Positions 1 through 60,804 of a DNA stretch of 60,804 nucleotides are shown piece by piece. A program made the translations under genes and the position numbers. This DNA comes from a virus. Its lineage: Duplodnaviria > Caudoviricetes. Position 1 is the first letter of the stretch; each line of letters begins with the position of its first letter. The notes beneath the pieces were generated by a model. The model searched no databases, was not told the DNA's origin, and saw only the letters and a list, made by a program, of their open reading frames with translations. Location: positions 1-60,804 of the IMG/VR virus record IMGVR_UViG_3300035670_000221, one strand, 5' to 3'.

Positions 1-1
1 T

Positions 2-2470
2 CAAATAAAAACTGTTTATCGTGGATACGCCCAATCACAATCCCGTATAAAATCTCTTGCTAATAAATCATATGCGCAAGCACATACTTGGATAAAGCAG
101 ACTTATCCACTTGGCGGCGGGGATACATTAGTAGTTGAAGACCATTTTAATAATACAGGAAGTAATGTTAGTTTAAATGGTTGGGCACCAGATACCTTAG
201 GTAGTGCTTGGACATTTCTTGAGGGTAGTGCTACTGATGCGTATGTAAGTGCAACACTTGATCGTGTATCTATTCCGGTCAATGCTGGCGATTTTTCCGA
301 TTATTATCAGTACTACAGCCCTGTTATACTTGGAGATGGCTGGGTTCAAGCAAATTTAAACGCTAGTACACGAGAGTATTGGGGAAATTTATTTGTAAGA
401 AGAAATGGCGATAGAACTGTATACGCTGCTTCAACGACGCTTTTCAGAGTTGTAAGTGGCAGTTGGACAAATTTAGGATCAGTTGGTACTACTGGTTCTT
501 GGTTTAGACTTCAAGCAACAGGAATTTCTCCAACATATATAAAAGTAGAGCGCCGAACAACTGAGGGAGCGTTAGGTACTGGATGGGCATTAGAAACAAC
601 AGATAGTACCTCTGCTAACCAAACAACTTCGGGTTATGCTGGATTAATAGTTACTGCTGACGGTGACTATTACTATTATAGCCACGATATTGATGATTTT
701 AAGGCTATGAGTTTGGGCGGGGAAGTAGTAGGCCCAACTTTTGCCCAAGCGCAAGCACAGATAGCAGGAGCCGTCGCTACCTATAGGGGCTATGCTCAAG
801 CTCAGGTACAAATAAAACAAAGATATCAGGCTTACTCACAAGCACAGACACAAATAGCAGGAAGTGTCACTACTTATAGAGGTTACGCTCAAGCACAAAC
901 AAATATAAAACAAATATACCAAGTATATGCGCAAGCACAGGGTTGGATTAAAACTACCTATCCAAAAGGTGGTGGATATTCAACAATAGTTAGAGAGTCC
1001 TATAACTCTGGCGGTGGTATACCTACTGGTACTGGACCTTATACCCATACAGTAACATACCCAACGGGTGTAGTGGCTGACGATTATCTTGTTTTAACGG
1101 TCGGATTTAATGGAGGGGCAACGGGTATCTCTCTTGTATCTGATGGATGGACTTTAATAGGTTCTGCTACGGGACAATCAAACCCTGATCTATATATTTA
1201 TGGGCGCAAGGCAACTGGATCGCTATCAGGTGACTTTACATTTACTACTAATAATACTCTATATATTGGCTGGGTTTTAACGCGCTATAGTGGTGTTGAT
1301 ACCTCAACCCCTCTTGATGTTACGGCTGTAGGAACAGACGGTGCTGCTAATACAGTATACTCATTAACAGGTATAACGACTGTTACAAACGGGGCAATGG
1401 TATTTGTAGGAGTTTCAGCAAACTCTTCTGCGGAAAGATTAACAGTTGATGGTGGAGAGCCAGTAACAGAATATGTCGAAGTATTCCAAGCATCTACTAT
1501 CAAGGATACAATGGCTGCTGATGGAATCATGGCCTCTGCTGGTAGTACCGATACTATTACAGGAACCATATCTTCCTCTCTTGCGTGGGCAGGAGTTGTA
1601 GGGGCATTAAGACCAGCGACAGGAGGGGCAATAGAAGGTCCAACCTTTGCTCAGGCACAAGCACAGATAGTACTATCAGCAGCTACAACATATGAAATCT
1701 ACGGTCAAGCACAGGTTCAAATAAAAACTACTTACAGAAGTTATGCACAAGTACAAACACAGATCAAGACTACTTACAGAGCATACGCACAGGCTCAGAC
1801 TCAAATTAAAACTACCTACCGATCATATGCTCAAGCGCAGGGTATAGTTAAAACAACCTATAGAGCCTATGCACAAGCATTGACTCAGATTGAACAGACA
1901 TACCGATCCCATGCTCAGGCAAATACACGGGTTAAGACAGTAAATATAAGAGCGTATGCTCAGGCACAAACTATAATTAAAGTTACTTATCTTGGCTATG
2001 CTCAGGCTAATGCTTGGATCGAGGTAGCATTTACCCAATACGCACAATCTCAGGCTAGCATTAAGTCTATTGGTTGGAATCAGTCTGCACAAGCACAAGT
2101 CTATCTAAAGGGAGCCTATACCTATATAGCGCAAGCACAGGCGCGGATAAAGCAAACTTATCGATCTTATGCTCAGGCACAAACACAAGTAAAGATTACC
2201 TATAGAGTATATGCACAAGCCTTGGCGCAAATAAAAACTTCATACAGAGTCTATGCACAAGGTCAAGGAACCATTAAGCAAACATATAGGGCTTACGCCC
2301 AAGCGGGGGCAACAGTTGAACAAACTTATACCGTCCATGCACAGGCACAGACTAAACTTGCCAGTTCAGTCAATAATTATGCTAATGCAATGGTATGGAT
2401 ATATACGCCTGTTTATCTTGCCCCAATTGCTGATATCGCCACCAACGGTTGGGTAGGGGTGGTGATTTGA
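2..2470 (+). CDS. QA-repeat fibre/appendage protein 1 (5'-truncated by window edge)
   Basis: Frame 2 is open from base 2 (QIKTVYRGYAQSQSRIK...) into the tracked ORF 707..2470. Contains 14-aa YAQAQAQIKxTY repeats and two inserted beta-rich domains. Confidence 0.8.
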   Translation, partial: QIKTVYRGYAQSQSRIKSLANKSYAQAHTWIKQTYPLGGGDTLVVEDHFNNTGSNVSLNGWAPDTLGSAWTFLEGSATDAYVSATLDRVSIPVNAGDFSDYYQYYSPVILGDGWVQANLNASTREYWGNLFVRRNGDRTVYAASTTLFRVVSGSWTNLGSVGTTGSWFRLQATGISPTYIKVERRTTEGALGTGWALETTDSTSANQTTSGYAGLIVTADGDYYYYSHDIDDFKAMSLGGEVVGPTFAQAQAQIAGAVATYRGYAQAQVQIKQRYQAYSQAQTQIAGSVTTYRGYAQAQTNIKQIYQVYAQAQGWIKTTYPKGGGYSTIVRESYNSGGGIPTGTGPYTHTVTYPTGVVADDYLVLTVGFNGGATGISLVSDGWTLIGSATGQSNPDLYIYGRKATGSLSGDFTFTTNNTLYIGWVLTRYSGVDTSTPLDVTAVGTDGAANTVYSLTGITTVTNGAMVFVGVSANSSAERLTVDGGEPVTEYVEVFQASTIKDTMAADGIMASAGSTDTITGTISSSLAWAGVVGALRPATGGAIEGPTFAQAQAQIVLSAATTYEIYGQAQVQIKTTYRSYAQVQTQIKTTYRAYAQAQTQIKTTYRSYAQAQGIVKTTYRAYAQALTQIEQTYRSHAQANTRVKTVNIRAYAQAQTIIKVTYLGYAQANAWIEVAFTQYAQSQASIKSIGWNQSAQAQVYLKGAYTYIAQAQARIKQTYRSYAQAQTQVKITYRVYAQALAQIKTSYRVYAQGQGTIKQTYRAYAQAGATVEQTYTVHAQAQTKLASSVNNYANAMVWIYTPVYLAPIADIATNGWVGVVI

Positions 2471-2471
2471 T

Positions 2472-5400
2472 ATGCCTATCTTGACAAAAGCCGCTAATTC
2501 CCACACAGATGTTGTCGATACTTGGGCAACACAAACAAACGCTTACTCAACGACTAGTGATGACCAGTATGCTACTCATACCCAAGCGTCTAGAAACGGT
2601 ACTGCTGAAATAAGATTTGGATTTCCTTCGTTTACAACTTCTGATATTCCAGATGGGTCTACAATAAACTCTGTAAAGGTAAGCGCGGAAGCTGCCGTAA
2701 ATCAGAGCATTGGATCAGTAATTGGCATTACTATAGAAAATCCTTCTGGTACTGATGTTGGAACTAGTGTAGAAACAAGTAATACAACTGATACCCTAAT
2801 CGAATGTTCTGCTTCTACAATACCCTCATTACAAAACCTACGCGATCAGACGGTCTTTGCCCACTTCCTATATGACCGGGCAAATAGCTCTACCTCTGAA
2901 ACAGTAAGAATAGACTATGTATCCATTACAGTTGATTATACTCCGGGTGCTGTCACTACTGTAACTCACGCACAGGCTCAAGCACAAATATTAGCGCTTA
3001 CAACTTATAACACTTATGCACAAGCATTATCTCTTATTATAATAAGAGCTACAAATATAGGGCAAGCAGCAGCCCTTATAGCGACCACCCCACAGTATAA
3101 TTATGTTTACGACTCCTTTACAAGAACGGAAGCACAGGGTTGGGGAACATCTGATACTGGGGCGGTATGGTCGTTTCCTACTAATGATTATACTTCTGTA
3201 AGCGATGGTAAGGCTATCAAATCACTTGCCTATAACACCTTTGGTGGGTTGTACAATGTAGTATTACCAACTAAATGGAGAGTTTATTTTGAGTTTGGCT
3301 TGTCATCTTCACCCGATTCAAGTGTTACAATAGCCTTTATAGACGGAGTTCCTTCAACTACTTCTTCAACTGTCGCAAATGATGGTAAGAGATTAGGAGT
3401 ATTTATTTGGTCAGATAGCACAATACGAGTAATAACAGGTTTTAATAAAAACAATCTTACTGCTATTCCTAGTGGAAATCCCGTATATCAGGTCGGAGAA
3501 ACTTGGGCCTATAAAGGATTTGTAAACTGGAATGGAACAAATATTGTTAGTGATTACAGGCTAGAAAATCTATCTACTGGCGCTAGTTATAGTGGTACAC
3601 AAACTGGGTCTGCAACTACAGCAGATTCTTTACCCGGTCATACAAGAATTTCCGCATGGTCGATTTCTGATATTAACTTGTATTTGGATAATGTAGAATT
3701 ATCAAGATGGTATGATAATGGATACGCACAAGCACAAGCACAAATTGTAACTAGTGGAGTTACTACTTATGAAGTAAGTGGTCAATCTTTGGCCCAAATT
3801 TTGCAGAGTTATCAAGTAACTGGTCAAGCACAGGCACTAGTAAGCTCTGATAAACTTGCTATTAGAAGAATATATCTTGCGGATACTAGTTCATCATCAA
3901 CTAATATAAACATCTCTATTGAAGAACCCGATTCTAGAAGTATGTTAGTCTTAGCATTTTGGGGAGACTTAACTTCTGGTACACCACCAACTATTTCTGG
4001 TGGAGGAAAAACTTGGATAGCAGCCTCTAACTCCTATTTATTAGGAGATAGTGAAGCTAGGATATATGTAACAACAAATGTGTCTGATGCATCCCCTACG
4101 AACCAAATTACAGTAAGTTGGAGTAATTCTGATACTGACTACCAGTTTCAAATATATGAAGTCATAAATGGATTTTTTGCAGGAGATTTTTCTGGTGATA
4201 CATATACTGGGGTCAATACTCAACTAATTATTGACCTAGGTTATTTTACTAGTCCTTTTTATAATAGATTGTATATAGGTGTTGGCGGTAATACATCATT
4301 TGCTTCTACATATAGTTTTGATGAGGTTTTAGGTACAACTTTAGATACGCAAATATTAGCAGGATATGGTAATGGGTTTTATTATCTAGATTATTATAAC
4401 GATTTTGTTAGTTTAGAACAAACATCTATAATTATAGACTCAACTGGGGCTGTTGAATCTGGAAGCATAGCGTTAATTGCATTAAATGAAAAGCCTCCTA
4501 GACAAGTTGCTCAAGCACAAGTACAAATTACTGCTTCTGGTGGGGCAACAATCGTATTACAGTCGGGGCAATCACAATCTCAAATTAAACAAACTTATAA
4601 AGTATATGCTCAATCAAATACTTGGATTAAAACTATAGATCAGAGAGTATATGCACAAGCACTTACTTGGATTAAGATAGCCTCTATCAGAGGTTATGCT
4701 CAGGCAAATACTTGGATTGAAGCCAGTTATAATGGATACGCTCAAGCACAGACAGAGATTACTGTGCCGGGGGCAACAAAGACATTCTATGCTCAAGCAA
4801 ATGCTCTTATAGGTCTAACAACGAACCTATATAGTTTCATAGATGAAGAGGCTCCAGATACTTCTGATAGAATTATTTCCCCGCCCCAAAGTACCAATTA
4901 CTATGAGGCACAATTAACTACTGCTTCAACCCCTGACTTCCTACAAGATGTTATTGTCAGGTTCCGCGCTCTAGCCTATAACTACCAACAGGCATCAGTA
5001 TCAGTTTCTTTGCGAGAGGGAATTATATCTAGAGCTTCCAGAGATATTTCGCTTACTGGTACTGAAACTGAATATAGTTTTAATCTAACTCCTGCTGAAA
5101 TAGCAAGCATTACTGACTACTCTGATCTTAGAATTCGCTTTACACCACTCGATGCTATAACTGATGAAAGAGTAGTTATTACTTGGGTGCAAGTACAAAT
5201 GCCTCAAGGAACAGGGGCTAAGGTTAGAAGAGCATTTGGTCAGGCATTAGCACTAATAAGCCGTCAAGTATTTACCTTCAATGCTTACGCACAAGCACAA
5301 GCAAGTATTAAGCAAACCTATCAAGTATATGCACAGGCTAACGCTCATATAAAGACTGTAGCGGTTATGGCTTATGCACAGGCACAGGCACAGATCAAGC

Positions 5401-7040
5401 AAACCTACAGAGGGTACGCACAGGCGCAAGGTCTAATCAAGCAAACATATCAGGCTTATGCTCAGGCTCAGACTCAAATTGAGGCTACCTATAATGCATA
5501 TGCTCAGGCGCAAGCCACAATTGAGCAAATCTATAGAGCCTATGCACAGGCGGGCGCGTGGATAGAGCAGACATATCAAGTATACGGACAAGCGCAGACT
5601 TGGATTGAACAGACAAGTATTCAATATGCTAACGCACAGGCGTATATTGAGCAAACATATCTAGCCTACGCTCAAGCACAGACACAAATCTTTATCCCCG
5701 TTTACACTTATTCCGTATACGGACAGGCGAACGCGCATATAAAGGTAACAGATAACAAGGTTTATGGACAAGCTAATACTTGGATAGAAATAACCGCACA
5801 GGGTTACGCACAGGCTCAGACTCAGATTGAGCAAGCCTATATGCAATACGCTCAAGCACAGGCAATTATATCTGTTGCTAACCAGAAGTATGCTCAGGCG
5901 CAAGCGCAGATCAAGCAGTCGTATCTAGCCTATGCTCAGGCTCAGGTAAACATTAAGCAGACCTACAGAGTCTACGCACAGGCTAATGCTTGGATAGAAA
6001 TTACTTCTGCTGGATATGCTAATGCACAAACAACAATAAAGCAAGCATATCATGGTTACGGACAAGCGTTAGCAGAAATAAAGCAAGCATACCAAGCATA
6101 TGCACAAGCCAATACTTGGATCGAGCAGTCATATCAAGCATATGCTCAGGCACAGGCTTGGGTAGAGCAGACATATGTTGCCTATGCTCAGGCACAGGCA
6201 ACTGTCAAGACTTCGTATCAAGGATACGCTCAGGCTCAGGCAGTCCTTGAAGCTGCCTATAATCAATCTGCACAGGCTCAGGCTAAACTAAATGCGTACA
6301 ATGTTCCTCAATTTGCACAAGCACTAGCACTCATTGCAGGACAGCAGAGTGCCCATGCACAAGCACAGGCAACGATCAAGGCTACAGCCAATGCTTACGG
6401 TCAAGCACAAGGCCAGATCAAAACAACTTATCAGGCATATGCTCAGGCTCAAGCAGCGATCAAGCAAGCCTACCAGTCCTACGCTCAAGCGGGCGCAACA
6501 ATAAAGCAAGCATATCCTGCGTATGGACAGGCACAAGGCACAGTAAAGACTTCGTATCAATCATACGGACAAGCCCAAGGCTACATAAAGGTAACTGGAA
6601 ATCTTGTCTTTGCACAGGCTCAGGCACAAATCAAGCAAACATACTTGGTCTATGCACAAGCACTAGCGACAATTGAGGCTACCTACAGCGCACACGCTCA
6701 GGCTAATGCTTACATAAAGGTAACTGGTAATAATGCCCATGCCCAAGCACAGGCTTACATTGAGCAGACCTATGTTGTTTACGCACAAGCACAAGCCTAT
6801 ATCAAGGGTATTGTCCTAGCATATGCTCAGGCACAGGGCGCAATAAAGGCTACAACTTATGTAGTAGGTCAAGCACAGGCATGGTTGGCTGGACTACAGG
6901 TAGCAACAGCACAAGCACAGGCAAGTATCTTTGCCACAAGCGGCCAATATGGTCAGGCAATAGTTTACATTTATATCCCACAGATTGCTAGACCAATCGC
7001 TGATCTAAGCAACGATGGCTGGGTAAGGACGGTGATATAA
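2472..7040 (+). CDS. QA-repeat fibre/appendage protein 2 (1522 aa)
   Basis: N-terminal jelly-roll-like domain, a DSFTR..GWG lectin-like domain, further beta domains, then a long run of roughly 40 14-aa repeats. Confidence 0.8.
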   Translation: MPILTKAANSHTDVVDTWATQTNAYSTTSDDQYATHTQASRNGTAEIRFGFPSFTTSDIPDGSTINSVKVSAEAAVNQSIGSVIGITIENPSGTDVGTSVETSNTTDTLIECSASTIPSLQNLRDQTVFAHFLYDRANSSTSETVRIDYVSITVDYTPGAVTTVTHAQAQAQILALTTYNTYAQALSLIIIRATNIGQAAALIATTPQYNYVYDSFTRTEAQGWGTSDTGAVWSFPTNDYTSVSDGKAIKSLAYNTFGGLYNVVLPTKWRVYFEFGLSSSPDSSVTIAFIDGVPSTTSSTVANDGKRLGVFIWSDSTIRVITGFNKNNLTAIPSGNPVYQVGETWAYKGFVNWNGTNIVSDYRLENLSTGASYSGTQTGSATTADSLPGHTRISAWSISDINLYLDNVELSRWYDNGYAQAQAQIVTSGVTTYEVSGQSLAQILQSYQVTGQAQALVSSDKLAIRRIYLADTSSSSTNINISIEEPDSRSMLVLAFWGDLTSGTPPTISGGGKTWIAASNSYLLGDSEARIYVTTNVSDASPTNQITVSWSNSDTDYQFQIYEVINGFFAGDFSGDTYTGVNTQLIIDLGYFTSPFYNRLYIGVGGNTSFASTYSFDEVLGTTLDTQILAGYGNGFYYLDYYNDFVSLEQTSIIIDSTGAVESGSIALIALNEKPPRQVAQAQVQITASGGATIVLQSGQSQSQIKQTYKVYAQSNTWIKTIDQRVYAQALTWIKIASIRGYAQANTWIEASYNGYAQAQTEITVPGATKTFYAQANALIGLTTNLYSFIDEEAPDTSDRIISPPQSTNYYEAQLTTASTPDFLQDVIVRFRALAYNYQQASVSVSLREGIISRASRDISLTGTETEYSFNLTPAEIASITDYSDLRIRFTPLDAITDERVVITWVQVQMPQGTGAKVRRAFGQALALISRQVFTFNAYAQAQASIKQTYQVYAQANAHIKTVAVMAYAQAQAQIKQTYRGYAQAQGLIKQTYQAYAQAQTQIEATYNAYAQAQATIEQIYRAYAQAGAWIEQTYQVYGQAQTWIEQTSIQYANAQAYIEQTYLAYAQAQTQIFIPVYTYSVYGQANAHIKVTDNKVYGQANTWIEITAQGYAQAQTQIEQAYMQYAQAQAIISVANQKYAQAQAQIKQSYLAYAQAQVNIKQTYRVYAQANAWIEITSAGYANAQTTIKQAYHGYGQALAEIKQAYQAYAQANTWIEQSYQAYAQAQAWVEQTYVAYAQAQATVKTSYQGYAQAQAVLEAAYNQSAQAQAKLNAYNVPQFAQALALIAGQQSAHAQAQATIKATANAYGQAQGQIKTTYQAYAQAQAAIKQAYQSYAQAGATIKQAYPAYGQAQGTVKTSYQSYGQAQGYIKVTGNLVFAQAQAQIKQTYLVYAQALATIEATYSAHAQANAYIKVTGNNAHAQAQAYIEQTYVVYAQAQAYIKGIVLAYAQAQGAIKATTYVVGQAQAWLAGLQVATAQAQASIFATSGQYGQAIVYIYIPQIARPIADLSNDGWVRTVI

Positions 7041-10000
7041 ATGGCTATTCTAACTAAGGCTGCTAGTTCTAATACAGTTATAACTGGCGTATGGACTCTG
7101 CCAACAAATGCTTATGGTACTACTAGCGATGATCAGTATGCTACGCATACCCAATCGTCCCGAAACGGTACAGCAGAAATAAGGTATGGGTTCCCATCAT
7201 ACAGCATTTCTGATATTCCTGATGGCTCTACTATTAACTCTGTAAAGGTTAGTGCAGAAGTTGGGTTAAATCAGAGTATTGGAAGCGTTATTGATATCAC
7301 TATTGAAAACCCGTCTGGAACCGATGTAGGAAACATAGGGGAGTATTCTGGTAGCACAGCAGATCAAGTCATTGAATCTACTGCTACAACTATTCCAACA
7401 CTACAGAACCTTCGTGATCAAACAGTTTTTGCTCACTTCCTATATGACCGGGCAAATAGTGCAGTCTCAGAAACAATACGCATTGACTATGTATCAATCA
7501 CCGTAGATTATACTGCTGGCGCTACTACAGTAAATGCATCTGCACAGGCACAAACTCATATTAAGATAATTCAGCGAGGATTTGCACAAGCACAAGCAGA
7601 TATAAAAGTAATTGCAAACTCTTATGCTCAGGCACAAGCAGAGATAGCCCCACCATTTATAACTTATAATAATTATGCCCAATCTATGGTTATAATTAAA
7701 GGACTAGATTATGCTTATGATACATTTACACGCACAGTAAATGATGGATGGGGAACAGCAGAAAATGGTGGAGATTGGACTCCTGTAATTACACCTACCT
7801 CATTATATCAAGTTTCTTCGGGAGTCGGACAGTTTATCCTAAATCCCACGGATATAATGGCTATAATCGAGTTAAATGAAATTAGCATTGGTGATATTGA
7901 TTTTCAGGTTGATTTTTATATCCCATCTCTTCCGCCAGCGGATAAATCTAACCCAGCAATAGGTTTAATTTCTAGGGCATCTCAAAACTTTAACATGACC
8001 ACGGGCTGGATTTATTCTGTTGAGGTTGATAGTCTTGGTGCTACTGCTAGCTCTTTTATGGCGTATGTAGGAGGGACACCTGTATATAGCGGGGGTATTG
8101 TAGAAAGTACCTTATCTGCGGCAACATGGTATACAGTCCGAGTACAGGTAGTAAATATTTTAGATGGTACTATAGATTTACGCGCTAAATATTGGGAAAG
8201 GGGTACTCAAGAGCCTGATTGGCAGCATAATATTAATACACTACCTGATCCTATCTACCCTGAGCAATTTGCTCCCGGCTCTATTGCGCTGCTTGCCTCT
8301 GCCGAAGAGACTGGATACACTATCTCAGTTGATAATTTAAAGGCGCAAAGATATATTTCTGCGGGTTTTGCACAAGCCCAAGCAGAAATCGCTGCTGGAC
8401 TTAGTACCTATAATAGTTATGCTCAATCTTTGGCACAGGTTAAACAAACCTATCTAGGCCATGCTCAATCTTTGGGGCAAATAAAACAATTATATTCTGT
8501 CTATGCTCAAGCAATATCAGTAACCGTACAAAAGAGTATGGTATCTGCACAGGCAAGTACTTGGATAAAGCAAACTTATAAAGCTTATGCCCAGGGTCAA
8601 GCACAAATCAAGCAAACATATCGTGCTTATGCTCAAGTACAGGTACAGATTAAAACTACCTATAGGGTATACGCTCAGGCTCAAACACAAGTAGAGCAAG
8701 CGTATCTAGCATATGCCCAAGCACAGTCTCAGGTAAAGTCTCAATACCAGTCTTACGCACAGGCTAATGCCACTATTACAGTACCCTCTGTGGGTGGGGA
8801 TGCCTACGCAAATGCTGGGGCACTAATTGGTAGAATAGAAGACCTATATACAGCAATAGATGAAGTATCAGCAGATGATACAGACTTTATTACTACAAGT
8901 CTACCAACTGGTTTCTATACATATAGGGTAGAACTAGAACCTCTTAATATTCCTGATTGGCCCATTCATCATATCCTGCGGTGGCGCTCAGATACGCGGG
9001 GCACAAGTAATCTAGGTGTTCAACTATACGATGGCGACACCATGATTACAAGTGTGCTTGTAGAACCGGCTAATGGTTTCCAGACATTTGAGTATGCCTT
9101 AAGTGATCTTGAAATCAATTCCATTGCTGACTACTCTTCTCTAATTGTTGAATTTACTTCGACAGATCGAACATATGTCTCTTGGGTAGAATTACAGGTT
9201 CCTTACGGCGCTCCAAAGAAGACTTATAGAAAGTCTGGACAAGCACAAGCATTCATTAGAGTTACCTATACATACAATGCTTATGCTCAGGCTGCTACAC
9301 AAATTGTGCAGTCATACCAGCAGTATGGTCAGGCACAGTCTCATATCGTAAGAACAGAGAATGCTTATGCTCAGGCACAGACTCAGATCGAAGCAACTTT
9401 GTTTGCATATGCCAACGCACAGGCAACAATTCTGCAAACATATCTGTCGTATGCAAATGCTCAGGCACAGATCGAGCAAACTTATCAGCAGTACGCTCAG
9501 GCTCAGGCGCAGATAAGACAAACATATTTGATATTTGCACAAGCACAGGCAAATGTCAAGAATACTTATCAAGCTTACGCACAAGCGCAGGGACAAATAA
9601 AGCAAGCGTACATAGTATTTGCAAATGCTCAGACTTCTGTAAAGAGTATGTACCAGCAGTATGCACAGACACAAGCAAGGATACTTGCATTTAATGTTCA
9701 GGCTTATGGTCAAGCAGCAACAATAGTTGAAGGCTCATTTACACAGACTGCACAGGCACAGGCTAGAATTCTAGCATATAATGTACAAGCATATGCTCAA
9801 GCACAGGCAGAAATTAAGGCAACCTATCGAGCATACGCACAAACAAATACTTGGATAAAGGTAACTTTCCAGGGATATGCAAATGCCCAAACTCAGATCG
9901 AGCAAACTTATCAGGCATGGGCGCAAGCAAATGCTTACATTTTCGTAAGGGTTTTCGTACACGGACAAGCACAAGCCTTCATCATATCTGCTAGAGAAGT

Positions 10001-10814
10001 CTACGCTCAGGCACAGACACAAATCAAGGCTACTTATCAAACATACTCACAGGCAAATGTTTGGATAGCAGGAGCATTTATTCAGTCTGCACAGGCTCAG
10101 GCTCGTATTATAGCGTATGCAGTTAATAATTATGCACAAGCACAGACTCAAATCAAGACAACCTACAAGGTTTATGCACAGGCTAAGACTTGGATCGAGA
10201 TTACAAGCACGGTATATGCACAGGCACGAACAGCAATTGAGGCGACTTACCAAGCATACGCACAGGCTAATGCATATATTAAACTTGTTGTGTATAATTA
10301 TGCACAAACACAGACAATTATCAAGACTACTTACACTCAGTCTGGACAAGCGGGGGCATTAATTGGACAACTATATCAAGTCCATGCTAATGCCCAAGTA
10401 AGCGTCAAGGCAACGGTTATAATATATGCACAGGCTATCGCTTGGATAGAAGTTACTTCTACAGCATACGGGCAAGCGGGCGCATTAATTGTAACTTATG
10501 TTCAGGTATATGGACAAGCAATAACAACAGTACTCGCTACACAGGCAGTATTCGCACAGGCTCAGGTATTCATTGTCAAGGCTACAGCAGTCGGACAGGC
10601 CGCAGCCTACATTAGAATCGTATTTATTCTACATAAATTAATCATAAGCGACACATCAATGACGCTTGTACTAAGCGATGTAGACCCGCTCGATATCAAT
10701 ATTAAAGATGAGCATAAGGATCATGTAATTACAGATACAAAAGAATTTGATATACAAGTATCAGATAGAGCAGGATTAAGTCTCATACTATCTGATAGAA
10801 ATTACTGGGGGTGA
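7041..10814 (+). CDS. QA-repeat fibre/appendage protein 3 (1257 aa)
   Basis: First ~155 aa closely paralogous to protein 2. Same repeat. Distinct C-terminus with short LxxSD-type repeats. Confidence 0.8.
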   Translation: MAILTKAASSNTVITGVWTLPTNAYGTTSDDQYATHTQSSRNGTAEIRYGFPSYSISDIPDGSTINSVKVSAEVGLNQSIGSVIDITIENPSGTDVGNIGEYSGSTADQVIESTATTIPTLQNLRDQTVFAHFLYDRANSAVSETIRIDYVSITVDYTAGATTVNASAQAQTHIKIIQRGFAQAQADIKVIANSYAQAQAEIAPPFITYNNYAQSMVIIKGLDYAYDTFTRTVNDGWGTAENGGDWTPVITPTSLYQVSSGVGQFILNPTDIMAIIELNEISIGDIDFQVDFYIPSLPPADKSNPAIGLISRASQNFNMTTGWIYSVEVDSLGATASSFMAYVGGTPVYSGGIVESTLSAATWYTVRVQVVNILDGTIDLRAKYWERGTQEPDWQHNINTLPDPIYPEQFAPGSIALLASAEETGYTISVDNLKAQRYISAGFAQAQAEIAAGLSTYNSYAQSLAQVKQTYLGHAQSLGQIKQLYSVYAQAISVTVQKSMVSAQASTWIKQTYKAYAQGQAQIKQTYRAYAQVQVQIKTTYRVYAQAQTQVEQAYLAYAQAQSQVKSQYQSYAQANATITVPSVGGDAYANAGALIGRIEDLYTAIDEVSADDTDFITTSLPTGFYTYRVELEPLNIPDWPIHHILRWRSDTRGTSNLGVQLYDGDTMITSVLVEPANGFQTFEYALSDLEINSIADYSSLIVEFTSTDRTYVSWVELQVPYGAPKKTYRKSGQAQAFIRVTYTYNAYAQAATQIVQSYQQYGQAQSHIVRTENAYAQAQTQIEATLFAYANAQATILQTYLSYANAQAQIEQTYQQYAQAQAQIRQTYLIFAQAQANVKNTYQAYAQAQGQIKQAYIVFANAQTSVKSMYQQYAQTQARILAFNVQAYGQAATIVEGSFTQTAQAQARILAYNVQAYAQAQAEIKATYRAYAQTNTWIKVTFQGYANAQTQIEQTYQAWAQANAYIFVRVFVHGQAQAFIISAREVYAQAQTQIKATYQTYSQANVWIAGAFIQSAQAQARIIAYAVNNYAQAQTQIKTTYKVYAQAKTWIEITSTVYAQARTAIEATYQAYAQANAYIKLVVYNYAQTQTIIKTTYTQSGQAGALIGQLYQVHANAQVSVKATVIIYAQAIAWIEVTSTAYGQAGALIVTYVQVYGQAITTVLATQAVFAQAQVFIVKATAVGQAAAYIRIVFILHKLIISDTSMTLVLSDVDPLDINIKDEHKDHVITDTKEFDIQVSDRAGLSLILSDRNYWG

Positions 10815-10818
10815 TTAA

Positions 10819-11112
10819 ATGGTTAAACCCAATGTCTATGTACTAGGAGGATCGCCAGAGCTTAGATTAGAGTTTTATGATCAAGACGGCGATCCTATGG
10901 TTCCTAACGAAATGCGTCTAAGTGTTAAAGACCCGGCTGGGGAAATTATAACATATTCGGGCGCAGATTTAGTTGCTGCTTCTGGTTATTTATACTACAT
11001 ATATCGCCCCACAGTAATTGGTTGGTACGAATATGAAGGTTGGGGCAAGGATGGAACAGGCCGTGAAATTGCACAGACTAATGGCTTTGAAGTTGTAGAC
11101 CGACTATATTAA
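10819..11112 (+). CDS. Small Ig-like beta-sandwich virion protein (possible fibre adaptor)
   Basis: 97 aa directly after the fibre genes, GGGGGTG RBS, beta-strand pattern (LRLEFYDQDG...LSVKDPAG...GWYEYEGWG). Confidence 0.55.
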   Translation: MVKPNVYVLGGSPELRLEFYDQDGDPMVPNEMRLSVKDPAGEIITYSGADLVAASGYLYYIYRPTVIGWYEYEGWGKDGTGREIAQTNGFEVVDRLY

Positions 11113-11123
11113 ATAAAAAGGAG

Positions 11124-11152
11124 TTGCATTGCGACTTCTAATGTGGTATAGT
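11124..11152 (+). promoter_or_regulatory. Sigma70/SigA-type promoter of the tRNA array
   Basis: TTGCAT, 17 bp, TATAGT with extended -10 TG and A-rich upstream sequence. Confidence 0.75.
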
Positions 11153-11158
11153 ATAGGT

Positions 11159-11203
11159 GAGGCGGAAGGGGTTCCCTAAGTTGAAGCGAATTCCGCCTCG
11201 CCA
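11159..11203 (+). ncRNA. CCA-ending mini-hairpin RNA / leader
   Basis: GAGGCGGAA...TTCCGCCTC-G-CCA stem starting at the expected +1 of the promoter. Confidence 0.35.
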
Positions 11204-11205
11204 AC

Positions 11206-11282
11206 GGCCCCGTATCCCAACCGGCAGAGGAAGAGGACTTAAAATCCTTATAGTGTCAGTTCGAATCTGACCGGGGCTACCA
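11206..11282 (+). tRNA. tRNA-Leu(TAA), short variable loop
   Basis: Acceptor GGCCCCG/CGGGGCT, anticodon arm GAGGA-CT TAA AA-TCCTT, TTCGAAT, CCA. Confidence 0.92.
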
Positions 11283-11285
11283 AAT

Positions 11286-11362
11286 CCCTCCGTACTCCAA
11301 TTGGCAGAGAGGGTAGACTCAAACTCTATTAAGTATCAGTTCGAATCTGATCGGAGGGACCA
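11286..11362 (+). tRNA. tRNA-Leu(CAA), short variable loop
   Basis: CCCTCCG/CGGAGGG, GTAGA-CT CAA AC-TCTAT, CCA. Confidence 0.92.
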
Positions 11363-11363
11363 G

Positions 11364-12032
11364 ATGAATTCAAAGCAAGCAATCTTGCTTGTTAGTTGGG
11401 CAGGGACAATACATCTAGCAAAGGAATTGTTAGAGACTAGTTTAAAAGATTATAATAGAGATATTGTTGTAGTTATCAATGATATTGCAGCCGTAAAGGA
11501 TGAAGAGACATTATCGTGGCTTATGAATTGTGGGCACAAGGTATTTCCCGTCGAAGGTAATCGCTGGGAAATGGGTGGCCTAGAAGCCATGATTGTCTTT
11601 ACAGGATACGAGGAGTTTATTCTTATTCAGGATACATTGGAAATTAAGGATACTAAAATCTTTGATATCATGTTTGATGAATATCCCGGTAGGAGTGTTG
11701 CCTTCGGTAAAGACTGGGCATGTTATCTAGGAAAGTATCGTAGGCAGATTTTAATGCAGTTCCCGTTACCGCCCGTTCTTAATAAGATGGATGCCTTCTA
11801 CTGGGAGCAAGTGCTTCCAATGGCATATGAAGGAGTTGCGAAGCAATTAGAGGGGCATGAGTTAGCAGTATTATTCCCTGAGTGGCACAACAAGAATCCA
11901 AACAACTACTACGATGAGAAGTTTGGAAGGACTAACATCGTGTTAGACAATCCGTATCTAATCAAGAGAAAGTCAGTTGAGTGGCCCGGTCCATTTAATA
12001 TTAGGGCGAGAGTCTTTCATGGCGATGAATAA
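11364..12032 (+). CDS. Putative GT-A-like glycosyltransferase
   Basis: Start moved to ATG 11364 because the longer ORF overlaps a tRNA. ILLVSW...IVVVIND...EFILIQD pattern. Paralogue of 13068..13787. Confidence 0.5.
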   Translation: MNSKQAILLVSWAGTIHLAKELLETSLKDYNRDIVVVINDIAAVKDEETLSWLMNCGHKVFPVEGNRWEMGGLEAMIVFTGYEEFILIQDTLEIKDTKIFDIMFDEYPGRSVAFGKDWACYLGKYRRQILMQFPLPPVLNKMDAFYWEQVLPMAYEGVAKQLEGHELAVLFPEWHNKNPNNYYDEKFGRTNIVLDNPYLIKRKSVEWPGPFNIRARVFHGDE

Positions 12033-12984
12033 ATTACGAGTAGGGTCGTTGTTCTCTGGCGCAGGAATGCTGGACCTTGGCTTAGAGTGGGCCGGTATGG
12101 AAACAATCTTTCAGGTAGAGATTGATCCTTGGAACCAGCATTTGCTAGAGAAGAATTTCCCGAATACAATTAAATACACAGATATCAAGGAAGTAGATTG
12201 TGAAGATTTACCAAGAGTCGATGTTCTCGCAGGAGGATTCCCCTGCCAGCCAGTCTCCATCGCCGGAAAGAAAAAGGCGCAGGAAGATGAAAGGTGGCTC
12301 TGGCCGGAATTTGCTAGAATCATTCGCGGCCTTAGACCAAGATTCGTCCTTGTGGAAAATGTCCCCGGACTACTTGGCAGAGGTTTCGGGGAAGTCCTCG
12401 CAGACCTTTCCACGCTCGGGTATGATGCGGAGTGGACAACTTTTCCAGCAGCCTTCGTTGGCAGCCCGCATCAAAGAGATAGACTATGGCTTGTGGCCTA
12501 CTCCAACATCGAGCGATGGAACGGGTGGACCGGGAACATCGGAGAAGCGTCAGGGAGGAATGAACCTTCGGACAGCAGTAACAATTTGGCCGACACCAGC
12601 AGCGAGCGAGGTTCGTCAGGGCTATCAGAGGCGACCAGCCGGGGCGAGTGGAAACAAGCCTCATCAGAAGTCCTTGACAACGAGAGTGGTGGACGCAGAG
12701 AGGGAAGCACAGAAGATTTGGCCGACTCCAAGGGCATCGGAGTGGAAGGGTACAGGACCGATTGGTTCGTCATCCCACCAGCACCGATTATCACGGAAAT
12801 ATTTAGACGCTACCGTACAGGACGCGGAGCAGATTACTGGGCAACTGAACCCGAATTGGGTAGATTGGCTCATGGGACTCCCCGTAGGGTACACAGATTG
12901 TGGTCACTCGGCAACGGCGTCGTGCCCCAAGTCGCGGAAGTAATTGGTAGATTAATTGTAGACGCAAACAACAAGGCTTCGTAG
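12025..12984 (+). CDS. DNA cytosine-5 methyltransferase, alpha polypeptide
   Basis: Motif I SLFSGAG, IV GGFPCQ, VI ENVPG, VIII HQRDR, X LGNGVVP. Confidence 0.92.
   Translation: MNKLRVGSLFSGAGMLDLGLEWAGMETIFQVEIDPWNQHLLEKNFPNTIKYTDIKEVDCEDLPRVDVLAGGFPCQPVSIAGKKKAQEDERWLWPEFARIIRGLRPRFVLVENVPGLLGRGFGEVLADLSTLGYDAEWTTFPAAFVGSPHQRDRLWLVAYSNIERWNGWTGNIGEASGRNEPSDSSNNLADTSSERGSSGLSEATSRGEWKQASSEVLDNESGGRREGSTEDLADSKGIGVEGYRTDWFVIPPAPIITEIFRRYRTGRGADYWATEPELGRLAHGTPRRVHRLWSLGNGVVPQVAEVIGRLIVDANNKAS
12200..12943 (+). CDS. Overlapping alternative-frame methyltransferase beta polypeptide (start uncertain)
   Basis: 247-codon ORF inside the MTase gene with three WPTPxxS repeats and a motif IX-like LNPNWVDWLMGLPVGYT. 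Confidence 0.7.
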   Translation: MKIYQESMFSQEDSPASQSPSPERKRRRKMKGGSGRNLLESFAALDQDSSLWKMSPDYLAEVSGKSSQTFPRSGMMRSGQLFQQPSLAARIKEIDYGLWPTPTSSDGTGGPGTSEKRQGGMNLRTAVTIWPTPAASEVRQGYQRRPAGASGNKPHQKSLTTRVVDAEREAQKIWPTPRASEWKGTGPIGSSSHQHRLSRKYLDATVQDAEQITGQLNPNWVDWLMGLPVGYTDCGHSATASCPKSRK

Positions 12985-13051
12985 CCCAATAGGTAGAGGC
13001 ATATGCCTTAGGAGCATACAAGTGAGAGTTCGAATCTCTCCGAAGCCACCA
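12975..13051 (+). tRNA. tRNA-Leu(TAG), short variable loop
   Basis: GGCTTCG/CGAAGCC, TATGC-CT TAG GA-GCATA, CCA. Confidence 0.92.
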
Positions 13052-13067
13052 AACTTTAGGTGAATAA

Positions 13068-13787
13068 ATGAAACAAGGAATTGTAGTAGTTACATGGAGC
13101 GGGGGCGCTAAGTGGGCTAACCTTTGTCTAGATAGTCTAAGCCCGCTATATGGGCAGTACCCATTCTATGTTGTAGTTAACGACGGCAAGAATGCCCATC
13201 CTAAGTGGATAGAAGAGTTAACCAAGTATTTTAATGTAGTCTTATTAGATGGCGATCATCGAGAGATGGGCGCAATCAAAGTTATTACAGAGCATACAGA
13301 CCTAGATGAATTCTGGCTGATCCAAGACTCCATCCAGTTTATTAATCCGTCCTTTATATGGGACTCATTCGAAAATCACCCTGGAAAAACTTGCACTTAT
13401 TGCAAGAATCCTATGCAGTATTATCTAGGCAAGTGGCAAGCCAGCATCATTAGACAGATGGATAATATTCCTCTACCTAAAACAAAGGAAGAGGCTGTAT
13501 ATCTAGAGCATGAATTCTATAATATGTATAGAGATAAGAAAAATGAACTAGATTATCAACCTCCTGAAATGATTATTTACGATAGCGCATTTAGCCATAA
13601 GAATAAAGAAGCAAATTATATTGAAGAAATTTTAGGCGAGAAAAGACTTAGTGTTGTAGGCATAGGGCTTATCAAGCGCTTATCCCTATCTCCTGAAAAC
13701 TTAGTAATCGAGCCAGATAGGCGACCATTTACAGAAGAAGAATATCTAGAATGGTTAGGTAGTTTCCAAGGATCGCCGCCAAGTTAA
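13068..13787 (+). CDS. Putative GT-A-like glycosyltransferase (paralogue of 11364..12032)
   Basis: Shared motifs VVVND, EMG, LIQD, YLGK, PLP..K.EA. Confidence 0.5.
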   Translation: MKQGIVVVTWSGGAKWANLCLDSLSPLYGQYPFYVVVNDGKNAHPKWIEELTKYFNVVLLDGDHREMGAIKVITEHTDLDEFWLIQDSIQFINPSFIWDSFENHPGKTCTYCKNPMQYYLGKWQASIIRQMDNIPLPKTKEEAVYLEHEFYNMYRDKKNELDYQPPEMIIYDSAFSHKNKEANYIEEILGEKRLSVVGIGLIKRLSLSPENLVIEPDRRPFTEEEYLEWLGSFQGSPPS

Positions 13788-13792
13788 TCTGC

Positions 13793-13869
13793 GCCCCCGT
13801 AGCTCAATGGATTAGAGCAGGGCGTTTCTACCGCCAAGGTTGGGAGTTCGAATCTCTTCGGGGGTGCCA
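13793..13869 (+). tRNA. tRNA-Arg(TCT)
   Basis: GCCCCCG/CGGGGGT, GGCG-TT TCT AC-CGCC, A20-type D loop, CCA. Confidence 0.88.
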
Positions 13870-13887
13870 ATTCTTTAGGAGTATTAT

Positions 13888-14427
13888 ATGATTAAGTTAG
13901 ACATAGGTGCAGGAGGGCCATCAGGCGACGACTCCTTTATATCTATTGATAAATATGTTGAGTCTGCTGATATCAAGGCAGATATGTGGGAGTTGCCATT
14001 CGCTGATGGTGAGGTAGATATAATCTACGCTTCCCATTGTCTGGAACACATATCCAAGTATATGGTAATGCCCACACTTCTAGAATGGAAGCGGGTATTA
14101 AAGGTCGGGGGAAGATTACAGGTATTGGTACCAGACCTTACATGGGCCTGTATGTGGTGGCTGCAACACCCGTATAATAACTGGTGCATGGATATCATCT
14201 ACGGTAATCAGAAGCATGAAGGACAGTTTCATAAGACAGGATTTACTCCTGACATTATGAGATATTATATTCAGGATATTCCAGGCTTAGAAATACGAAA
14301 GATTACTTACTTTGGGGGTACGATAGAAGATATCTATAAGACCTACAAAGAGGGCGATGTACTAGAGCAGCGAGTTATTAACTTTGAAATAGAGAGAGTT
14401 GAAGATGGACAATCAGATATTGTATGA
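13888..14427 (+). CDS. Class I SAM-dependent methyltransferase
   Basis: LDIGAG, LPFADGEVD, SHCLEHI, RVLKVGG motifs. Confidence 0.85.
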   Translation: MIKLDIGAGGPSGDDSFISIDKYVESADIKADMWELPFADGEVDIIYASHCLEHISKYMVMPTLLEWKRVLKVGGRLQVLVPDLTWACMWWLQHPYNNWCMDIIYGNQKHEGQFHKTGFTPDIMRYYIQDIPGLEIRKITYFGGTIEDIYKTYKEGDVLEQRVINFEIERVEDGQSDIV

Positions 14428-14569
14428 TAGGTATGAAGCAGCAGCCAAGGCCATCAGAGAATGTAAGGTAGCGGATAAGGCGGCTGAGAGAAAGTTTGGC
14501 ATAGCCTACCAGAATCTTGTAAAGGCTGGATTAGCCATGCAGATCAAGAAGAAATACAGGAGTGGATAG
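14405..14569 (+). CDS. Hypothetical protein (54 aa, not in ORF track)
   Basis: MDNQILYDRYEAAAKAIRECKVADKAAERKFGIAYQNLVKAGLAMQIKKKYRSG fills the gap between neighbouring genes. Confidence 0.6.
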   Translation: MDNQILYDRYEAAAKAIRECKVADKAAERKFGIAYQNLVKAGLAMQIKKKYRSG

Positions 14570-14570
14570 A

Positions 14571-14753
14571 ATGCCGGTTACAGTTAGAGATGGACAGAAG
14601 GTATGGCCTACTTGTCCAGAGTGTGGGTGCAGACTAAGAAATTTATCTGGCTTTATTTTAACTCACTTTCATAATGATGAAGATGAGGAACATGATGCTA
14701 GAGGATGCAAGTGCCCATTAGTAAACGAGATGTGGGAAATCTTAATTAAATAA
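14571..14753 (+). CDS. Small Cys/His zinc-binding protein
   Basis: CPECGC...H...CKC. GGAG upstream of ATG 14571. Confidence 0.55.
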   Translation: MPVTVRDGQKVWPTCPECGCRLRNLSGFILTHFHNDEDEEHDARGCKCPLVNEMWEILIK

Positions 14754-14758
14754 TTTTA

Positions 14759-14837
14759 CGGGGTGTAGCTCAGTTTGGTTTAGAGCGCGTGGTTTGGGTC
14801 CATGAGGCCGTAGGTTCGAATCCTATCACCCCGACCA
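14759..14837 (+). tRNA. tRNA-Pro(TGG)
   Basis: CGGGGTG/CACCCCG, CGTGG-TT TGG GT-CCATG, CCA. Confidence 0.95.
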
Positions 14838-14906
14838 ATTTCATAACAAAGGAGTGAAGTTTGCTGAAATTCGCCCTAAATAGGTTAGTTTTCAGCATTA
14901 ATAGAT

Positions 14907-15233
14907 ATGGGAAAGAAGCGAAGATTGCGTACTTCGTGGTTGTTCGCTGCTAAGATAACAGGTAATTTTCCATTCGATTTTCATTTTATGCGGGACGAAA
15001 GGACTAGTCAGATTCAATGTTCGTACTGCGGTAGATTTATACCGATAGATACGATGACTAGGGATCATGTATACCCTAAGAGTTTGGATGGTACTTATAC
15101 AACACCTTGTTGTACTCCATGCAATATAGCGAAAGAGGATAAGCGTCCTATAGAGTGGGCACTATTTGCAACGGAAAGCGAAATAGCGTTCGGAAAGGAG
15201 TGGGTGTTACCCAAAAATCGGGCGCAAGATTAG
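14907..15233 (+). CDS. HNH endonuclease
   Basis: CSYCG...TRDHVYPKS...CCTPCNIAK. Confidence 0.85.
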   Translation: MGKKRRLRTSWLFAAKITGNFPFDFHFMRDERTSQIQCSYCGRFIPIDTMTRDHVYPKSLDGTYTTPCCTPCNIAKEDKRPIEWALFATESEIAFGKEWVLPKNRAQD

Positions 15234-15308
15234 GCTGCGGTAATGTAAAGGTCAACATGACAGTCTTCCAAACTGTAAATCGGAGTTCGATTCCCCGTCG
15301 CAGCACCA
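15234..15308 (+). tRNA. tRNA-Gly(TCC), atypical A73
   Basis: GCTGCGG/TCGCAGC, ACAGT-CT TCC AA-ACTGT, A-CCA. Confidence 0.85.
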
Positions 15309-15309
15309 T

Positions 15310-15384
15310 GCGGTAATAGTATAACGGTAATTACATCGGCTTGCCAAGTCGAGGATCGGGGTTCGATTCCCCGTTACCGCTCCA
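15310..15384 (+). tRNA. tRNA-Gly(GCC)
   Basis: GCGGTAA/TTACCGC, TCGGC-TT GCC AA-GTCGA, T-CCA. Confidence 0.93.
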
Positions 15385-15407
15385 GCCGCTAAGGTAAACC
15401 AAAGGAA

Positions 15408-15551
15408 GTGGTAAAAGTGACGGAAGATAAGCGGCTGTTAATTACGCAATGGGCGCAAGATGCGGCAACAACTACAAAATATTATAAATTATTTATTGAT
15501 AGTTTGATAGCAATGCAGTTAATCTTTACTCTAGTGCTATTATTTTTATAG
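15408..15551 (+). CDS. Small hypothetical membrane protein (47 aa)
   Basis: GTG-start ORF between tRNAs with hydrophobic C-terminus (LIAMQLIFTLVLLFL). Confidence 0.4.
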   Translation: MVKVTEDKRLLITQWAQDAATTTKYYKLFIDSLIAMQLIFTLVLLFL

Positions 15552-15553
15552 AT

Positions 15554-15629
15554 GGGAATGTAGTTTAATTGGTAAAATGCTAGTCTCCAAAACTGGAAGA
15601 TGTAGGTTCGAATCCTGCCAGTCCCGCCA
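15554..15629 (+). tRNA. tRNA-Trp(CCA)
   Basis: CTAGT-CT CCA AA-ACTGG, G-CCA. One acceptor mismatch. Confidence 0.9.
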
Positions 15630-15643
15630 ACTTAAGGTGTACA

Positions 15644-15799
15644 ATGAAATGTTCTAATGTTAATTGTGCAAAGCAGTCTGATGAGTATTGCAATGTAGTA
15701 TTTACTAAGCCTTCTGATAGTGCCTCTTACACACTTTGTTTAGATTGCTACAGATTAGTTATACTTACAACTAGACGATTAATCGATAAGCCACGGTAG
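15644..15799 (+). CDS. Small Cys-rich hypothetical protein (51 aa)
   Basis: AAGGTG RBS, MKCSNVNC...LCLDC. Stop codon lies inside tRNA-Phe. Confidence 0.45.
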   Translation: MKCSNVNCAKQSDEYCNVVFTKPSDSASYTLCLDCYRLVILTTRRLIDKPR

Positions 15800-15866
15800 C
15801 TCAGTTTGGTAGAGCGATAGGTTGAAGCCCTGTGCGTCGGCGGTTCAAGTCCGTCCCGTGGCACCA
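15790..15866 (+). tRNA. tRNA-Phe(GAA)
   Basis: GCCACGG/CCGTGGC, ATAGG-TT GAA GC-CCTGT, CCA. Confidence 0.95.
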
Positions 15867-15885
15867 CTTATTTAGGAGTTATAGA

Positions 15886-16164
15886 ATGACGAAAGAGTAT
15901 GAATATGTAGTACCAAATTTAGGTAATACCAGTCTTACTACTGGTACTATAACATGGAACGATTATTGGCCTACTAGTACATATTATACTTATTGGTATC
16001 CTCAGACAATTTATAAGTATCAAGTGTTTTGTCCAAAGTCTAGATGCAAGGGTGTTACTTGGGGCGAGTTAAATACTACGGTAACTTGTCCTAAGTGTTT
16101 CTCTACTATTAAGTTAGTAAGTAGTCCAACACCTAAGCCAGATTACGAAGTCGAAGTGAGTTAA
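15886..16164 (+). CDS. Zinc-ribbon hypothetical protein
   Basis: AGGAG RBS before ATG 15886. CPKSRC...CPKC. Confidence 0.65.
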   Translation: MTKEYEYVVPNLGNTSLTTGTITWNDYWPTSTYYTYWYPQTIYKYQVFCPKSRCKGVTWGELNTTVTCPKCFSTIKLVSSPTPKPDYEVEVS

Positions 16165-16240
16165 GTTGGACCCAGTAATATTAATATTAATTGCAATAGT
16201 TTGTTTAGCAGCAGCATTCTATATTAGAAAAGAATACTAA

Positions 16241-16317
16241 GGGCCATTAGCTCAATCCGGCAGAGCAAGGGACTTTTAATCCACAGGTTGTAGGTTCAAA
16301 TCCTACATGGCTCACCA
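16241..16317 (+). tRNA. tRNA-Lys(TTT)
   Basis: GGGCCAT/ATGGCTC, GGA-CT TTT AA-TCC (upper two anticodon-stem pairs mismatched), CCA. Confidence 0.88.
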
Positions 16318-16488
16318 GATTATTTATGTTAGGTCTGATGTTCCGCGCCTATCGGGTTGGAGGAAGAAGGATAGGGCCAACCAAACCAAAGGGTGATATT
16401 ATGATTCTGTTAGCGTTTATCTTATTAGTATTATTGTTTGATGCTTTTGCAGTAACGCTAGGGGAGGATACAGCATTACGGGGGTAAA

Positions 16489-16686
16489 ATGGTACAGATA
16501 TGGATGCTATTCGAAGATAATACATTCGATGCTACACCACCAATAGAACGATACTTGGCTGAATTACTGGTCGCAGATATTGCTGGCGGTAATCCATGGC
16601 AGATTACTTCTAACCCTCCGTCATATAAGTATGTTAAGAAATTAATATTAATTCCTGTAGGGGTGCGTAACTCAAAGGTAGAGTAG
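16489..16686 (+). CDS. Hypothetical protein
   Basis: 65-aa ORF with GGGGG upstream. 3' end runs 26 nt into tRNA-Lys(CTT). Confidence 0.45.
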   Translation: MVQIWMLFEDNTFDATPPIERYLAELLVADIAGGNPWQITSNPPSYKYVKKLILIPVGVRNSKVE

Positions 16687-16735
16687 GAGACTCTTAATCT
16701 CTTAGTTGGAGGTTCGAATCCTCTCGCACTCGCCA
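16661..16735 (+). tRNA. tRNA-Lys(CTT)
   Basis: GGGTGCG/CGCACTC, GGAGA-CT CTT AA-TCTCT, CCA. Confidence 0.93.
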
Positions 16736-16736
16736 T

Positions 16737-24940: not shown

Positions 24941-25582
24941 ATGGCAGACGCAATCAATACTGGTAATCCCGTAACAACAGCGTTCGTAGTTAACAAGTAC
25001 GACGATATTGACGGTGCTAATATAAACCAGGAAACACCAAGAGGACGATTAGCGTTCCGAGACACTAATGGAAGAATGACACTTCCACGAACAACAGCAG
25101 AAGCAAACAAGGCTATGTTCCCCGTGGATTGGCCTAAGCCATTAAACCCTGCTCCATATTTCGATGGACCGGGACTAAACGGCACAACACTATATCCATT
25201 CAGCGATGGATCGAAGGATGCATCAGAGTCAACATACACTATGGACCCTGACCTAGCATTTTCTACTCCATGGCCCGCAGCAATTAAGCAGTATGATCTT
25301 CCCCCAGCACTCTATGGCCTACCAGTAACTTCTGGTAATAAGTGCCTAGTGTATGACGGTGGAGTATTCACATATGGCTCAGGCGCATATACCGGAGTTA
25401 TCTCTGACTATGTAATTGGCTCACCTGTGTATGCTGCATTTGATAGTGGCAATGAAGGAAAGATTGCTTATACAGTTTCAGGAGTAGCAACTGCTCGCTC
25501 TGTCGGTACAGTTTATTCTAAGGAAGTCTTTGGCGACCTAACTGTAACTGTTAAGTTAAAGGGTGTAGACGGTTTACTATAA
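24941..25582 (+). CDS. Capsid decoration/cement protein
   Basis: AAGGAGG RBS, lies between scaffold and capsid genes, Pro/Gly-rich beta protein. Confidence 0.6.
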   Translation: MADAINTGNPVTTAFVVNKYDDIDGANINQETPRGRLAFRDTNGRMTLPRTTAEANKAMFPVDWPKPLNPAPYFDGPGLNGTTLYPFSDGSKDASESTYTMDPDLAFSTPWPAAIKQYDLPPALYGLPVTSGNKCLVYDGGVFTYGSGAYTGVISDYVIGSPVYAAFDSGNEGKIAYTVSGVATARSVGTVYSKEVFGDLTVTVKLKGVDGLL

Positions 25583-25618
25583 TAATAGAAATCTAACAAA
25601 AGGAGGCGACGACTAGAG

Positions 25619-26614
25619 ATGAAGCAACTAACTCCCGAAATGCGAACAGCACTTGCTGAATTAGCGAAGAAAGATAAGAATGCTTTCGCACAGGTTATTA
25701 CAGAATATGTTGACCCCGTGTATCTGACATTCGATCTTGTAGGCCAGTTTATGGGCACAAGAGAGATGCAGTTCGGTGATATTTTGGTTAAGCGATTCAA
25801 GGGCAAGTATAATGTCCAGCAGATCGTACCCGGCCAGATTACACTAGGTCAGCAAATTTCAGTCCGAGACAAGGCAATGAGTATCAACCTAGATATCTTG
25901 TCTGCAAAGGCTGAATACAACACACTAGAATTAGAGCATGGTGGCCCAGCATTTACACCAGAGGCAGTACGACGAGACATTCAGGCGGCTCTTAATGAGA
26001 AGCTTGTTCTACGAACATGGAATGCTCTAGGAAATATCTGGACTACAGGAAATGCATCGGCACTAACAATTCCAGGCTCGGCTTATTCTAACTTTATTGA
26101 TGCAAGTGGAGAGCTTACTTCTACTGCTCTAGATAACGCAATCGACCATACCAATTATTGGGCTGGAAGCGTGCGGGCAATTATCGGAACAGAGGCAGCA
26201 TTAGCACCACTATCAACATTTGGTCAGTACAAGATCGTATCAAGTACAAATAATGTTGACTCGTATGTAACAATCAATGGACAGCCCTCAGGTACATTCC
26301 AGAATGTATCTCCATATGGCGACGGACCTAAGATTGTTGAGTCATATCGAGGCGTAAACAATATTGTTCGATTAAAGCAAATCTTCGACAATAGCGAATA
26401 CCCACCAAAGCCACTTCTACCTTCGGACTTTATTCTTGTAGTAGGAGACAATGTAGGCGAATTTATTACCTACGGTGGACCACAGTTTAAGGAATATGTT
26501 GATAACCGACCAACTCCTCCATACTGGAATTATGAAACATGGATTCAGTTTGGTATGATGATCTGGAATGCCCGAGGCATCACCAAGATCAAGGTTACTT
26601 CAAGCGTTCCGTGA
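25619..26614 (+). CDS. Major capsid protein (HK97 fold likely)
   Basis: 331 aa, AGGAGG RBS, synteny, followed by a terminator. Confidence 0.8.
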   Translation: MKQLTPEMRTALAELAKKDKNAFAQVITEYVDPVYLTFDLVGQFMGTREMQFGDILVKRFKGKYNVQQIVPGQITLGQQISVRDKAMSINLDILSAKAEYNTLELEHGGPAFTPEAVRRDIQAALNEKLVLRTWNALGNIWTTGNASALTIPGSAYSNFIDASGELTSTALDNAIDHTNYWAGSVRAIIGTEAALAPLSTFGQYKIVSSTNNVDSYVTINGQPSGTFQNVSPYGDGPKIVESYRGVNNIVRLKQIFDNSEYPPKPLLPSDFILVVGDNVGEFITYGGPQFKEYVDNRPTPPYWNYETWIQFGMMIWNARGITKIKVTSSVP

Positions 26615-26651
26615 TAGCCCATAGTATAGGGTAACTGAATATTAAATAGTT

Positions 26652-26698
26652 GGGGCCATTCGGTCATTATCAAATGGCCGAGTGGCCCTTCATTTTTA
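26652..26698 (+). terminator. Terminator hairpin after capsid gene
   Basis: GGGCCATTCGGTCATT...AATGGCCGAGTGGCCC plus T-rich tail. Confidence 0.7.
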
Positions 26699-26737
26699 TT
26701 AGAAGACGATCAGCATCTATAGGGTGCCAGGAGATTT

Positions 26738-27172
26738 ATGATGACTAGCTTGATTTATTACAAGAAGAATGTACCATTTAATGTTGGTATTAGATTTCAC
26801 ATCAGGGATAACGACGGTATGGTTCTTTCTAACCAGTATCCGTTCGTAGCAATTGAGCCAGAGAAGTTGCGAGACTTTATGATGGCTAACAAAGGCTCAA
26901 TTGAGAGAGGGCTTATTATTAAAACAGAAGAGCCTGACCTTAACATCAATAATGCTAATACGATTGATGATGAGCAAGCGGCACAGATAGTTAAGAATGT
27001 ATTTGTGCTTAAGAAGAAGCTAACAGAAATTTCATCGGAGACTGCGCTACTTAAATTATACGAAGCAGCAAAGTCACAGCGGCGATCAACCAAAGTGTTA
27101 GAGATGATAGAAGAGAGGTTAGCAGAAATTTCACCATTACTAATGCAGGGAATAACAACGGGAAGTGAGTAA
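26738..27172 (+). CDS. Hypothetical head-associated protein
   Basis: AGGAG RBS. Position after capsid gene. Confidence 0.6.
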   Translation: MMTSLIYYKKNVPFNVGIRFHIRDNDGMVLSNQYPFVAIEPEKLRDFMMANKGSIERGLIIKTEEPDLNINNANTIDDEQAAQIVKNVFVLKKKLTEISSETALLKLYEAAKSQRRSTKVLEMIEERLAEISPLLMQGITTGSE

Positions 27173-27177
27173 GCCCT

Positions 27178-27645
27178 ATGAATCTACTTGACTTGGTTCC
27201 ACAATTTAAGCGCCACCTTGGTCAGTACCAAGATACAACAAAGGATACTGATTCTACATTGGCTGCTTATCTTGCTGACGCAGTAGAAGCTTTACAATTT
27301 AGGTGGTCTAGGACTTATGCAATTACCTATACTGCTCCTAATTCATACGCTGTAGAGCCGGCGATTGCTAGCAAAGATAGACGGCCCATCATACTTATGG
27401 CTTCAATTATTTATAAGATGGGTAATCTCCAACTAGCAGGATTTAGGGACCAAGATTTCTCCTACGATCCACAGCAGGGACGACAGAATCCTATTCAAGT
27501 AGATGTTGAAGAACTGGCACGGTTTCTGCCAATATATAGATTAGCGAGAGCAAAGACCGCTTCGCTACGCGGATACAATAACGCGGTTAATCCTGAATCA
27601 TATCTAGGTGTACTGTATTCAGGAGGATATTATTACACACCGTAA
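27178..27645 (+). CDS. Head-tail adaptor
   Basis: Helical N-terminus DTDSTLAAYLADAV, FSY motif, synteny. Confidence 0.6.
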   Translation: MNLLDLVPQFKRHLGQYQDTTKDTDSTLAAYLADAVEALQFRWSRTYAITYTAPNSYAVEPAIASKDRRPIILMASIIYKMGNLQLAGFRDQDFSYDPQQGRQNPIQVDVEELARFLPIYRLARAKTASLRGYNNAVNPESYLGVLYSGGYYYTP

Positions 27646-27656
27646 TGAGGTAAGGT

Positions 27657-28307
27657 ATGGTAACAATTTGCATCCCGACATATTTCGGCCCGCCCTTGGT
27701 TACAAATTGTGTGACTTCAATCATGGACAATGTAACCAATCCTATTATCATGGTATATAAGAATGATGTAGGCTGGCTTAAAGCATGTAATGAATTAATG
27801 TGGGCAACAACAACAGATATTATTCTATTAAACGATGATACTGTTGTTACATCAGATATTGTACAAGAAATGAAATCCCTTGCATATTCGGATGACCGTA
27901 TCGGAATTGTAGGAGGAAAGTCCCTGTCTCCTGATGGGGAACACATCAATAACTTTGGAATATATGTTGGATCAGATGGGAATACAGCACATAAATACTT
28001 TGGAGAATTAAAGGATAAAATTACGGAGCCTGTTACTCAGAAGTCAGTCGAAGGGTCATGTATGTATATTAAGAGAGAAGTTATTGATGCGATTGGCGTA
28101 TTCGATGAAAACTTTGGAATGGGCTACAGAGAAGAAGTTGATTATTGTTTTAGAGCAAGGGAAGCAGGGTACAAGATAGTATCCTCTCCTAAGGCAGAGT
28201 ACATACACTTGGTCAATCAAACTCATGGGCGATTGAATGTCCAGAATGACAAGTATGCGTACTTCATGGAAAAGTGGGGCGACAAACTCGCCACAGGAAA
28301 GATATAA
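27657..28307 (+). CDS. Glycosyltransferase family 2
   Basis: ICIPTY, IILLNDD, GSCMYIKREV..IG.FDE.F, EEVDYCFRA..AG. Confidence 0.92.
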   Translation: MVTICIPTYFGPPLVTNCVTSIMDNVTNPIIMVYKNDVGWLKACNELMWATTTDIILLNDDTVVTSDIVQEMKSLAYSDDRIGIVGGKSLSPDGEHINNFGIYVGSDGNTAHKYFGELKDKITEPVTQKSVEGSCMYIKREVIDAIGVFDENFGMGYREEVDYCFRAREAGYKIVSSPKAEYIHLVNQTHGRLNVQNDKYAYFMEKWGDKLATGKI

Positions 28308-28318
28308 GGAGTAAAGGA

Positions 28319-29296
28319 ATGGGAAGGAATCCACAGCGAGGCGACTTAGCAATTTTCTACGGTGATAAGCGCAACAATGGTCAATATGATAATGGGGTCT
28401 GGATGGATATATTGGATATCCCCTATCTCCAAAGACTAGATGAATCAAAAGATTTTAATACTGTCATCCGAACATTATGGCTGGATGCGATTGGTTGGAG
28501 CAAAGAAATACGCTCACGGTATCCCGAAGTGGTGCAAATAGGGCTATCAGATCATCCGTTATCTACCCATATAAGTCGGCTGCCAGCCGATAAGCAGCTT
28601 GAATACATTCAGGATTTGCAGTACTTGGACGGCATTATGGCTCTTACAGAAGAAGAAAAGAGTTGGTACCAATATGCCGTTCCGTCTATCCCTGTAATCA
28701 AAGCTGGCCTACCATTTCCTGTAGAGAAATATGAGAAACAATATGGTCATCTACGGGACTCTGAGAAAGAGTTTATTGGTTTAGGTGTGGGTGCGGCAGA
28801 CAATGACAGGAACTTTATTTCGAATCTCCTAGTATTTAGAGAGCTTCGGAGAAGGAATCCTAATCTTGTCGGGGTGTTTCTATCTATCCCGCATCAGTTG
28901 ATGAATTATTGCACCTATATGGCTGATAACTTTGACGGAGTATATATCCATCAGCGGGAAAATATGGAATCCTATATGGAAATGCTTTCTAGATGCAAAC
29001 TCGTCATAAGTATGGCAGATAGAAACACACCCGGCAGAATACAAGGCGAAGCAGCGTTCTTACAAATTCCAGTTGTTGGTTCTAACAGGCTGGAATTACA
29101 GAGCGAGTTATATCCTGATCTAGCAGTTTCTCCGTTCGATGTAGAGGGCGCAGTAGAAGCAGCGAATAGAATACTAACAACAGATGAAGGAGAAATTATT
29201 TCTTCTGTCGCATACGATAGATTAGTTTCTAGATATGATTACGAACCTAGCAGAAAGAAGTTTGAAGACTTACTAGCAAAAATAAGAGGCGAGTAA
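28319..29296 (+). CDS. GT-B (GT4-like) glycosyltransferase
   Basis: AAGGAG RBS. C-terminal GRIQGEAAFLQIPVVGS motif. Confidence 0.7.
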   Translation: MGRNPQRGDLAIFYGDKRNNGQYDNGVWMDILDIPYLQRLDESKDFNTVIRTLWLDAIGWSKEIRSRYPEVVQIGLSDHPLSTHISRLPADKQLEYIQDLQYLDGIMALTEEEKSWYQYAVPSIPVIKAGLPFPVEKYEKQYGHLRDSEKEFIGLGVGAADNDRNFISNLLVFRELRRRNPNLVGVFLSIPHQLMNYCTYMADNFDGVYIHQRENMESYMEMLSRCKLVISMADRNTPGRIQGEAAFLQIPVVGSNRLELQSELYPDLAVSPFDVEGAVEAANRILTTDEGEIISSVAYDRLVSRYDYEPSRKKFEDLLAKIRGE

Positions 29297-29297
29297 T

Positions 29298-29768
29298 GTG
29301 CCGTTAATAATTAAGGTAAACCGTGATTGGGTAAAGAGAAACATAGACGACGGTAGAAAGAGCATTGGTCGCAATGTGACCTTCTACAATGTCGCACAAG
29401 CGCCGTGTAGCCTCTGTACGGCCTCTGGATACTATGACACGGTAAATGATACCACTTTCTATTTTAATTGCCCTGTGTGCAATGGACAGTACTATATAAA
29501 TACGGAAGTAGGTACAGAAGTACTAGCCCGAGTAAGGTGGTCAAATGACCAAGCAATTACTGCAACCCCAGGCGGGCGTTATTATATTGGGGATGCCACC
29601 GCTACCATAGAGGATAAATATCTATCGGTAGCGGAGGCTGCATTTAATGACACCGGCAAGGTTGTTGTCGATGACAAAGAAATGCAGATTATAAAGATTA
29701 TTCCTGAGGGCGCAATGGAAATCAATAGATATAAAGTAATATTAAAGGCTTATGGAGATAGAACATAG
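29298..29768 (+). CDS. Head closure/stopper protein with zinc-finger insertion
   Basis: GRNVTFY...CSLC...CPVCNG...GDAT. Synteny. Confidence 0.6.
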   Translation: MPLIIKVNRDWVKRNIDDGRKSIGRNVTFYNVAQAPCSLCTASGYYDTVNDTTFYFNCPVCNGQYYINTEVGTEVLARVRWSNDQAITATPGGRYYIGDATATIEDKYLSVAEAAFNDTGKVVVDDKEMQIIKIIPEGAMEINRYKVILKAYGDRT

Positions 29769-29788
29769 GAAAGGAAAGGAGATAAAAT

Positions 29789-30046
29789 ATGCAACCAAAT
29801 ATAGTTGTTTGTCCTTATTGTGATAAGGATTTTATTTATAATAAGGTAAATGGTATCTCACTAATACAAGCGGCGCAGGATATCGAGGCCCGTAAGAGGG
29901 TTTACATCAAACTAATGTTAGATATGTTACAAGATAGGCTCGATCCCAAAGAGTTTCCAGTAGTAAAGAAAATAGTCCTAGATCATTTCAATGATATGAT
30001 TCGTGATGTTCATACGATTACGGGGTTTGGGACAGAAGCAGAGTAG
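29789..30046 (+). CDS. Hypothetical protein
   Basis: AGGAG RBS, 85 aa, CPYC. Confidence 0.6.
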   Translation: MQPNIVVCPYCDKDFIYNKVNGISLIQAAQDIEARKRVYIKLMLDMLQDRLDPKEFPVVKKIVLDHFNDMIRDVHTITGFGTEAE

Positions 30047-30056
30047 GTGATCGGTA

Positions 30057-30755
30057 ATGCTAGGCTACCAAATCGATATGTCAGATGTGGAAGTCTTCGT
30101 TAACCGAATGGCTTGGGAAGGTGACGCCGCAACAGCGTTATTCTTTAAGTTAGCAGAACCTATTGTTCAAGCAATAATTGTCGAAACAATAGAGGAAGTA
30201 TCTACGATAGCGGGGGATGAGGGCTTTCCGCCTGAATACTCTTCTCATTTAATTGAACAAGTTATTATAAGTTCACCTACTAGAACAGGACCGGACGGTA
30301 TAACGGTGGACTTTACTTTGCTTGGAACCTATGAGCATTACGCAATGGGTTTCCACAGGCACGCAATTAGCGATGATAATCAAAGGATTGAGTTACCTTA
30401 TGCTAACCAGCCTCTTAAGAATGACATAGATGTAAGACAAACATTTTGGGAAGATAAAGTTGCGGGTACATTCCTGTACGAAGATACTATCCAAAATAGA
30501 GTCGAGGTTTGGGCAAGCCTAGGTGTGGCCCCTGAATGGTGGGTGCTACAAAATGGATCGGACTCTGATCCCTATGTAACACCTAGACCACTAGCAGAAA
30601 TAGTTTCAAGAAAACTGGAAGGCCCACTAGCAGCACTCTATGAAGAGACTATGCAAATGGCTGTTGATAGAGCAGATCATGGATGGGCTACTACCCCAAC
30701 AGGTGGACTAAGATATAATGTTCGTGGTGCCAAGGGACAATTTGTAAAGAGGTAA
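30057..30755 (+). CDS. Neck/tail completion protein
   Basis: Synteny between closure and terminator genes. Confidence 0.5.
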   Translation: MLGYQIDMSDVEVFVNRMAWEGDAATALFFKLAEPIVQAIIVETIEEVSTIAGDEGFPPEYSSHLIEQVIISSPTRTGPDGITVDFTLLGTYEHYAMGFHRHAISDDNQRIELPYANQPLKNDIDVRQTFWEDKVAGTFLYEDTIQNRVEVWASLGVAPEWWVLQNGSDSDPYVTPRPLAEIVSRKLEGPLAALYEETMQMAVDRADHGWATTPTGGLRYNVRGAKGQFVKR

Positions 30756-30759
30756 TGAT

Positions 30760-31212
30760 ATGCCAAAGAGTAAATACATGGAAAGGCGATCACTCAGAAA
30801 CGAGTTATCGACCTACCTTACAGCGCAAGGCTGGACGGGAATTAATTATGAGGAAGGTTTCCTCAAAGACGAGGCAATTGTGGTCCCATGTGTTTCGGTA
30901 CATTTTCTACCCTCTAACTTTAAGGCACTACAAATGGGGCGCGATAATTCTAATAGTATTAGACGAGTAGTACAGATAGATTGCTACATGGAAAGCGAGC
31001 CTCGCGCAGATGCAATCTCTGATGTAATTGCTGACTTCATAGAAATAACCACAGTATCTATCAAGGATCAATCTGACACCGAGATAGGTGTAATGACTTC
31101 GGAGACTGAAACAATAAGTTGGCAGACCGTGCCCCCGATATTGAACAAACCGAAGATTATTAGATGGCGAGCAATTGTTAGAGCAACATTTAATTCGTAT
31201 TATTATGAGTAG
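30760..31212 (+). CDS. Tail terminator protein
   Basis: 150 aa before tail tube, VPCVSV...VQIDCY pattern. Confidence 0.65.
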   Translation: MPKSKYMERRSLRNELSTYLTAQGWTGINYEEGFLKDEAIVVPCVSVHFLPSNFKALQMGRDNSNSIRRVVQIDCYMESEPRADAISDVIADFIEITTVSIKDQSDTEIGVMTSETETISWQTVPPILNKPKIIRWRAIVRATFNSYYYE

Positions 31213-31291
31213 TCCGACACACAAATAGGGCGGACTCTTTGGAAAAGGAAAAGGTTACATATTAATTTAATTTAAAGGAGGAAGAGTACGC

Positions 31292-32482
31292 ATGGCTAGA
31301 CGACCAAGAATTCACTCTAGAGATATTCAGCCAATGCTTGCTACACCTAAGGGACTATTAACTGTAGCCCGAGTGCAGCGATTTGATTGGCCGATGAACC
31401 TACCTACAGAAACCATTGACGAACTAGGTCGAAAACTTCATGTAGGCAAGACACAGCAAACACCAGAGGTAACAGTAACAGTTGAGGCATTCGATGTATC
31501 TCACAATACTATTGCCCACCTTACTGGTTATACCCCAGCAACATTCCCAACAGCGTCGGGTGTGTCGATTACTGATCTAAAGCAAGTCGATGTTATTGGA
31601 CAGATCAGAGATACAAGTACACTTAATATTGTTAACGCTCTTTATGTAAAGAGAGGCACAATTACAGGAATGGACGCTTCGTTTGGTGTCCGAGATAATT
31701 CAACAATCACATATACTATATCATCAAACAGTAAGAAAGAATTTAAGAATCCTGTTTACTATGAGCAGTTTACATTAGCATCAGGTAATGCAACAGTTTC
31801 GCTATCGCAGACACCTGTGTTCCTACCAGTAACATCAGGATATGTTGCAGGAGCATATAAGACTTCTACAGCAGGAGTTGGACTATACCTAGACGAGTAT
31901 ACAGACTTTAATATAACAGGCTCTAACTTAACATTCACAGGCACAGGAACAGCGACCGGAGATGTTGTTTGGGTTACATACACAAGCACAGCACCTAAGC
32001 AGTTTAATGCGCTAAACGATACAGATGCAGCAGCAATTCAGGGCAAGTATGTTCCGCTACAGATTTCGGTAAGTACAATTCCGAGAGCGCAGAGCGCAAC
32101 AATTAGACTTGCTTATGATATTGAAACACTATACGAACTAGGTGGACTAGGAAAGCCAATCGGAAATGAATTGGGCGTACCAAATGTTACCGGCGATGTT
32201 AGTGTTCTAAAAACAGACAACGAGTTAGTTAATCTTTTAACGGGTCAGGCAGCAGATGCCCCTGAGACAGATATCGAATATGCAAAGAACAATTTGCCTC
32301 TTAAGATTTCTCTCAAAGACCCAAGAGATACAGCCAAGATACTTCTTACTTACTATGTGCCATCGATTACGATCACAAGTGAAGGAGATTCGTCAACAGT
32401 TAACCAGTCAGTAACAGAGACATTTGCATGGGAGTCAACAACGGGCGACCTATACATTGCATCTGGTGCTGGACCTTGGTGA
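31292..32482 (+). CDS. Major tail tube protein
   Basis: AAGGAGG RBS, ETIDELG and ETLYELGG motifs, central beta insertion, followed by a terminator. Confidence 0.78.
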   Translation: MARRPRIHSRDIQPMLATPKGLLTVARVQRFDWPMNLPTETIDELGRKLHVGKTQQTPEVTVTVEAFDVSHNTIAHLTGYTPATFPTASGVSITDLKQVDVIGQIRDTSTLNIVNALYVKRGTITGMDASFGVRDNSTITYTISSNSKKEFKNPVYYEQFTLASGNATVSLSQTPVFLPVTSGYVAGAYKTSTAGVGLYLDEYTDFNITGSNLTFTGTGTATGDVVWVTYTSTAPKQFNALNDTDAAAIQGKYVPLQISVSTIPRAQSATIRLAYDIETLYELGGLGKPIGNELGVPNVTGDVSVLKTDNELVNLLTGQAADAPETDIEYAKNNLPLKISLKDPRDTAKILLTYYVPSITITSEGDSSTVNQSVTETFAWESTTGDLYIASGAGPW

Positions 32483-32527
32483 AATTAAATTGCGTTAATT
32501 GGGAAGTTTAATTACTTAAACTCTAAA

Positions 32528-32567
32528 GGGGAGCAGGGCAGTAATGTCCCTGCTCCCCTATTATTTT
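32528..32567 (+). terminator. Terminator after tail tube gene
   Basis: GGGGAGCAGGGCA-gtaa-TGTCCCTGCTCCCC plus TATTATTTT. Confidence 0.8.
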
Positions 32568-32582
32568 AATTAGGAGAAGGAA

Positions 32583-33293
32583 ATGGTATCGATACTAGAT
32601 TTATTTAAATATAAGAAGCCAGTAGAAATAAAGGACGAGAAGGGCGAAGTAGTTGCGACGGTTTGGGTTAGGGTATTAGGAGATTGGGACTTAGACCAAG
32701 CCTATCGGGCTGGGCGCATTAAGTCTTCAAAGGTCAGAAAAGAATTACGCGATACCTCGTCAGATGAATACTTCGCAGAGATAGCAATCATTGAAGAGGG
32801 ATCAACCGAAGACCTGACTGCCTTAGTCAAGCAGTCAAAGCAGACAGACTTTTATGCTATGGCCCAATCTGCAATTGATAGAGAGGACATACCAAAGATC
32901 GAGGATTTTGCAGTCGATCCAGATGCTCCAACGCTAGAGGAACAGGAGCGCAAGGATATTGATGAGTTAGATCGAGAATTAAAATACCAGCAGAAGATAA
33001 AGGATTTTGTTGATACAAAAAATCTCGAGCTAGACGAGCAACTTAAGCAATTAGGTAGAGAGGAATTAGTTGAGGCCGCAAAGAAAGCACTTACAGACCT
33101 ACGGGCATTAAGTGCATTCATTGATGAAGTGTTGGACCAGAAGGTATTTAGGGGCACTTACACAGACAAGGAATGCAAGAACCGGGCCTTTAAGGAATAT
33201 GAAGATTACTTAAATGAACACGGACTAGTAAAGAATCAACTACGAACAGCCTACCAAAGCCTGGAGTTAAACCCCGAAGATATAAAAAACTAG
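32583..33293 (+). CDS. Tail assembly chaperone (gpG-like)
   Basis: Acidic helical protein between tail tube and tape measure. Ends ...DIKN*. Confidence 0.75.
   Translation: MVSILDLFKYKKPVEIKDEKGEVVATVWVRVLGDWDLDQAYRAGRIKSSKVRKELRDTSSDEYFAEIAIIEEGSTEDLTALVKQSKQTDFYAMAQSAIDREDIPKIEDFAVDPDAPTLEEQERKDIDELDRELKYQQKIKDFVDTKNLELDEQLKQLGREELVEAAKKALTDLRALSAFIDEVLDQKVFRGTYTDKECKNRAFKEYEDYLNEHGLVKNQLRTAYQSLELNPEDIKN
33284..33290 (+). other. -1 programmed frameshift heptamer A AAA AAC
   Basis: Directly before TAG. The -1 frame (CTA GCA GAG GGT GGC TTG) joins ORF 33305..33583. Confidence 0.8.
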
Positions 33294-33583
33294 CAGAGGG
33301 TGGCTTGGCAGGAATGGCCTTAGCCGCCCACAAGCAAACAGGGCTACCCTTCGCAGAAGATATAGAGATAACGGCTGACCTCCCACACACTATATCCTAC
33401 TTGATAATGTATGCGGCTAAGTTGGAATCGTTCAACGAATTAACAGAAGATAAGAAGCCGCCGCGAGGTATTTGGGATAAACCCTATAAGTTAAAGGAAT
33501 TTTTCGATGAAGTATTTAAGACTGATAGTAATAAGGATCGTGAATCTTTATCTATTCAGTTTAACCCGGAGGAAGTGGAATAG
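33290..33583 (+). CDS. Frameshifted chaperone extension (gpT-like)
   Basis: Open -1 frame ending 3 nt before the tape measure gene. Confidence 0.72.
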   Translation, partial: LAEGGLAGMALAAHKQTGLPFAEDIEITADLPHTISYLIMYAAKLESFNELTEDKKPPRGIWDKPYKLKEFFDEVFKTDSNKDRESLSIQFNPEEVE

Positions 33584-33586
33584 CCG

Positions 33587-36500
33587 ATGCCTGATGTAGT
33601 CTTTCGTATACGGTCAGAAGGAGATATTAAACAATTTTTAGGCAGTATTCAAAGTAGTGCCGATTCTTATATATCTCGTACAAATAGACAACTAGAGCAA
33701 TTATTTACTGGCCGTATGGGTAATATCTTCACGGGCGGTTTTGGTAATCAGGGTTCAGGATTTGGTAGATATGTCGATGGGTTTAAAGCGGTAGGTCCAG
33801 CCGTTAGGTCAGCATCTCTTGAAATAGATAGTTTTAATAATAGATTAAAAGCTGTAGCTGAAACTGGAGTACGGCTAAGTAACGGAGAATTTATTCCTAC
33901 AGGAAAAATTGAAACTTTTACCGGTAATGCGAAAGGTTATATCGATTCCCTAGAAAAGATAGCACAAGCAGAAACAAATTTAGCAAATACAAGAGCGTTT
34001 AATAAGCGTCAACAAACTAGGCTATCTGATACTTTAACTAGCACTACTGCTTCTGAAAGAGCAAGAATATCTCAACCTTTTAATACACAGATAGCAGAAT
34101 ATTCTGCTAATAGAGATATGTACTCTGCTGAACATCAGCGTCTTAAGGCTATGGTAGATGCTTATAAAAAGTTTGGCGCTCAAGTTCCCTCAGTTATTAA
34201 TTCAGAATATCAGCGAGTAACTAGGGCCATGAATGCCCAGGGGGCTTCTATTGCTAACGCTGGCAGAAGGATGCAAGCCGCTTTAGCTGCTGGGCTTAAT
34301 CCTACTAATAACCCTCAAATAGCGGGGGCATTAAGTAAATTAACGGCTTTCGGGCAAACAGCAGCGGAATCTGAAAGAGCTGCTGTATCAAGTTTACAGG
34401 CCGCTAGAGTTGCCTCTGCACAACAAATGAATGCTGTTCCCCCTGTTCCAGCTAATATAAAAGCTACTCTTGATTCCTCTACTCAACTTAAAAATATGCT
34501 ACTTAAAGCAGGACTCGGTGGCGGGCTTGGTACGGATACGCCTGGATTTGCTAAAGCAGTACAAGGCGCTAACTTTAGTGCCCCTTATCTTGATCTTGTA
34601 AAGGGCGTTACTAGGGTTAGTGGAGAATTTGAGACTGCTACCGGAAAAGCTGTAAGATTTGGTGCAGAGATAGATAAGAATGGAAAAGTATTAACACGCT
34701 TTGGTGGGCAACTATCAGGTGTCGGTAACTTCCTACGAATGATCCAGCGAGACTTTGTAAAAGTTATCGAGTGGACAGTTGCTACAACCGTAGTCTTCGC
34801 ATCGATGGGCGCAGCAATAAATACAATAAAGCAAATCAATGAAGTAGATAAACTATTACAGAGATTTGCTATTACTGCACAGATGACAGCCGAAGAGACT
34901 AGAGGTTACTTCTCAGAGTTAGCAAAGATTGCTTATCAGACAGCAACCCCTCTAAATGAAATGATCAAGGTTGCAGACGATATGGCTCTAGCGACTAGAA
35001 AGGCTGGACAAACTACACAAGAATGGACCCGACAAATTAGTGAGATGGGTAATGCCGTAGGCATTCTAACTAACATTGCGGGCATGGAGACTTCCCAAGC
35101 AGCAGATACATTAACTGCTACCATGAAACAATTAGGTGTCAGTACATCTGACCTTGTTCCTATCTTGAATAAGGTTTCTGCTGTAGCCGGTGGGCAGCAG
35201 CAAGCAATCTCTGATGTTATCAGAGGTCTAGCAGTAATGGCCGAAGCAGGAAAACAGGCTGGATTAACAATTGATCAGCAAATTGCTACTGTTCAAACTT
35301 TATCTCAGGTAACATCTAAATCCTCTGCCGAAGTTGCTACGGCATTTAAGAACCTAGTCGGATCAATTGACTCCCCAGGCTCTATTAAAATTCTAAGTGA
35401 GTTTGGTATTCAGGTACGGGACGCAGAAGGAAATGCCAGAAACTTCTTACAAATTTATAAGGATATTCAGGATGCAATGGATCAGGGTATTATTCCAGAA
35501 GGACGAATGAAAGAAGTTATCCGAGGAATATCTGGTGGTCCACGACGAGCGCCCGATGCTGCGGCGTTACTAAGTAATGTTAATACGATCTTTGAAGTAG
35601 AGGCTCAATCAGTTAATGCTGCTAATGAAGCATTACTAGCCAACGCCAAGATACTTGATACTAACAGCGCCAAGATTACCCAGTTACAGGTTAAACTAGA
35701 TGAGCTTGCATTTGAGAAGTTTGCTACAGTTATTAGAGAGAGCGTGGGCGATCTAGCAGGTATTTTTAAATCTATTCTAGATATTATTGGGGCAATTCCT
35801 AATGAGTGGCTTAAGTGGGGAGTACAAGTACTAGCCTTTATTGGAATTATAAAGGCCGTTAGTCTAGTTGCTAAGGGAATACAGGCTATAATTGCTTCGT
35901 TTGCTGGATTAATAGGCGCATCTGTTGTTCAAGCAAAAGCATTAGCAGGAGCATTGAACGGTACTGCCGCTGCTGCACGGGCTACTCAAGCGGGCCTAGG
36001 AGGGGGCGGAACTGGACCATTTGGATATGGGCCGCCAGCACCTAATCCTGCGGCGGGAGCAGCAGCAGGAGGACTATTTGCAAGGCTTAAAGATTTTGCA
36101 AAGGCCCCCGGATTAGGAGCAAGCGTTGGAACATTAGGAGTAGGGGCATTACTTGGAGCAGGGGTATCAGCGGCCTCGGGCGGGGATATATTTGAAACAA
36201 TAGGTAGCGGACTATCGGGTGCAGGAATGACTGCACTAGTTGCCCCGTTACCTATACCTCATATAAAAGCTTTAGGCGCAGCAGCACTTGCTTTAGGGAC
36301 GGCGTTACAATTTGTAGGAAATACTACAAAAGAGAATAAAAATGAATTAAACTCAAATACTGAGGCAGTATTAAATGCTGCAACAGCATATACAGAAGCC
36401 GACGCCACAATAAAGTCTTTAACAGAAACTCAGGCTAAACTAATAGATCAAACAAATTTCTTACGCAATGATAAAACAGAAGAAGGAATGAATGCTAGAA

Positions 36501-38620
36501 TAGATGCTCAAAATAAATTGGCAGAAGTTACTGCTAATTTATTCTCAGCTAATGAGCAGTTATTAAAGAGTTATCAAGATTTAGATTCAGCAATTGCTCA
36601 ATCAAATGACGGGGCGCTTAAAGATATTAAAAGTGCATGGATAGATGCTGCTAGAAATGGTCTAGCAAGTGCTGAACAAATTAAAAAGATACAGAATGAG
36701 TTAGAGTTACTTTATTTAAAGCAAGCATATCCTGATCAATACATAGCAAAGCCCGGTAATGCTATAATTAGACCTCCAATGTCTACCGAAGGTGGAACAA
36801 TTGGCTCTGCGCTTTCTAATCGTGTTCCTGCGGATGGAAGATACGCGCCGGGATTAGCCGGGCAATCTGTCTATAAAGAAATAGATGCTGCCAAACTAAA
36901 TGTAGATGAATTTAAGAAATATTTTAAAGAAACAGAAACAGGACTTAAGTTTACAGCAGATATGCCCAAAAATCTTCAAACAAGTCTTGCATTGTACGGT
37001 TTAGTAGCAGAGATAGGTAAGACTAATGCCGAAGAAGCAGACAAATTTGCCAAGGCATTAGAAGAAGCCGGAATATATATGGATAACCTTAGCGCAGGAT
37101 TGCTAGGGTACCAACAACTTCAAGCTACTCTAAATTCTCAGTTAACTCTTGGAATGATTACCCCTGAACAGAAAGCAAATGCTGAGAAACAATATAGAGC
37201 AGCACTATCAGCGTCTTCGCAATTAGGTACTATTAATTATGCGCCCGGTCGTTATGGTTATGAGCAAAGACAGAAAGATGCTAGTACTCTTAACAAAATA
37301 GCGCAAGACCCTAAGATGGTATTCTCTCCAAATACTAAACCTTATAATGATTTATTAAGCGTTGTGTCTAAGTTGCGTCCCGAGCTTAAGGATATGCCTT
37401 GGGATGAAGCAGCCCAAGCATTACAGAAGATGGGGTTCCATATTGCTTATACAGCGGATGCTGCTAGTAGTGCTTACAACGAGCTTGATAAATATGCAGA
37501 ATCGATAGAATCTATTGAGGCTGCTGCGGCTGGTTCAACTCAAACAATTGCAGATATGTCGTTAGCACTATATGAATCTTATATTAATGGAGAATTAACT
37601 TCTAAAGAATACGAAAATTTAGACTCTAGACTAAAAAATATAGGAGATTCTGCTCAAACAGCATATGAAGCTTTAGCAAATCATCCTAATTTCGTAGAAG
37701 AGGTTGCTAGCGGAAACGAGCAATGGGACGCAATGATCAAGCATCTAGAAAAAATTCCTGGCTTGGAAAATGCTTCCTCATTAAGTCTTGAAGAATTAAT
37801 TGGTAAGGTTAGAGATTATGGAGCAAGGCAAGATAATACAAATCAGCAAGCCAGCACATGGGCAGCTTTACTTATATGGATTGGTCAAATTATAAATGCT
37901 TTACCTGATTATAAAGTAACTACCTATGAAGTAAGAACAGTATACACTCAGGGTAATAAGCCAGCATTTAGAATTGTTGGTGGAAAGAAAGTGCCAATAA
38001 ATGCTGGTAGGGGAGCAGCATATGGTGGACCTACTACTACTACTTCTGGTGGTTCTTCTACCTTTAAGCCCCCACCATTTCCAGATTTTAATCTTGGAAT
38101 AGGGGGCGCTGGTGGCGGCTCTAGTGGTGGCGGTGGCGGAAGTAGTGCCCGACGAGGCTCAGTTGATATGCCAGAGGAATTCGCTGGCGATCCTAAGTAC
38201 TGGGCTAAGAAGGCTGTTGCTTGGGCTAGAAAATATCAGAACGCTATCCCCGGTGAGAGGGCTGAACACGCTAGAGACTTAGTAGCCATCATGAATGGCA
38301 ACAATAGAATTCTACTACAGCGAGGAATCAGCGAAGAGTATCTACGAAAGGCCATGCAGGAGTTATCAGATCAAATTAAGAAGCAGAATGAATTACTTCT
38401 TAAAGCAGATACCATGCGCAGAATTCGTGTAGGTAGTGGAGACTTTGCAGCCATTGCCAATGTACCGATGAATAGTAAGTCAGGCATCAGCGTGGGTGGA
38501 CCGGGACAACCAATTAATATTAACTTGAACATCAACGGTCAGGTTATGACGCCCGCACAGTTTACTCAACTTGCTAACGCAGTAGCGGCGCAAATCAAGA
38601 AGAGTTATCAAAACTCGTAA
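33587..38620 (+). CDS. Tail tape measure protein
   Basis: 1677 aa, Ala-rich and helical, TP901-like core (EVATAFKNL...GIQVRDAEGNARNF), hydrophobic segments. Confidence 0.92.
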   Translation: MPDVVFRIRSEGDIKQFLGSIQSSADSYISRTNRQLEQLFTGRMGNIFTGGFGNQGSGFGRYVDGFKAVGPAVRSASLEIDSFNNRLKAVAETGVRLSNGEFIPTGKIETFTGNAKGYIDSLEKIAQAETNLANTRAFNKRQQTRLSDTLTSTTASERARISQPFNTQIAEYSANRDMYSAEHQRLKAMVDAYKKFGAQVPSVINSEYQRVTRAMNAQGASIANAGRRMQAALAAGLNPTNNPQIAGALSKLTAFGQTAAESERAAVSSLQAARVASAQQMNAVPPVPANIKATLDSSTQLKNMLLKAGLGGGLGTDTPGFAKAVQGANFSAPYLDLVKGVTRVSGEFETATGKAVRFGAEIDKNGKVLTRFGGQLSGVGNFLRMIQRDFVKVIEWTVATTVVFASMGAAINTIKQINEVDKLLQRFAITAQMTAEETRGYFSELAKIAYQTATPLNEMIKVADDMALATRKAGQTTQEWTRQISEMGNAVGILTNIAGMETSQAADTLTATMKQLGVSTSDLVPILNKVSAVAGGQQQAISDVIRGLAVMAEAGKQAGLTIDQQIATVQTLSQVTSKSSAEVATAFKNLVGSIDSPGSIKILSEFGIQVRDAEGNARNFLQIYKDIQDAMDQGIIPEGRMKEVIRGISGGPRRAPDAAALLSNVNTIFEVEAQSVNAANEALLANAKILDTNSAKITQLQVKLDELAFEKFATVIRESVGDLAGIFKSILDIIGAIPNEWLKWGVQVLAFIGIIKAVSLVAKGIQAIIASFAGLIGASVVQAKALAGALNGTAAAARATQAGLGGGGTGPFGYGPPAPNPAAGAAAGGLFARLKDFAKAPGLGASVGTLGVGALLGAGVSAASGGDIFETIGSGLSGAGMTALVAPLPIPHIKALGAAALALGTALQFVGNTTKENKNELNSNTEAVLNAATAYTEADATIKSLTETQAKLIDQTNFLRNDKTEEGMNARIDAQNKLAEVTANLFSANEQLLKSYQDLDSAIAQSNDGALKDIKSAWIDAARNGLASAEQIKKIQNELELLYLKQAYPDQYIAKPGNAIIRPPMSTEGGTIGSALSNRVPADGRYAPGLAGQSVYKEIDAAKLNVDEFKKYFKETETGLKFTADMPKNLQTSLALYGLVAEIGKTNAEEADKFAKALEEAGIYMDNLSAGLLGYQQLQATLNSQLTLGMITPEQKANAEKQYRAALSASSQLGTINYAPGRYGYEQRQKDASTLNKIAQDPKMVFSPNTKPYNDLLSVVSKLRPELKDMPWDEAAQALQKMGFHIAYTADAASSAYNELDKYAESIESIEAAAAGSTQTIADMSLALYESYINGELTSKEYENLDSRLKNIGDSAQTAYEALANHPNFVEEVASGNEQWDAMIKHLEKIPGLENASSLSLEELIGKVRDYGARQDNTNQQASTWAALLIWIGQIINALPDYKVTTYEVRTVYTQGNKPAFRIVGGKKVPINAGRGAAYGGPTTTTSGGSSTFKPPPFPDFNLGIGGAGGGSSGGGGGSSARRGSVDMPEEFAGDPKYWAKKAVAWARKYQNAIPGERAEHARDLVAIMNGNNRILLQRGISEEYLRKAMQELSDQIKKQNELLLKADTMRRIRVGSGDFAAIANVPMNSKSGISVGGPGQPININLNINGQVMTPAQFTQLANAVAAQIKKSYQNS

Positions 38621-38632
38621 GGGGGGATAGAG

Positions 38633-39391
38633 ATGCCAACACCAGCGTACTTAGTAAAATATAATAACTATACCCTCCCAGGATTTGCACAGAGGGAATC
38701 GTTTGATTCAGTTACCAACATTGCCGACCACTATGCAGCCTATGTCGATGGATCATTGTCCGAAGATTTAGGGCTGGCAAATAAACAATTGACGGTAGGC
38801 ATGAAAGTTTGGGAGCAGGATTATATGACCTGTAAGGATCAAGTACAACTTGCTGCTACTATGGTGAGAAGTACGAAAGCCTTTGCTCCCCTTTATGTAG
38901 GCTATACAGATAAGCATTACATGGCTATGGGTAAGTCAGTAACTACGGAGAAGGATGCTGGTACTTCGGTACGCACTCTTGATTACGAGGTTCAGTTTGA
39001 ATGTAAACCGTGGCTGCAAAGTGATACTACCCATGTACTACATTACGGTGCTGTAACTGATCCTGTTACCATTACAACAGATGTAGTAGGGAGAACCATC
39101 GCTAATGGTGGGTGGACTCCAACAACACTTTATATATCCGGCGAAAATATTACTGTAAGTGGATATACATCTACAGGGGAGTTTACTGGCTTTATATCAA
39201 TATCTGGACAAGTTGCTCAATATGGAATATTCTCAGAAGATTTTGTGGCTATCAACGCCTCTGGTGTTAATGTAATAACAGAGATTATGCCGGTAGATTT
39301 TAGATTATATGTTGGGCCGGGAAAAACTTCCTTCTATATAACGGGCGCAGTATGGGCTAGATTAGAATATAACGATAGGTGGTATATCTAA
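38633..39391 (+). CDS. Distal tail protein (Dit-like)
   Basis: 252 aa after tape measure. YVDGS, FECKPW, terminal YNDRWYI. Confidence 0.75.
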   Translation: MPTPAYLVKYNNYTLPGFAQRESFDSVTNIADHYAAYVDGSLSEDLGLANKQLTVGMKVWEQDYMTCKDQVQLAATMVRSTKAFAPLYVGYTDKHYMAMGKSVTTEKDAGTSVRTLDYEVQFECKPWLQSDTTHVLHYGAVTDPVTITTDVVGRTIANGGWTPTTLYISGENITVSGYTSTGEFTGFISISGQVAQYGIFSEDFVAINASGVNVITEIMPVDFRLYVGPGKTSFYITGAVWARLEYNDRWYI

Positions 39392-39423
39392 TACAATAGG
39401 GAATCTCAAATACAATTGAGGGG

Positions 39424-42400
39424 ATGGAAATGTACACAGAGTATAGAGAGTTTGGGCAAGCATTAGCCCTAGTCGTAGGCTTCACGGATAACCGTGAAGA
39501 TGCGCTAGATTTTGGCGTGCTTGCCCCTCTTTATTTTTCTCAGTCCCCGTTTGTATTTACCAAGTCTGTAACTGATGGTTTAGAGAAAGTAAGACCTGAC
39601 GGCGGTAGCCCCGGTCAGAATGCTGTAGCATGGGCTAAGATAACCCTTCCCGGTAATAAGGTTCAGAATGTCTATATAGATAACTTTAATAGTTCAGAGT
39701 ATCCAAGTTATGCAGCAAATTATGATACAACTTACTATACTGCATTTATAGGCTCTAAAACCTATGGTATAGATTACGACTTTACAATATATGATGAAGA
39801 TTTTAATATCGTATCAACTGGAAACGCCGCTCCAATGGGAGATGACAGAATACAGCCATCATTCGTTAGAATGTATGCAACACTATCTCCCGGTAAGACT
39901 TACTGGATACGAATTGATGACTGGCACGCTAGCGGGGGTTGGAGAATACATGGTGAATTTCAGCAATATTTTCCGTCAGGTAATGCATTTGTTTATTTCT
40001 ATAACTATAATAATGACGATTATCTGCGACATACCGTTAGCATTTATCTTGGCGACCCAGCACAATTTGCACAAGCGAGAGTGCTAATTGATTCTCCTGT
40101 AAAGATAGCAACCGGTAATACAAGAACATGGATTACAAGGCCCGATGCTCAAGCCTATGCCATGACATATGTTGTCAAGCCGTATAAATTTGCGGCTACG
40201 CAAACGCTTATCATTAATGGATATAAATATGCGCAAGCCCGAGTATTTATTCGGGTGCAGGGAAACTATGCACAAGCAAATGCTAGAATAACGGATACAT
40301 ATGCTATACGCTACGCTCAGGCAAGAGTAAGGATCGCATATACTGGTGGTTTCGCTAACGCACAAACATGGATAGAAACTGAATATTATCAACCAGCACA
40401 GTCTGCTACCCTCATCGTATTCGGTGGAGCGTTAGCACAGGCACAGGCTTCCATAAATCAATCCTCCTATGTAGCACAGGCTCAGGCATATCTTTATTCG
40501 TTTGATCAGCCAGTACACGGACAAGCACTTACAAGCACTAAGGTTGAAACCTATGCTTGGGCGCAAGCAATGGTTTGGATAAAATTAAGAGCATATGGCG
40601 GCGCTCTCCTAGATACCTTTGATAGAACATCGACTGATCATTTATCATTCAACCTTGGCATGGCAAATACTGGGCAGATATGGCAATATGCAGGTGGTTA
40701 CTGGCAAGAATGGAGAGCGCATGTATATCCAGATAGCGGTAATCTAGTAGTAGAAAATCCTGGTACTTATAGTTATAATTATGTTTATGCCAAAACAAGT
40801 CCTTCACTACCAAGTATTAAAGAGTCTGGTACTGTAGAATTTGATATCTATATTCCTGCACAAAGATATAGTGGATATACTGGTTATCATTATATGTACT
40901 GGTATGATATAGATTGGTATTTTTATCTATATGATTACTCTGATACTACTTATCGTATGAGAGTAAATAGTACAAGTGTATATCTAGAAGTTACTCCTGA
41001 AAGAGAGACTTGGTATTCTGTAAAAGTTTCTTTTGATGTAACTGGTGAAGGTAGCAGTACTTATGCTAAGGCAAAGATGTGGAAGAGAGGTACTACCGAG
41101 CCTGAATCTTGGACTAGAATTCTTAGCGTTTATCCTTATACTAGTTATTATGATGAACCTCAATTATATATTTCTACTCCTTATATTAGAAAATATGACG
41201 GTATTTATGATAACCCACTAGGATTATTAGATAATTTAAAGATAACTACTCACTTTGATCAATATTTTAATCAAGGGTACGCTAATGCTACGGCAGACAT
41301 ACTTGCAATAAGTGATCATCCTGCTCAAGCACAAGCCTCAATAAACCAGTCCTCGTATGTGGCGCAAACACGGGTATGGGTTAAACAAACCTATAATATT
41401 TATTCTCAAGCACAAGCATGGATTAAGAAGGGCTGGGGATTTGGATTAGCGGGCGCTAAAATTAAATGGGTGCCTGATATTTATGCCAGTAAAGTCATCG
41501 AAGATGGGGCTACACACCTATATGGTATACACATTAAACCCTATCCTACTGAATATTATTGGCAAGACGAAATAGGTAATGCCAACTCTATTTATTATTA
41601 TTGGACTTATCTTAATACTGTAACTTCTCCTGTGCGCCCTGAAAAGATTGGCGCTTTTATGAATTACTACCGAGAATATAGACGATGGTACGATAATATA
41701 GTAGAAGAATTTTGGGGCGATAGATCGTGGACCATAGAAACATGGGTTAAATCACCACAGACTGCAAGTTATAGAAGCACAATCTTTGATCTGCGAGCAG
41801 GAAATAGTCCATACTATTATGTAACTGTATACTTTGGTAGCAACACGGGTGGAAATGGTAACAAGATTGTTACTTACTTTAATAACCCGGTAGATGTGAC
41901 AGAATATGCAGATACAGGCATAGTATATACTCCTAATACTTGGTATCATGTAGTATTAACTTATTCTAATAAAGAATTTAAACTTTATGTTAATAGTGAA
42001 TTAAAGACTACAACACAGCGGCCTAATTGGAATTTTAATACTAGTTCAGCCATATTTAGTATACATTATTCAGGCTGGTTTGGTTATAATAGTGGTACAT
42101 CAGAAGGTTTAAGCTATGATAACCTTGCTATTTATCCTCTAATTCTTACACCAGAACAGATATACGACCACTATCTATATGGTGTAGCACCTACTGGTCA
42201 AGCGCTGGCTTCAATTAACCAGAGTAGTTATGTAGCACAAGCACAGGCACGGATACTACGAACATATCCTAATGCTGACGGCCCCGGCCCATTCGCTCAG
42301 GCTGGTTTCTTGTATCGTACAGGACTATGCTTGGCACAGGCTATTGTTTATATCAGTCCAGCATTTGATCAAAATGTCTTTGGTCAAGCACAAGCGCGCA

Positions 42401-45400
42401 TAGTCGGTGTTCAATTCTACGGACAAGCACAGGCAATTATTCATGCACGCGATGGTATTGCTGCTAGGGTATTTGATGGGAATGCTAATAATATTAATGA
42501 TGTAGATATTCTTAGATTATGGGAATATTATAACGAAATTGGCCCACTTGAACCACAATACACTTACTCTCCACTAAAAATACCACCCACAGGTTTTCCT
42601 ACTACATTGGGTGGAACAATATCGGAAAACTGGGGAATTGTATGGGTTGCAAACTTTGTCGCAGATGAGGCAGGGGTATGGTATTTCTCTTCTGTTCACG
42701 ATGATTGGACTTATGTAGGTATTAAGAACTGGTCAACAGGTACCACAACTACCGTAATAAACAATACTGGAACTGGTACACATACGGGCAGTATAAATCT
42801 TACAGAAGGCCAGCAATATACCTTAGTCTGTGGCTTTAGTAACGGCGGTGGCCCTTGGTATATAGGATTAAAATACGGAAGACCGGGTAAGGGGTCGGCT
42901 GTTGACTACTTAACAGATGATAACCCCCCATGGATACCGGCATCTTCTCGTTATAAGAAAGCACAAGCAAATGCTTGGATCGTTTATATTGATCCAAATA
43001 GTGGGGCAACAGTTTGGCCTACATTTAGCCAAGCAAATGCTAGAATTCAGTACTCTAACCTACAAGCATACGGACAAGCGACTGTACAGTTTGGCACTTG
43101 GCGACCAGCACAGGCAATAGCACAGATAGCCTACAGCGTTACAGATAACTATAGGGGAGTAGTTCTTGCTGATAAGCCCATCTTCTACTTCCCCCTAGAT
43201 GATATGAGCGCTTCCTATAGTGCTTCTACTTACTATTCTGCTGCTTATCTTCCAGACCTAGCCGCTGACGGAAATACAAACGATGGTTGGGCAAGTCTAG
43301 GGTATAGTGCAGGAAATACTTGGTGGCAAGTTAATTGGAGAGAGCCGCAAACAATCCAGACTGTTACAGTAACAAACCGGCCCAACTATACAATGGGTTC
43401 AGGAAGAATTCTGTTTAGCGATGGATCATCGTTTAGTGTTACTTTCCCGTCCGCAGCAAGAGGGGTTTCTAACTACAGCACGCCTGTAACAAATGTTACA
43501 TGGATGAGATTAATAAGTGATTCTGGAGGAAATACAAACCCCGGCTTCTCAGAAGTAGAAGCATTCAATGGCGATACTAGAAATCTTGTTAGATGGCCGA
43601 TAATTAGCGGTATAGAAATAGAGCCAACAAAACTTAAAACCATTGTTGGTAGAAGAGATGCTACTTGGTCATCTACTATAAACCCGACCGGTACTCTTAA
43701 TACTGCTGTAGGATTTGGCGGGGCCGTTGATTTTAATAACATGGATGCAGTTGTTCCCGCTATTAATAGTGGTACAACAGGTGAAACTCTTACTTTCCCC
43801 GGCACATGGAAGACAGAAAGCAGTAGCTTTAAATTATCAACCCAGTTCTGGTTAAATGCAGGGGATACTGTAACTATTGATTTAACAAATGTGTATTGTA
43901 GTGGCTACAATATATCGCTGGGCCTATGGAAAACAAACGACGGCTCTACATCAGAAAATACCTATGCTTATATAGGAAGCGGGCCGATAACCGGAACCTT
44001 TACTAGAACAGCAACACAGACAGGTATACATTATATTTATATATATACGAGTGGAGGTCAGTCTTATCCACCAACTGGATCGGGCACCATTTCCTACCCC
44101 AACTATAATATAGAATCCTCTTTACCTATAACTGACGGCTCTCCCATAACTGTAGAATTTTGGTTAAATTATGACGGCCAAGATCAGAAAATGGTCCTAG
44201 GTTTTACTCATTATGATATTTTCTTAAGAAATACAGGTGCAATAGGATTTAATGATGGTGCAGGAAACCATTGGGGAACGCTTGGGATATCCGCAAACAA
44301 CTGGCATCATGTTGCTGCTGTTATGTACACGGGGCAAGCAGCCAATGTTGCTAACAAGATTTATATCGATGGCGTACAGAAAACACTATCTTGGATTTCT
44401 GGTACTGGAATAAATGTTAGGTATTTTTCTGAAAGGTTTGTTCTTGGTGGCTGGAATAGTAATACAAGTTATCGTGCTACATTCCCTATTGATGAATTAG
44501 CTATCTTTAACTACGAATTAACAGCCGAGCAAATATTAAATCACTATCAAGCTAGAAAGAATCAAGGCTACGCTATAGCACAAGCAAGAATAATAGCATT
44601 CGATGTTCCTCAAGTTGCTCAGGCTCAAGCGCAGTTTGGTACTTGGCGACCGGCTCAGGCATTAGCAAAGATCAATGCGTTTGATTGGCCGCAACAAGGA
44701 CAAGCACAGACATTAATTAGCACACGATACGGCCTAACTCGTATGACTTGGACCTCGCTATCGTCCAATGAGCCTGAACGATGGGGCGTAGGGAATATCT
44801 ACCGTTATGATATAGAGGGTATAAGAGGCTATCCAAATTATTCAGAATACGGTGAAAATCCCACATCATGGATTAGAGATGATGACTGGGGTATGGCGTG
44901 GTCTGTCCGCTTTACAGCAGATGCAACAGGTACTTGGCAATTTCAGACCATTTCTGATGACGGTTCCGAAGTACGAATTGATGGAGCTATAGTTGTAAAT
45001 AATAATTTTGGTGGGGGTCAAGGATCAACTACTAGATCAGGATCGATAACCCTTACCCAAGGACAAGAGTATAACTTACACGCACGATGGGGGCAAGGCG
45101 GCGGTCCTTGGAATATCACTATTCAATACAAGCGACCAACCGATTTATCTTGGCAGTATTTAACAAGTAATAATCCACCATGGATACTGGAATATTTCTA
45201 TGCTGGATTTGGTCAGGCTCAAGTATATACACAGAAAGGTATACGCTACGAGGGAGTAGGTCAAGCTCAGGCACGCTTAATTGCATTCGGTGTTGAGGGC
45301 GTTGGACAAGCATTAACTACTATCTTGCGCCCGTACCGAGTATATGCTCAGGCATTAGTACAACTTACAACTTCCTACCATCCAGCACAGGCCAAGGTTT

Positions 45401-47787
45401 CGATTAAAGCTACCGCATATAAAACAGGTCAGGCGCGTGTACAAATTGGTACATTTAGATATGCACAGGCTAAGACTAGAATTATTGCCTTCGATGTATC
45501 TAGATTTGGACAGGCACAAACTTATATAAGTAGGTCATTCTGGACTCACGGACAGGCGCGAACACAAATTAAGCAGACTTATCCACTATTTAGTATAGAT
45601 ACTAACTATGCTACAGCAGCCTACGGGGCAACAATTACTGCTAGCCCTGACTACACAGTAGAGGGCGCAGTAGAAAATATCATAGACAGTAGCGCAATTA
45701 GTTATTGGGAAAGCCTTGTAATCTTCGATGTAGGGGCCGAAGACCCCTATATGTATGTTACAATTGATTTAGGAACCAACAGACCAATTTCTGCATTCTC
45801 TATACTAGCTAGTAAATACAATGCTACCGTTGAAGTACAATACAATGAGTACGGATGGGGCAATTACTGGGTAACTCTTGACACCGTTACATTCCCTGTA
45901 AGCGTAGGAGAAGACCTTGATCCCGTAGCTAACACGGTTCATAGATCATTCCCAACACTTAATAAGAGACTATGGAGATTAAAGATCACCAATGGTGGGG
46001 ATGACAGTAGAATAGCCATAAACACATGGCAACTAGGTAGTTACTCTATAAAGGGCGCGACTTTCGCCCAAGCCTTGGCGCAATTAGGTAGATTTGGTCA
46101 TGCACAAGCAGGGTACTATATTAGCCCAGGTTTAGGTACCCAAATAGGTCAGGCTAAGGCACAAATAGTACAAACTTATCGGGTATCTGGTCAGTCTTAT
46201 GCATTTATCATACCGCCAACTTATTTTGGTAATGCGCAAGCATCTATTATCCAAGTATACCAACGCTATGCAAGCACTATAGCGTGGATTCTGCCTCCAA
46301 CAGCCTACGCTCAGGCTCTAGCAACCATTCATGCCTATGATGTTAACAACATTGGACAGGCTATTGTTAGCGTGCTTACCCAGTATTCTGTGGAGGGTCA
46401 GGCAGAAGCCAGTATCATCAAGAGTGCCGGATATGCTACAACACAGGTCGCAATATTTAGACGAACATTTATATTTAGTCAGAGCATGGTATCTGTTGGG
46501 CACTTCCAGTACGGGCTTGCCATGGCATTTATTGTAGCCCAGTATAAGTACTCCCAATCACTAGCAACTGTTAAACAAACATACCATAAATACTCACAGG
46601 CAGCAGTATCAATCCAAAGATTTGAACGATGGGGATATGCCCTAGCAACTATTCTACAGACCTATAGAAACCCATCGAATACAGGTCACGCACAAGCAGT
46701 AATCAATATGGGTTGGGGACTGGGACAGGCACTAGCCACAGTTATACAGACCTATCGAAAGTACGCTACCACAACAGTTTGGATAGAGGCTACATATGGT
46801 CAACCCGCTCAGGCTCTTACTAGCCTGTTCATAGAAGTATGGCAACTCGCTAACGCTAATGCACATATAGCCGAGAGACACTTTGGAATAGGTAATGCTA
46901 CAACGCAGATCGGATACTTCAAGTATGCTCAAGCTCAGGCACGAATGATAGCGTTCAATGTCCCTAAAGTTGGAAATGCGGGCTGTTATATAAAGGTGGA
47001 CATAAGTATTCCAAATATTATTCCGTCAAGTGATCGAGCATCGTACTTGATAACATTTAATGGAGAGAGAATTCCAGGCTATGTACAAAGTGAGTCGTTT
47101 GACTCAATTCTAAATATAGTTGGATACAACAATCCATACTATGACGGCTCAATGAGATATCCAGATTATAATTATACACAAAGTTTTGCTGCATACAACG
47201 GACTAGAGAATAAGACAATCACATTGACTGTTATCGTATGGGAGCCTACTTACATGGAGTGCAAGGCACGGGTGCAAGAAGCAGCAACCATTCTAAAGTC
47301 TGCTAGAGGAAAATATAGCAAACTATATATACAAAACTATGATAAGTATTACCTAGCGATGCCAAAGAGCCTTACAATGGAGAAGGAAGCCTACACTAGC
47401 GGCCAAAGGCTAGAGTATCAACTAACATTCGATGCAAAGCCGTGGCTAATAAGTAATGAAACCTATAGCATCCTTAACGCTGTTGGTACAACAGATACAG
47501 GCGCAAGAACGATAGCAGACGGTGGATGGACTCCAACTAAGATCATAGTTTCGGGCACAGATATAGAGATAAGTGGAATGACTGACTCATTAGAGAGTAC
47601 AGGCACGGTAAATATTAGTGGCACAGTTACAGATTTTATTATAGACACAGAAGAATTTACTTCAAGTGATAATAGTGTTATTACTCCGAAGGATTACGGT
47701 ATTTATGTAGGTCCGGGTAGAACAACTTTCCATGTAACGGGCGCTACAAATTGCAGGATTGAATGGAAAAATAGATGGCACTTATAA
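39424..47787 (+). CDS. Giant QA-repeat tail fibre with LamG/PA14/discoidin-like domains and a C-terminal Dit copy (2787 aa)
   Basis: LamG motifs (WTIETWVK, WYHVVLTY, IDELAIFNYELT), two PA14-like units (SVHDDW, ISDDGS), F5/8-like units. Last ~250 aa align with 38633..39391. Confidence 0.82.
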   Translation: MEMYTEYREFGQALALVVGFTDNREDALDFGVLAPLYFSQSPFVFTKSVTDGLEKVRPDGGSPGQNAVAWAKITLPGNKVQNVYIDNFNSSEYPSYAANYDTTYYTAFIGSKTYGIDYDFTIYDEDFNIVSTGNAAPMGDDRIQPSFVRMYATLSPGKTYWIRIDDWHASGGWRIHGEFQQYFPSGNAFVYFYNYNNDDYLRHTVSIYLGDPAQFAQARVLIDSPVKIATGNTRTWITRPDAQAYAMTYVVKPYKFAATQTLIINGYKYAQARVFIRVQGNYAQANARITDTYAIRYAQARVRIAYTGGFANAQTWIETEYYQPAQSATLIVFGGALAQAQASINQSSYVAQAQAYLYSFDQPVHGQALTSTKVETYAWAQAMVWIKLRAYGGALLDTFDRTSTDHLSFNLGMANTGQIWQYAGGYWQEWRAHVYPDSGNLVVENPGTYSYNYVYAKTSPSLPSIKESGTVEFDIYIPAQRYSGYTGYHYMYWYDIDWYFYLYDYSDTTYRMRVNSTSVYLEVTPERETWYSVKVSFDVTGEGSSTYAKAKMWKRGTTEPESWTRILSVYPYTSYYDEPQLYISTPYIRKYDGIYDNPLGLLDNLKITTHFDQYFNQGYANATADILAISDHPAQAQASINQSSYVAQTRVWVKQTYNIYSQAQAWIKKGWGFGLAGAKIKWVPDIYASKVIEDGATHLYGIHIKPYPTEYYWQDEIGNANSIYYYWTYLNTVTSPVRPEKIGAFMNYYREYRRWYDNIVEEFWGDRSWTIETWVKSPQTASYRSTIFDLRAGNSPYYYVTVYFGSNTGGNGNKIVTYFNNPVDVTEYADTGIVYTPNTWYHVVLTYSNKEFKLYVNSELKTTTQRPNWNFNTSSAIFSIHYSGWFGYNSGTSEGLSYDNLAIYPLILTPEQIYDHYLYGVAPTGQALASINQSSYVAQAQARILRTYPNADGPGPFAQAGFLYRTGLCLAQAIVYISPAFDQNVFGQAQARIVGVQFYGQAQAIIHARDGIAARVFDGNANNINDVDILRLWEYYNEIGPLEPQYTYSPLKIPPTGFPTTLGGTISENWGIVWVANFVADEAGVWYFSSVHDDWTYVGIKNWSTGTTTTVINNTGTGTHTGSINLTEGQQYTLVCGFSNGGGPWYIGLKYGRPGKGSAVDYLTDDNPPWIPASSRYKKAQANAWIVYIDPNSGATVWPTFSQANARIQYSNLQAYGQATVQFGTWRPAQAIAQIAYSVTDNYRGVVLADKPIFYFPLDDMSASYSASTYYSAAYLPDLAADGNTNDGWASLGYSAGNTWWQVNWREPQTIQTVTVTNRPNYTMGSGRILFSDGSSFSVTFPSAARGVSNYSTPVTNVTWMRLISDSGGNTNPGFSEVEAFNGDTRNLVRWPIISGIEIEPTKLKTIVGRRDATWSSTINPTGTLNTAVGFGGAVDFNNMDAVVPAINSGTTGETLTFPGTWKTESSSFKLSTQFWLNAGDTVTIDLTNVYCSGYNISLGLWKTNDGSTSENTYAYIGSGPITGTFTRTATQTGIHYIYIYTSGGQSYPPTGSGTISYPNYNIESSLPITDGSPITVEFWLNYDGQDQKMVLGFTHYDIFLRNTGAIGFNDGAGNHWGTLGISANNWHHVAAVMYTGQAANVANKIYIDGVQKTLSWISGTGINVRYFSERFVLGGWNSNTSYRATFPIDELAIFNYELTAEQILNHYQARKNQGYAIAQARIIAFDVPQVAQAQAQFGTWRPAQALAKINAFDWPQQGQAQTLISTRYGLTRMTWTSLSSNEPERWGVGNIYRYDIEGIRGYPNYSEYGENPTSWIRDDDWGMAWSVRFTADATGTWQFQTISDDGSEVRIDGAIVVNNNFGGGQGSTTRSGSITLTQGQEYNLHARWGQGGGPWNITIQYKRPTDLSWQYLTSNNPPWILEYFYAGFGQAQVYTQKGIRYEGVGQAQARLIAFGVEGVGQALTTILRPYRVYAQALVQLTTSYHPAQAKVSIKATAYKTGQARVQIGTFRYAQAKTRIIAFDVSRFGQAQTYISRSFWTHGQARTQIKQTYPLFSIDTNYATAAYGATITASPDYTVEGAVENIIDSSAISYWESLVIFDVGAEDPYMYVTIDLGTNRPISAFSILASKYNATVEVQYNEYGWGNYWVTLDTVTFPVSVGEDLDPVANTVHRSFPTLNKRLWRLKITNGGDDSRIAINTWQLGSYSIKGATFAQALAQLGRFGHAQAGYYISPGLGTQIGQAKAQIVQTYRVSGQSYAFIIPPTYFGNAQASIIQVYQRYASTIAWILPPTAYAQALATIHAYDVNNIGQAIVSVLTQYSVEGQAEASIIKSAGYATTQVAIFRRTFIFSQSMVSVGHFQYGLAMAFIVAQYKYSQSLATVKQTYHKYSQAAVSIQRFERWGYALATILQTYRNPSNTGHAQAVINMGWGLGQALATVIQTYRKYATTTVWIEATYGQPAQALTSLFIEVWQLANANAHIAERHFGIGNATTQIGYFKYAQAQARMIAFNVPKVGNAGCYIKVDISIPNIIPSSDRASYLITFNGERIPGYVQSESFDSILNIVGYNNPYYDGSMRYPDYNYTQSFAAYNGLENKTITLTVIVWEPTYMECKARVQEAATILKSARGKYSKLYIQNYDKYYLAMPKSLTMEKEAYTSGQRLEYQLTFDAKPWLISNETYSILNAVGTTDTGARTIADGGWTPTKIIVSGTDIEISGMTDSLESTGTVNISGTVTDFIIDTEEFTSSDNSVITPKDYGIYVGPGRTTFHVTGATNCRIEWKNRWHL

Positions 47788-47796
47788 GGTGAAAAT

Positions 47797-50700
47797 ATGT
47801 TACAGATAAGAATAGTTACTCCAAACTTTGAATATGGGATTGCCTTTGATAATCCTGTAATACTTGAGAACGCTACTGATATTACTTTGTCTAAGACTGT
47901 AAATTCAAGCGACGAAGGCATTCAATTCTCTTTCCCCCTTAATGATCCTAAAAATCAATTTATAGATTATACCAAATGGTGGGAGTGCTGGGATACCAAG
48001 ATCAACCAGCGTATCAATTACGGCCCTATACACTCTATACAGAGAGTAAGTGGAGAAGCAAAGCAGATCAGCGGGCCGGGTAGGTCAGCGATACTAGCCG
48101 ATCATTATAGAAGTTTACAGTCATTCTATCAGCCAATTGATCAGTTCCTAGATGACTTAAGATTTGAGAATTTATCTATACAGCCAAGAACAAGAACAAA
48201 TATTAATAACTATCTAGAAGATGATATAGATAGTAGTAGAGATGACTATTATAGAGTTAGTTTAAATAGCAAAGATTTTGCTATCGATGAGCAAACAGGT
48301 TATATAGCAATTGGTAAGGATGCCCCCGCTAGAGGGCAAATAAAAACTAATCAACATTGGGCCGGTACTTATAAATCAGATTGGCTAGAGATTGATTTAG
48401 GTAGAAAAGCAGCAATAACTAAAGTTAAAGTACTACTACCTTGGTGGGGAGGGGCCACCAATAATACTACAAGAGCCTATGATTGGAAATGGCAGTATTC
48501 AGCAGATAATGCAAATCTTTGGAATTTATATGGGGATGACTATCCTCTATATAGAAGTTGGACTAATGTATATCAATCTCCAATACCTAATTATGAAGTT
48601 TTAAGGCCCCCTGATGGAAAAATTTTATATTTTGGTGACGATGGATATGAAAGAAATCAATATACCGCTAGTGGTAGCCCTATATACGCTAGATTTTGGA
48701 GACTAAGTATAACAAATACTCATGCTTGGTACACTAAAGCAGATGGTACTAAGTCTGATCAGTATAATTGGGAGTGTAGAGGCAGCAATGTGTTCTTGGG
48801 CAAAAGTAAGAAATCACCGCGCCCATCTAAAGGTCCAATTATTCCGACAACGGGAGTCAATACATATAGCGATTGCTACGCTTCGGCAGTAGAGATAAGT
48901 TTATTTAAAACTATTTTAGATAGAGATGAGTTAACTGATATTATTTATCAAGAAATTCAGAATGATAGTAAACAAATAACTTATAATCGAACAGTCTTGG
49001 CAGAGGAAATGAGAAATCATACCTTTAAACAATCAGATGGTTTAAAGGTAGCCGGTAAGAAGTTTGAGCCTGGAACATTCTTTAGACGGGGCTATATGTC
49101 TGGAACAACTGTAGATGTTTATGATGAGTTTAATCATAAAATTTGGAATGATTTAACAAATAGGAATTTCAAAACTCCTGCTTTCAGTAGATTATTAAAG
49201 TTTAATAAAACAAGTGCTAGAGTTATGTCTATTGATGCATGGAGGGGTAGGCTTGATCCTTACTCTCACGGAGGAAGTTATGTATATTGTACCGAACAAA
49301 ATGATTCAGCAGTTATAGATTTTAGAGGAATTTCTTTCAAGTGGTATGCAACTGTTCCTGATACTAGTCCTATTGTTACAAATCCAGACGGTAGACAAGT
49401 TGGACAGGGGTTTGTTAAGATTGAAATTAGGTCTAAAACTGGTGGAGTACACTCGCACCCACCATCAGCCAGAACATTGAAAGCAAATCCTAAGGCACCT
49501 ACATGGATTGACCCTGTAACAGAATGGAGTGCGTGGGAAACATTAGAGGATAATTTCCCTGTACCTGTAGGAGTAAGCGGTGAAAAGATATGGGAGATTA
49601 CTCCCGAGTCAGAAATTCTTGAAAGAGATAAGTCTTATCAAATTAGAATAACTAATTTAAATGCAGGATTTGTTTCTATTGATGCTTTTGCTGGATACTG
49701 GTCAGGCTCAATGCATGAATTAAATGAAGATGACGAACGCATAGCTTTGAATAGACCAACAGAAATAAGACAGTACTTTCATAAAAAATATACAGGTGGT
49801 AGTGTTTATGGATGGAGAAAGTCTTTAACCACAGGGACTAAGCAATCTTTATCATTTGTAGGAGATAGAGTAATTATTTATTCTAGAAAGGGTCCAAATT
49901 ATGGTGTAATTGAAATACAAATGAGCGCTTATGGCTATGACTCTAATGGTAATTATATTTCTGGAGTATTACGAATACCTACAGGTACAGTAGAAGTTAA
50001 CGATGTAGATGTACCTACTTATAATTCTGACGGTAGGATATCTATTAATTTAAATAGGTCTACCGAAATTCCACAATATGTAGTATTTGATAGTAATGAT
50101 TATTTTACAAACGGGCTACCTTGGGGACGATACACGGTTTATGTTATTAAAGACTCTAAAACTGGTCCTATTTGGATAGATGGCATGTCTGTACATGAGA
50201 CTAATGGGCTTAGTGTTAAGTTCTTAAATACTTCTTATTTGGATATCCTTAAGTCTACAGCCGAAGCACTTCAAATGGAGTGGGAAATAACTGAGAGAGG
50301 GTTACGGGTAACTCCTAGAATTGGATATGATACAAACTTTGTTGCAGCCGAAGGAAGGGGCGCTACAATTAAAATAGATGAGGCCGATGATGTTAGTAAG
50401 GTAGCAACCATGCTCCTAACTACGGGCGCAGATATTGAGGGTCTACCATTATGGACACTAACAGAAAATAAAACCAATAGAGATATAATGGGTAGAACAG
50501 TACAAAGAGAGTACGATTCACTAAGAAATGTAGCCGATTACTACACGCTTATCGGTGTATCTAGAGGAGAATTACTTAGAAGGCGGGAACCAGAAAGAAG
50601 AATAACTGTAACAACCTCTGATATTAGTAACCTACAACCGGGGGATACATTTATTGTTAAGACTCCTGAATTAGAAAAGCGGGTGCGTGCAAATACTATT

Positions 50701-50886
50701 TCTAGAACACAAGGCAGTAATGGAACAGAGTATACAATAGAGTGTACTTCGTGGCCTATTGAGCCTATTGTTCCTAGAACTATTGCTGGAAAGTCCTCCT
50801 TCCCTATTGTACCAATAGAGGAAAGAATACTCCCATCCGATCCGTATTACGGGGAGTATTATAAGAAAGTTACAGATGTATTTTAA
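47797..50886 (+). CDS. Tal/baseplate hub-like protein with inserted carbohydrate-binding-like domains
   Basis: Position after Dit. WLEIDLG discoidin motif, two galactose-binding-like inserts (FRG/FVG), C-terminal LQPGD OB-like region. Confidence 0.7.
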   Translation: MLQIRIVTPNFEYGIAFDNPVILENATDITLSKTVNSSDEGIQFSFPLNDPKNQFIDYTKWWECWDTKINQRINYGPIHSIQRVSGEAKQISGPGRSAILADHYRSLQSFYQPIDQFLDDLRFENLSIQPRTRTNINNYLEDDIDSSRDDYYRVSLNSKDFAIDEQTGYIAIGKDAPARGQIKTNQHWAGTYKSDWLEIDLGRKAAITKVKVLLPWWGGATNNTTRAYDWKWQYSADNANLWNLYGDDYPLYRSWTNVYQSPIPNYEVLRPPDGKILYFGDDGYERNQYTASGSPIYARFWRLSITNTHAWYTKADGTKSDQYNWECRGSNVFLGKSKKSPRPSKGPIIPTTGVNTYSDCYASAVEISLFKTILDRDELTDIIYQEIQNDSKQITYNRTVLAEEMRNHTFKQSDGLKVAGKKFEPGTFFRRGYMSGTTVDVYDEFNHKIWNDLTNRNFKTPAFSRLLKFNKTSARVMSIDAWRGRLDPYSHGGSYVYCTEQNDSAVIDFRGISFKWYATVPDTSPIVTNPDGRQVGQGFVKIEIRSKTGGVHSHPPSARTLKANPKAPTWIDPVTEWSAWETLEDNFPVPVGVSGEKIWEITPESEILERDKSYQIRITNLNAGFVSIDAFAGYWSGSMHELNEDDERIALNRPTEIRQYFHKKYTGGSVYGWRKSLTTGTKQSLSFVGDRVIIYSRKGPNYGVIEIQMSAYGYDSNGNYISGVLRIPTGTVEVNDVDVPTYNSDGRISINLNRSTEIPQYVVFDSNDYFTNGLPWGRYTVYVIKDSKTGPIWIDGMSVHETNGLSVKFLNTSYLDILKSTAEALQMEWEITERGLRVTPRIGYDTNFVAAEGRGATIKIDEADDVSKVATMLLTTGADIEGLPLWTLTENKTNRDIMGRTVQREYDSLRNVADYYTLIGVSRGELLRRREPERRITVTTSDISNLQPGDTFIVKTPELEKRVRANTISRTQGSNGTEYTIECTSWPIEPIVPRTIAGKSSFPIVPIEERILPSDPYYGEYYKKVTDVF

Positions 50887-50900
50887 TTGGACTTGATTTT

Positions 50901-51131
50901 ATGATAAATGATAGCTTAGTACAAGTTGGCAAAGATTTTGATAAGGATAAGAAAAGTACAAAGCATGTTACAAATAGGGTGACAAAAGTTGGCCCAATTG
51001 TAGAAAAGTGCAAAGATTTAGTTGGAGTTTTATATACATACTCTATGGAATTTTATACTTATGGAGAGCAGAATGTAAGTTTAACTATAACATTTGATCC
51101 TAAGTATAACAATATTTTCTATGGTAATTAA
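50901..51131 (+). CDS. Tail-tip small protein (anchor module only)
   Basis: Paralogous to the N-termini of the next two ORFs. Confidence 0.55.
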   Translation: MINDSLVQVGKDFDKDKKSTKHVTNRVTKVGPIVEKCKDLVGVLYTYSMEFYTYGEQNVSLTITFDPKYNNIFYGN

Positions 51132-51132
51132 C

Positions 51133-51924
51133 ATGGCTAGAATTATACAAAACTTTCCTAGAACTGAGCGTCGAACTGATATTGTGGATTTAGTAAATCC
51201 ATATATAAAAGAATTTGATGCTAATAATTCCTCTGTAAGTTTAGATATAAATTTAAATCCTAAGTCTATGCCATGTAGTGTAAACCCCCCTATCCGCCCT
51301 GATAGTTATGCTCGCGTTAAATATGGTGGAGATTACACGCGGCCAGAAACTTGTACTTCCGATGCTTGCTGCGACGGGACAATTACAGCATTTTATATTG
51401 TTGATGGTATAGAACAAATAGGGGGCTATACAACTAATGGTACATCTATAACTGTTCCAGAAGATGGGTGTTATTATGTGCGTATTAAGGGAGGCGGCTG
51501 GGGAATTAGTTATTTTATGGGCGCGCAAACAGAATTAATACTTTACCATAATGGTTCTGCAATTGCCTCAGGTAATAGAGTAACTACAGGATATATTGCA
51601 CTACTTGGTCCGGTAATTTATTATACTCCACCAGTTTCTAATCTATTTGCTGTAATTGAAGCCAAGGCTGGAGATACTATTTCTGCTTCGATGAATGCAA
51701 GTGGGTTTTCTTTATGTTATGGGTGGGTAGCAGGGACTTATTTAAGAGGGTCATTCCAAGTTTATACTAGTGAAATGGAGGTCATACTAATAGCCTCTGC
51801 TGAGAATGTTCTAGCATCTCCTCCCGAGCCTCCTCTGGAATATCCAGAAGGAACTGTTGTTGATCCAATTGAGGCTAGAATAACGCTCTTAAATCCCGCT
51901 AATAGTCAAACATTAATAGGTTAA
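51133..51924 (+). CDS. Tail-tip/receptor-binding-like protein
   Basis: ATG 51133. Anchor module followed by a C1q/TNF-like ITVPEDGCYYV beta domain. Confidence 0.55.
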   Translation: MARIIQNFPRTERRTDIVDLVNPYIKEFDANNSSVSLDINLNPKSMPCSVNPPIRPDSYARVKYGGDYTRPETCTSDACCDGTITAFYIVDGIEQIGGYTTNGTSITVPEDGCYYVRIKGGGWGISYFMGAQTELILYHNGSAIASGNRVTTGYIALLGPVIYYTPPVSNLFAVIEAKAGDTISASMNASGFSLCYGWVAGTYLRGSFQVYTSEMEVILIASAENVLASPPEPPLEYPEGTVVDPIEARITLLNPANSQTLIG

Positions 51925-51928
51925 ATAT

Positions 51929-53056
51929 ATGAATGAATTACAAAATATAGGAAAAAGTCTAGCTAAAACTAGAAAAAGTAAACAACAAAATGAACGCCGT
52001 ATAACTAAAAATACTCCAACAGTAGAGCGAAAACTGGATATTATTGCCTCTGATACTAATTATGTATTAGAATTTCCTTATAGAAACGCTAATAATGTAA
52101 TGTTAAATATATATATCAAACCTGATAATTGTTGTGAATGTCTGAAAGGTTATACACCAGAAGGGAGACAGGCTTGGGGAGATATAACGGGTTATGAAGG
52201 AGTTCCGCCTCCAACTAGTATCCCATCGGATATCCCTGCCTCTGGTGGAGCGGAAGCAAACTACACAGGACCGGTATCAGATGGTTTATACCATCAAAAT
52301 ATTCTTAGTAACATTGGAACAGCAGGAGTAGACGATAGTTCTTGGTTCGCATATCCCGGCTACCCTTTCTTTCATTTACTAGATGGTTGGGATACCAATC
52401 CGGTTAATAGATACGGTGATTTTACTTCTACTAGTATGTCATTAATTACTCCTACAGACGGAGTTTATTTAATAAAGTATACTGCTAATGTAACAGGAGT
52501 AACTACAAATACTAGTAAAGTAACTGCTGCTATAAGAACGAGGGCCAATGGTACAGATGAATGGATAAATTCTTCTACTAAAATATTTTCTATTGAGAAA
52601 GGAAACTTAGGGGAAGATTTTGAATACGGAGTAAACGGTAGACTTTATTTGAACATATTAATTTATGCTATATGCTATCCATTAAAAGCCTTAGAAGAGG
52701 TAGCGGGGTGGATTAAAGCAGAAGATGTTCTTTACTGGAATCCTATGGGTCTTGGAAATGGTAGACTTGAGGTAACTTTAGTTGGAGAGGGTTATGGTAT
52801 AATAACAGGCATAATTACAGACAATGCAACTGGGCTACCTTTAGTTGGCGTTGATGTATATCTAGATTATGATATTGCTAGAGAGCCAGCGTACACAGAT
52901 GAGACTGGAAGATATACATTCTACAATGTGCGCCCAGGTCAGCAAAAAGTAACTGCTTCCAAGTCTAATACTGATGGTTATATAGCACAAACTCAAATGG
53001 CTACAGTTAAAATAAATGAAATTACTACTTTAGGTTTCTTATTAACACATTTATAG
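51929..53056 (+). CDS. Tail-tip protein with C-terminal carboxypeptidase-regulatory-like domain
   Basis: Anchor module, ITPTDGVYLI domain, GIITGIITD..G.PL.GV.V...TDETGRYTF.NV.PG. Confidence 0.62.
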   Translation: MNELQNIGKSLAKTRKSKQQNERRITKNTPTVERKLDIIASDTNYVLEFPYRNANNVMLNIYIKPDNCCECLKGYTPEGRQAWGDITGYEGVPPPTSIPSDIPASGGAEANYTGPVSDGLYHQNILSNIGTAGVDDSSWFAYPGYPFFHLLDGWDTNPVNRYGDFTSTSMSLITPTDGVYLIKYTANVTGVTTNTSKVTAAIRTRANGTDEWINSSTKIFSIEKGNLGEDFEYGVNGRLYLNILIYAICYPLKALEEVAGWIKAEDVLYWNPMGLGNGRLEVTLVGEGYGIITGIITDNATGLPLVGVDVYLDYDIAREPAYTDETGRYTFYNVRPGQQKVTASKSNTDGYIAQTQMATVKINEITTLGFLLTHL

Positions 53057-53065
53057 GAGATAATT

Positions 53066-53326
53066 ATGGCATATCCAACAGGATTAAAAATATTTATTGA
53101 TGACGAGGACTGTACTTATTATATATTTGGGGATAATACATTTACTCCCGACGATGAAAATAATGTTTTCAGAGGTATAGATATAACTCCGTACCTTAGA
53201 TCAATAGATAATATTTCAAACGATAAAAACTACAAGCCCAATCCACAGGGCGCAAATGTACACAAGATTGAAATTACCGCAGAAGATGGAAACGGGCGCG
53301 TGGAATGTAGAGTTGAGGTTCGGTAG
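53066..53326 (+). CDS. Hypothetical tail-tip protein
   Basis: AGGAG RBS. LKIFID...DITPYL...HKIEIT. Confidence 0.55.
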   Translation: MAYPTGLKIFIDDEDCTYYIFGDNTFTPDDENNVFRGIDITPYLRSIDNISNDKNYKPNPQGANVHKIEITAEDGNGRVECRVEVR

Positions 53327-53331
53327 GTATT

Positions 53332-53556
53332 ATGGTAAAATGGACTATAGAATCCTCCTTAGATAGAGAATACATCTATGAGAAAGCAGCAATGCTTGGA
53401 TGGTTTGACGATCCACCAAGAGTACAAGTACGAGAGTATATTGGTATGGAGGGACGCTGGTATCTAATAGAACCGTATGAAGAGGAATGCAATTGCCCTA
53501 GTTTGATACGCCCAACGAAAGCGTTGGCAAGTAGGTTAGGTAAAGGAGAGCAATGA
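53332..53556 (+). CDS. Hypothetical protein
   Basis: 74-aa ORF coupled to neighbours. Confidence 0.55.
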   Translation: MVKWTIESSLDREYIYEKAAMLGWFDDPPRVQVREYIGMEGRWYLIEPYEEECNCPSLIRPTKALASRLGKGEQ

Positions 53557-54743
53557 AAATTTTATTTGTAGGGGACTCACCGACTGTTAATACAGGCTTT
53601 GGAATAGTCTCTAGAAACTTATTAAACAGACTTTATAATAAAGGTCATGAAATTCATGTGCTGGGAATTAACCATCATGGAGAGCCTTATGATCAGAGGA
53701 AATTTCCATATCCGATCCATCCCTGCGAACCGGGCGGGGGGATGGACAAGTTGTTTGGCCTCAACCGTCTATGGCAGATTGTACCACATGTGCAGCCCGA
53801 CCTTCTATTTTATTTTAATGATCCGTGGATCATAGAGAAATACGAGCAGCACAGGCCCGCAACTATCTCGGCCCCCTACCTCAAGAGGATAGCCTACTTC
53901 CCTATCGATGCTGGCCCCCTCAAGCCTAGTACAGCAGAGTTTCTAAGTGAATTAGATGCTCAGATTTGTTATTCAAAGTTTGCAGAGCGTATTGTTATAG
54001 AAGCAAACAAGGGGGTGAGGCCGGATAACTTACACCAGATATATCACGGAGTAGACTCTGATATATTCTATCCAATAAACCAGCAGAAAGCACGGCAGCA
54101 ATTAGGCATTCCTTTAGATGCATGGGTAGTAGGCATGGTAGCGCGCAATCAGTATCGAAAGAGATTTGATATATTGATTAGTGCGTTTGCCAAATTTGCT
54201 AAGGACAAGCCTGATGCAAAATTATACTTACATACAGCCGTAGATGATGTTGGATTTGATTTAGTTGATTTGATCAAGAATCAATTTGATCTAGAAGGTA
54301 AGTTAATTCTTACCGAAGGGGTAACGCCGGCTAAGGGAGTTCCAGATGAGATGCTAAATCTTATCTATAATTCCTTTGATGTTAATGCTCTTATTAGTCT
54401 TGGCGATGGCTTTGGATTACCGGTGGCAGAGTCCATGGCAGTAGGGTGTCCGCAGATTGTGAGCGATCACTCTTGTTTGAAGGAATTAGTTGATGGTCAT
54501 GGCGGTTTAACAGTTAAGAATGCTGGCTGGCTACTACATACTGCTGGCATTAATACTTGGGGCGGATTAACAGATGAAGATGATCTAGTACGGAGTCTAG
54601 AATGGGCTTACAATCACAAGGAATTAATGCGTAAGCGCGGAGAAGATGGGTACAACTTTATAAAGCAGCCCCAGTTTAACTGGGACAATATTGCTGATGA
54701 GTTTGATAGTCTCATAAAGGGACTATTTCATATTATTAATTAA
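53553..54743 (+). CDS. Glycosyltransferase family 4
   Basis: TGFG, IYHGVD, ARNQYRKR, GDGFGLPVAESMAVGCP. Confidence 0.92.
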   Translation: MKILFVGDSPTVNTGFGIVSRNLLNRLYNKGHEIHVLGINHHGEPYDQRKFPYPIHPCEPGGGMDKLFGLNRLWQIVPHVQPDLLFYFNDPWIIEKYEQHRPATISAPYLKRIAYFPIDAGPLKPSTAEFLSELDAQICYSKFAERIVIEANKGVRPDNLHQIYHGVDSDIFYPINQQKARQQLGIPLDAWVVGMVARNQYRKRFDILISAFAKFAKDKPDAKLYLHTAVDDVGFDLVDLIKNQFDLEGKLILTEGVTPAKGVPDEMLNLIYNSFDVNALISLGDGFGLPVAESMAVGCPQIVSDHSCLKELVDGHGGLTVKNAGWLLHTAGINTWGGLTDEDDLVRSLEWAYNHKELMRKRGEDGYNFIKQPQFNWDNIADEFDSLIKGLFHIIN

Positions 54744-54747
54744 GGGG

Positions 54748-55395
54748 GTGAGCCTATTGGCGTCACTAAATATATTAAACTATCCTGCCAGATTTCAGTT
54801 TAGACAGCCAGGTGTGCCATTTAGTCTACAAAAGGTTGCTTGCACAGATACCTGTATTCAGATGATTCTTCATTATTATAAGGATCGACTACATTCATTA
54901 AATGATATAAGAAAAGATTCTGGCGTCCCTCCTTACGGAAGAGGTTTAAATGTTACGGCGGCTCTTAGAACATTAAGAGCAAATGGAGTTTCACACTATA
55001 ACTGGACGCTAGGATATAGTAGAACATTTATGAGAGCAAAACTAGCCCTTGGTCCGGTCATAGTAAGTGTTAATTATCGTTACTATCCAACATGGCCGGG
55101 ATCAAGATGCGGAGGAAACGATTGTAGAGAAGGCGGCAAGACAGACTGTGGCTTTACTGGCGCTCATGCAGTACTAGTAATCAAGCAAATACCTGTAAAG
55201 AATTCTGCCGGTACAATTGTTCGGTATGATTACTTAGTGCGTGATCCAGACCATAATTCAGCGAGTCGTCCCGAAAAGCCTCGATATGATCGAATGACAG
55301 AGGCACAGTTAAAGCGAGCCATGGAATATATCAAGTATATATCTGGCTGGACTAGGCCATATGTTATCTATCCAACAAGAAGAAAAGTTTTATAA
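54748..55395 (+). CDS. Peptidase C39-like cysteine protease (possible lysin)
   Basis: Q...ACTDTCIQM, GPVIVSV, HAVLV, DP. Basic protein next to a holin. Confidence 0.7.
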   Translation: MSLLASLNILNYPARFQFRQPGVPFSLQKVACTDTCIQMILHYYKDRLHSLNDIRKDSGVPPYGRGLNVTAALRTLRANGVSHYNWTLGYSRTFMRAKLALGPVIVSVNYRYYPTWPGSRCGGNDCREGGKTDCGFTGAHAVLVIKQIPVKNSAGTIVRYDYLVRDPDHNSASRPEKPRYDRMTEAQLKRAMEYIKYISGWTRPYVIYPTRRKVL

Positions 55396-55408
55396 GGAGA
55401 GTGTATAA

Positions 55409-55702
55409 ATGAGACCTCAAGGAATTCTAGTTCCGTACACATTAATAAGTAAGATTCCTCTATTTAATCAGCTTCCACCTGCAACTCAGGCTGTATTGCT
55501 TAGAGCATTAAAGGCAGCAGTTGCGACAGCAGTTGCTATCTTGTTAGCGGCAGCTTTAGGTGGAGTACTATTCCCCGCTGATTGGAGTCCAGTACTTGTT
55601 ATTGCAGTAACAACACTTCTACAGGCAATTGACAAGTGGCTACGGGCAACACCTGATCCGCCAGTCACAGACCCGATTGAGGAACCGGAGCCAGTAGTGT
55701 AA
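55409..55702 (+). CDS. Putative holin
   Basis: Two hydrophobic helices then IDKWLR. AAGGAG RBS. Confidence 0.65.
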   Translation: MRPQGILVPYTLISKIPLFNQLPPATQAVLLRALKAAVATAVAILLAAALGGVLFPADWSPVLVIAVTTLLQAIDKWLRATPDPPVTDPIEEPEPVV

Positions 55703-55708
55703 CTAATA

Positions 55709-55749
55709 GGGAATTGCTTGGAGTAAAATCTAGGCAATTCCCAATCTTT
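55709..55749 (+). terminator. Terminator-like hairpin ending the structural/lysis operon
   Basis: GGGAATTGCTTGGA...TCTAGGCAATTCCC. Weak T tail. Confidence 0.6.
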
Positions 55750-55757
55750 AATTATAT

Positions 55758-55786
55758 TTGATCTAATCCCCGGAGTGTGCTATCAT
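55758..55786 (+). promoter_or_regulatory. Putative promoter of replication module
   Basis: TTGATC, 17 bp, TATCAT with extended -10 TG. Confidence 0.55.
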
Positions 55787-55953
55787 ATTTATATATATTA
55801 TATAGAGTAGATGCTCTGTATAGTATAGTATCTATATAGGAGGGAGTGAAGCCGATGACTTGAACCTCGCGCCGGGACCGGCGTATTATCCAACTGAGTG
55901 CCCCGACTACTATGAGTGGGCCAATTGATCAACACTAGAAGGAGAGAAATAAA

Positions 55954-56688
55954 ATGCCATTTTCCGAAGAGCCAAAGACTCGTTCCTATGACGAGACTCG
56001 CAAGCGAACAAGCGCACAGTATGTAAAGTTTTCAGAAGACTATCGAGTTGTTCTACGCATTCTTGATCCCCACGCACGCACCGTCTGGAAGCATTGGATT
56101 GCGGAAGCGAATGGTGGACGGGGCATGATGGCTAATTGCCCTAATACCCCACAGAACCGTATCTGTCCGGTCTGCAAGCAGATTGATGCTCTTGCCAATG
56201 ATGACCCGCGAAAGATTGAGCGCAAGGCCAAGCGCCGATTTACCGTTAATGTCCTAGACAGAACCCCGACTACAGTATGTAATTCCTGTAATGCTGTAAC
56301 GCCCGGAAAGACTTGCCAGAATTGTCACGCTGATCTTAAGAAGGCTGAGTTTGTCCCGCTCAATAAGGTTAAGATTCTTGAGGGCGGGCCTGAGCTTTTC
56401 AATAAGACACTTAATGCTGTCGAGAAGATTCAGTCCGAAGACTTCGGCGTTGATATCACGGGCTATGATATTAACTTTACTACTACGGGTAAGCTACGGG
56501 ATCGAAAGATTGCTGCGCTTCCACAGCAGCCGTCAGATGTTCCGCTTGATGCAATGCTTGATCCTGAGACTGGTGAGCAGCAGAAGATTTTCGATCTTGA
56601 TCTGCTAGCGGAGCCGACCAGCGTTGAGGAAATCGAGGCAATGCTTCGGGGCGCAACACTAGAGGAAATCCTTGCCATTAGGGGATAA
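55954..56688 (+). CDS. gp32-like single-stranded DNA-binding protein
   Basis: KHWI...NCP...CPVC...RRFTVNVLDR...VKILEGG...GYDI, acidic tail, extra CNSC/CQNC ribbon. Confidence 0.72.
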   Translation: MPFSEEPKTRSYDETRKRTSAQYVKFSEDYRVVLRILDPHARTVWKHWIAEANGGRGMMANCPNTPQNRICPVCKQIDALANDDPRKIERKAKRRFTVNVLDRTPTTVCNSCNAVTPGKTCQNCHADLKKAEFVPLNKVKILEGGPELFNKTLNAVEKIQSEDFGVDITGYDINFTTTGKLRDRKIAALPQQPSDVPLDAMLDPETGEQQKIFDLDLLAEPTSVEEIEAMLRGATLEEILAIRG

Positions 56689-56694
56689 TTAAAT

Positions 56695-57132
56695 ATGCCT
56701 TATAAAAATAAGGCGGATGCGGAGGCGTGGCGCTTACGATATCAAGAGACAAAAAACTCTAGGCGTCGTGAGCGTTATGCCTCTGATCCTATTTATAGAG
56801 AAAAAATATTAAGCAATAAGTGGAAACCTCCTCCTGCTAAACAGCGAGAATATGAGAAGATAAGTAAGGAACGAAGCAGACTTCGGCGGATTGATAAGAT
56901 ACAAGAAACACAGAACAATCTGTGTGCGATATGCCATAAACCCGAGAGACAAATTTTAAACGGTAAACTTAAATTACTGAACCAAGATCACGACCACGAG
57001 TCGGGAAGACTTCGTGGCTTTCTTTGTATGGATTGTAATACGGGTCTAGGCAAATTTCACGATAATGTTGAGTATCTTAAGTCTGCCATAGAGTATTTAA
57101 TTCTATGGAGGACGAAAGATGGAGGAAGTTAA
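56695..57132 (+). CDS. Endonuclease VII-family nuclease
   Basis: CAIC...DHDHESGRLRGFLCMDCNTGLG. Confidence 0.9.
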   Translation: MPYKNKADAEAWRLRYQETKNSRRRERYASDPIYREKILSNKWKPPPAKQREYEKISKERSRLRRIDKIQETQNNLCAICHKPERQILNGKLKLLNQDHDHESGRLRGFLCMDCNTGLGKFHDNVEYLKSAIEYLILWRTKDGGS

Positions 57133-57490
57133 AAGTCTAAGTCAATGGCGCTTTGAGATTAAACGATTTGGCAAGCAGCATTGGGCAAGATTTTACCAAG
57201 CAATGGTGGGCTTTCCAGTATCTAGTTATCCTCGCTTCTATAAAACCTTGGAACGCTACGGTGAAGCCATTTTATTTGACTCCATCGTAGCGGCATCGGA
57301 TCGAACCTTTGACTCTGATCCTCTCAATTATGTAATGAAGATCGCACATAATAAGTGGAAGGAGCAGGAGGAAGAGATAGATGCAGCGGAAGAATACGAG
57401 GCGGATATCGAGAAAGCGAAGCGCCAAAGTCGTCGCCAGAGTGAGGAGTTAGCCAAGAAACTAGATAAGGCAAGGAGGATAAATGGTTAA
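57119..57490 (+). CDS. Hypothetical protein coupled to helicase (possible initiator/loader domain)
   Basis: GGAGG RBS. Overlaps both neighbours. Confidence 0.5.
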   Translation: MEEVKSLSQWRFEIKRFGKQHWARFYQAMVGFPVSSYPRFYKTLERYGEAILFDSIVAASDRTFDSDPLNYVMKIAHNKWKEQEEEIDAAEEYEADIEKAKRQSRRQSEELAKKLDKARRING

Positions 57491-58784
57491 CGATATACCG
57501 TTCAATGATGAGATGGAGAGGGCAGTAATCGTAGGGGTGCTGCAAGACCCTCTGGTTCTGCCCAAGATTACAGCAGTATTATCCTCCGAAGATTTCTTTA
57601 AGGAAGTCCACAGAGAAATATTCAAGGCTATCGAGTCGGTGGAGACTGTTGACTCCCTGACAATCAAGGACAATCTTAAGCCCGACACAAGGATATATTT
57701 CCAGAAACTCGTAGATAATTCTGACAGACTGCTCCCCAATATTTCTAACATATTTTATTATGCAGAGGAAATCAAGGGCAAGAGTAAGTTACGATCAGGT
57801 ATCGAGTTAGGTAGACAGATCGCAACACTCTGTTACCAAGAACCTTCGTCGGATGAAGCGATGCATAAATTGGAAGAGATGTTTGCATCGTTCCTACAGA
57901 AGCAGATAATCTCTTCCTATATAGAGTCTACCAAGGATGCGTTCCTAGAATTCTCCAAGGAAATCTATGAGCGTACCAAGAAGGTTACGGCAGGAGTAGA
58001 AACAGGATTGATGCAAGTTGACCTATTGGTTAATAGGTTAGAGGACTTGGTAATCCTAGCCGCCCGCCCAGGGATGGGCAAAACTGCATTGGCTATTAAT
58101 GTAGCACGCAATGTCGCACAAGATAAGCCAGTATTGTTCTTCTCGTTGGAACAGTCACGGGATCAGATATTTGAGAGAATGCTATCTGCTGAGTCAGAGG
58201 TAGGTCACGACGAGATTAGGACCGGAGCATTCGTTGCTGATCAAAAGGATCAAACTAAAGTACAGAAAGCGCAGGAAGCGCTTGCTAAAGTATTTGAAAG
58301 AATACATGTGGACGATAAGCCGGGAGTAACGGCATCATATATCGCCTCCGTTGCTAGACAAAAGAAGTATGAGTGGGGAGAGATTGGATTAATAATCGTA
58401 GACTATCTCCATATCATGAGGCTCAATGACAAGTTGCCTACGGTTGAGGCACTTGGAGAAGCCTGTAAAGACCTAAGAAACTTAGGGAAAGAGTTAGGTT
58501 GCCCCGTCCTGTTGCTAGCACAGTTGTCTAGACAGAATGAAAATCGGGAGCAGAATAAGAAACCTAATAAGCGACCACAACTGTCTGACCTTCGATCCTC
58601 AGGAGAGATTGAACAGACAGCAGACATAGTAATGTTCCTCTATCGGGATAGTTACTACGAATTGGCAGGGATGGGACCAGAAGATGACTCAATGGAAGTC
58701 ATCGTGCAGAAGCATCGTAATGGTCGCACCGGAATAGCAACAGTTAGATGGCTTCCTCGCTTTGTGAAATTTAAAGATTTCTAA
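57483..58784 (+). CDS. dnaB: Replicative DNA helicase
   Basis: LAARPGMGKT, FFSLE, IIVDYL, LAQLSR, DLRSSGEIEQTAD, KHRNG. Confidence 0.96.
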   Translation: MVNDIPFNDEMERAVIVGVLQDPLVLPKITAVLSSEDFFKEVHREIFKAIESVETVDSLTIKDNLKPDTRIYFQKLVDNSDRLLPNISNIFYYAEEIKGKSKLRSGIELGRQIATLCYQEPSSDEAMHKLEEMFASFLQKQIISSYIESTKDAFLEFSKEIYERTKKVTAGVETGLMQVDLLVNRLEDLVILAARPGMGKTALAINVARNVAQDKPVLFFSLEQSRDQIFERMLSAESEVGHDEIRTGAFVADQKDQTKVQKAQEALAKVFERIHVDDKPGVTASYIASVARQKKYEWGEIGLIIVDYLHIMRLNDKLPTVEALGEACKDLRNLGKELGCPVLLLAQLSRQNENREQNKKPNKRPQLSDLRSSGEIEQTADIVMFLYRDSYYELAGMGPEDDSMEVIVQKHRNGRTGIATVRWLPRFVKFKDF

Positions 58785-58795
58785 ACGAGGTTAAA

Positions 58796-59434
58796 ATGTA
58801 TAAAACAAGACGAAAGGTAAAGAAAGAATATAAGTGTACAGTATGTAATAAGGTGTACTTACGATGGCAAGGTTTCTGTAGCGGGTGCAAGAAGGCTGGA
58901 ACAGTACAAGAATTCAAATCAATAGTAGAGCCATCGAGAGCTACACAAGAACAAAAGACTTTAATACGACGATCAAAGACTTCGGAGAGGGCTGTAGCCA
59001 AGCGAATGCTAGAGGCTGACGGTCCCGATCCTGTCTTTCAGAAGATAGCCACAAGCACCGGGCGCATCGGACATATCACAGGGCTAAGAATAGATGCTAT
59101 ATCTAAATCCTATGTGACAGAGAATAAGAACCGCAAGATGCCCTCCTGGATTATAGCGGCATGGATACTGATAAATCAACGAGCCACAGACTTCGACAAG
59201 AATGCCCTACTCCATGTTGATCCACCTAATATGCCCCATGAATATAGTACTAACGGGTCCAAGTTTAAACTAGATACCATGGCGATTATTGGTCAAGGAA
59301 GGCATGAATCTTTAATCCACCATGAGAAGGCATTGGCCGCAGTAGTAGAAATTCTACAGTCTGAAACTCCCGAAGGAGAGAAACTAAATTCTATCATAGA
59401 ATACCTAGTAAATTCAGAGCATCTAAGGAAATAA
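58796..59434 (+). CDS. Zinc ribbon plus putative PD-(D/E)xK nuclease (resolvase-like)
   Basis: CTVC...WQGFCSGC ribbon. SER.VAK...RID...TENK. Confidence 0.55.
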   Translation: MYKTRRKVKKEYKCTVCNKVYLRWQGFCSGCKKAGTVQEFKSIVEPSRATQEQKTLIRRSKTSERAVAKRMLEADGPDPVFQKIATSTGRIGHITGLRIDAISKSYVTENKNRKMPSWIIAAWILINQRATDFDKNALLHVDPPNMPHEYSTNGSKFKLDTMAIIGQGRHESLIHHEKALAAVVEILQSETPEGEKLNSIIEYLVNSEHLRK

Positions 59435-59441
59435 AAGAGAG

Positions 59442-59470
59442 TTGCATTGCGCCCGGTTATATGCTAGAAT
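59442..59470 (+). promoter_or_regulatory. Sigma70/SigA-type promoter, twin of 11124..11152
   Basis: TTGCAT, 17 bp, TAGAAT with TG extension. Shares GAGTTGCATTGCG with the first promoter. Confidence 0.75.
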
Positions 59471-59524
59471 AGGTAGTAGCGGTAATCCAGCCGCCAAGCG
59501 GGGCTAGAAATACTGGGAGACTGT

Positions 59525-59737
59525 ATGAAGATTTGTGAAGAGTTTTGGGATGAATTTCTAGTCACAGCAAAGATGCTGTACATAATGGATCAGGAAGCAG
59601 ATGTTTATGATGTGTTTGAATATCTGCGTAGCCATCAGCAGGGTGCAAGTCCATATGGAGAAGCCTTCCTAAGACGAATTGATGCTGAGATTGAGAAGGA
59701 GGAAGGCAGACTTGAACATAGACGAATTATGGGATGA
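59525..59737 (+). CDS. Hypothetical protein
   Basis: GGGAG RBS, 70 aa. Confidence 0.6.
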   Translation: MKICEEFWDEFLVTAKMLYIMDQEADVYDVFEYLRSHQQGASPYGEAFLRRIDAEIEKEEGRLEHRRIMG

Positions 59738-60005
59738 GGTTAATACCTATCTTAAACAGGTCAGCGTAGAGATAGATGGAGAACACATATGGTCTAACTA
59801 TCAGAATGTCGTAGCGATTATTCTTAGGCTACAGGAAATGCACAATCAACTAGCCCTCCTAGAAATCGCTGGTAGTGCAACACCTGAGGCTAAGAAGTTT
59901 AGGACGATGATCGTTGACCCAACCATCGAACGGTTAGAGAAGGTCGCATCGTTTGAGAGCCGGAAGATGACCGGCAAGCAGATTGAAAGTCAATTAGAAA
60001 GGTAG
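59712..60005 (+). CDS. Helical hypothetical protein (TTG start inferred)
   Basis: GGAGG upstream of TTG 59712. Coiled-coil pattern. Confidence 0.55.
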   Translation: MNIDELWDEVNTYLKQVSVEIDGEHIWSNYQNVVAIILRLQEMHNQLALLEIAGSATPEAKKFRTMIVDPTIERLEKVASFESRKMTGKQIESQLER

Positions 60006-60010
60006 AGGAA

Positions 60011-60265
60011 ATGGCTAGTTCTGGAAAGATTGTTCGCACCGAAACAAACTCCGCAGACTTTGTTGAAATTGTTATTGATAAGCCTTTGGTGTCCGTAGCA
60101 ATTCATAACAGGTTCTATCCTGTGAGTGGTAGAGGTCATGCAAAGTGTGATCCTACGGATGCGTGGAGTGAGGATTTCGGTGTTCAGTTAGCGTATTCGC
60201 GGGCGTTGGCTCGCGCAAGTAATAGGCTTATTAAGCATCTAGTGAAGTCTAAGCAAGGGGTGTGA
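60011..60265 (+). CDS. Phage hypothetical protein
   Basis: AKCDPTD.W...FG..LA..RA motif of a type common in phage genomes. Confidence 0.6.
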   Translation: MASSGKIVRTETNSADFVEIVIDKPLVSVAIHNRFYPVSGRGHAKCDPTDAWSEDFGVQLAYSRALARASNRLIKHLVKSKQGV

Positions 60266-60270
60266 TATGA

Positions 60271-60483
60271 ATGGGGATAAGCACCGGACCTAAGCGTGAT
60301 CCGGCCAAAGCCCTCGTTAATAAGTTATCTAGAAATAACTTTAACCTTATGAACAAAGCCGGTCAACTAGGCCGACAGGGAGTTAAGGGTCCAGCAGAAA
60401 TGCAGGAAAGGAGGGGTTTACTTGGTCCCGCGACACACCGTACAAAGAAGAAGAAGCAATATAAGCCGAGGATTTACGGTTAA
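60271..60483 (+). CDS. Basic hypothetical protein
   Basis: 70-aa coupled ORF. Confidence 0.55.
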   Translation: MGISTGPKRDPAKALVNKLSRNNFNLMNKAGQLGRQGVKGPAEMQERRGLLGPATHRTKKKKQYKPRIYG

Positions 60484-60725
60484 TGCAAAAAAGATTCGTC
60501 ATTGGATTGTATCCGACATTCGAAGCAGCGAAAGCAGCAAAGGACAAGGAGTTAACAGAGCATCCAGAGAACAATTACCAAGTGAGAAGAAAGTATAGAA
60601 ACTTTGCTGTTGTCCATCGAGTGACAACCGAAGAGTCAGAGCAAATCATCGAGCGTGCCAATAGTCTTTATCGCAAGCGCCCCAAGAAAAGGAGCAGGAG
60701 AAGTGTCGCAGATTTCCCAGCGTGA
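60483..60725 (+). CDS. Basic hypothetical protein
   Basis: TAATG coupling. IGLYPTFEAA motif. Confidence 0.55.
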   Translation: MQKRFVIGLYPTFEAAKAAKDKELTEHPENNYQVRRKYRNFAVVHRVTTEESEQIIERANSLYRKRPKKRSRRSVADFPA

Positions 60726-60804
60726 TTTCGATACCATGACAGATAATCCAGATAAGATTTATCTGATCGTGGCAAATAATTTTGAGGAAGCATATATGTC
60801 AGAG

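Follow-up and report, generated by a model that had tools for sequence, protein, structure and literature searches.

The window, by which we mean the whole 60,804-nucleotide stretch that was analysed, carries on its plus strand the genes for a tape measure protein, a short distal tail protein (Dit), a giant long form of Dit and P0003, in that order, so that the short Dit, P0001, is placed as in the tmp-dit-tal triad (Table 1). P0001 starts 13 nt past the stop of the tape measure gene, and its ATG is preceded by AGGGGGG, 6 nt upstream. The true start of the long form, P0002, may be the ATG at 39430, judging from the position of a GAGGGG. Taken together, the region would be a siphophage tail-tip module, comprising tape measure, Dit, giant fibre and probable Tal, from an uncultured phage whose genome is ~105-125 kb.

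Table 1. Genes and domains of the tail-tip locus, numbered from the first letter of the window
Feature	Residues	Position (nt)	Strand	Basis
Tape measure protein P0004	1677 aa	33587..38620	+	Pfam PhageMin_Tail E 1.1e-16; phrog_167 E 3.4e-19
Short Dit P0001	252 aa	38633..39391	+	Fold model and fold-library matches
P0001, predicted belt domain	~1-130			Fold model
P0001, predicted galectin-like domain	~131-252			Fold model
Long form P0002	2787 aa	39424..47787	+	Single open frame; repeat and lectin-domain fibre fused to C-terminal Dit domain
P0002, N-terminal domain	1-210	39424..40053	+	No Pfam match at E <= 0.05
P0002, first GQAQAxI repeat block	~210-390	40051..40593	+	Motif positions
P0002, globular domain	390-628	40591..41307	+	No Pfam match
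P0002, further GQAQAxI blocks	628-670, 919-1006, 1174-1235, 1726-1765, 1930-2050
P0002, Laminin_G_3 (ConA-like lectin) domain 1	766-913	41719..42162	+	PF13385, cut segment E 1.8e-15
P0002, PA14-like domain a	1006-1174	42439..42945	+	Paralogy to PA14 domain at 1765-1930
P0002, F5/8 type C (discoidin) / DUF7402 domain	1266-1356	43219..43491	+	Pfam; confirmed on cut segment
P0002, Laminin_G_3 domain 2	~1569-1704	44128..44535	+	PF13385 E 4.5e-15
P0002, PA14 domain b	1817-1905	44872..45138	+	PF07691 38.5 bits (cut-off 24); cut segment E 2.3e-11
P0002, possible second F5/8 type C domain (lead only)	2050-2209	45571..46050	+	PF00754 at 20 bits (cut-off 28.2), E 7.8e-4
P0002, last and longest repeat block, reaching the Dit domain	2209-2535	46048..47028	+	Motif positions 2209-2496
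P0002, C-terminal Dit domain	2540-2787	47041..47787	+	42% identity to P0001
P0003, probable Tal / baseplate hub	1029 aa	47797..50886	+	Position

Fold and domains of the encoded proteins

Neither Dit copy matches a curated Dit family in Pfam or PHROGs. For P0001 the best Pfam match (E 0.041) is to unrelated families and PHROGs returned none; of the 31 members of alignment A1 a single one matches phrog_184 baseplate hub, weakly (E 6.6e-4), and the A1 profile reaches an E of only 0.16 at best against PDB sequences. The Dit belt domain is a tail-tube-like β-sandwich with a helix and a long hairpin. The AlphaFold (AF2) model of P0001 (pLDDT 84.3) has the N-terminal belt and the peripheral C-terminal galectin-like domain by which the Dit structural family is defined. 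Foldseek places SPP1 gp19.1 (PDB 2x8k) first (E 2e-10, TM 0.66/0.68), and in VIA the same entry aligns over 216 residues, model range 3-251, with a Z of 15.4 and an rmsd of 4.0. The first seven VIA matches all come from siphophage or monocin tail tips (Z 11.4-15.4), the Hcp2-Hcp3 heterohexamer entry 9vnd is also present among the VIA matches, and the best of 103 BFVD matches at E <= 0.001 are named distal tail protein. The model thus identifies P0001 as a canonical, full-length Dit.

In P0002, 45 matches to a GQAQAxI-type repeat lie between the globular domains, spaced 12-16 aa apart with a mode of 14; searched against PDB chains, the repeat gave no sequence match. The earlier note had placed lectin-type domains in the N-terminal ~2500 aa, and the analysis bears this out: Laminin_G_3 and PA14 domains are present twice each, with at least one F5/8 type C domain. 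All three types are recognised by Pfam above gathering cut-offs, with sugar binding predicted, and all lie N-terminal of residue 2210. PF13385 matches the whole protein in two stretches (E 1.2e-23; 84.4 bits, cut-off 27.6), the second of which is 30% identical to the first over 89 aa (E 9.8e-05). PA14-like domain a has a Pfam match of its own to GLEYA alone, under the cut-off (E 0.017), and is assigned through its 41% identity over 109 aa to the second PA14 domain (E 1.4e-22). The F5/8 type C domain scores 34.1 bits with PF00754 (cut-off 28.2), 38.3 with PF22633 and 37 with PF24135. The last repeat block can be aligned with eight homologues. By eye, the globular domain at residues 390-628 looks like the one located after the first block of repeats in P0082, P0085 and P0087.

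The protein encoded next, P0003, has homologues (29-55% identity) that come after the Dit genes in 10 related loci. It contains an F5/8C-like insert near residues 184-261, and six of 11 homologues match F5_F8_type_C_2, with one of the 11 matching Prophage_tail (PF06605) weakly, at E 0.0017. An atlas lead to Prophage_tail clusters scores 0.85, and P0003 has no match among PDB sequences. Comparison with SPP1 gp21 by hhalign gave a probability of 0.07, a value that is uninformative, as hhalign fails on the Dit pair too. A Tal or baseplate hub would be marked by a gp27-like four-domain fold at its N-terminus or by a Prophage_tail match. The identification of P0003 as Tal is a weak one, made by position.

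An old and conserved pair

The earlier note had described an end-to-end alignment of P0001 with the C-terminus of P0002. In BLASTP, residues 5-252 of P0001 align with residues 2540-2787 of P0002, with 109 of 260 positions identical (42%), 64% positives and an E of 9e-60; all remaining segments of P0002 give E >= 0.75. The motif pairs singled out in that note (PGFAQRESFDS/PGYVQSESFDS, RTIANGGWTPT/RTIADGGWTPT, YVGPGKT/YVGPGRT and DRWYI/NRWHL) all fall within this alignment, and the homologous part, put there at ~47035, begins at ~nt 47041. At the level of sequence the likeness is far beyond chance. A genome search for Dit copies found two places, the second at 47041-47784 (E 3e-57), and no third; a profile matches the P0002 domain at E 6e-97 over profile positions 4-250. 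Relative to P0001 this domain has an 11-residue loop insertion. That both copies are Dits, as had been claimed, is supported for P0001 by its full-length Dit fold and for the P0002 C-terminus by its identity to P0001, from which a Dit fold is predicted for it as well; the comparison marks the last ~250 residues of P0002 as an old Dit paralogue.

The pair is not confined to this genome. We compared 16 loci, the window and 15 from IMG/VR. A short Dit with a repeat-rich giant occurs in 14 of these; in 12 the downstream long ORF ends in a Dit match, and in two a repeat-rich long ORF runs into the contig end. The two most distant loci (L014, L017) have one Dit followed directly by a P0003 homologue. 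In the tree, the long form of the window groups with that of L010 (100/98), apart from its own short form, and monophyly of nine long forms is not rejected (p-AU 0.41). The Dit duplication is old and the pair conserved. Short and long copies have 44 conserved positions in common, with none specific to the long form. The Dit domains of long forms have end branches of 0.2-0.75, whereas those of short forms in double-Dit loci measure 0-0.56; the most frequent residue has a mean frequency of 0.58 in long forms and 0.71 in short ones.

In a library of 1.8 billion proteins, 95 of 146 matches are at least 400 aa long, and the largest family member, at 3747 aa, exceeds P0002. The N-terminal extensions form a continuum of 46, 106, 190-200 aa and up, and the family comprises at least 86 clusters at 50% identity with >= 400 aa and at least five repeat motifs. 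The arrangement of short Dit and giant marks a whole uncultured phage clade.

Proposed placement of the Dit domain in the tail tip

How could two Dit copies, one of them carrying such an extension, be accommodated in a single tail tip? The best explanation overall, to which we give a probability of about two in three, is that P0001 is an ordinary Dit and P0002 an adhesin built into the ring system by its Dit domain. P0001 would form the ring joining the tail tube to the Tal trimer. The N-terminal ~2535 residues of P0002 would make up an extended string. Short stretches of the ~14-residue GQAQAxI repeat would act there as shaft or linker and bear five or more domains of carbohydrate-binding type (two LamG, two PA14, one F5/8C) together with several unclassified ones, and the Dit domain of P0002 would place this fibre covalently in the ring system around the tail axis. 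Location of the Dit domain at the C-terminus implies that the anchor would be C-terminal and the free tip N-terminal, the reverse of most phage fibres. Ring incorporation of the long-form Dit domain is predicted from its homology; the number of copies, a fibre built from the repeats and the binding of glycans are predictions as well. In three loci (L011, L012, L016) the Dit match of the long form is confined to the belt half of the profile, the half that forms the ring, which fits ring insertion as the retained role. Precedents for a fibre-bearing paralogue in the ring system are the alternating two-paralogue Dit-like rings predicted for c2 and bIL67, the Hcp2-Hcp3 heterohexamer 9vnd, the p140 ring that bears the fibre collar of T5 and the peripheral insertion in the belt domain of the Jabs Dit.

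The triple β-spiral shafts of adenovirus fibre and reovirus sigma1 have a ~14-16-residue repeat with a conserved small/Gly position and alternating hydrophobics. The GQAQAxI repeat may resemble these in length and pattern, but in some relatives the gap to the ring subunit argues against a simple trimer; in P0082 the last repeat lies only ~6 residues ahead of the first Dit strand, a distance hard to reconcile with a trimeric shaft emerging from spaced ring subunits.

For the ring itself we slightly favour an alternation of short and long copies in one hexamer, which would bear three fibres, matching the three-fold Tal, and would need no new interface right after the duplication. A P0001 hexamer with a second coaxial hexamer of six P0002 Dit domains above or below it, bearing six fibres, is somewhat unlikely taken by itself and nearly as likely as alternation. 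The gene order of tape measure, short form, long form and Tal-like protein would mirror such a stack, and the two loci with a short-type Dit only imply that this type can fill the ring alone. There are precedents in the extra tube-like ring p140 that serves T5 as a side-fibre platform (PMC10038345) and in the second Dit ring proposed for phage p2. A stack, however, would require a new Dit-on-Dit interface, for which there are no long-form-specific conserved positions as a marker, and six chains of 2787 aa on one ring would be crowded.

Improbable, in our judgement, is a long-form Dit domain that lies outside the ring and docks on the P0001 ring or Tal, for example by β-sheet extension of the galectin domain, so that P0002 would be a side fibre of the usual kind except for the way it is anchored. 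An accessory protein of Jabs is described as lengthening the β-sheet of the Dit galectin domain in this way, and the faster evolution of the long-form Dit domains would fit a peripheral role. Against this, the long forms of L011, L012 and L016 have lost or replaced the galectin half, the opposite of what galectin docking predicts, and the belt-domain conserved positions are common to long and short forms. Least credible by far is that the C-terminal ~250 aa are also or only made alone, by an internal start or proteolysis, giving two free Dit paralogues and a Dit-less fibre: an SD-like AAGGTGG (46993-46999) shortly before the domain boundary and the continuum of extension lengths speak for it, but by eye none of ATG, GTG and TTG occurs in frame 5-12 nt past this motif and the next in-frame TTG is 47 nt off, within the first Dit strand, while retention of the fusion in 12 of the 16 loci and 95 of the 146 library matches argues that the covalent link matters. 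The P0002 frame is uninterrupted, and ahead of the Dit part we saw no canonical internal start preceded by a ribosome-binding site, which agrees with the earlier reading of this part as one with the long ORF.

Insertion of P0002 into the ring system by its Dit domain can be extended to a broader reading, which we rate a little below even odds. A large uncultured clade would have made its receptor-binding fibres part of the terminal ring of the tail tube, with fibres as long as 3747 aa that end C-terminally in a Dit paralogue, an obligate hetero-oligomeric Dit assembly (alternating or stacked), reversed polarity, and a shaft built of GQAQAxI, a new 14-residue repeat with a fold unlike those of solved fibre shafts.

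Comparison with known tail tips

Siphophage adhesion devices are assembled on Dit as their hub. Receptor binders are known to be added either as modules inserted in Dit or as independent proteins that dock to it; fusion of a conserved second Dit to a giant, modular lectin fibre would, if true, be a third way. We found no published account of a Dit extended at its N-terminus, and the lectin giant ending in a Dit copy beside the plain P0001 suggests a so far undescribed means of fixing fibres to a phage tail. It would also provide a natural example of a phage ring that turned from homomeric to heteromeric after duplication; ring position would fix the fibre copy number, and cassette duplication at the free N-terminal end would enlarge the fibre. 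Being invisible to Pfam and PHROGs, the Dit-fibre family is currently annotated as hypothetical; naming it would improve metagenomic phage annotation, and the GQAQAxI repeat could serve fibre engineering as a new shaft or linker element.

P0001 resembles the Dits of SPP1 (gp19.1, 2x8k), TP901-1, p2, 80alpha and the monocin tip over its full length, belt and galectin-like domains included (Z 12.4-15.4 over 215-222 residues), and, as with them, its gene lies directly after the tape measure gene. Its identity to them is 9-12%, and this phage differs in having a second Dit copy, behind ~2535 residues. The modules of evoDits are modest-size insertions within the galectin domain of the sole Dit. Such Dits, described in phages of lactic acid bacteria, carry carbohydrate-binding modules that help adsorption; insertions I1 and I2 of the Jabs Dit are similar, and this Dit has a peripheral insertion near the N-terminus of its belt domain. 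This contrasts with P0002, which has no module inserted in its predicted galectin domain, the 11-residue loop being the only insertion in its Dit part, and whose additions are N-terminal, tenfold larger than Dit itself and borne by a paralogue, with a plain Dit retained alongside.

A parallel to the pair comes from ceduoviruses. In c2 (L15/L16) and bIL67 (ORF35/ORF36), adjacent genes encode Dit/Hcp-like paralogues that are predicted by AlphaFold to alternate in one hexamer between tail tube and Tal trimer (PMC12474359), so that the earlier note's generalisation of Dit as a single-gene hexamer has predicted exceptions. As with P0001 and P0002, two paralogous Dit-like proteins come from adjoining genes; the ceduovirus proteins, however, are similar in size, with C-terminal decorations that include CBM domains, and that report describes a giant N-terminal fibre for neither (PMC12474359). 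In T5, the p140 ring arose by duplication of a tube fold, adjoins Dit and mounts the side fibres via the p132 collar; in contrast to P0002, p140 is a trimeric duplicate of the tail tube protein, and the fibres are held non-covalently by the separate collar (PMC10038345). The lactococcal phage p2 is alike in its proposed two Dit-level rings in one tail tip, both of which come from one gene and lack a fused fibre, whereas in the present phage the second Dit is a distinct gene product with the putative fibre as part of its own chain.

A Dit and its paralogue

The 252-aa protein P0001 aligns end to end with the C-terminus of the 2787-aa P0002 (residues 5-252 against 2540-2787; 42% identity, 64% positives, E 9e-60 by BLASTP), just as the earlier note had claimed. 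BLASTP detects nothing P0001-like in the rest of P0002, and a record-wide search finds P0001-type sequence at exactly two places, P0001 itself and the P0002 C-terminus. Judged by sequence, the C-terminus of P0002 is a homologue of P0001; protein atlas leads for this end score 0.83 or less.

Neither protein matches a Dit family in Pfam or PHROGs, and the Dit-like family of the window is missing from both. The profile of the Dit-unit alignment A1 (31 rows: 30 of the 77 near-length matches, P0001 among the 30, plus the P0002 C-terminus) reaches at best E 0.16 against PDB sequences. Hhalign of A1 against SPP1 gp19.1 gives a probability of 0.33, a single-sequence target being a weak test since this Dit pair, of known common fold, fails too. 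The AlphaFold model of P0001 built from A1 has a mean pLDDT of 84.3 and a pTM of 0.75, and Foldseek against the PDB places SPP1 Dit gp19.1 first (E 2e-10, TM 0.66/0.68), bearing out the Dit assignment of the earlier note; baseplate chains of the monocin tip, NF5, Douge, 80alpha, TP901-1 and p2 follow. An independent structural search, all against representatives, returns 2x8k at Z 15.4 (216/242 residues aligned, model residues 3-251) and six more Dit-level chains at Z 11.4-14.2. Just the first ~130 residues of P0001 are covered by the tube, Hcp and myophage baseplate proteins, at Z of at most 10.8. Predicted viral structures yield 103 matches at E <= 0.001, and many of the best 50 of these carry the name of a distal tail protein or a siphovirus-type tail component. 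We conclude from these matches that P0001 adopts a Dit fold of two domains, a belt and a galectin-like one, and its gene occupies the Dit position.

The 1029-aa P0003 lies in the position of Tal. Its atlas leads are 'tail protein' (0.90) and Prophage_tail (0.85); hhalign of its homologues (alignment A3) against SPP1 gp21 gives a probability of 0.07, again with a weak single-sequence target for which the Dit pair also fails. Residues 184-261 form an F5/8-type-C-like insert that matches PF22633 in six of 11 homologues (best E 2.3e-7), the match of P0003 itself being just E 0.016.

Features of the window
Feature	Location	Strand	Basis or remark
Three very large ORFs in succession (822+ aa, 5' end open; 1522 aa; 1257 aa)	2-10814		no Pfam match at E <= 0.001
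Array of 19 tRNA genes, small ORFs interspersed	11206-18701	all +	
C-5 cytosine DNA methylase	11977-12984		in tRNA array; E 2e-46
Methyltransferase	13888-14427		in tRNA array
Amidase_2 protein, coiled-coil tail	17492-18370		in tRNA array
Large terminase (TerL)	19975-21564	+	
Portal	21564-23252	+	
GT2-like glycosyltransferase	27657-28307		within head-tail gene block
Putative major tail / tube protein, 396 aa	31292-32482	+	position; two small ORFs next
Tape measure protein (TMP), 1677 aa	33587-38620	+	PhageMin_Tail E 1.1e-16, phrog_167 E 3.4e-19
P0001, 252 aa	38633-39391	+	short Dit
P0002, 2787 aa	39424-47787	+	long form
Laminin_G_3 domain 1	P0002 residues 766-913		Pfam, above cut-off
F5/8 type C / DUF7402	P0002 residues 1266-1356		Pfam, above cut-off
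Laminin_G_3 domain 2	P0002 residues ~1569-1704		Pfam, above cut-off
PA14	P0002 residues 1817-1905		Pfam, above cut-off
P0003, 1029 aa	47797-50886	+	Tal position
375-aa ORF downstream of Tal-like gene	51929-53056		C-terminal CarboxypepD_reg domain, E 3.7e-9
GT4 glycosyltransferase	53553-54743		after tail genes; phrog_2170, E 3e-50

The virus is inferred to be a siphophage, since no sheath family was matched by the window ORFs scanned and no gene of tube size lies between the 396-aa ORF, which itself has no PDB sequence match, and the ORFs in chaperone position. The 375-aa ORF with its CarboxypepD_reg domain may be an additional tail-tip or fibre component, and the pair of glycosyltransferases flanking the tail module hints at modification of virion or host glycans. 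The 60.8-kb record is estimated to be about half a genome; contigs of its relatives measure 105-124 kb. Among 50,697 records of cultured phages, P0001, P0003 and the TerL-portal DNA are without a counterpart in tblastn and blastn, and the best cultured match of TerL, in one mangrove-soil phage, has an identity of only 24.6%. A scan of genome contigs likewise found no relative. The clade is, as far as these searches reach, one without cultured relatives.

Domains and repeats of the giant

Further domains in the N-terminal part of P0002 are suggested by weak, sub-threshold matches, a PPC-like domain at residues 1400-1560 and a second F5/8C domain at 2050-2209; residues 1-210 and 390-628 have no Pfam match. 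Residues 1006-1174 share 41% identity with the PA14 segment (E 1.4e-22) and the LamG segments share 30% with each other, indicating that P0002 grew partly by internal duplication. The near-identical peptide ASINQSSYVAQ occurs three times, each time with a repeat behind it (residues ~340, ~636 and ~927), and FGTWRPAQA twice (~1220 and ~1735); these sites resemble joins between cassettes, each a repeat plus a domain, that were duplicated recently.

The motif [aromatic]-G/A-Q-A-Q-A-x-I matches 45 times in the stretches between globular parts. In pooled homologues successive repeats most often lie 14 residues apart (804 cases, with 358 each at 13 and 15). Two positions are Ala in 84% and 73% of cases and one is Ile in 83%, the invariance of Gln being a consequence of the motif definition; as these positions alternate with polar ones, the repeat may well be a β-strand with one small and hydrophobic face. 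The repeat block at residues 1926-2052 found no match in a PDB sequence search.

Conservation and age of the pair

A free Dit and a paralogue of it that forms the C-terminus of a giant rich in lectin-type domains are conserved together beside the TMP gene. Synteny was compared across 16 loci, the window and 15 from IMG/VR, two of which (L011 and L012) share an identical short Dit domain in the tree and equal coordinates, ORF lengths and scores across the region. In 12 of the 16 the short Dit directly follows TMP and a repeat-rich giant of 1005-3049 aa that ends in a Dit match lies downstream; three of these giants retain the belt half alone (profile positions ~4-135). The belt-only forms of L011 and L012 (11577-17369) stop after the belt, and that of L016 (10756-19902) has ~140 unrelated residues more. 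Two loci (L004 and L008) have a repeat-rich ORF (2446+ and 1308+ aa) truncated by the contig end. The two most distant, L014 and L017 (43% and 36% identity), carry only one Dit, with the P0003 homologue as its immediate downstream neighbour. Repeats of GQAQAxI type also occur in Dit-free downstream tail-region ORFs of L017 (16516-17370 and 18624-20810), which marks the repeat as a movable, putative shaft or linker element in this phage group.

Short and long forms are separated by one to three additional genes (239-576 aa) in 10 of the 14 double-Dit loci and by none in the window, L010 and L016. The intervening proteins have no counterpart among the window ORFs (BLASTP, E <= 1e-5), and for this reason an origin of the window giant by fusion of the relatives' 340-360-aa accessory genes was rejected. 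A conserved family of 337-370 aa, typified by P0081, lies between the two Dit genes in many relatives (L003 7644-8675; homologues in L005, L008, L009, L013, L015 and L017); it has no Pfam match and is missing from the window.

When did the two forms part? A maximum-likelihood tree was built from 25 Dit domains, the three belt-only forms being excluded for length; in it the window long form pairs with the L010 long form (100/98), apart from the window short form, and a recent in-genome duplication is thus rejected. The long/short label needs two changes on the tree, of which the starred branches force just one; a single long-form clade is not rejected by the AU test (p 0.41; 24 rows, duplicate L012 dropped), and sub-clades are congruent in both halves (L005 and L013 with L007, the window near L010). 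From this grouping, test and congruence the pair seems to have been co-inherited since one old duplication. Evolution is faster in the long-form Dit domains, whose mean top-residue frequency is 0.58 (0.71 in short forms). Forty-four conserved positions are common to both forms, none is specific to long forms and four are conserved in short forms alone.

A profile search of 1.84 billion protein representatives gave 146 matches at E <= 0.001, of which 95 are at least 400 aa long (longest 3747 aa). At least five repeat motifs are present in 86 of the 95; of the other nine, four have three or four motifs, and five, of 481-607 aa, lack the motif and have their Dit match at the N-terminus. The match reaches the final residue in most long proteins, with four having an extra 140-390 aa C-terminal of it. 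Short forms make few clusters after collapse because they evolve more slowly.

Proposed attachment to the tail tip

The giant would be built into the tail-tip ring system through the Dit domain of the long form. We infer this because the belt domain stays in forms that have lost the galectin half, because short and long forms have conserved positions in common, and because the vicinity of the Dit N-terminus tolerates peripheral additions, such as insertion I1 reported close to the N-terminus of the Jabs Dit. In P0082, the repeat-bearing long form of a relative, the last repeat stops ~6 residues ahead of the first Dit strand, a gap for which monomeric arms, or a structure with ring symmetry, would be a better fit than the classical trimeric shaft.

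The earlier note had proposed a mixed or a stacked ring. We slightly favour a mixed one, in which short and long copies would alternate as a three-plus-three hexamer: the two copies could join one ring as soon as the duplication had happened, with no new interface needed, the arrangement would fit the three-fold Tal, each subunit of which is reported to bind two Dit subunits in OE33PA, and an alternating two-paralogue ring has been predicted for ceduoviruses (PMC12474359). Nearly as likely is a second ring of long-form Dit stacked on the short-form ring, which is consistent with the gene order, with the T5 p140 ring that bears the fibre collar (PMC10038345) and with the second Dit ring proposed for p2. 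That the long-form Dit domain is a peripheral adaptor is less likely. So is separate translation of the Dit part: an SD-like AAGGTGG lies at 46993-46999, but no canonical in-frame start follows within 5-12 nt, and an internal start was rejected.

Full-text searches of open-access PMC and bioRxiv brought up evolved Dits, a second ring of Dit and rings of two paralogues; neither a Dit extended at its N-terminus nor a fibre that ends in a Dit domain was among the results.
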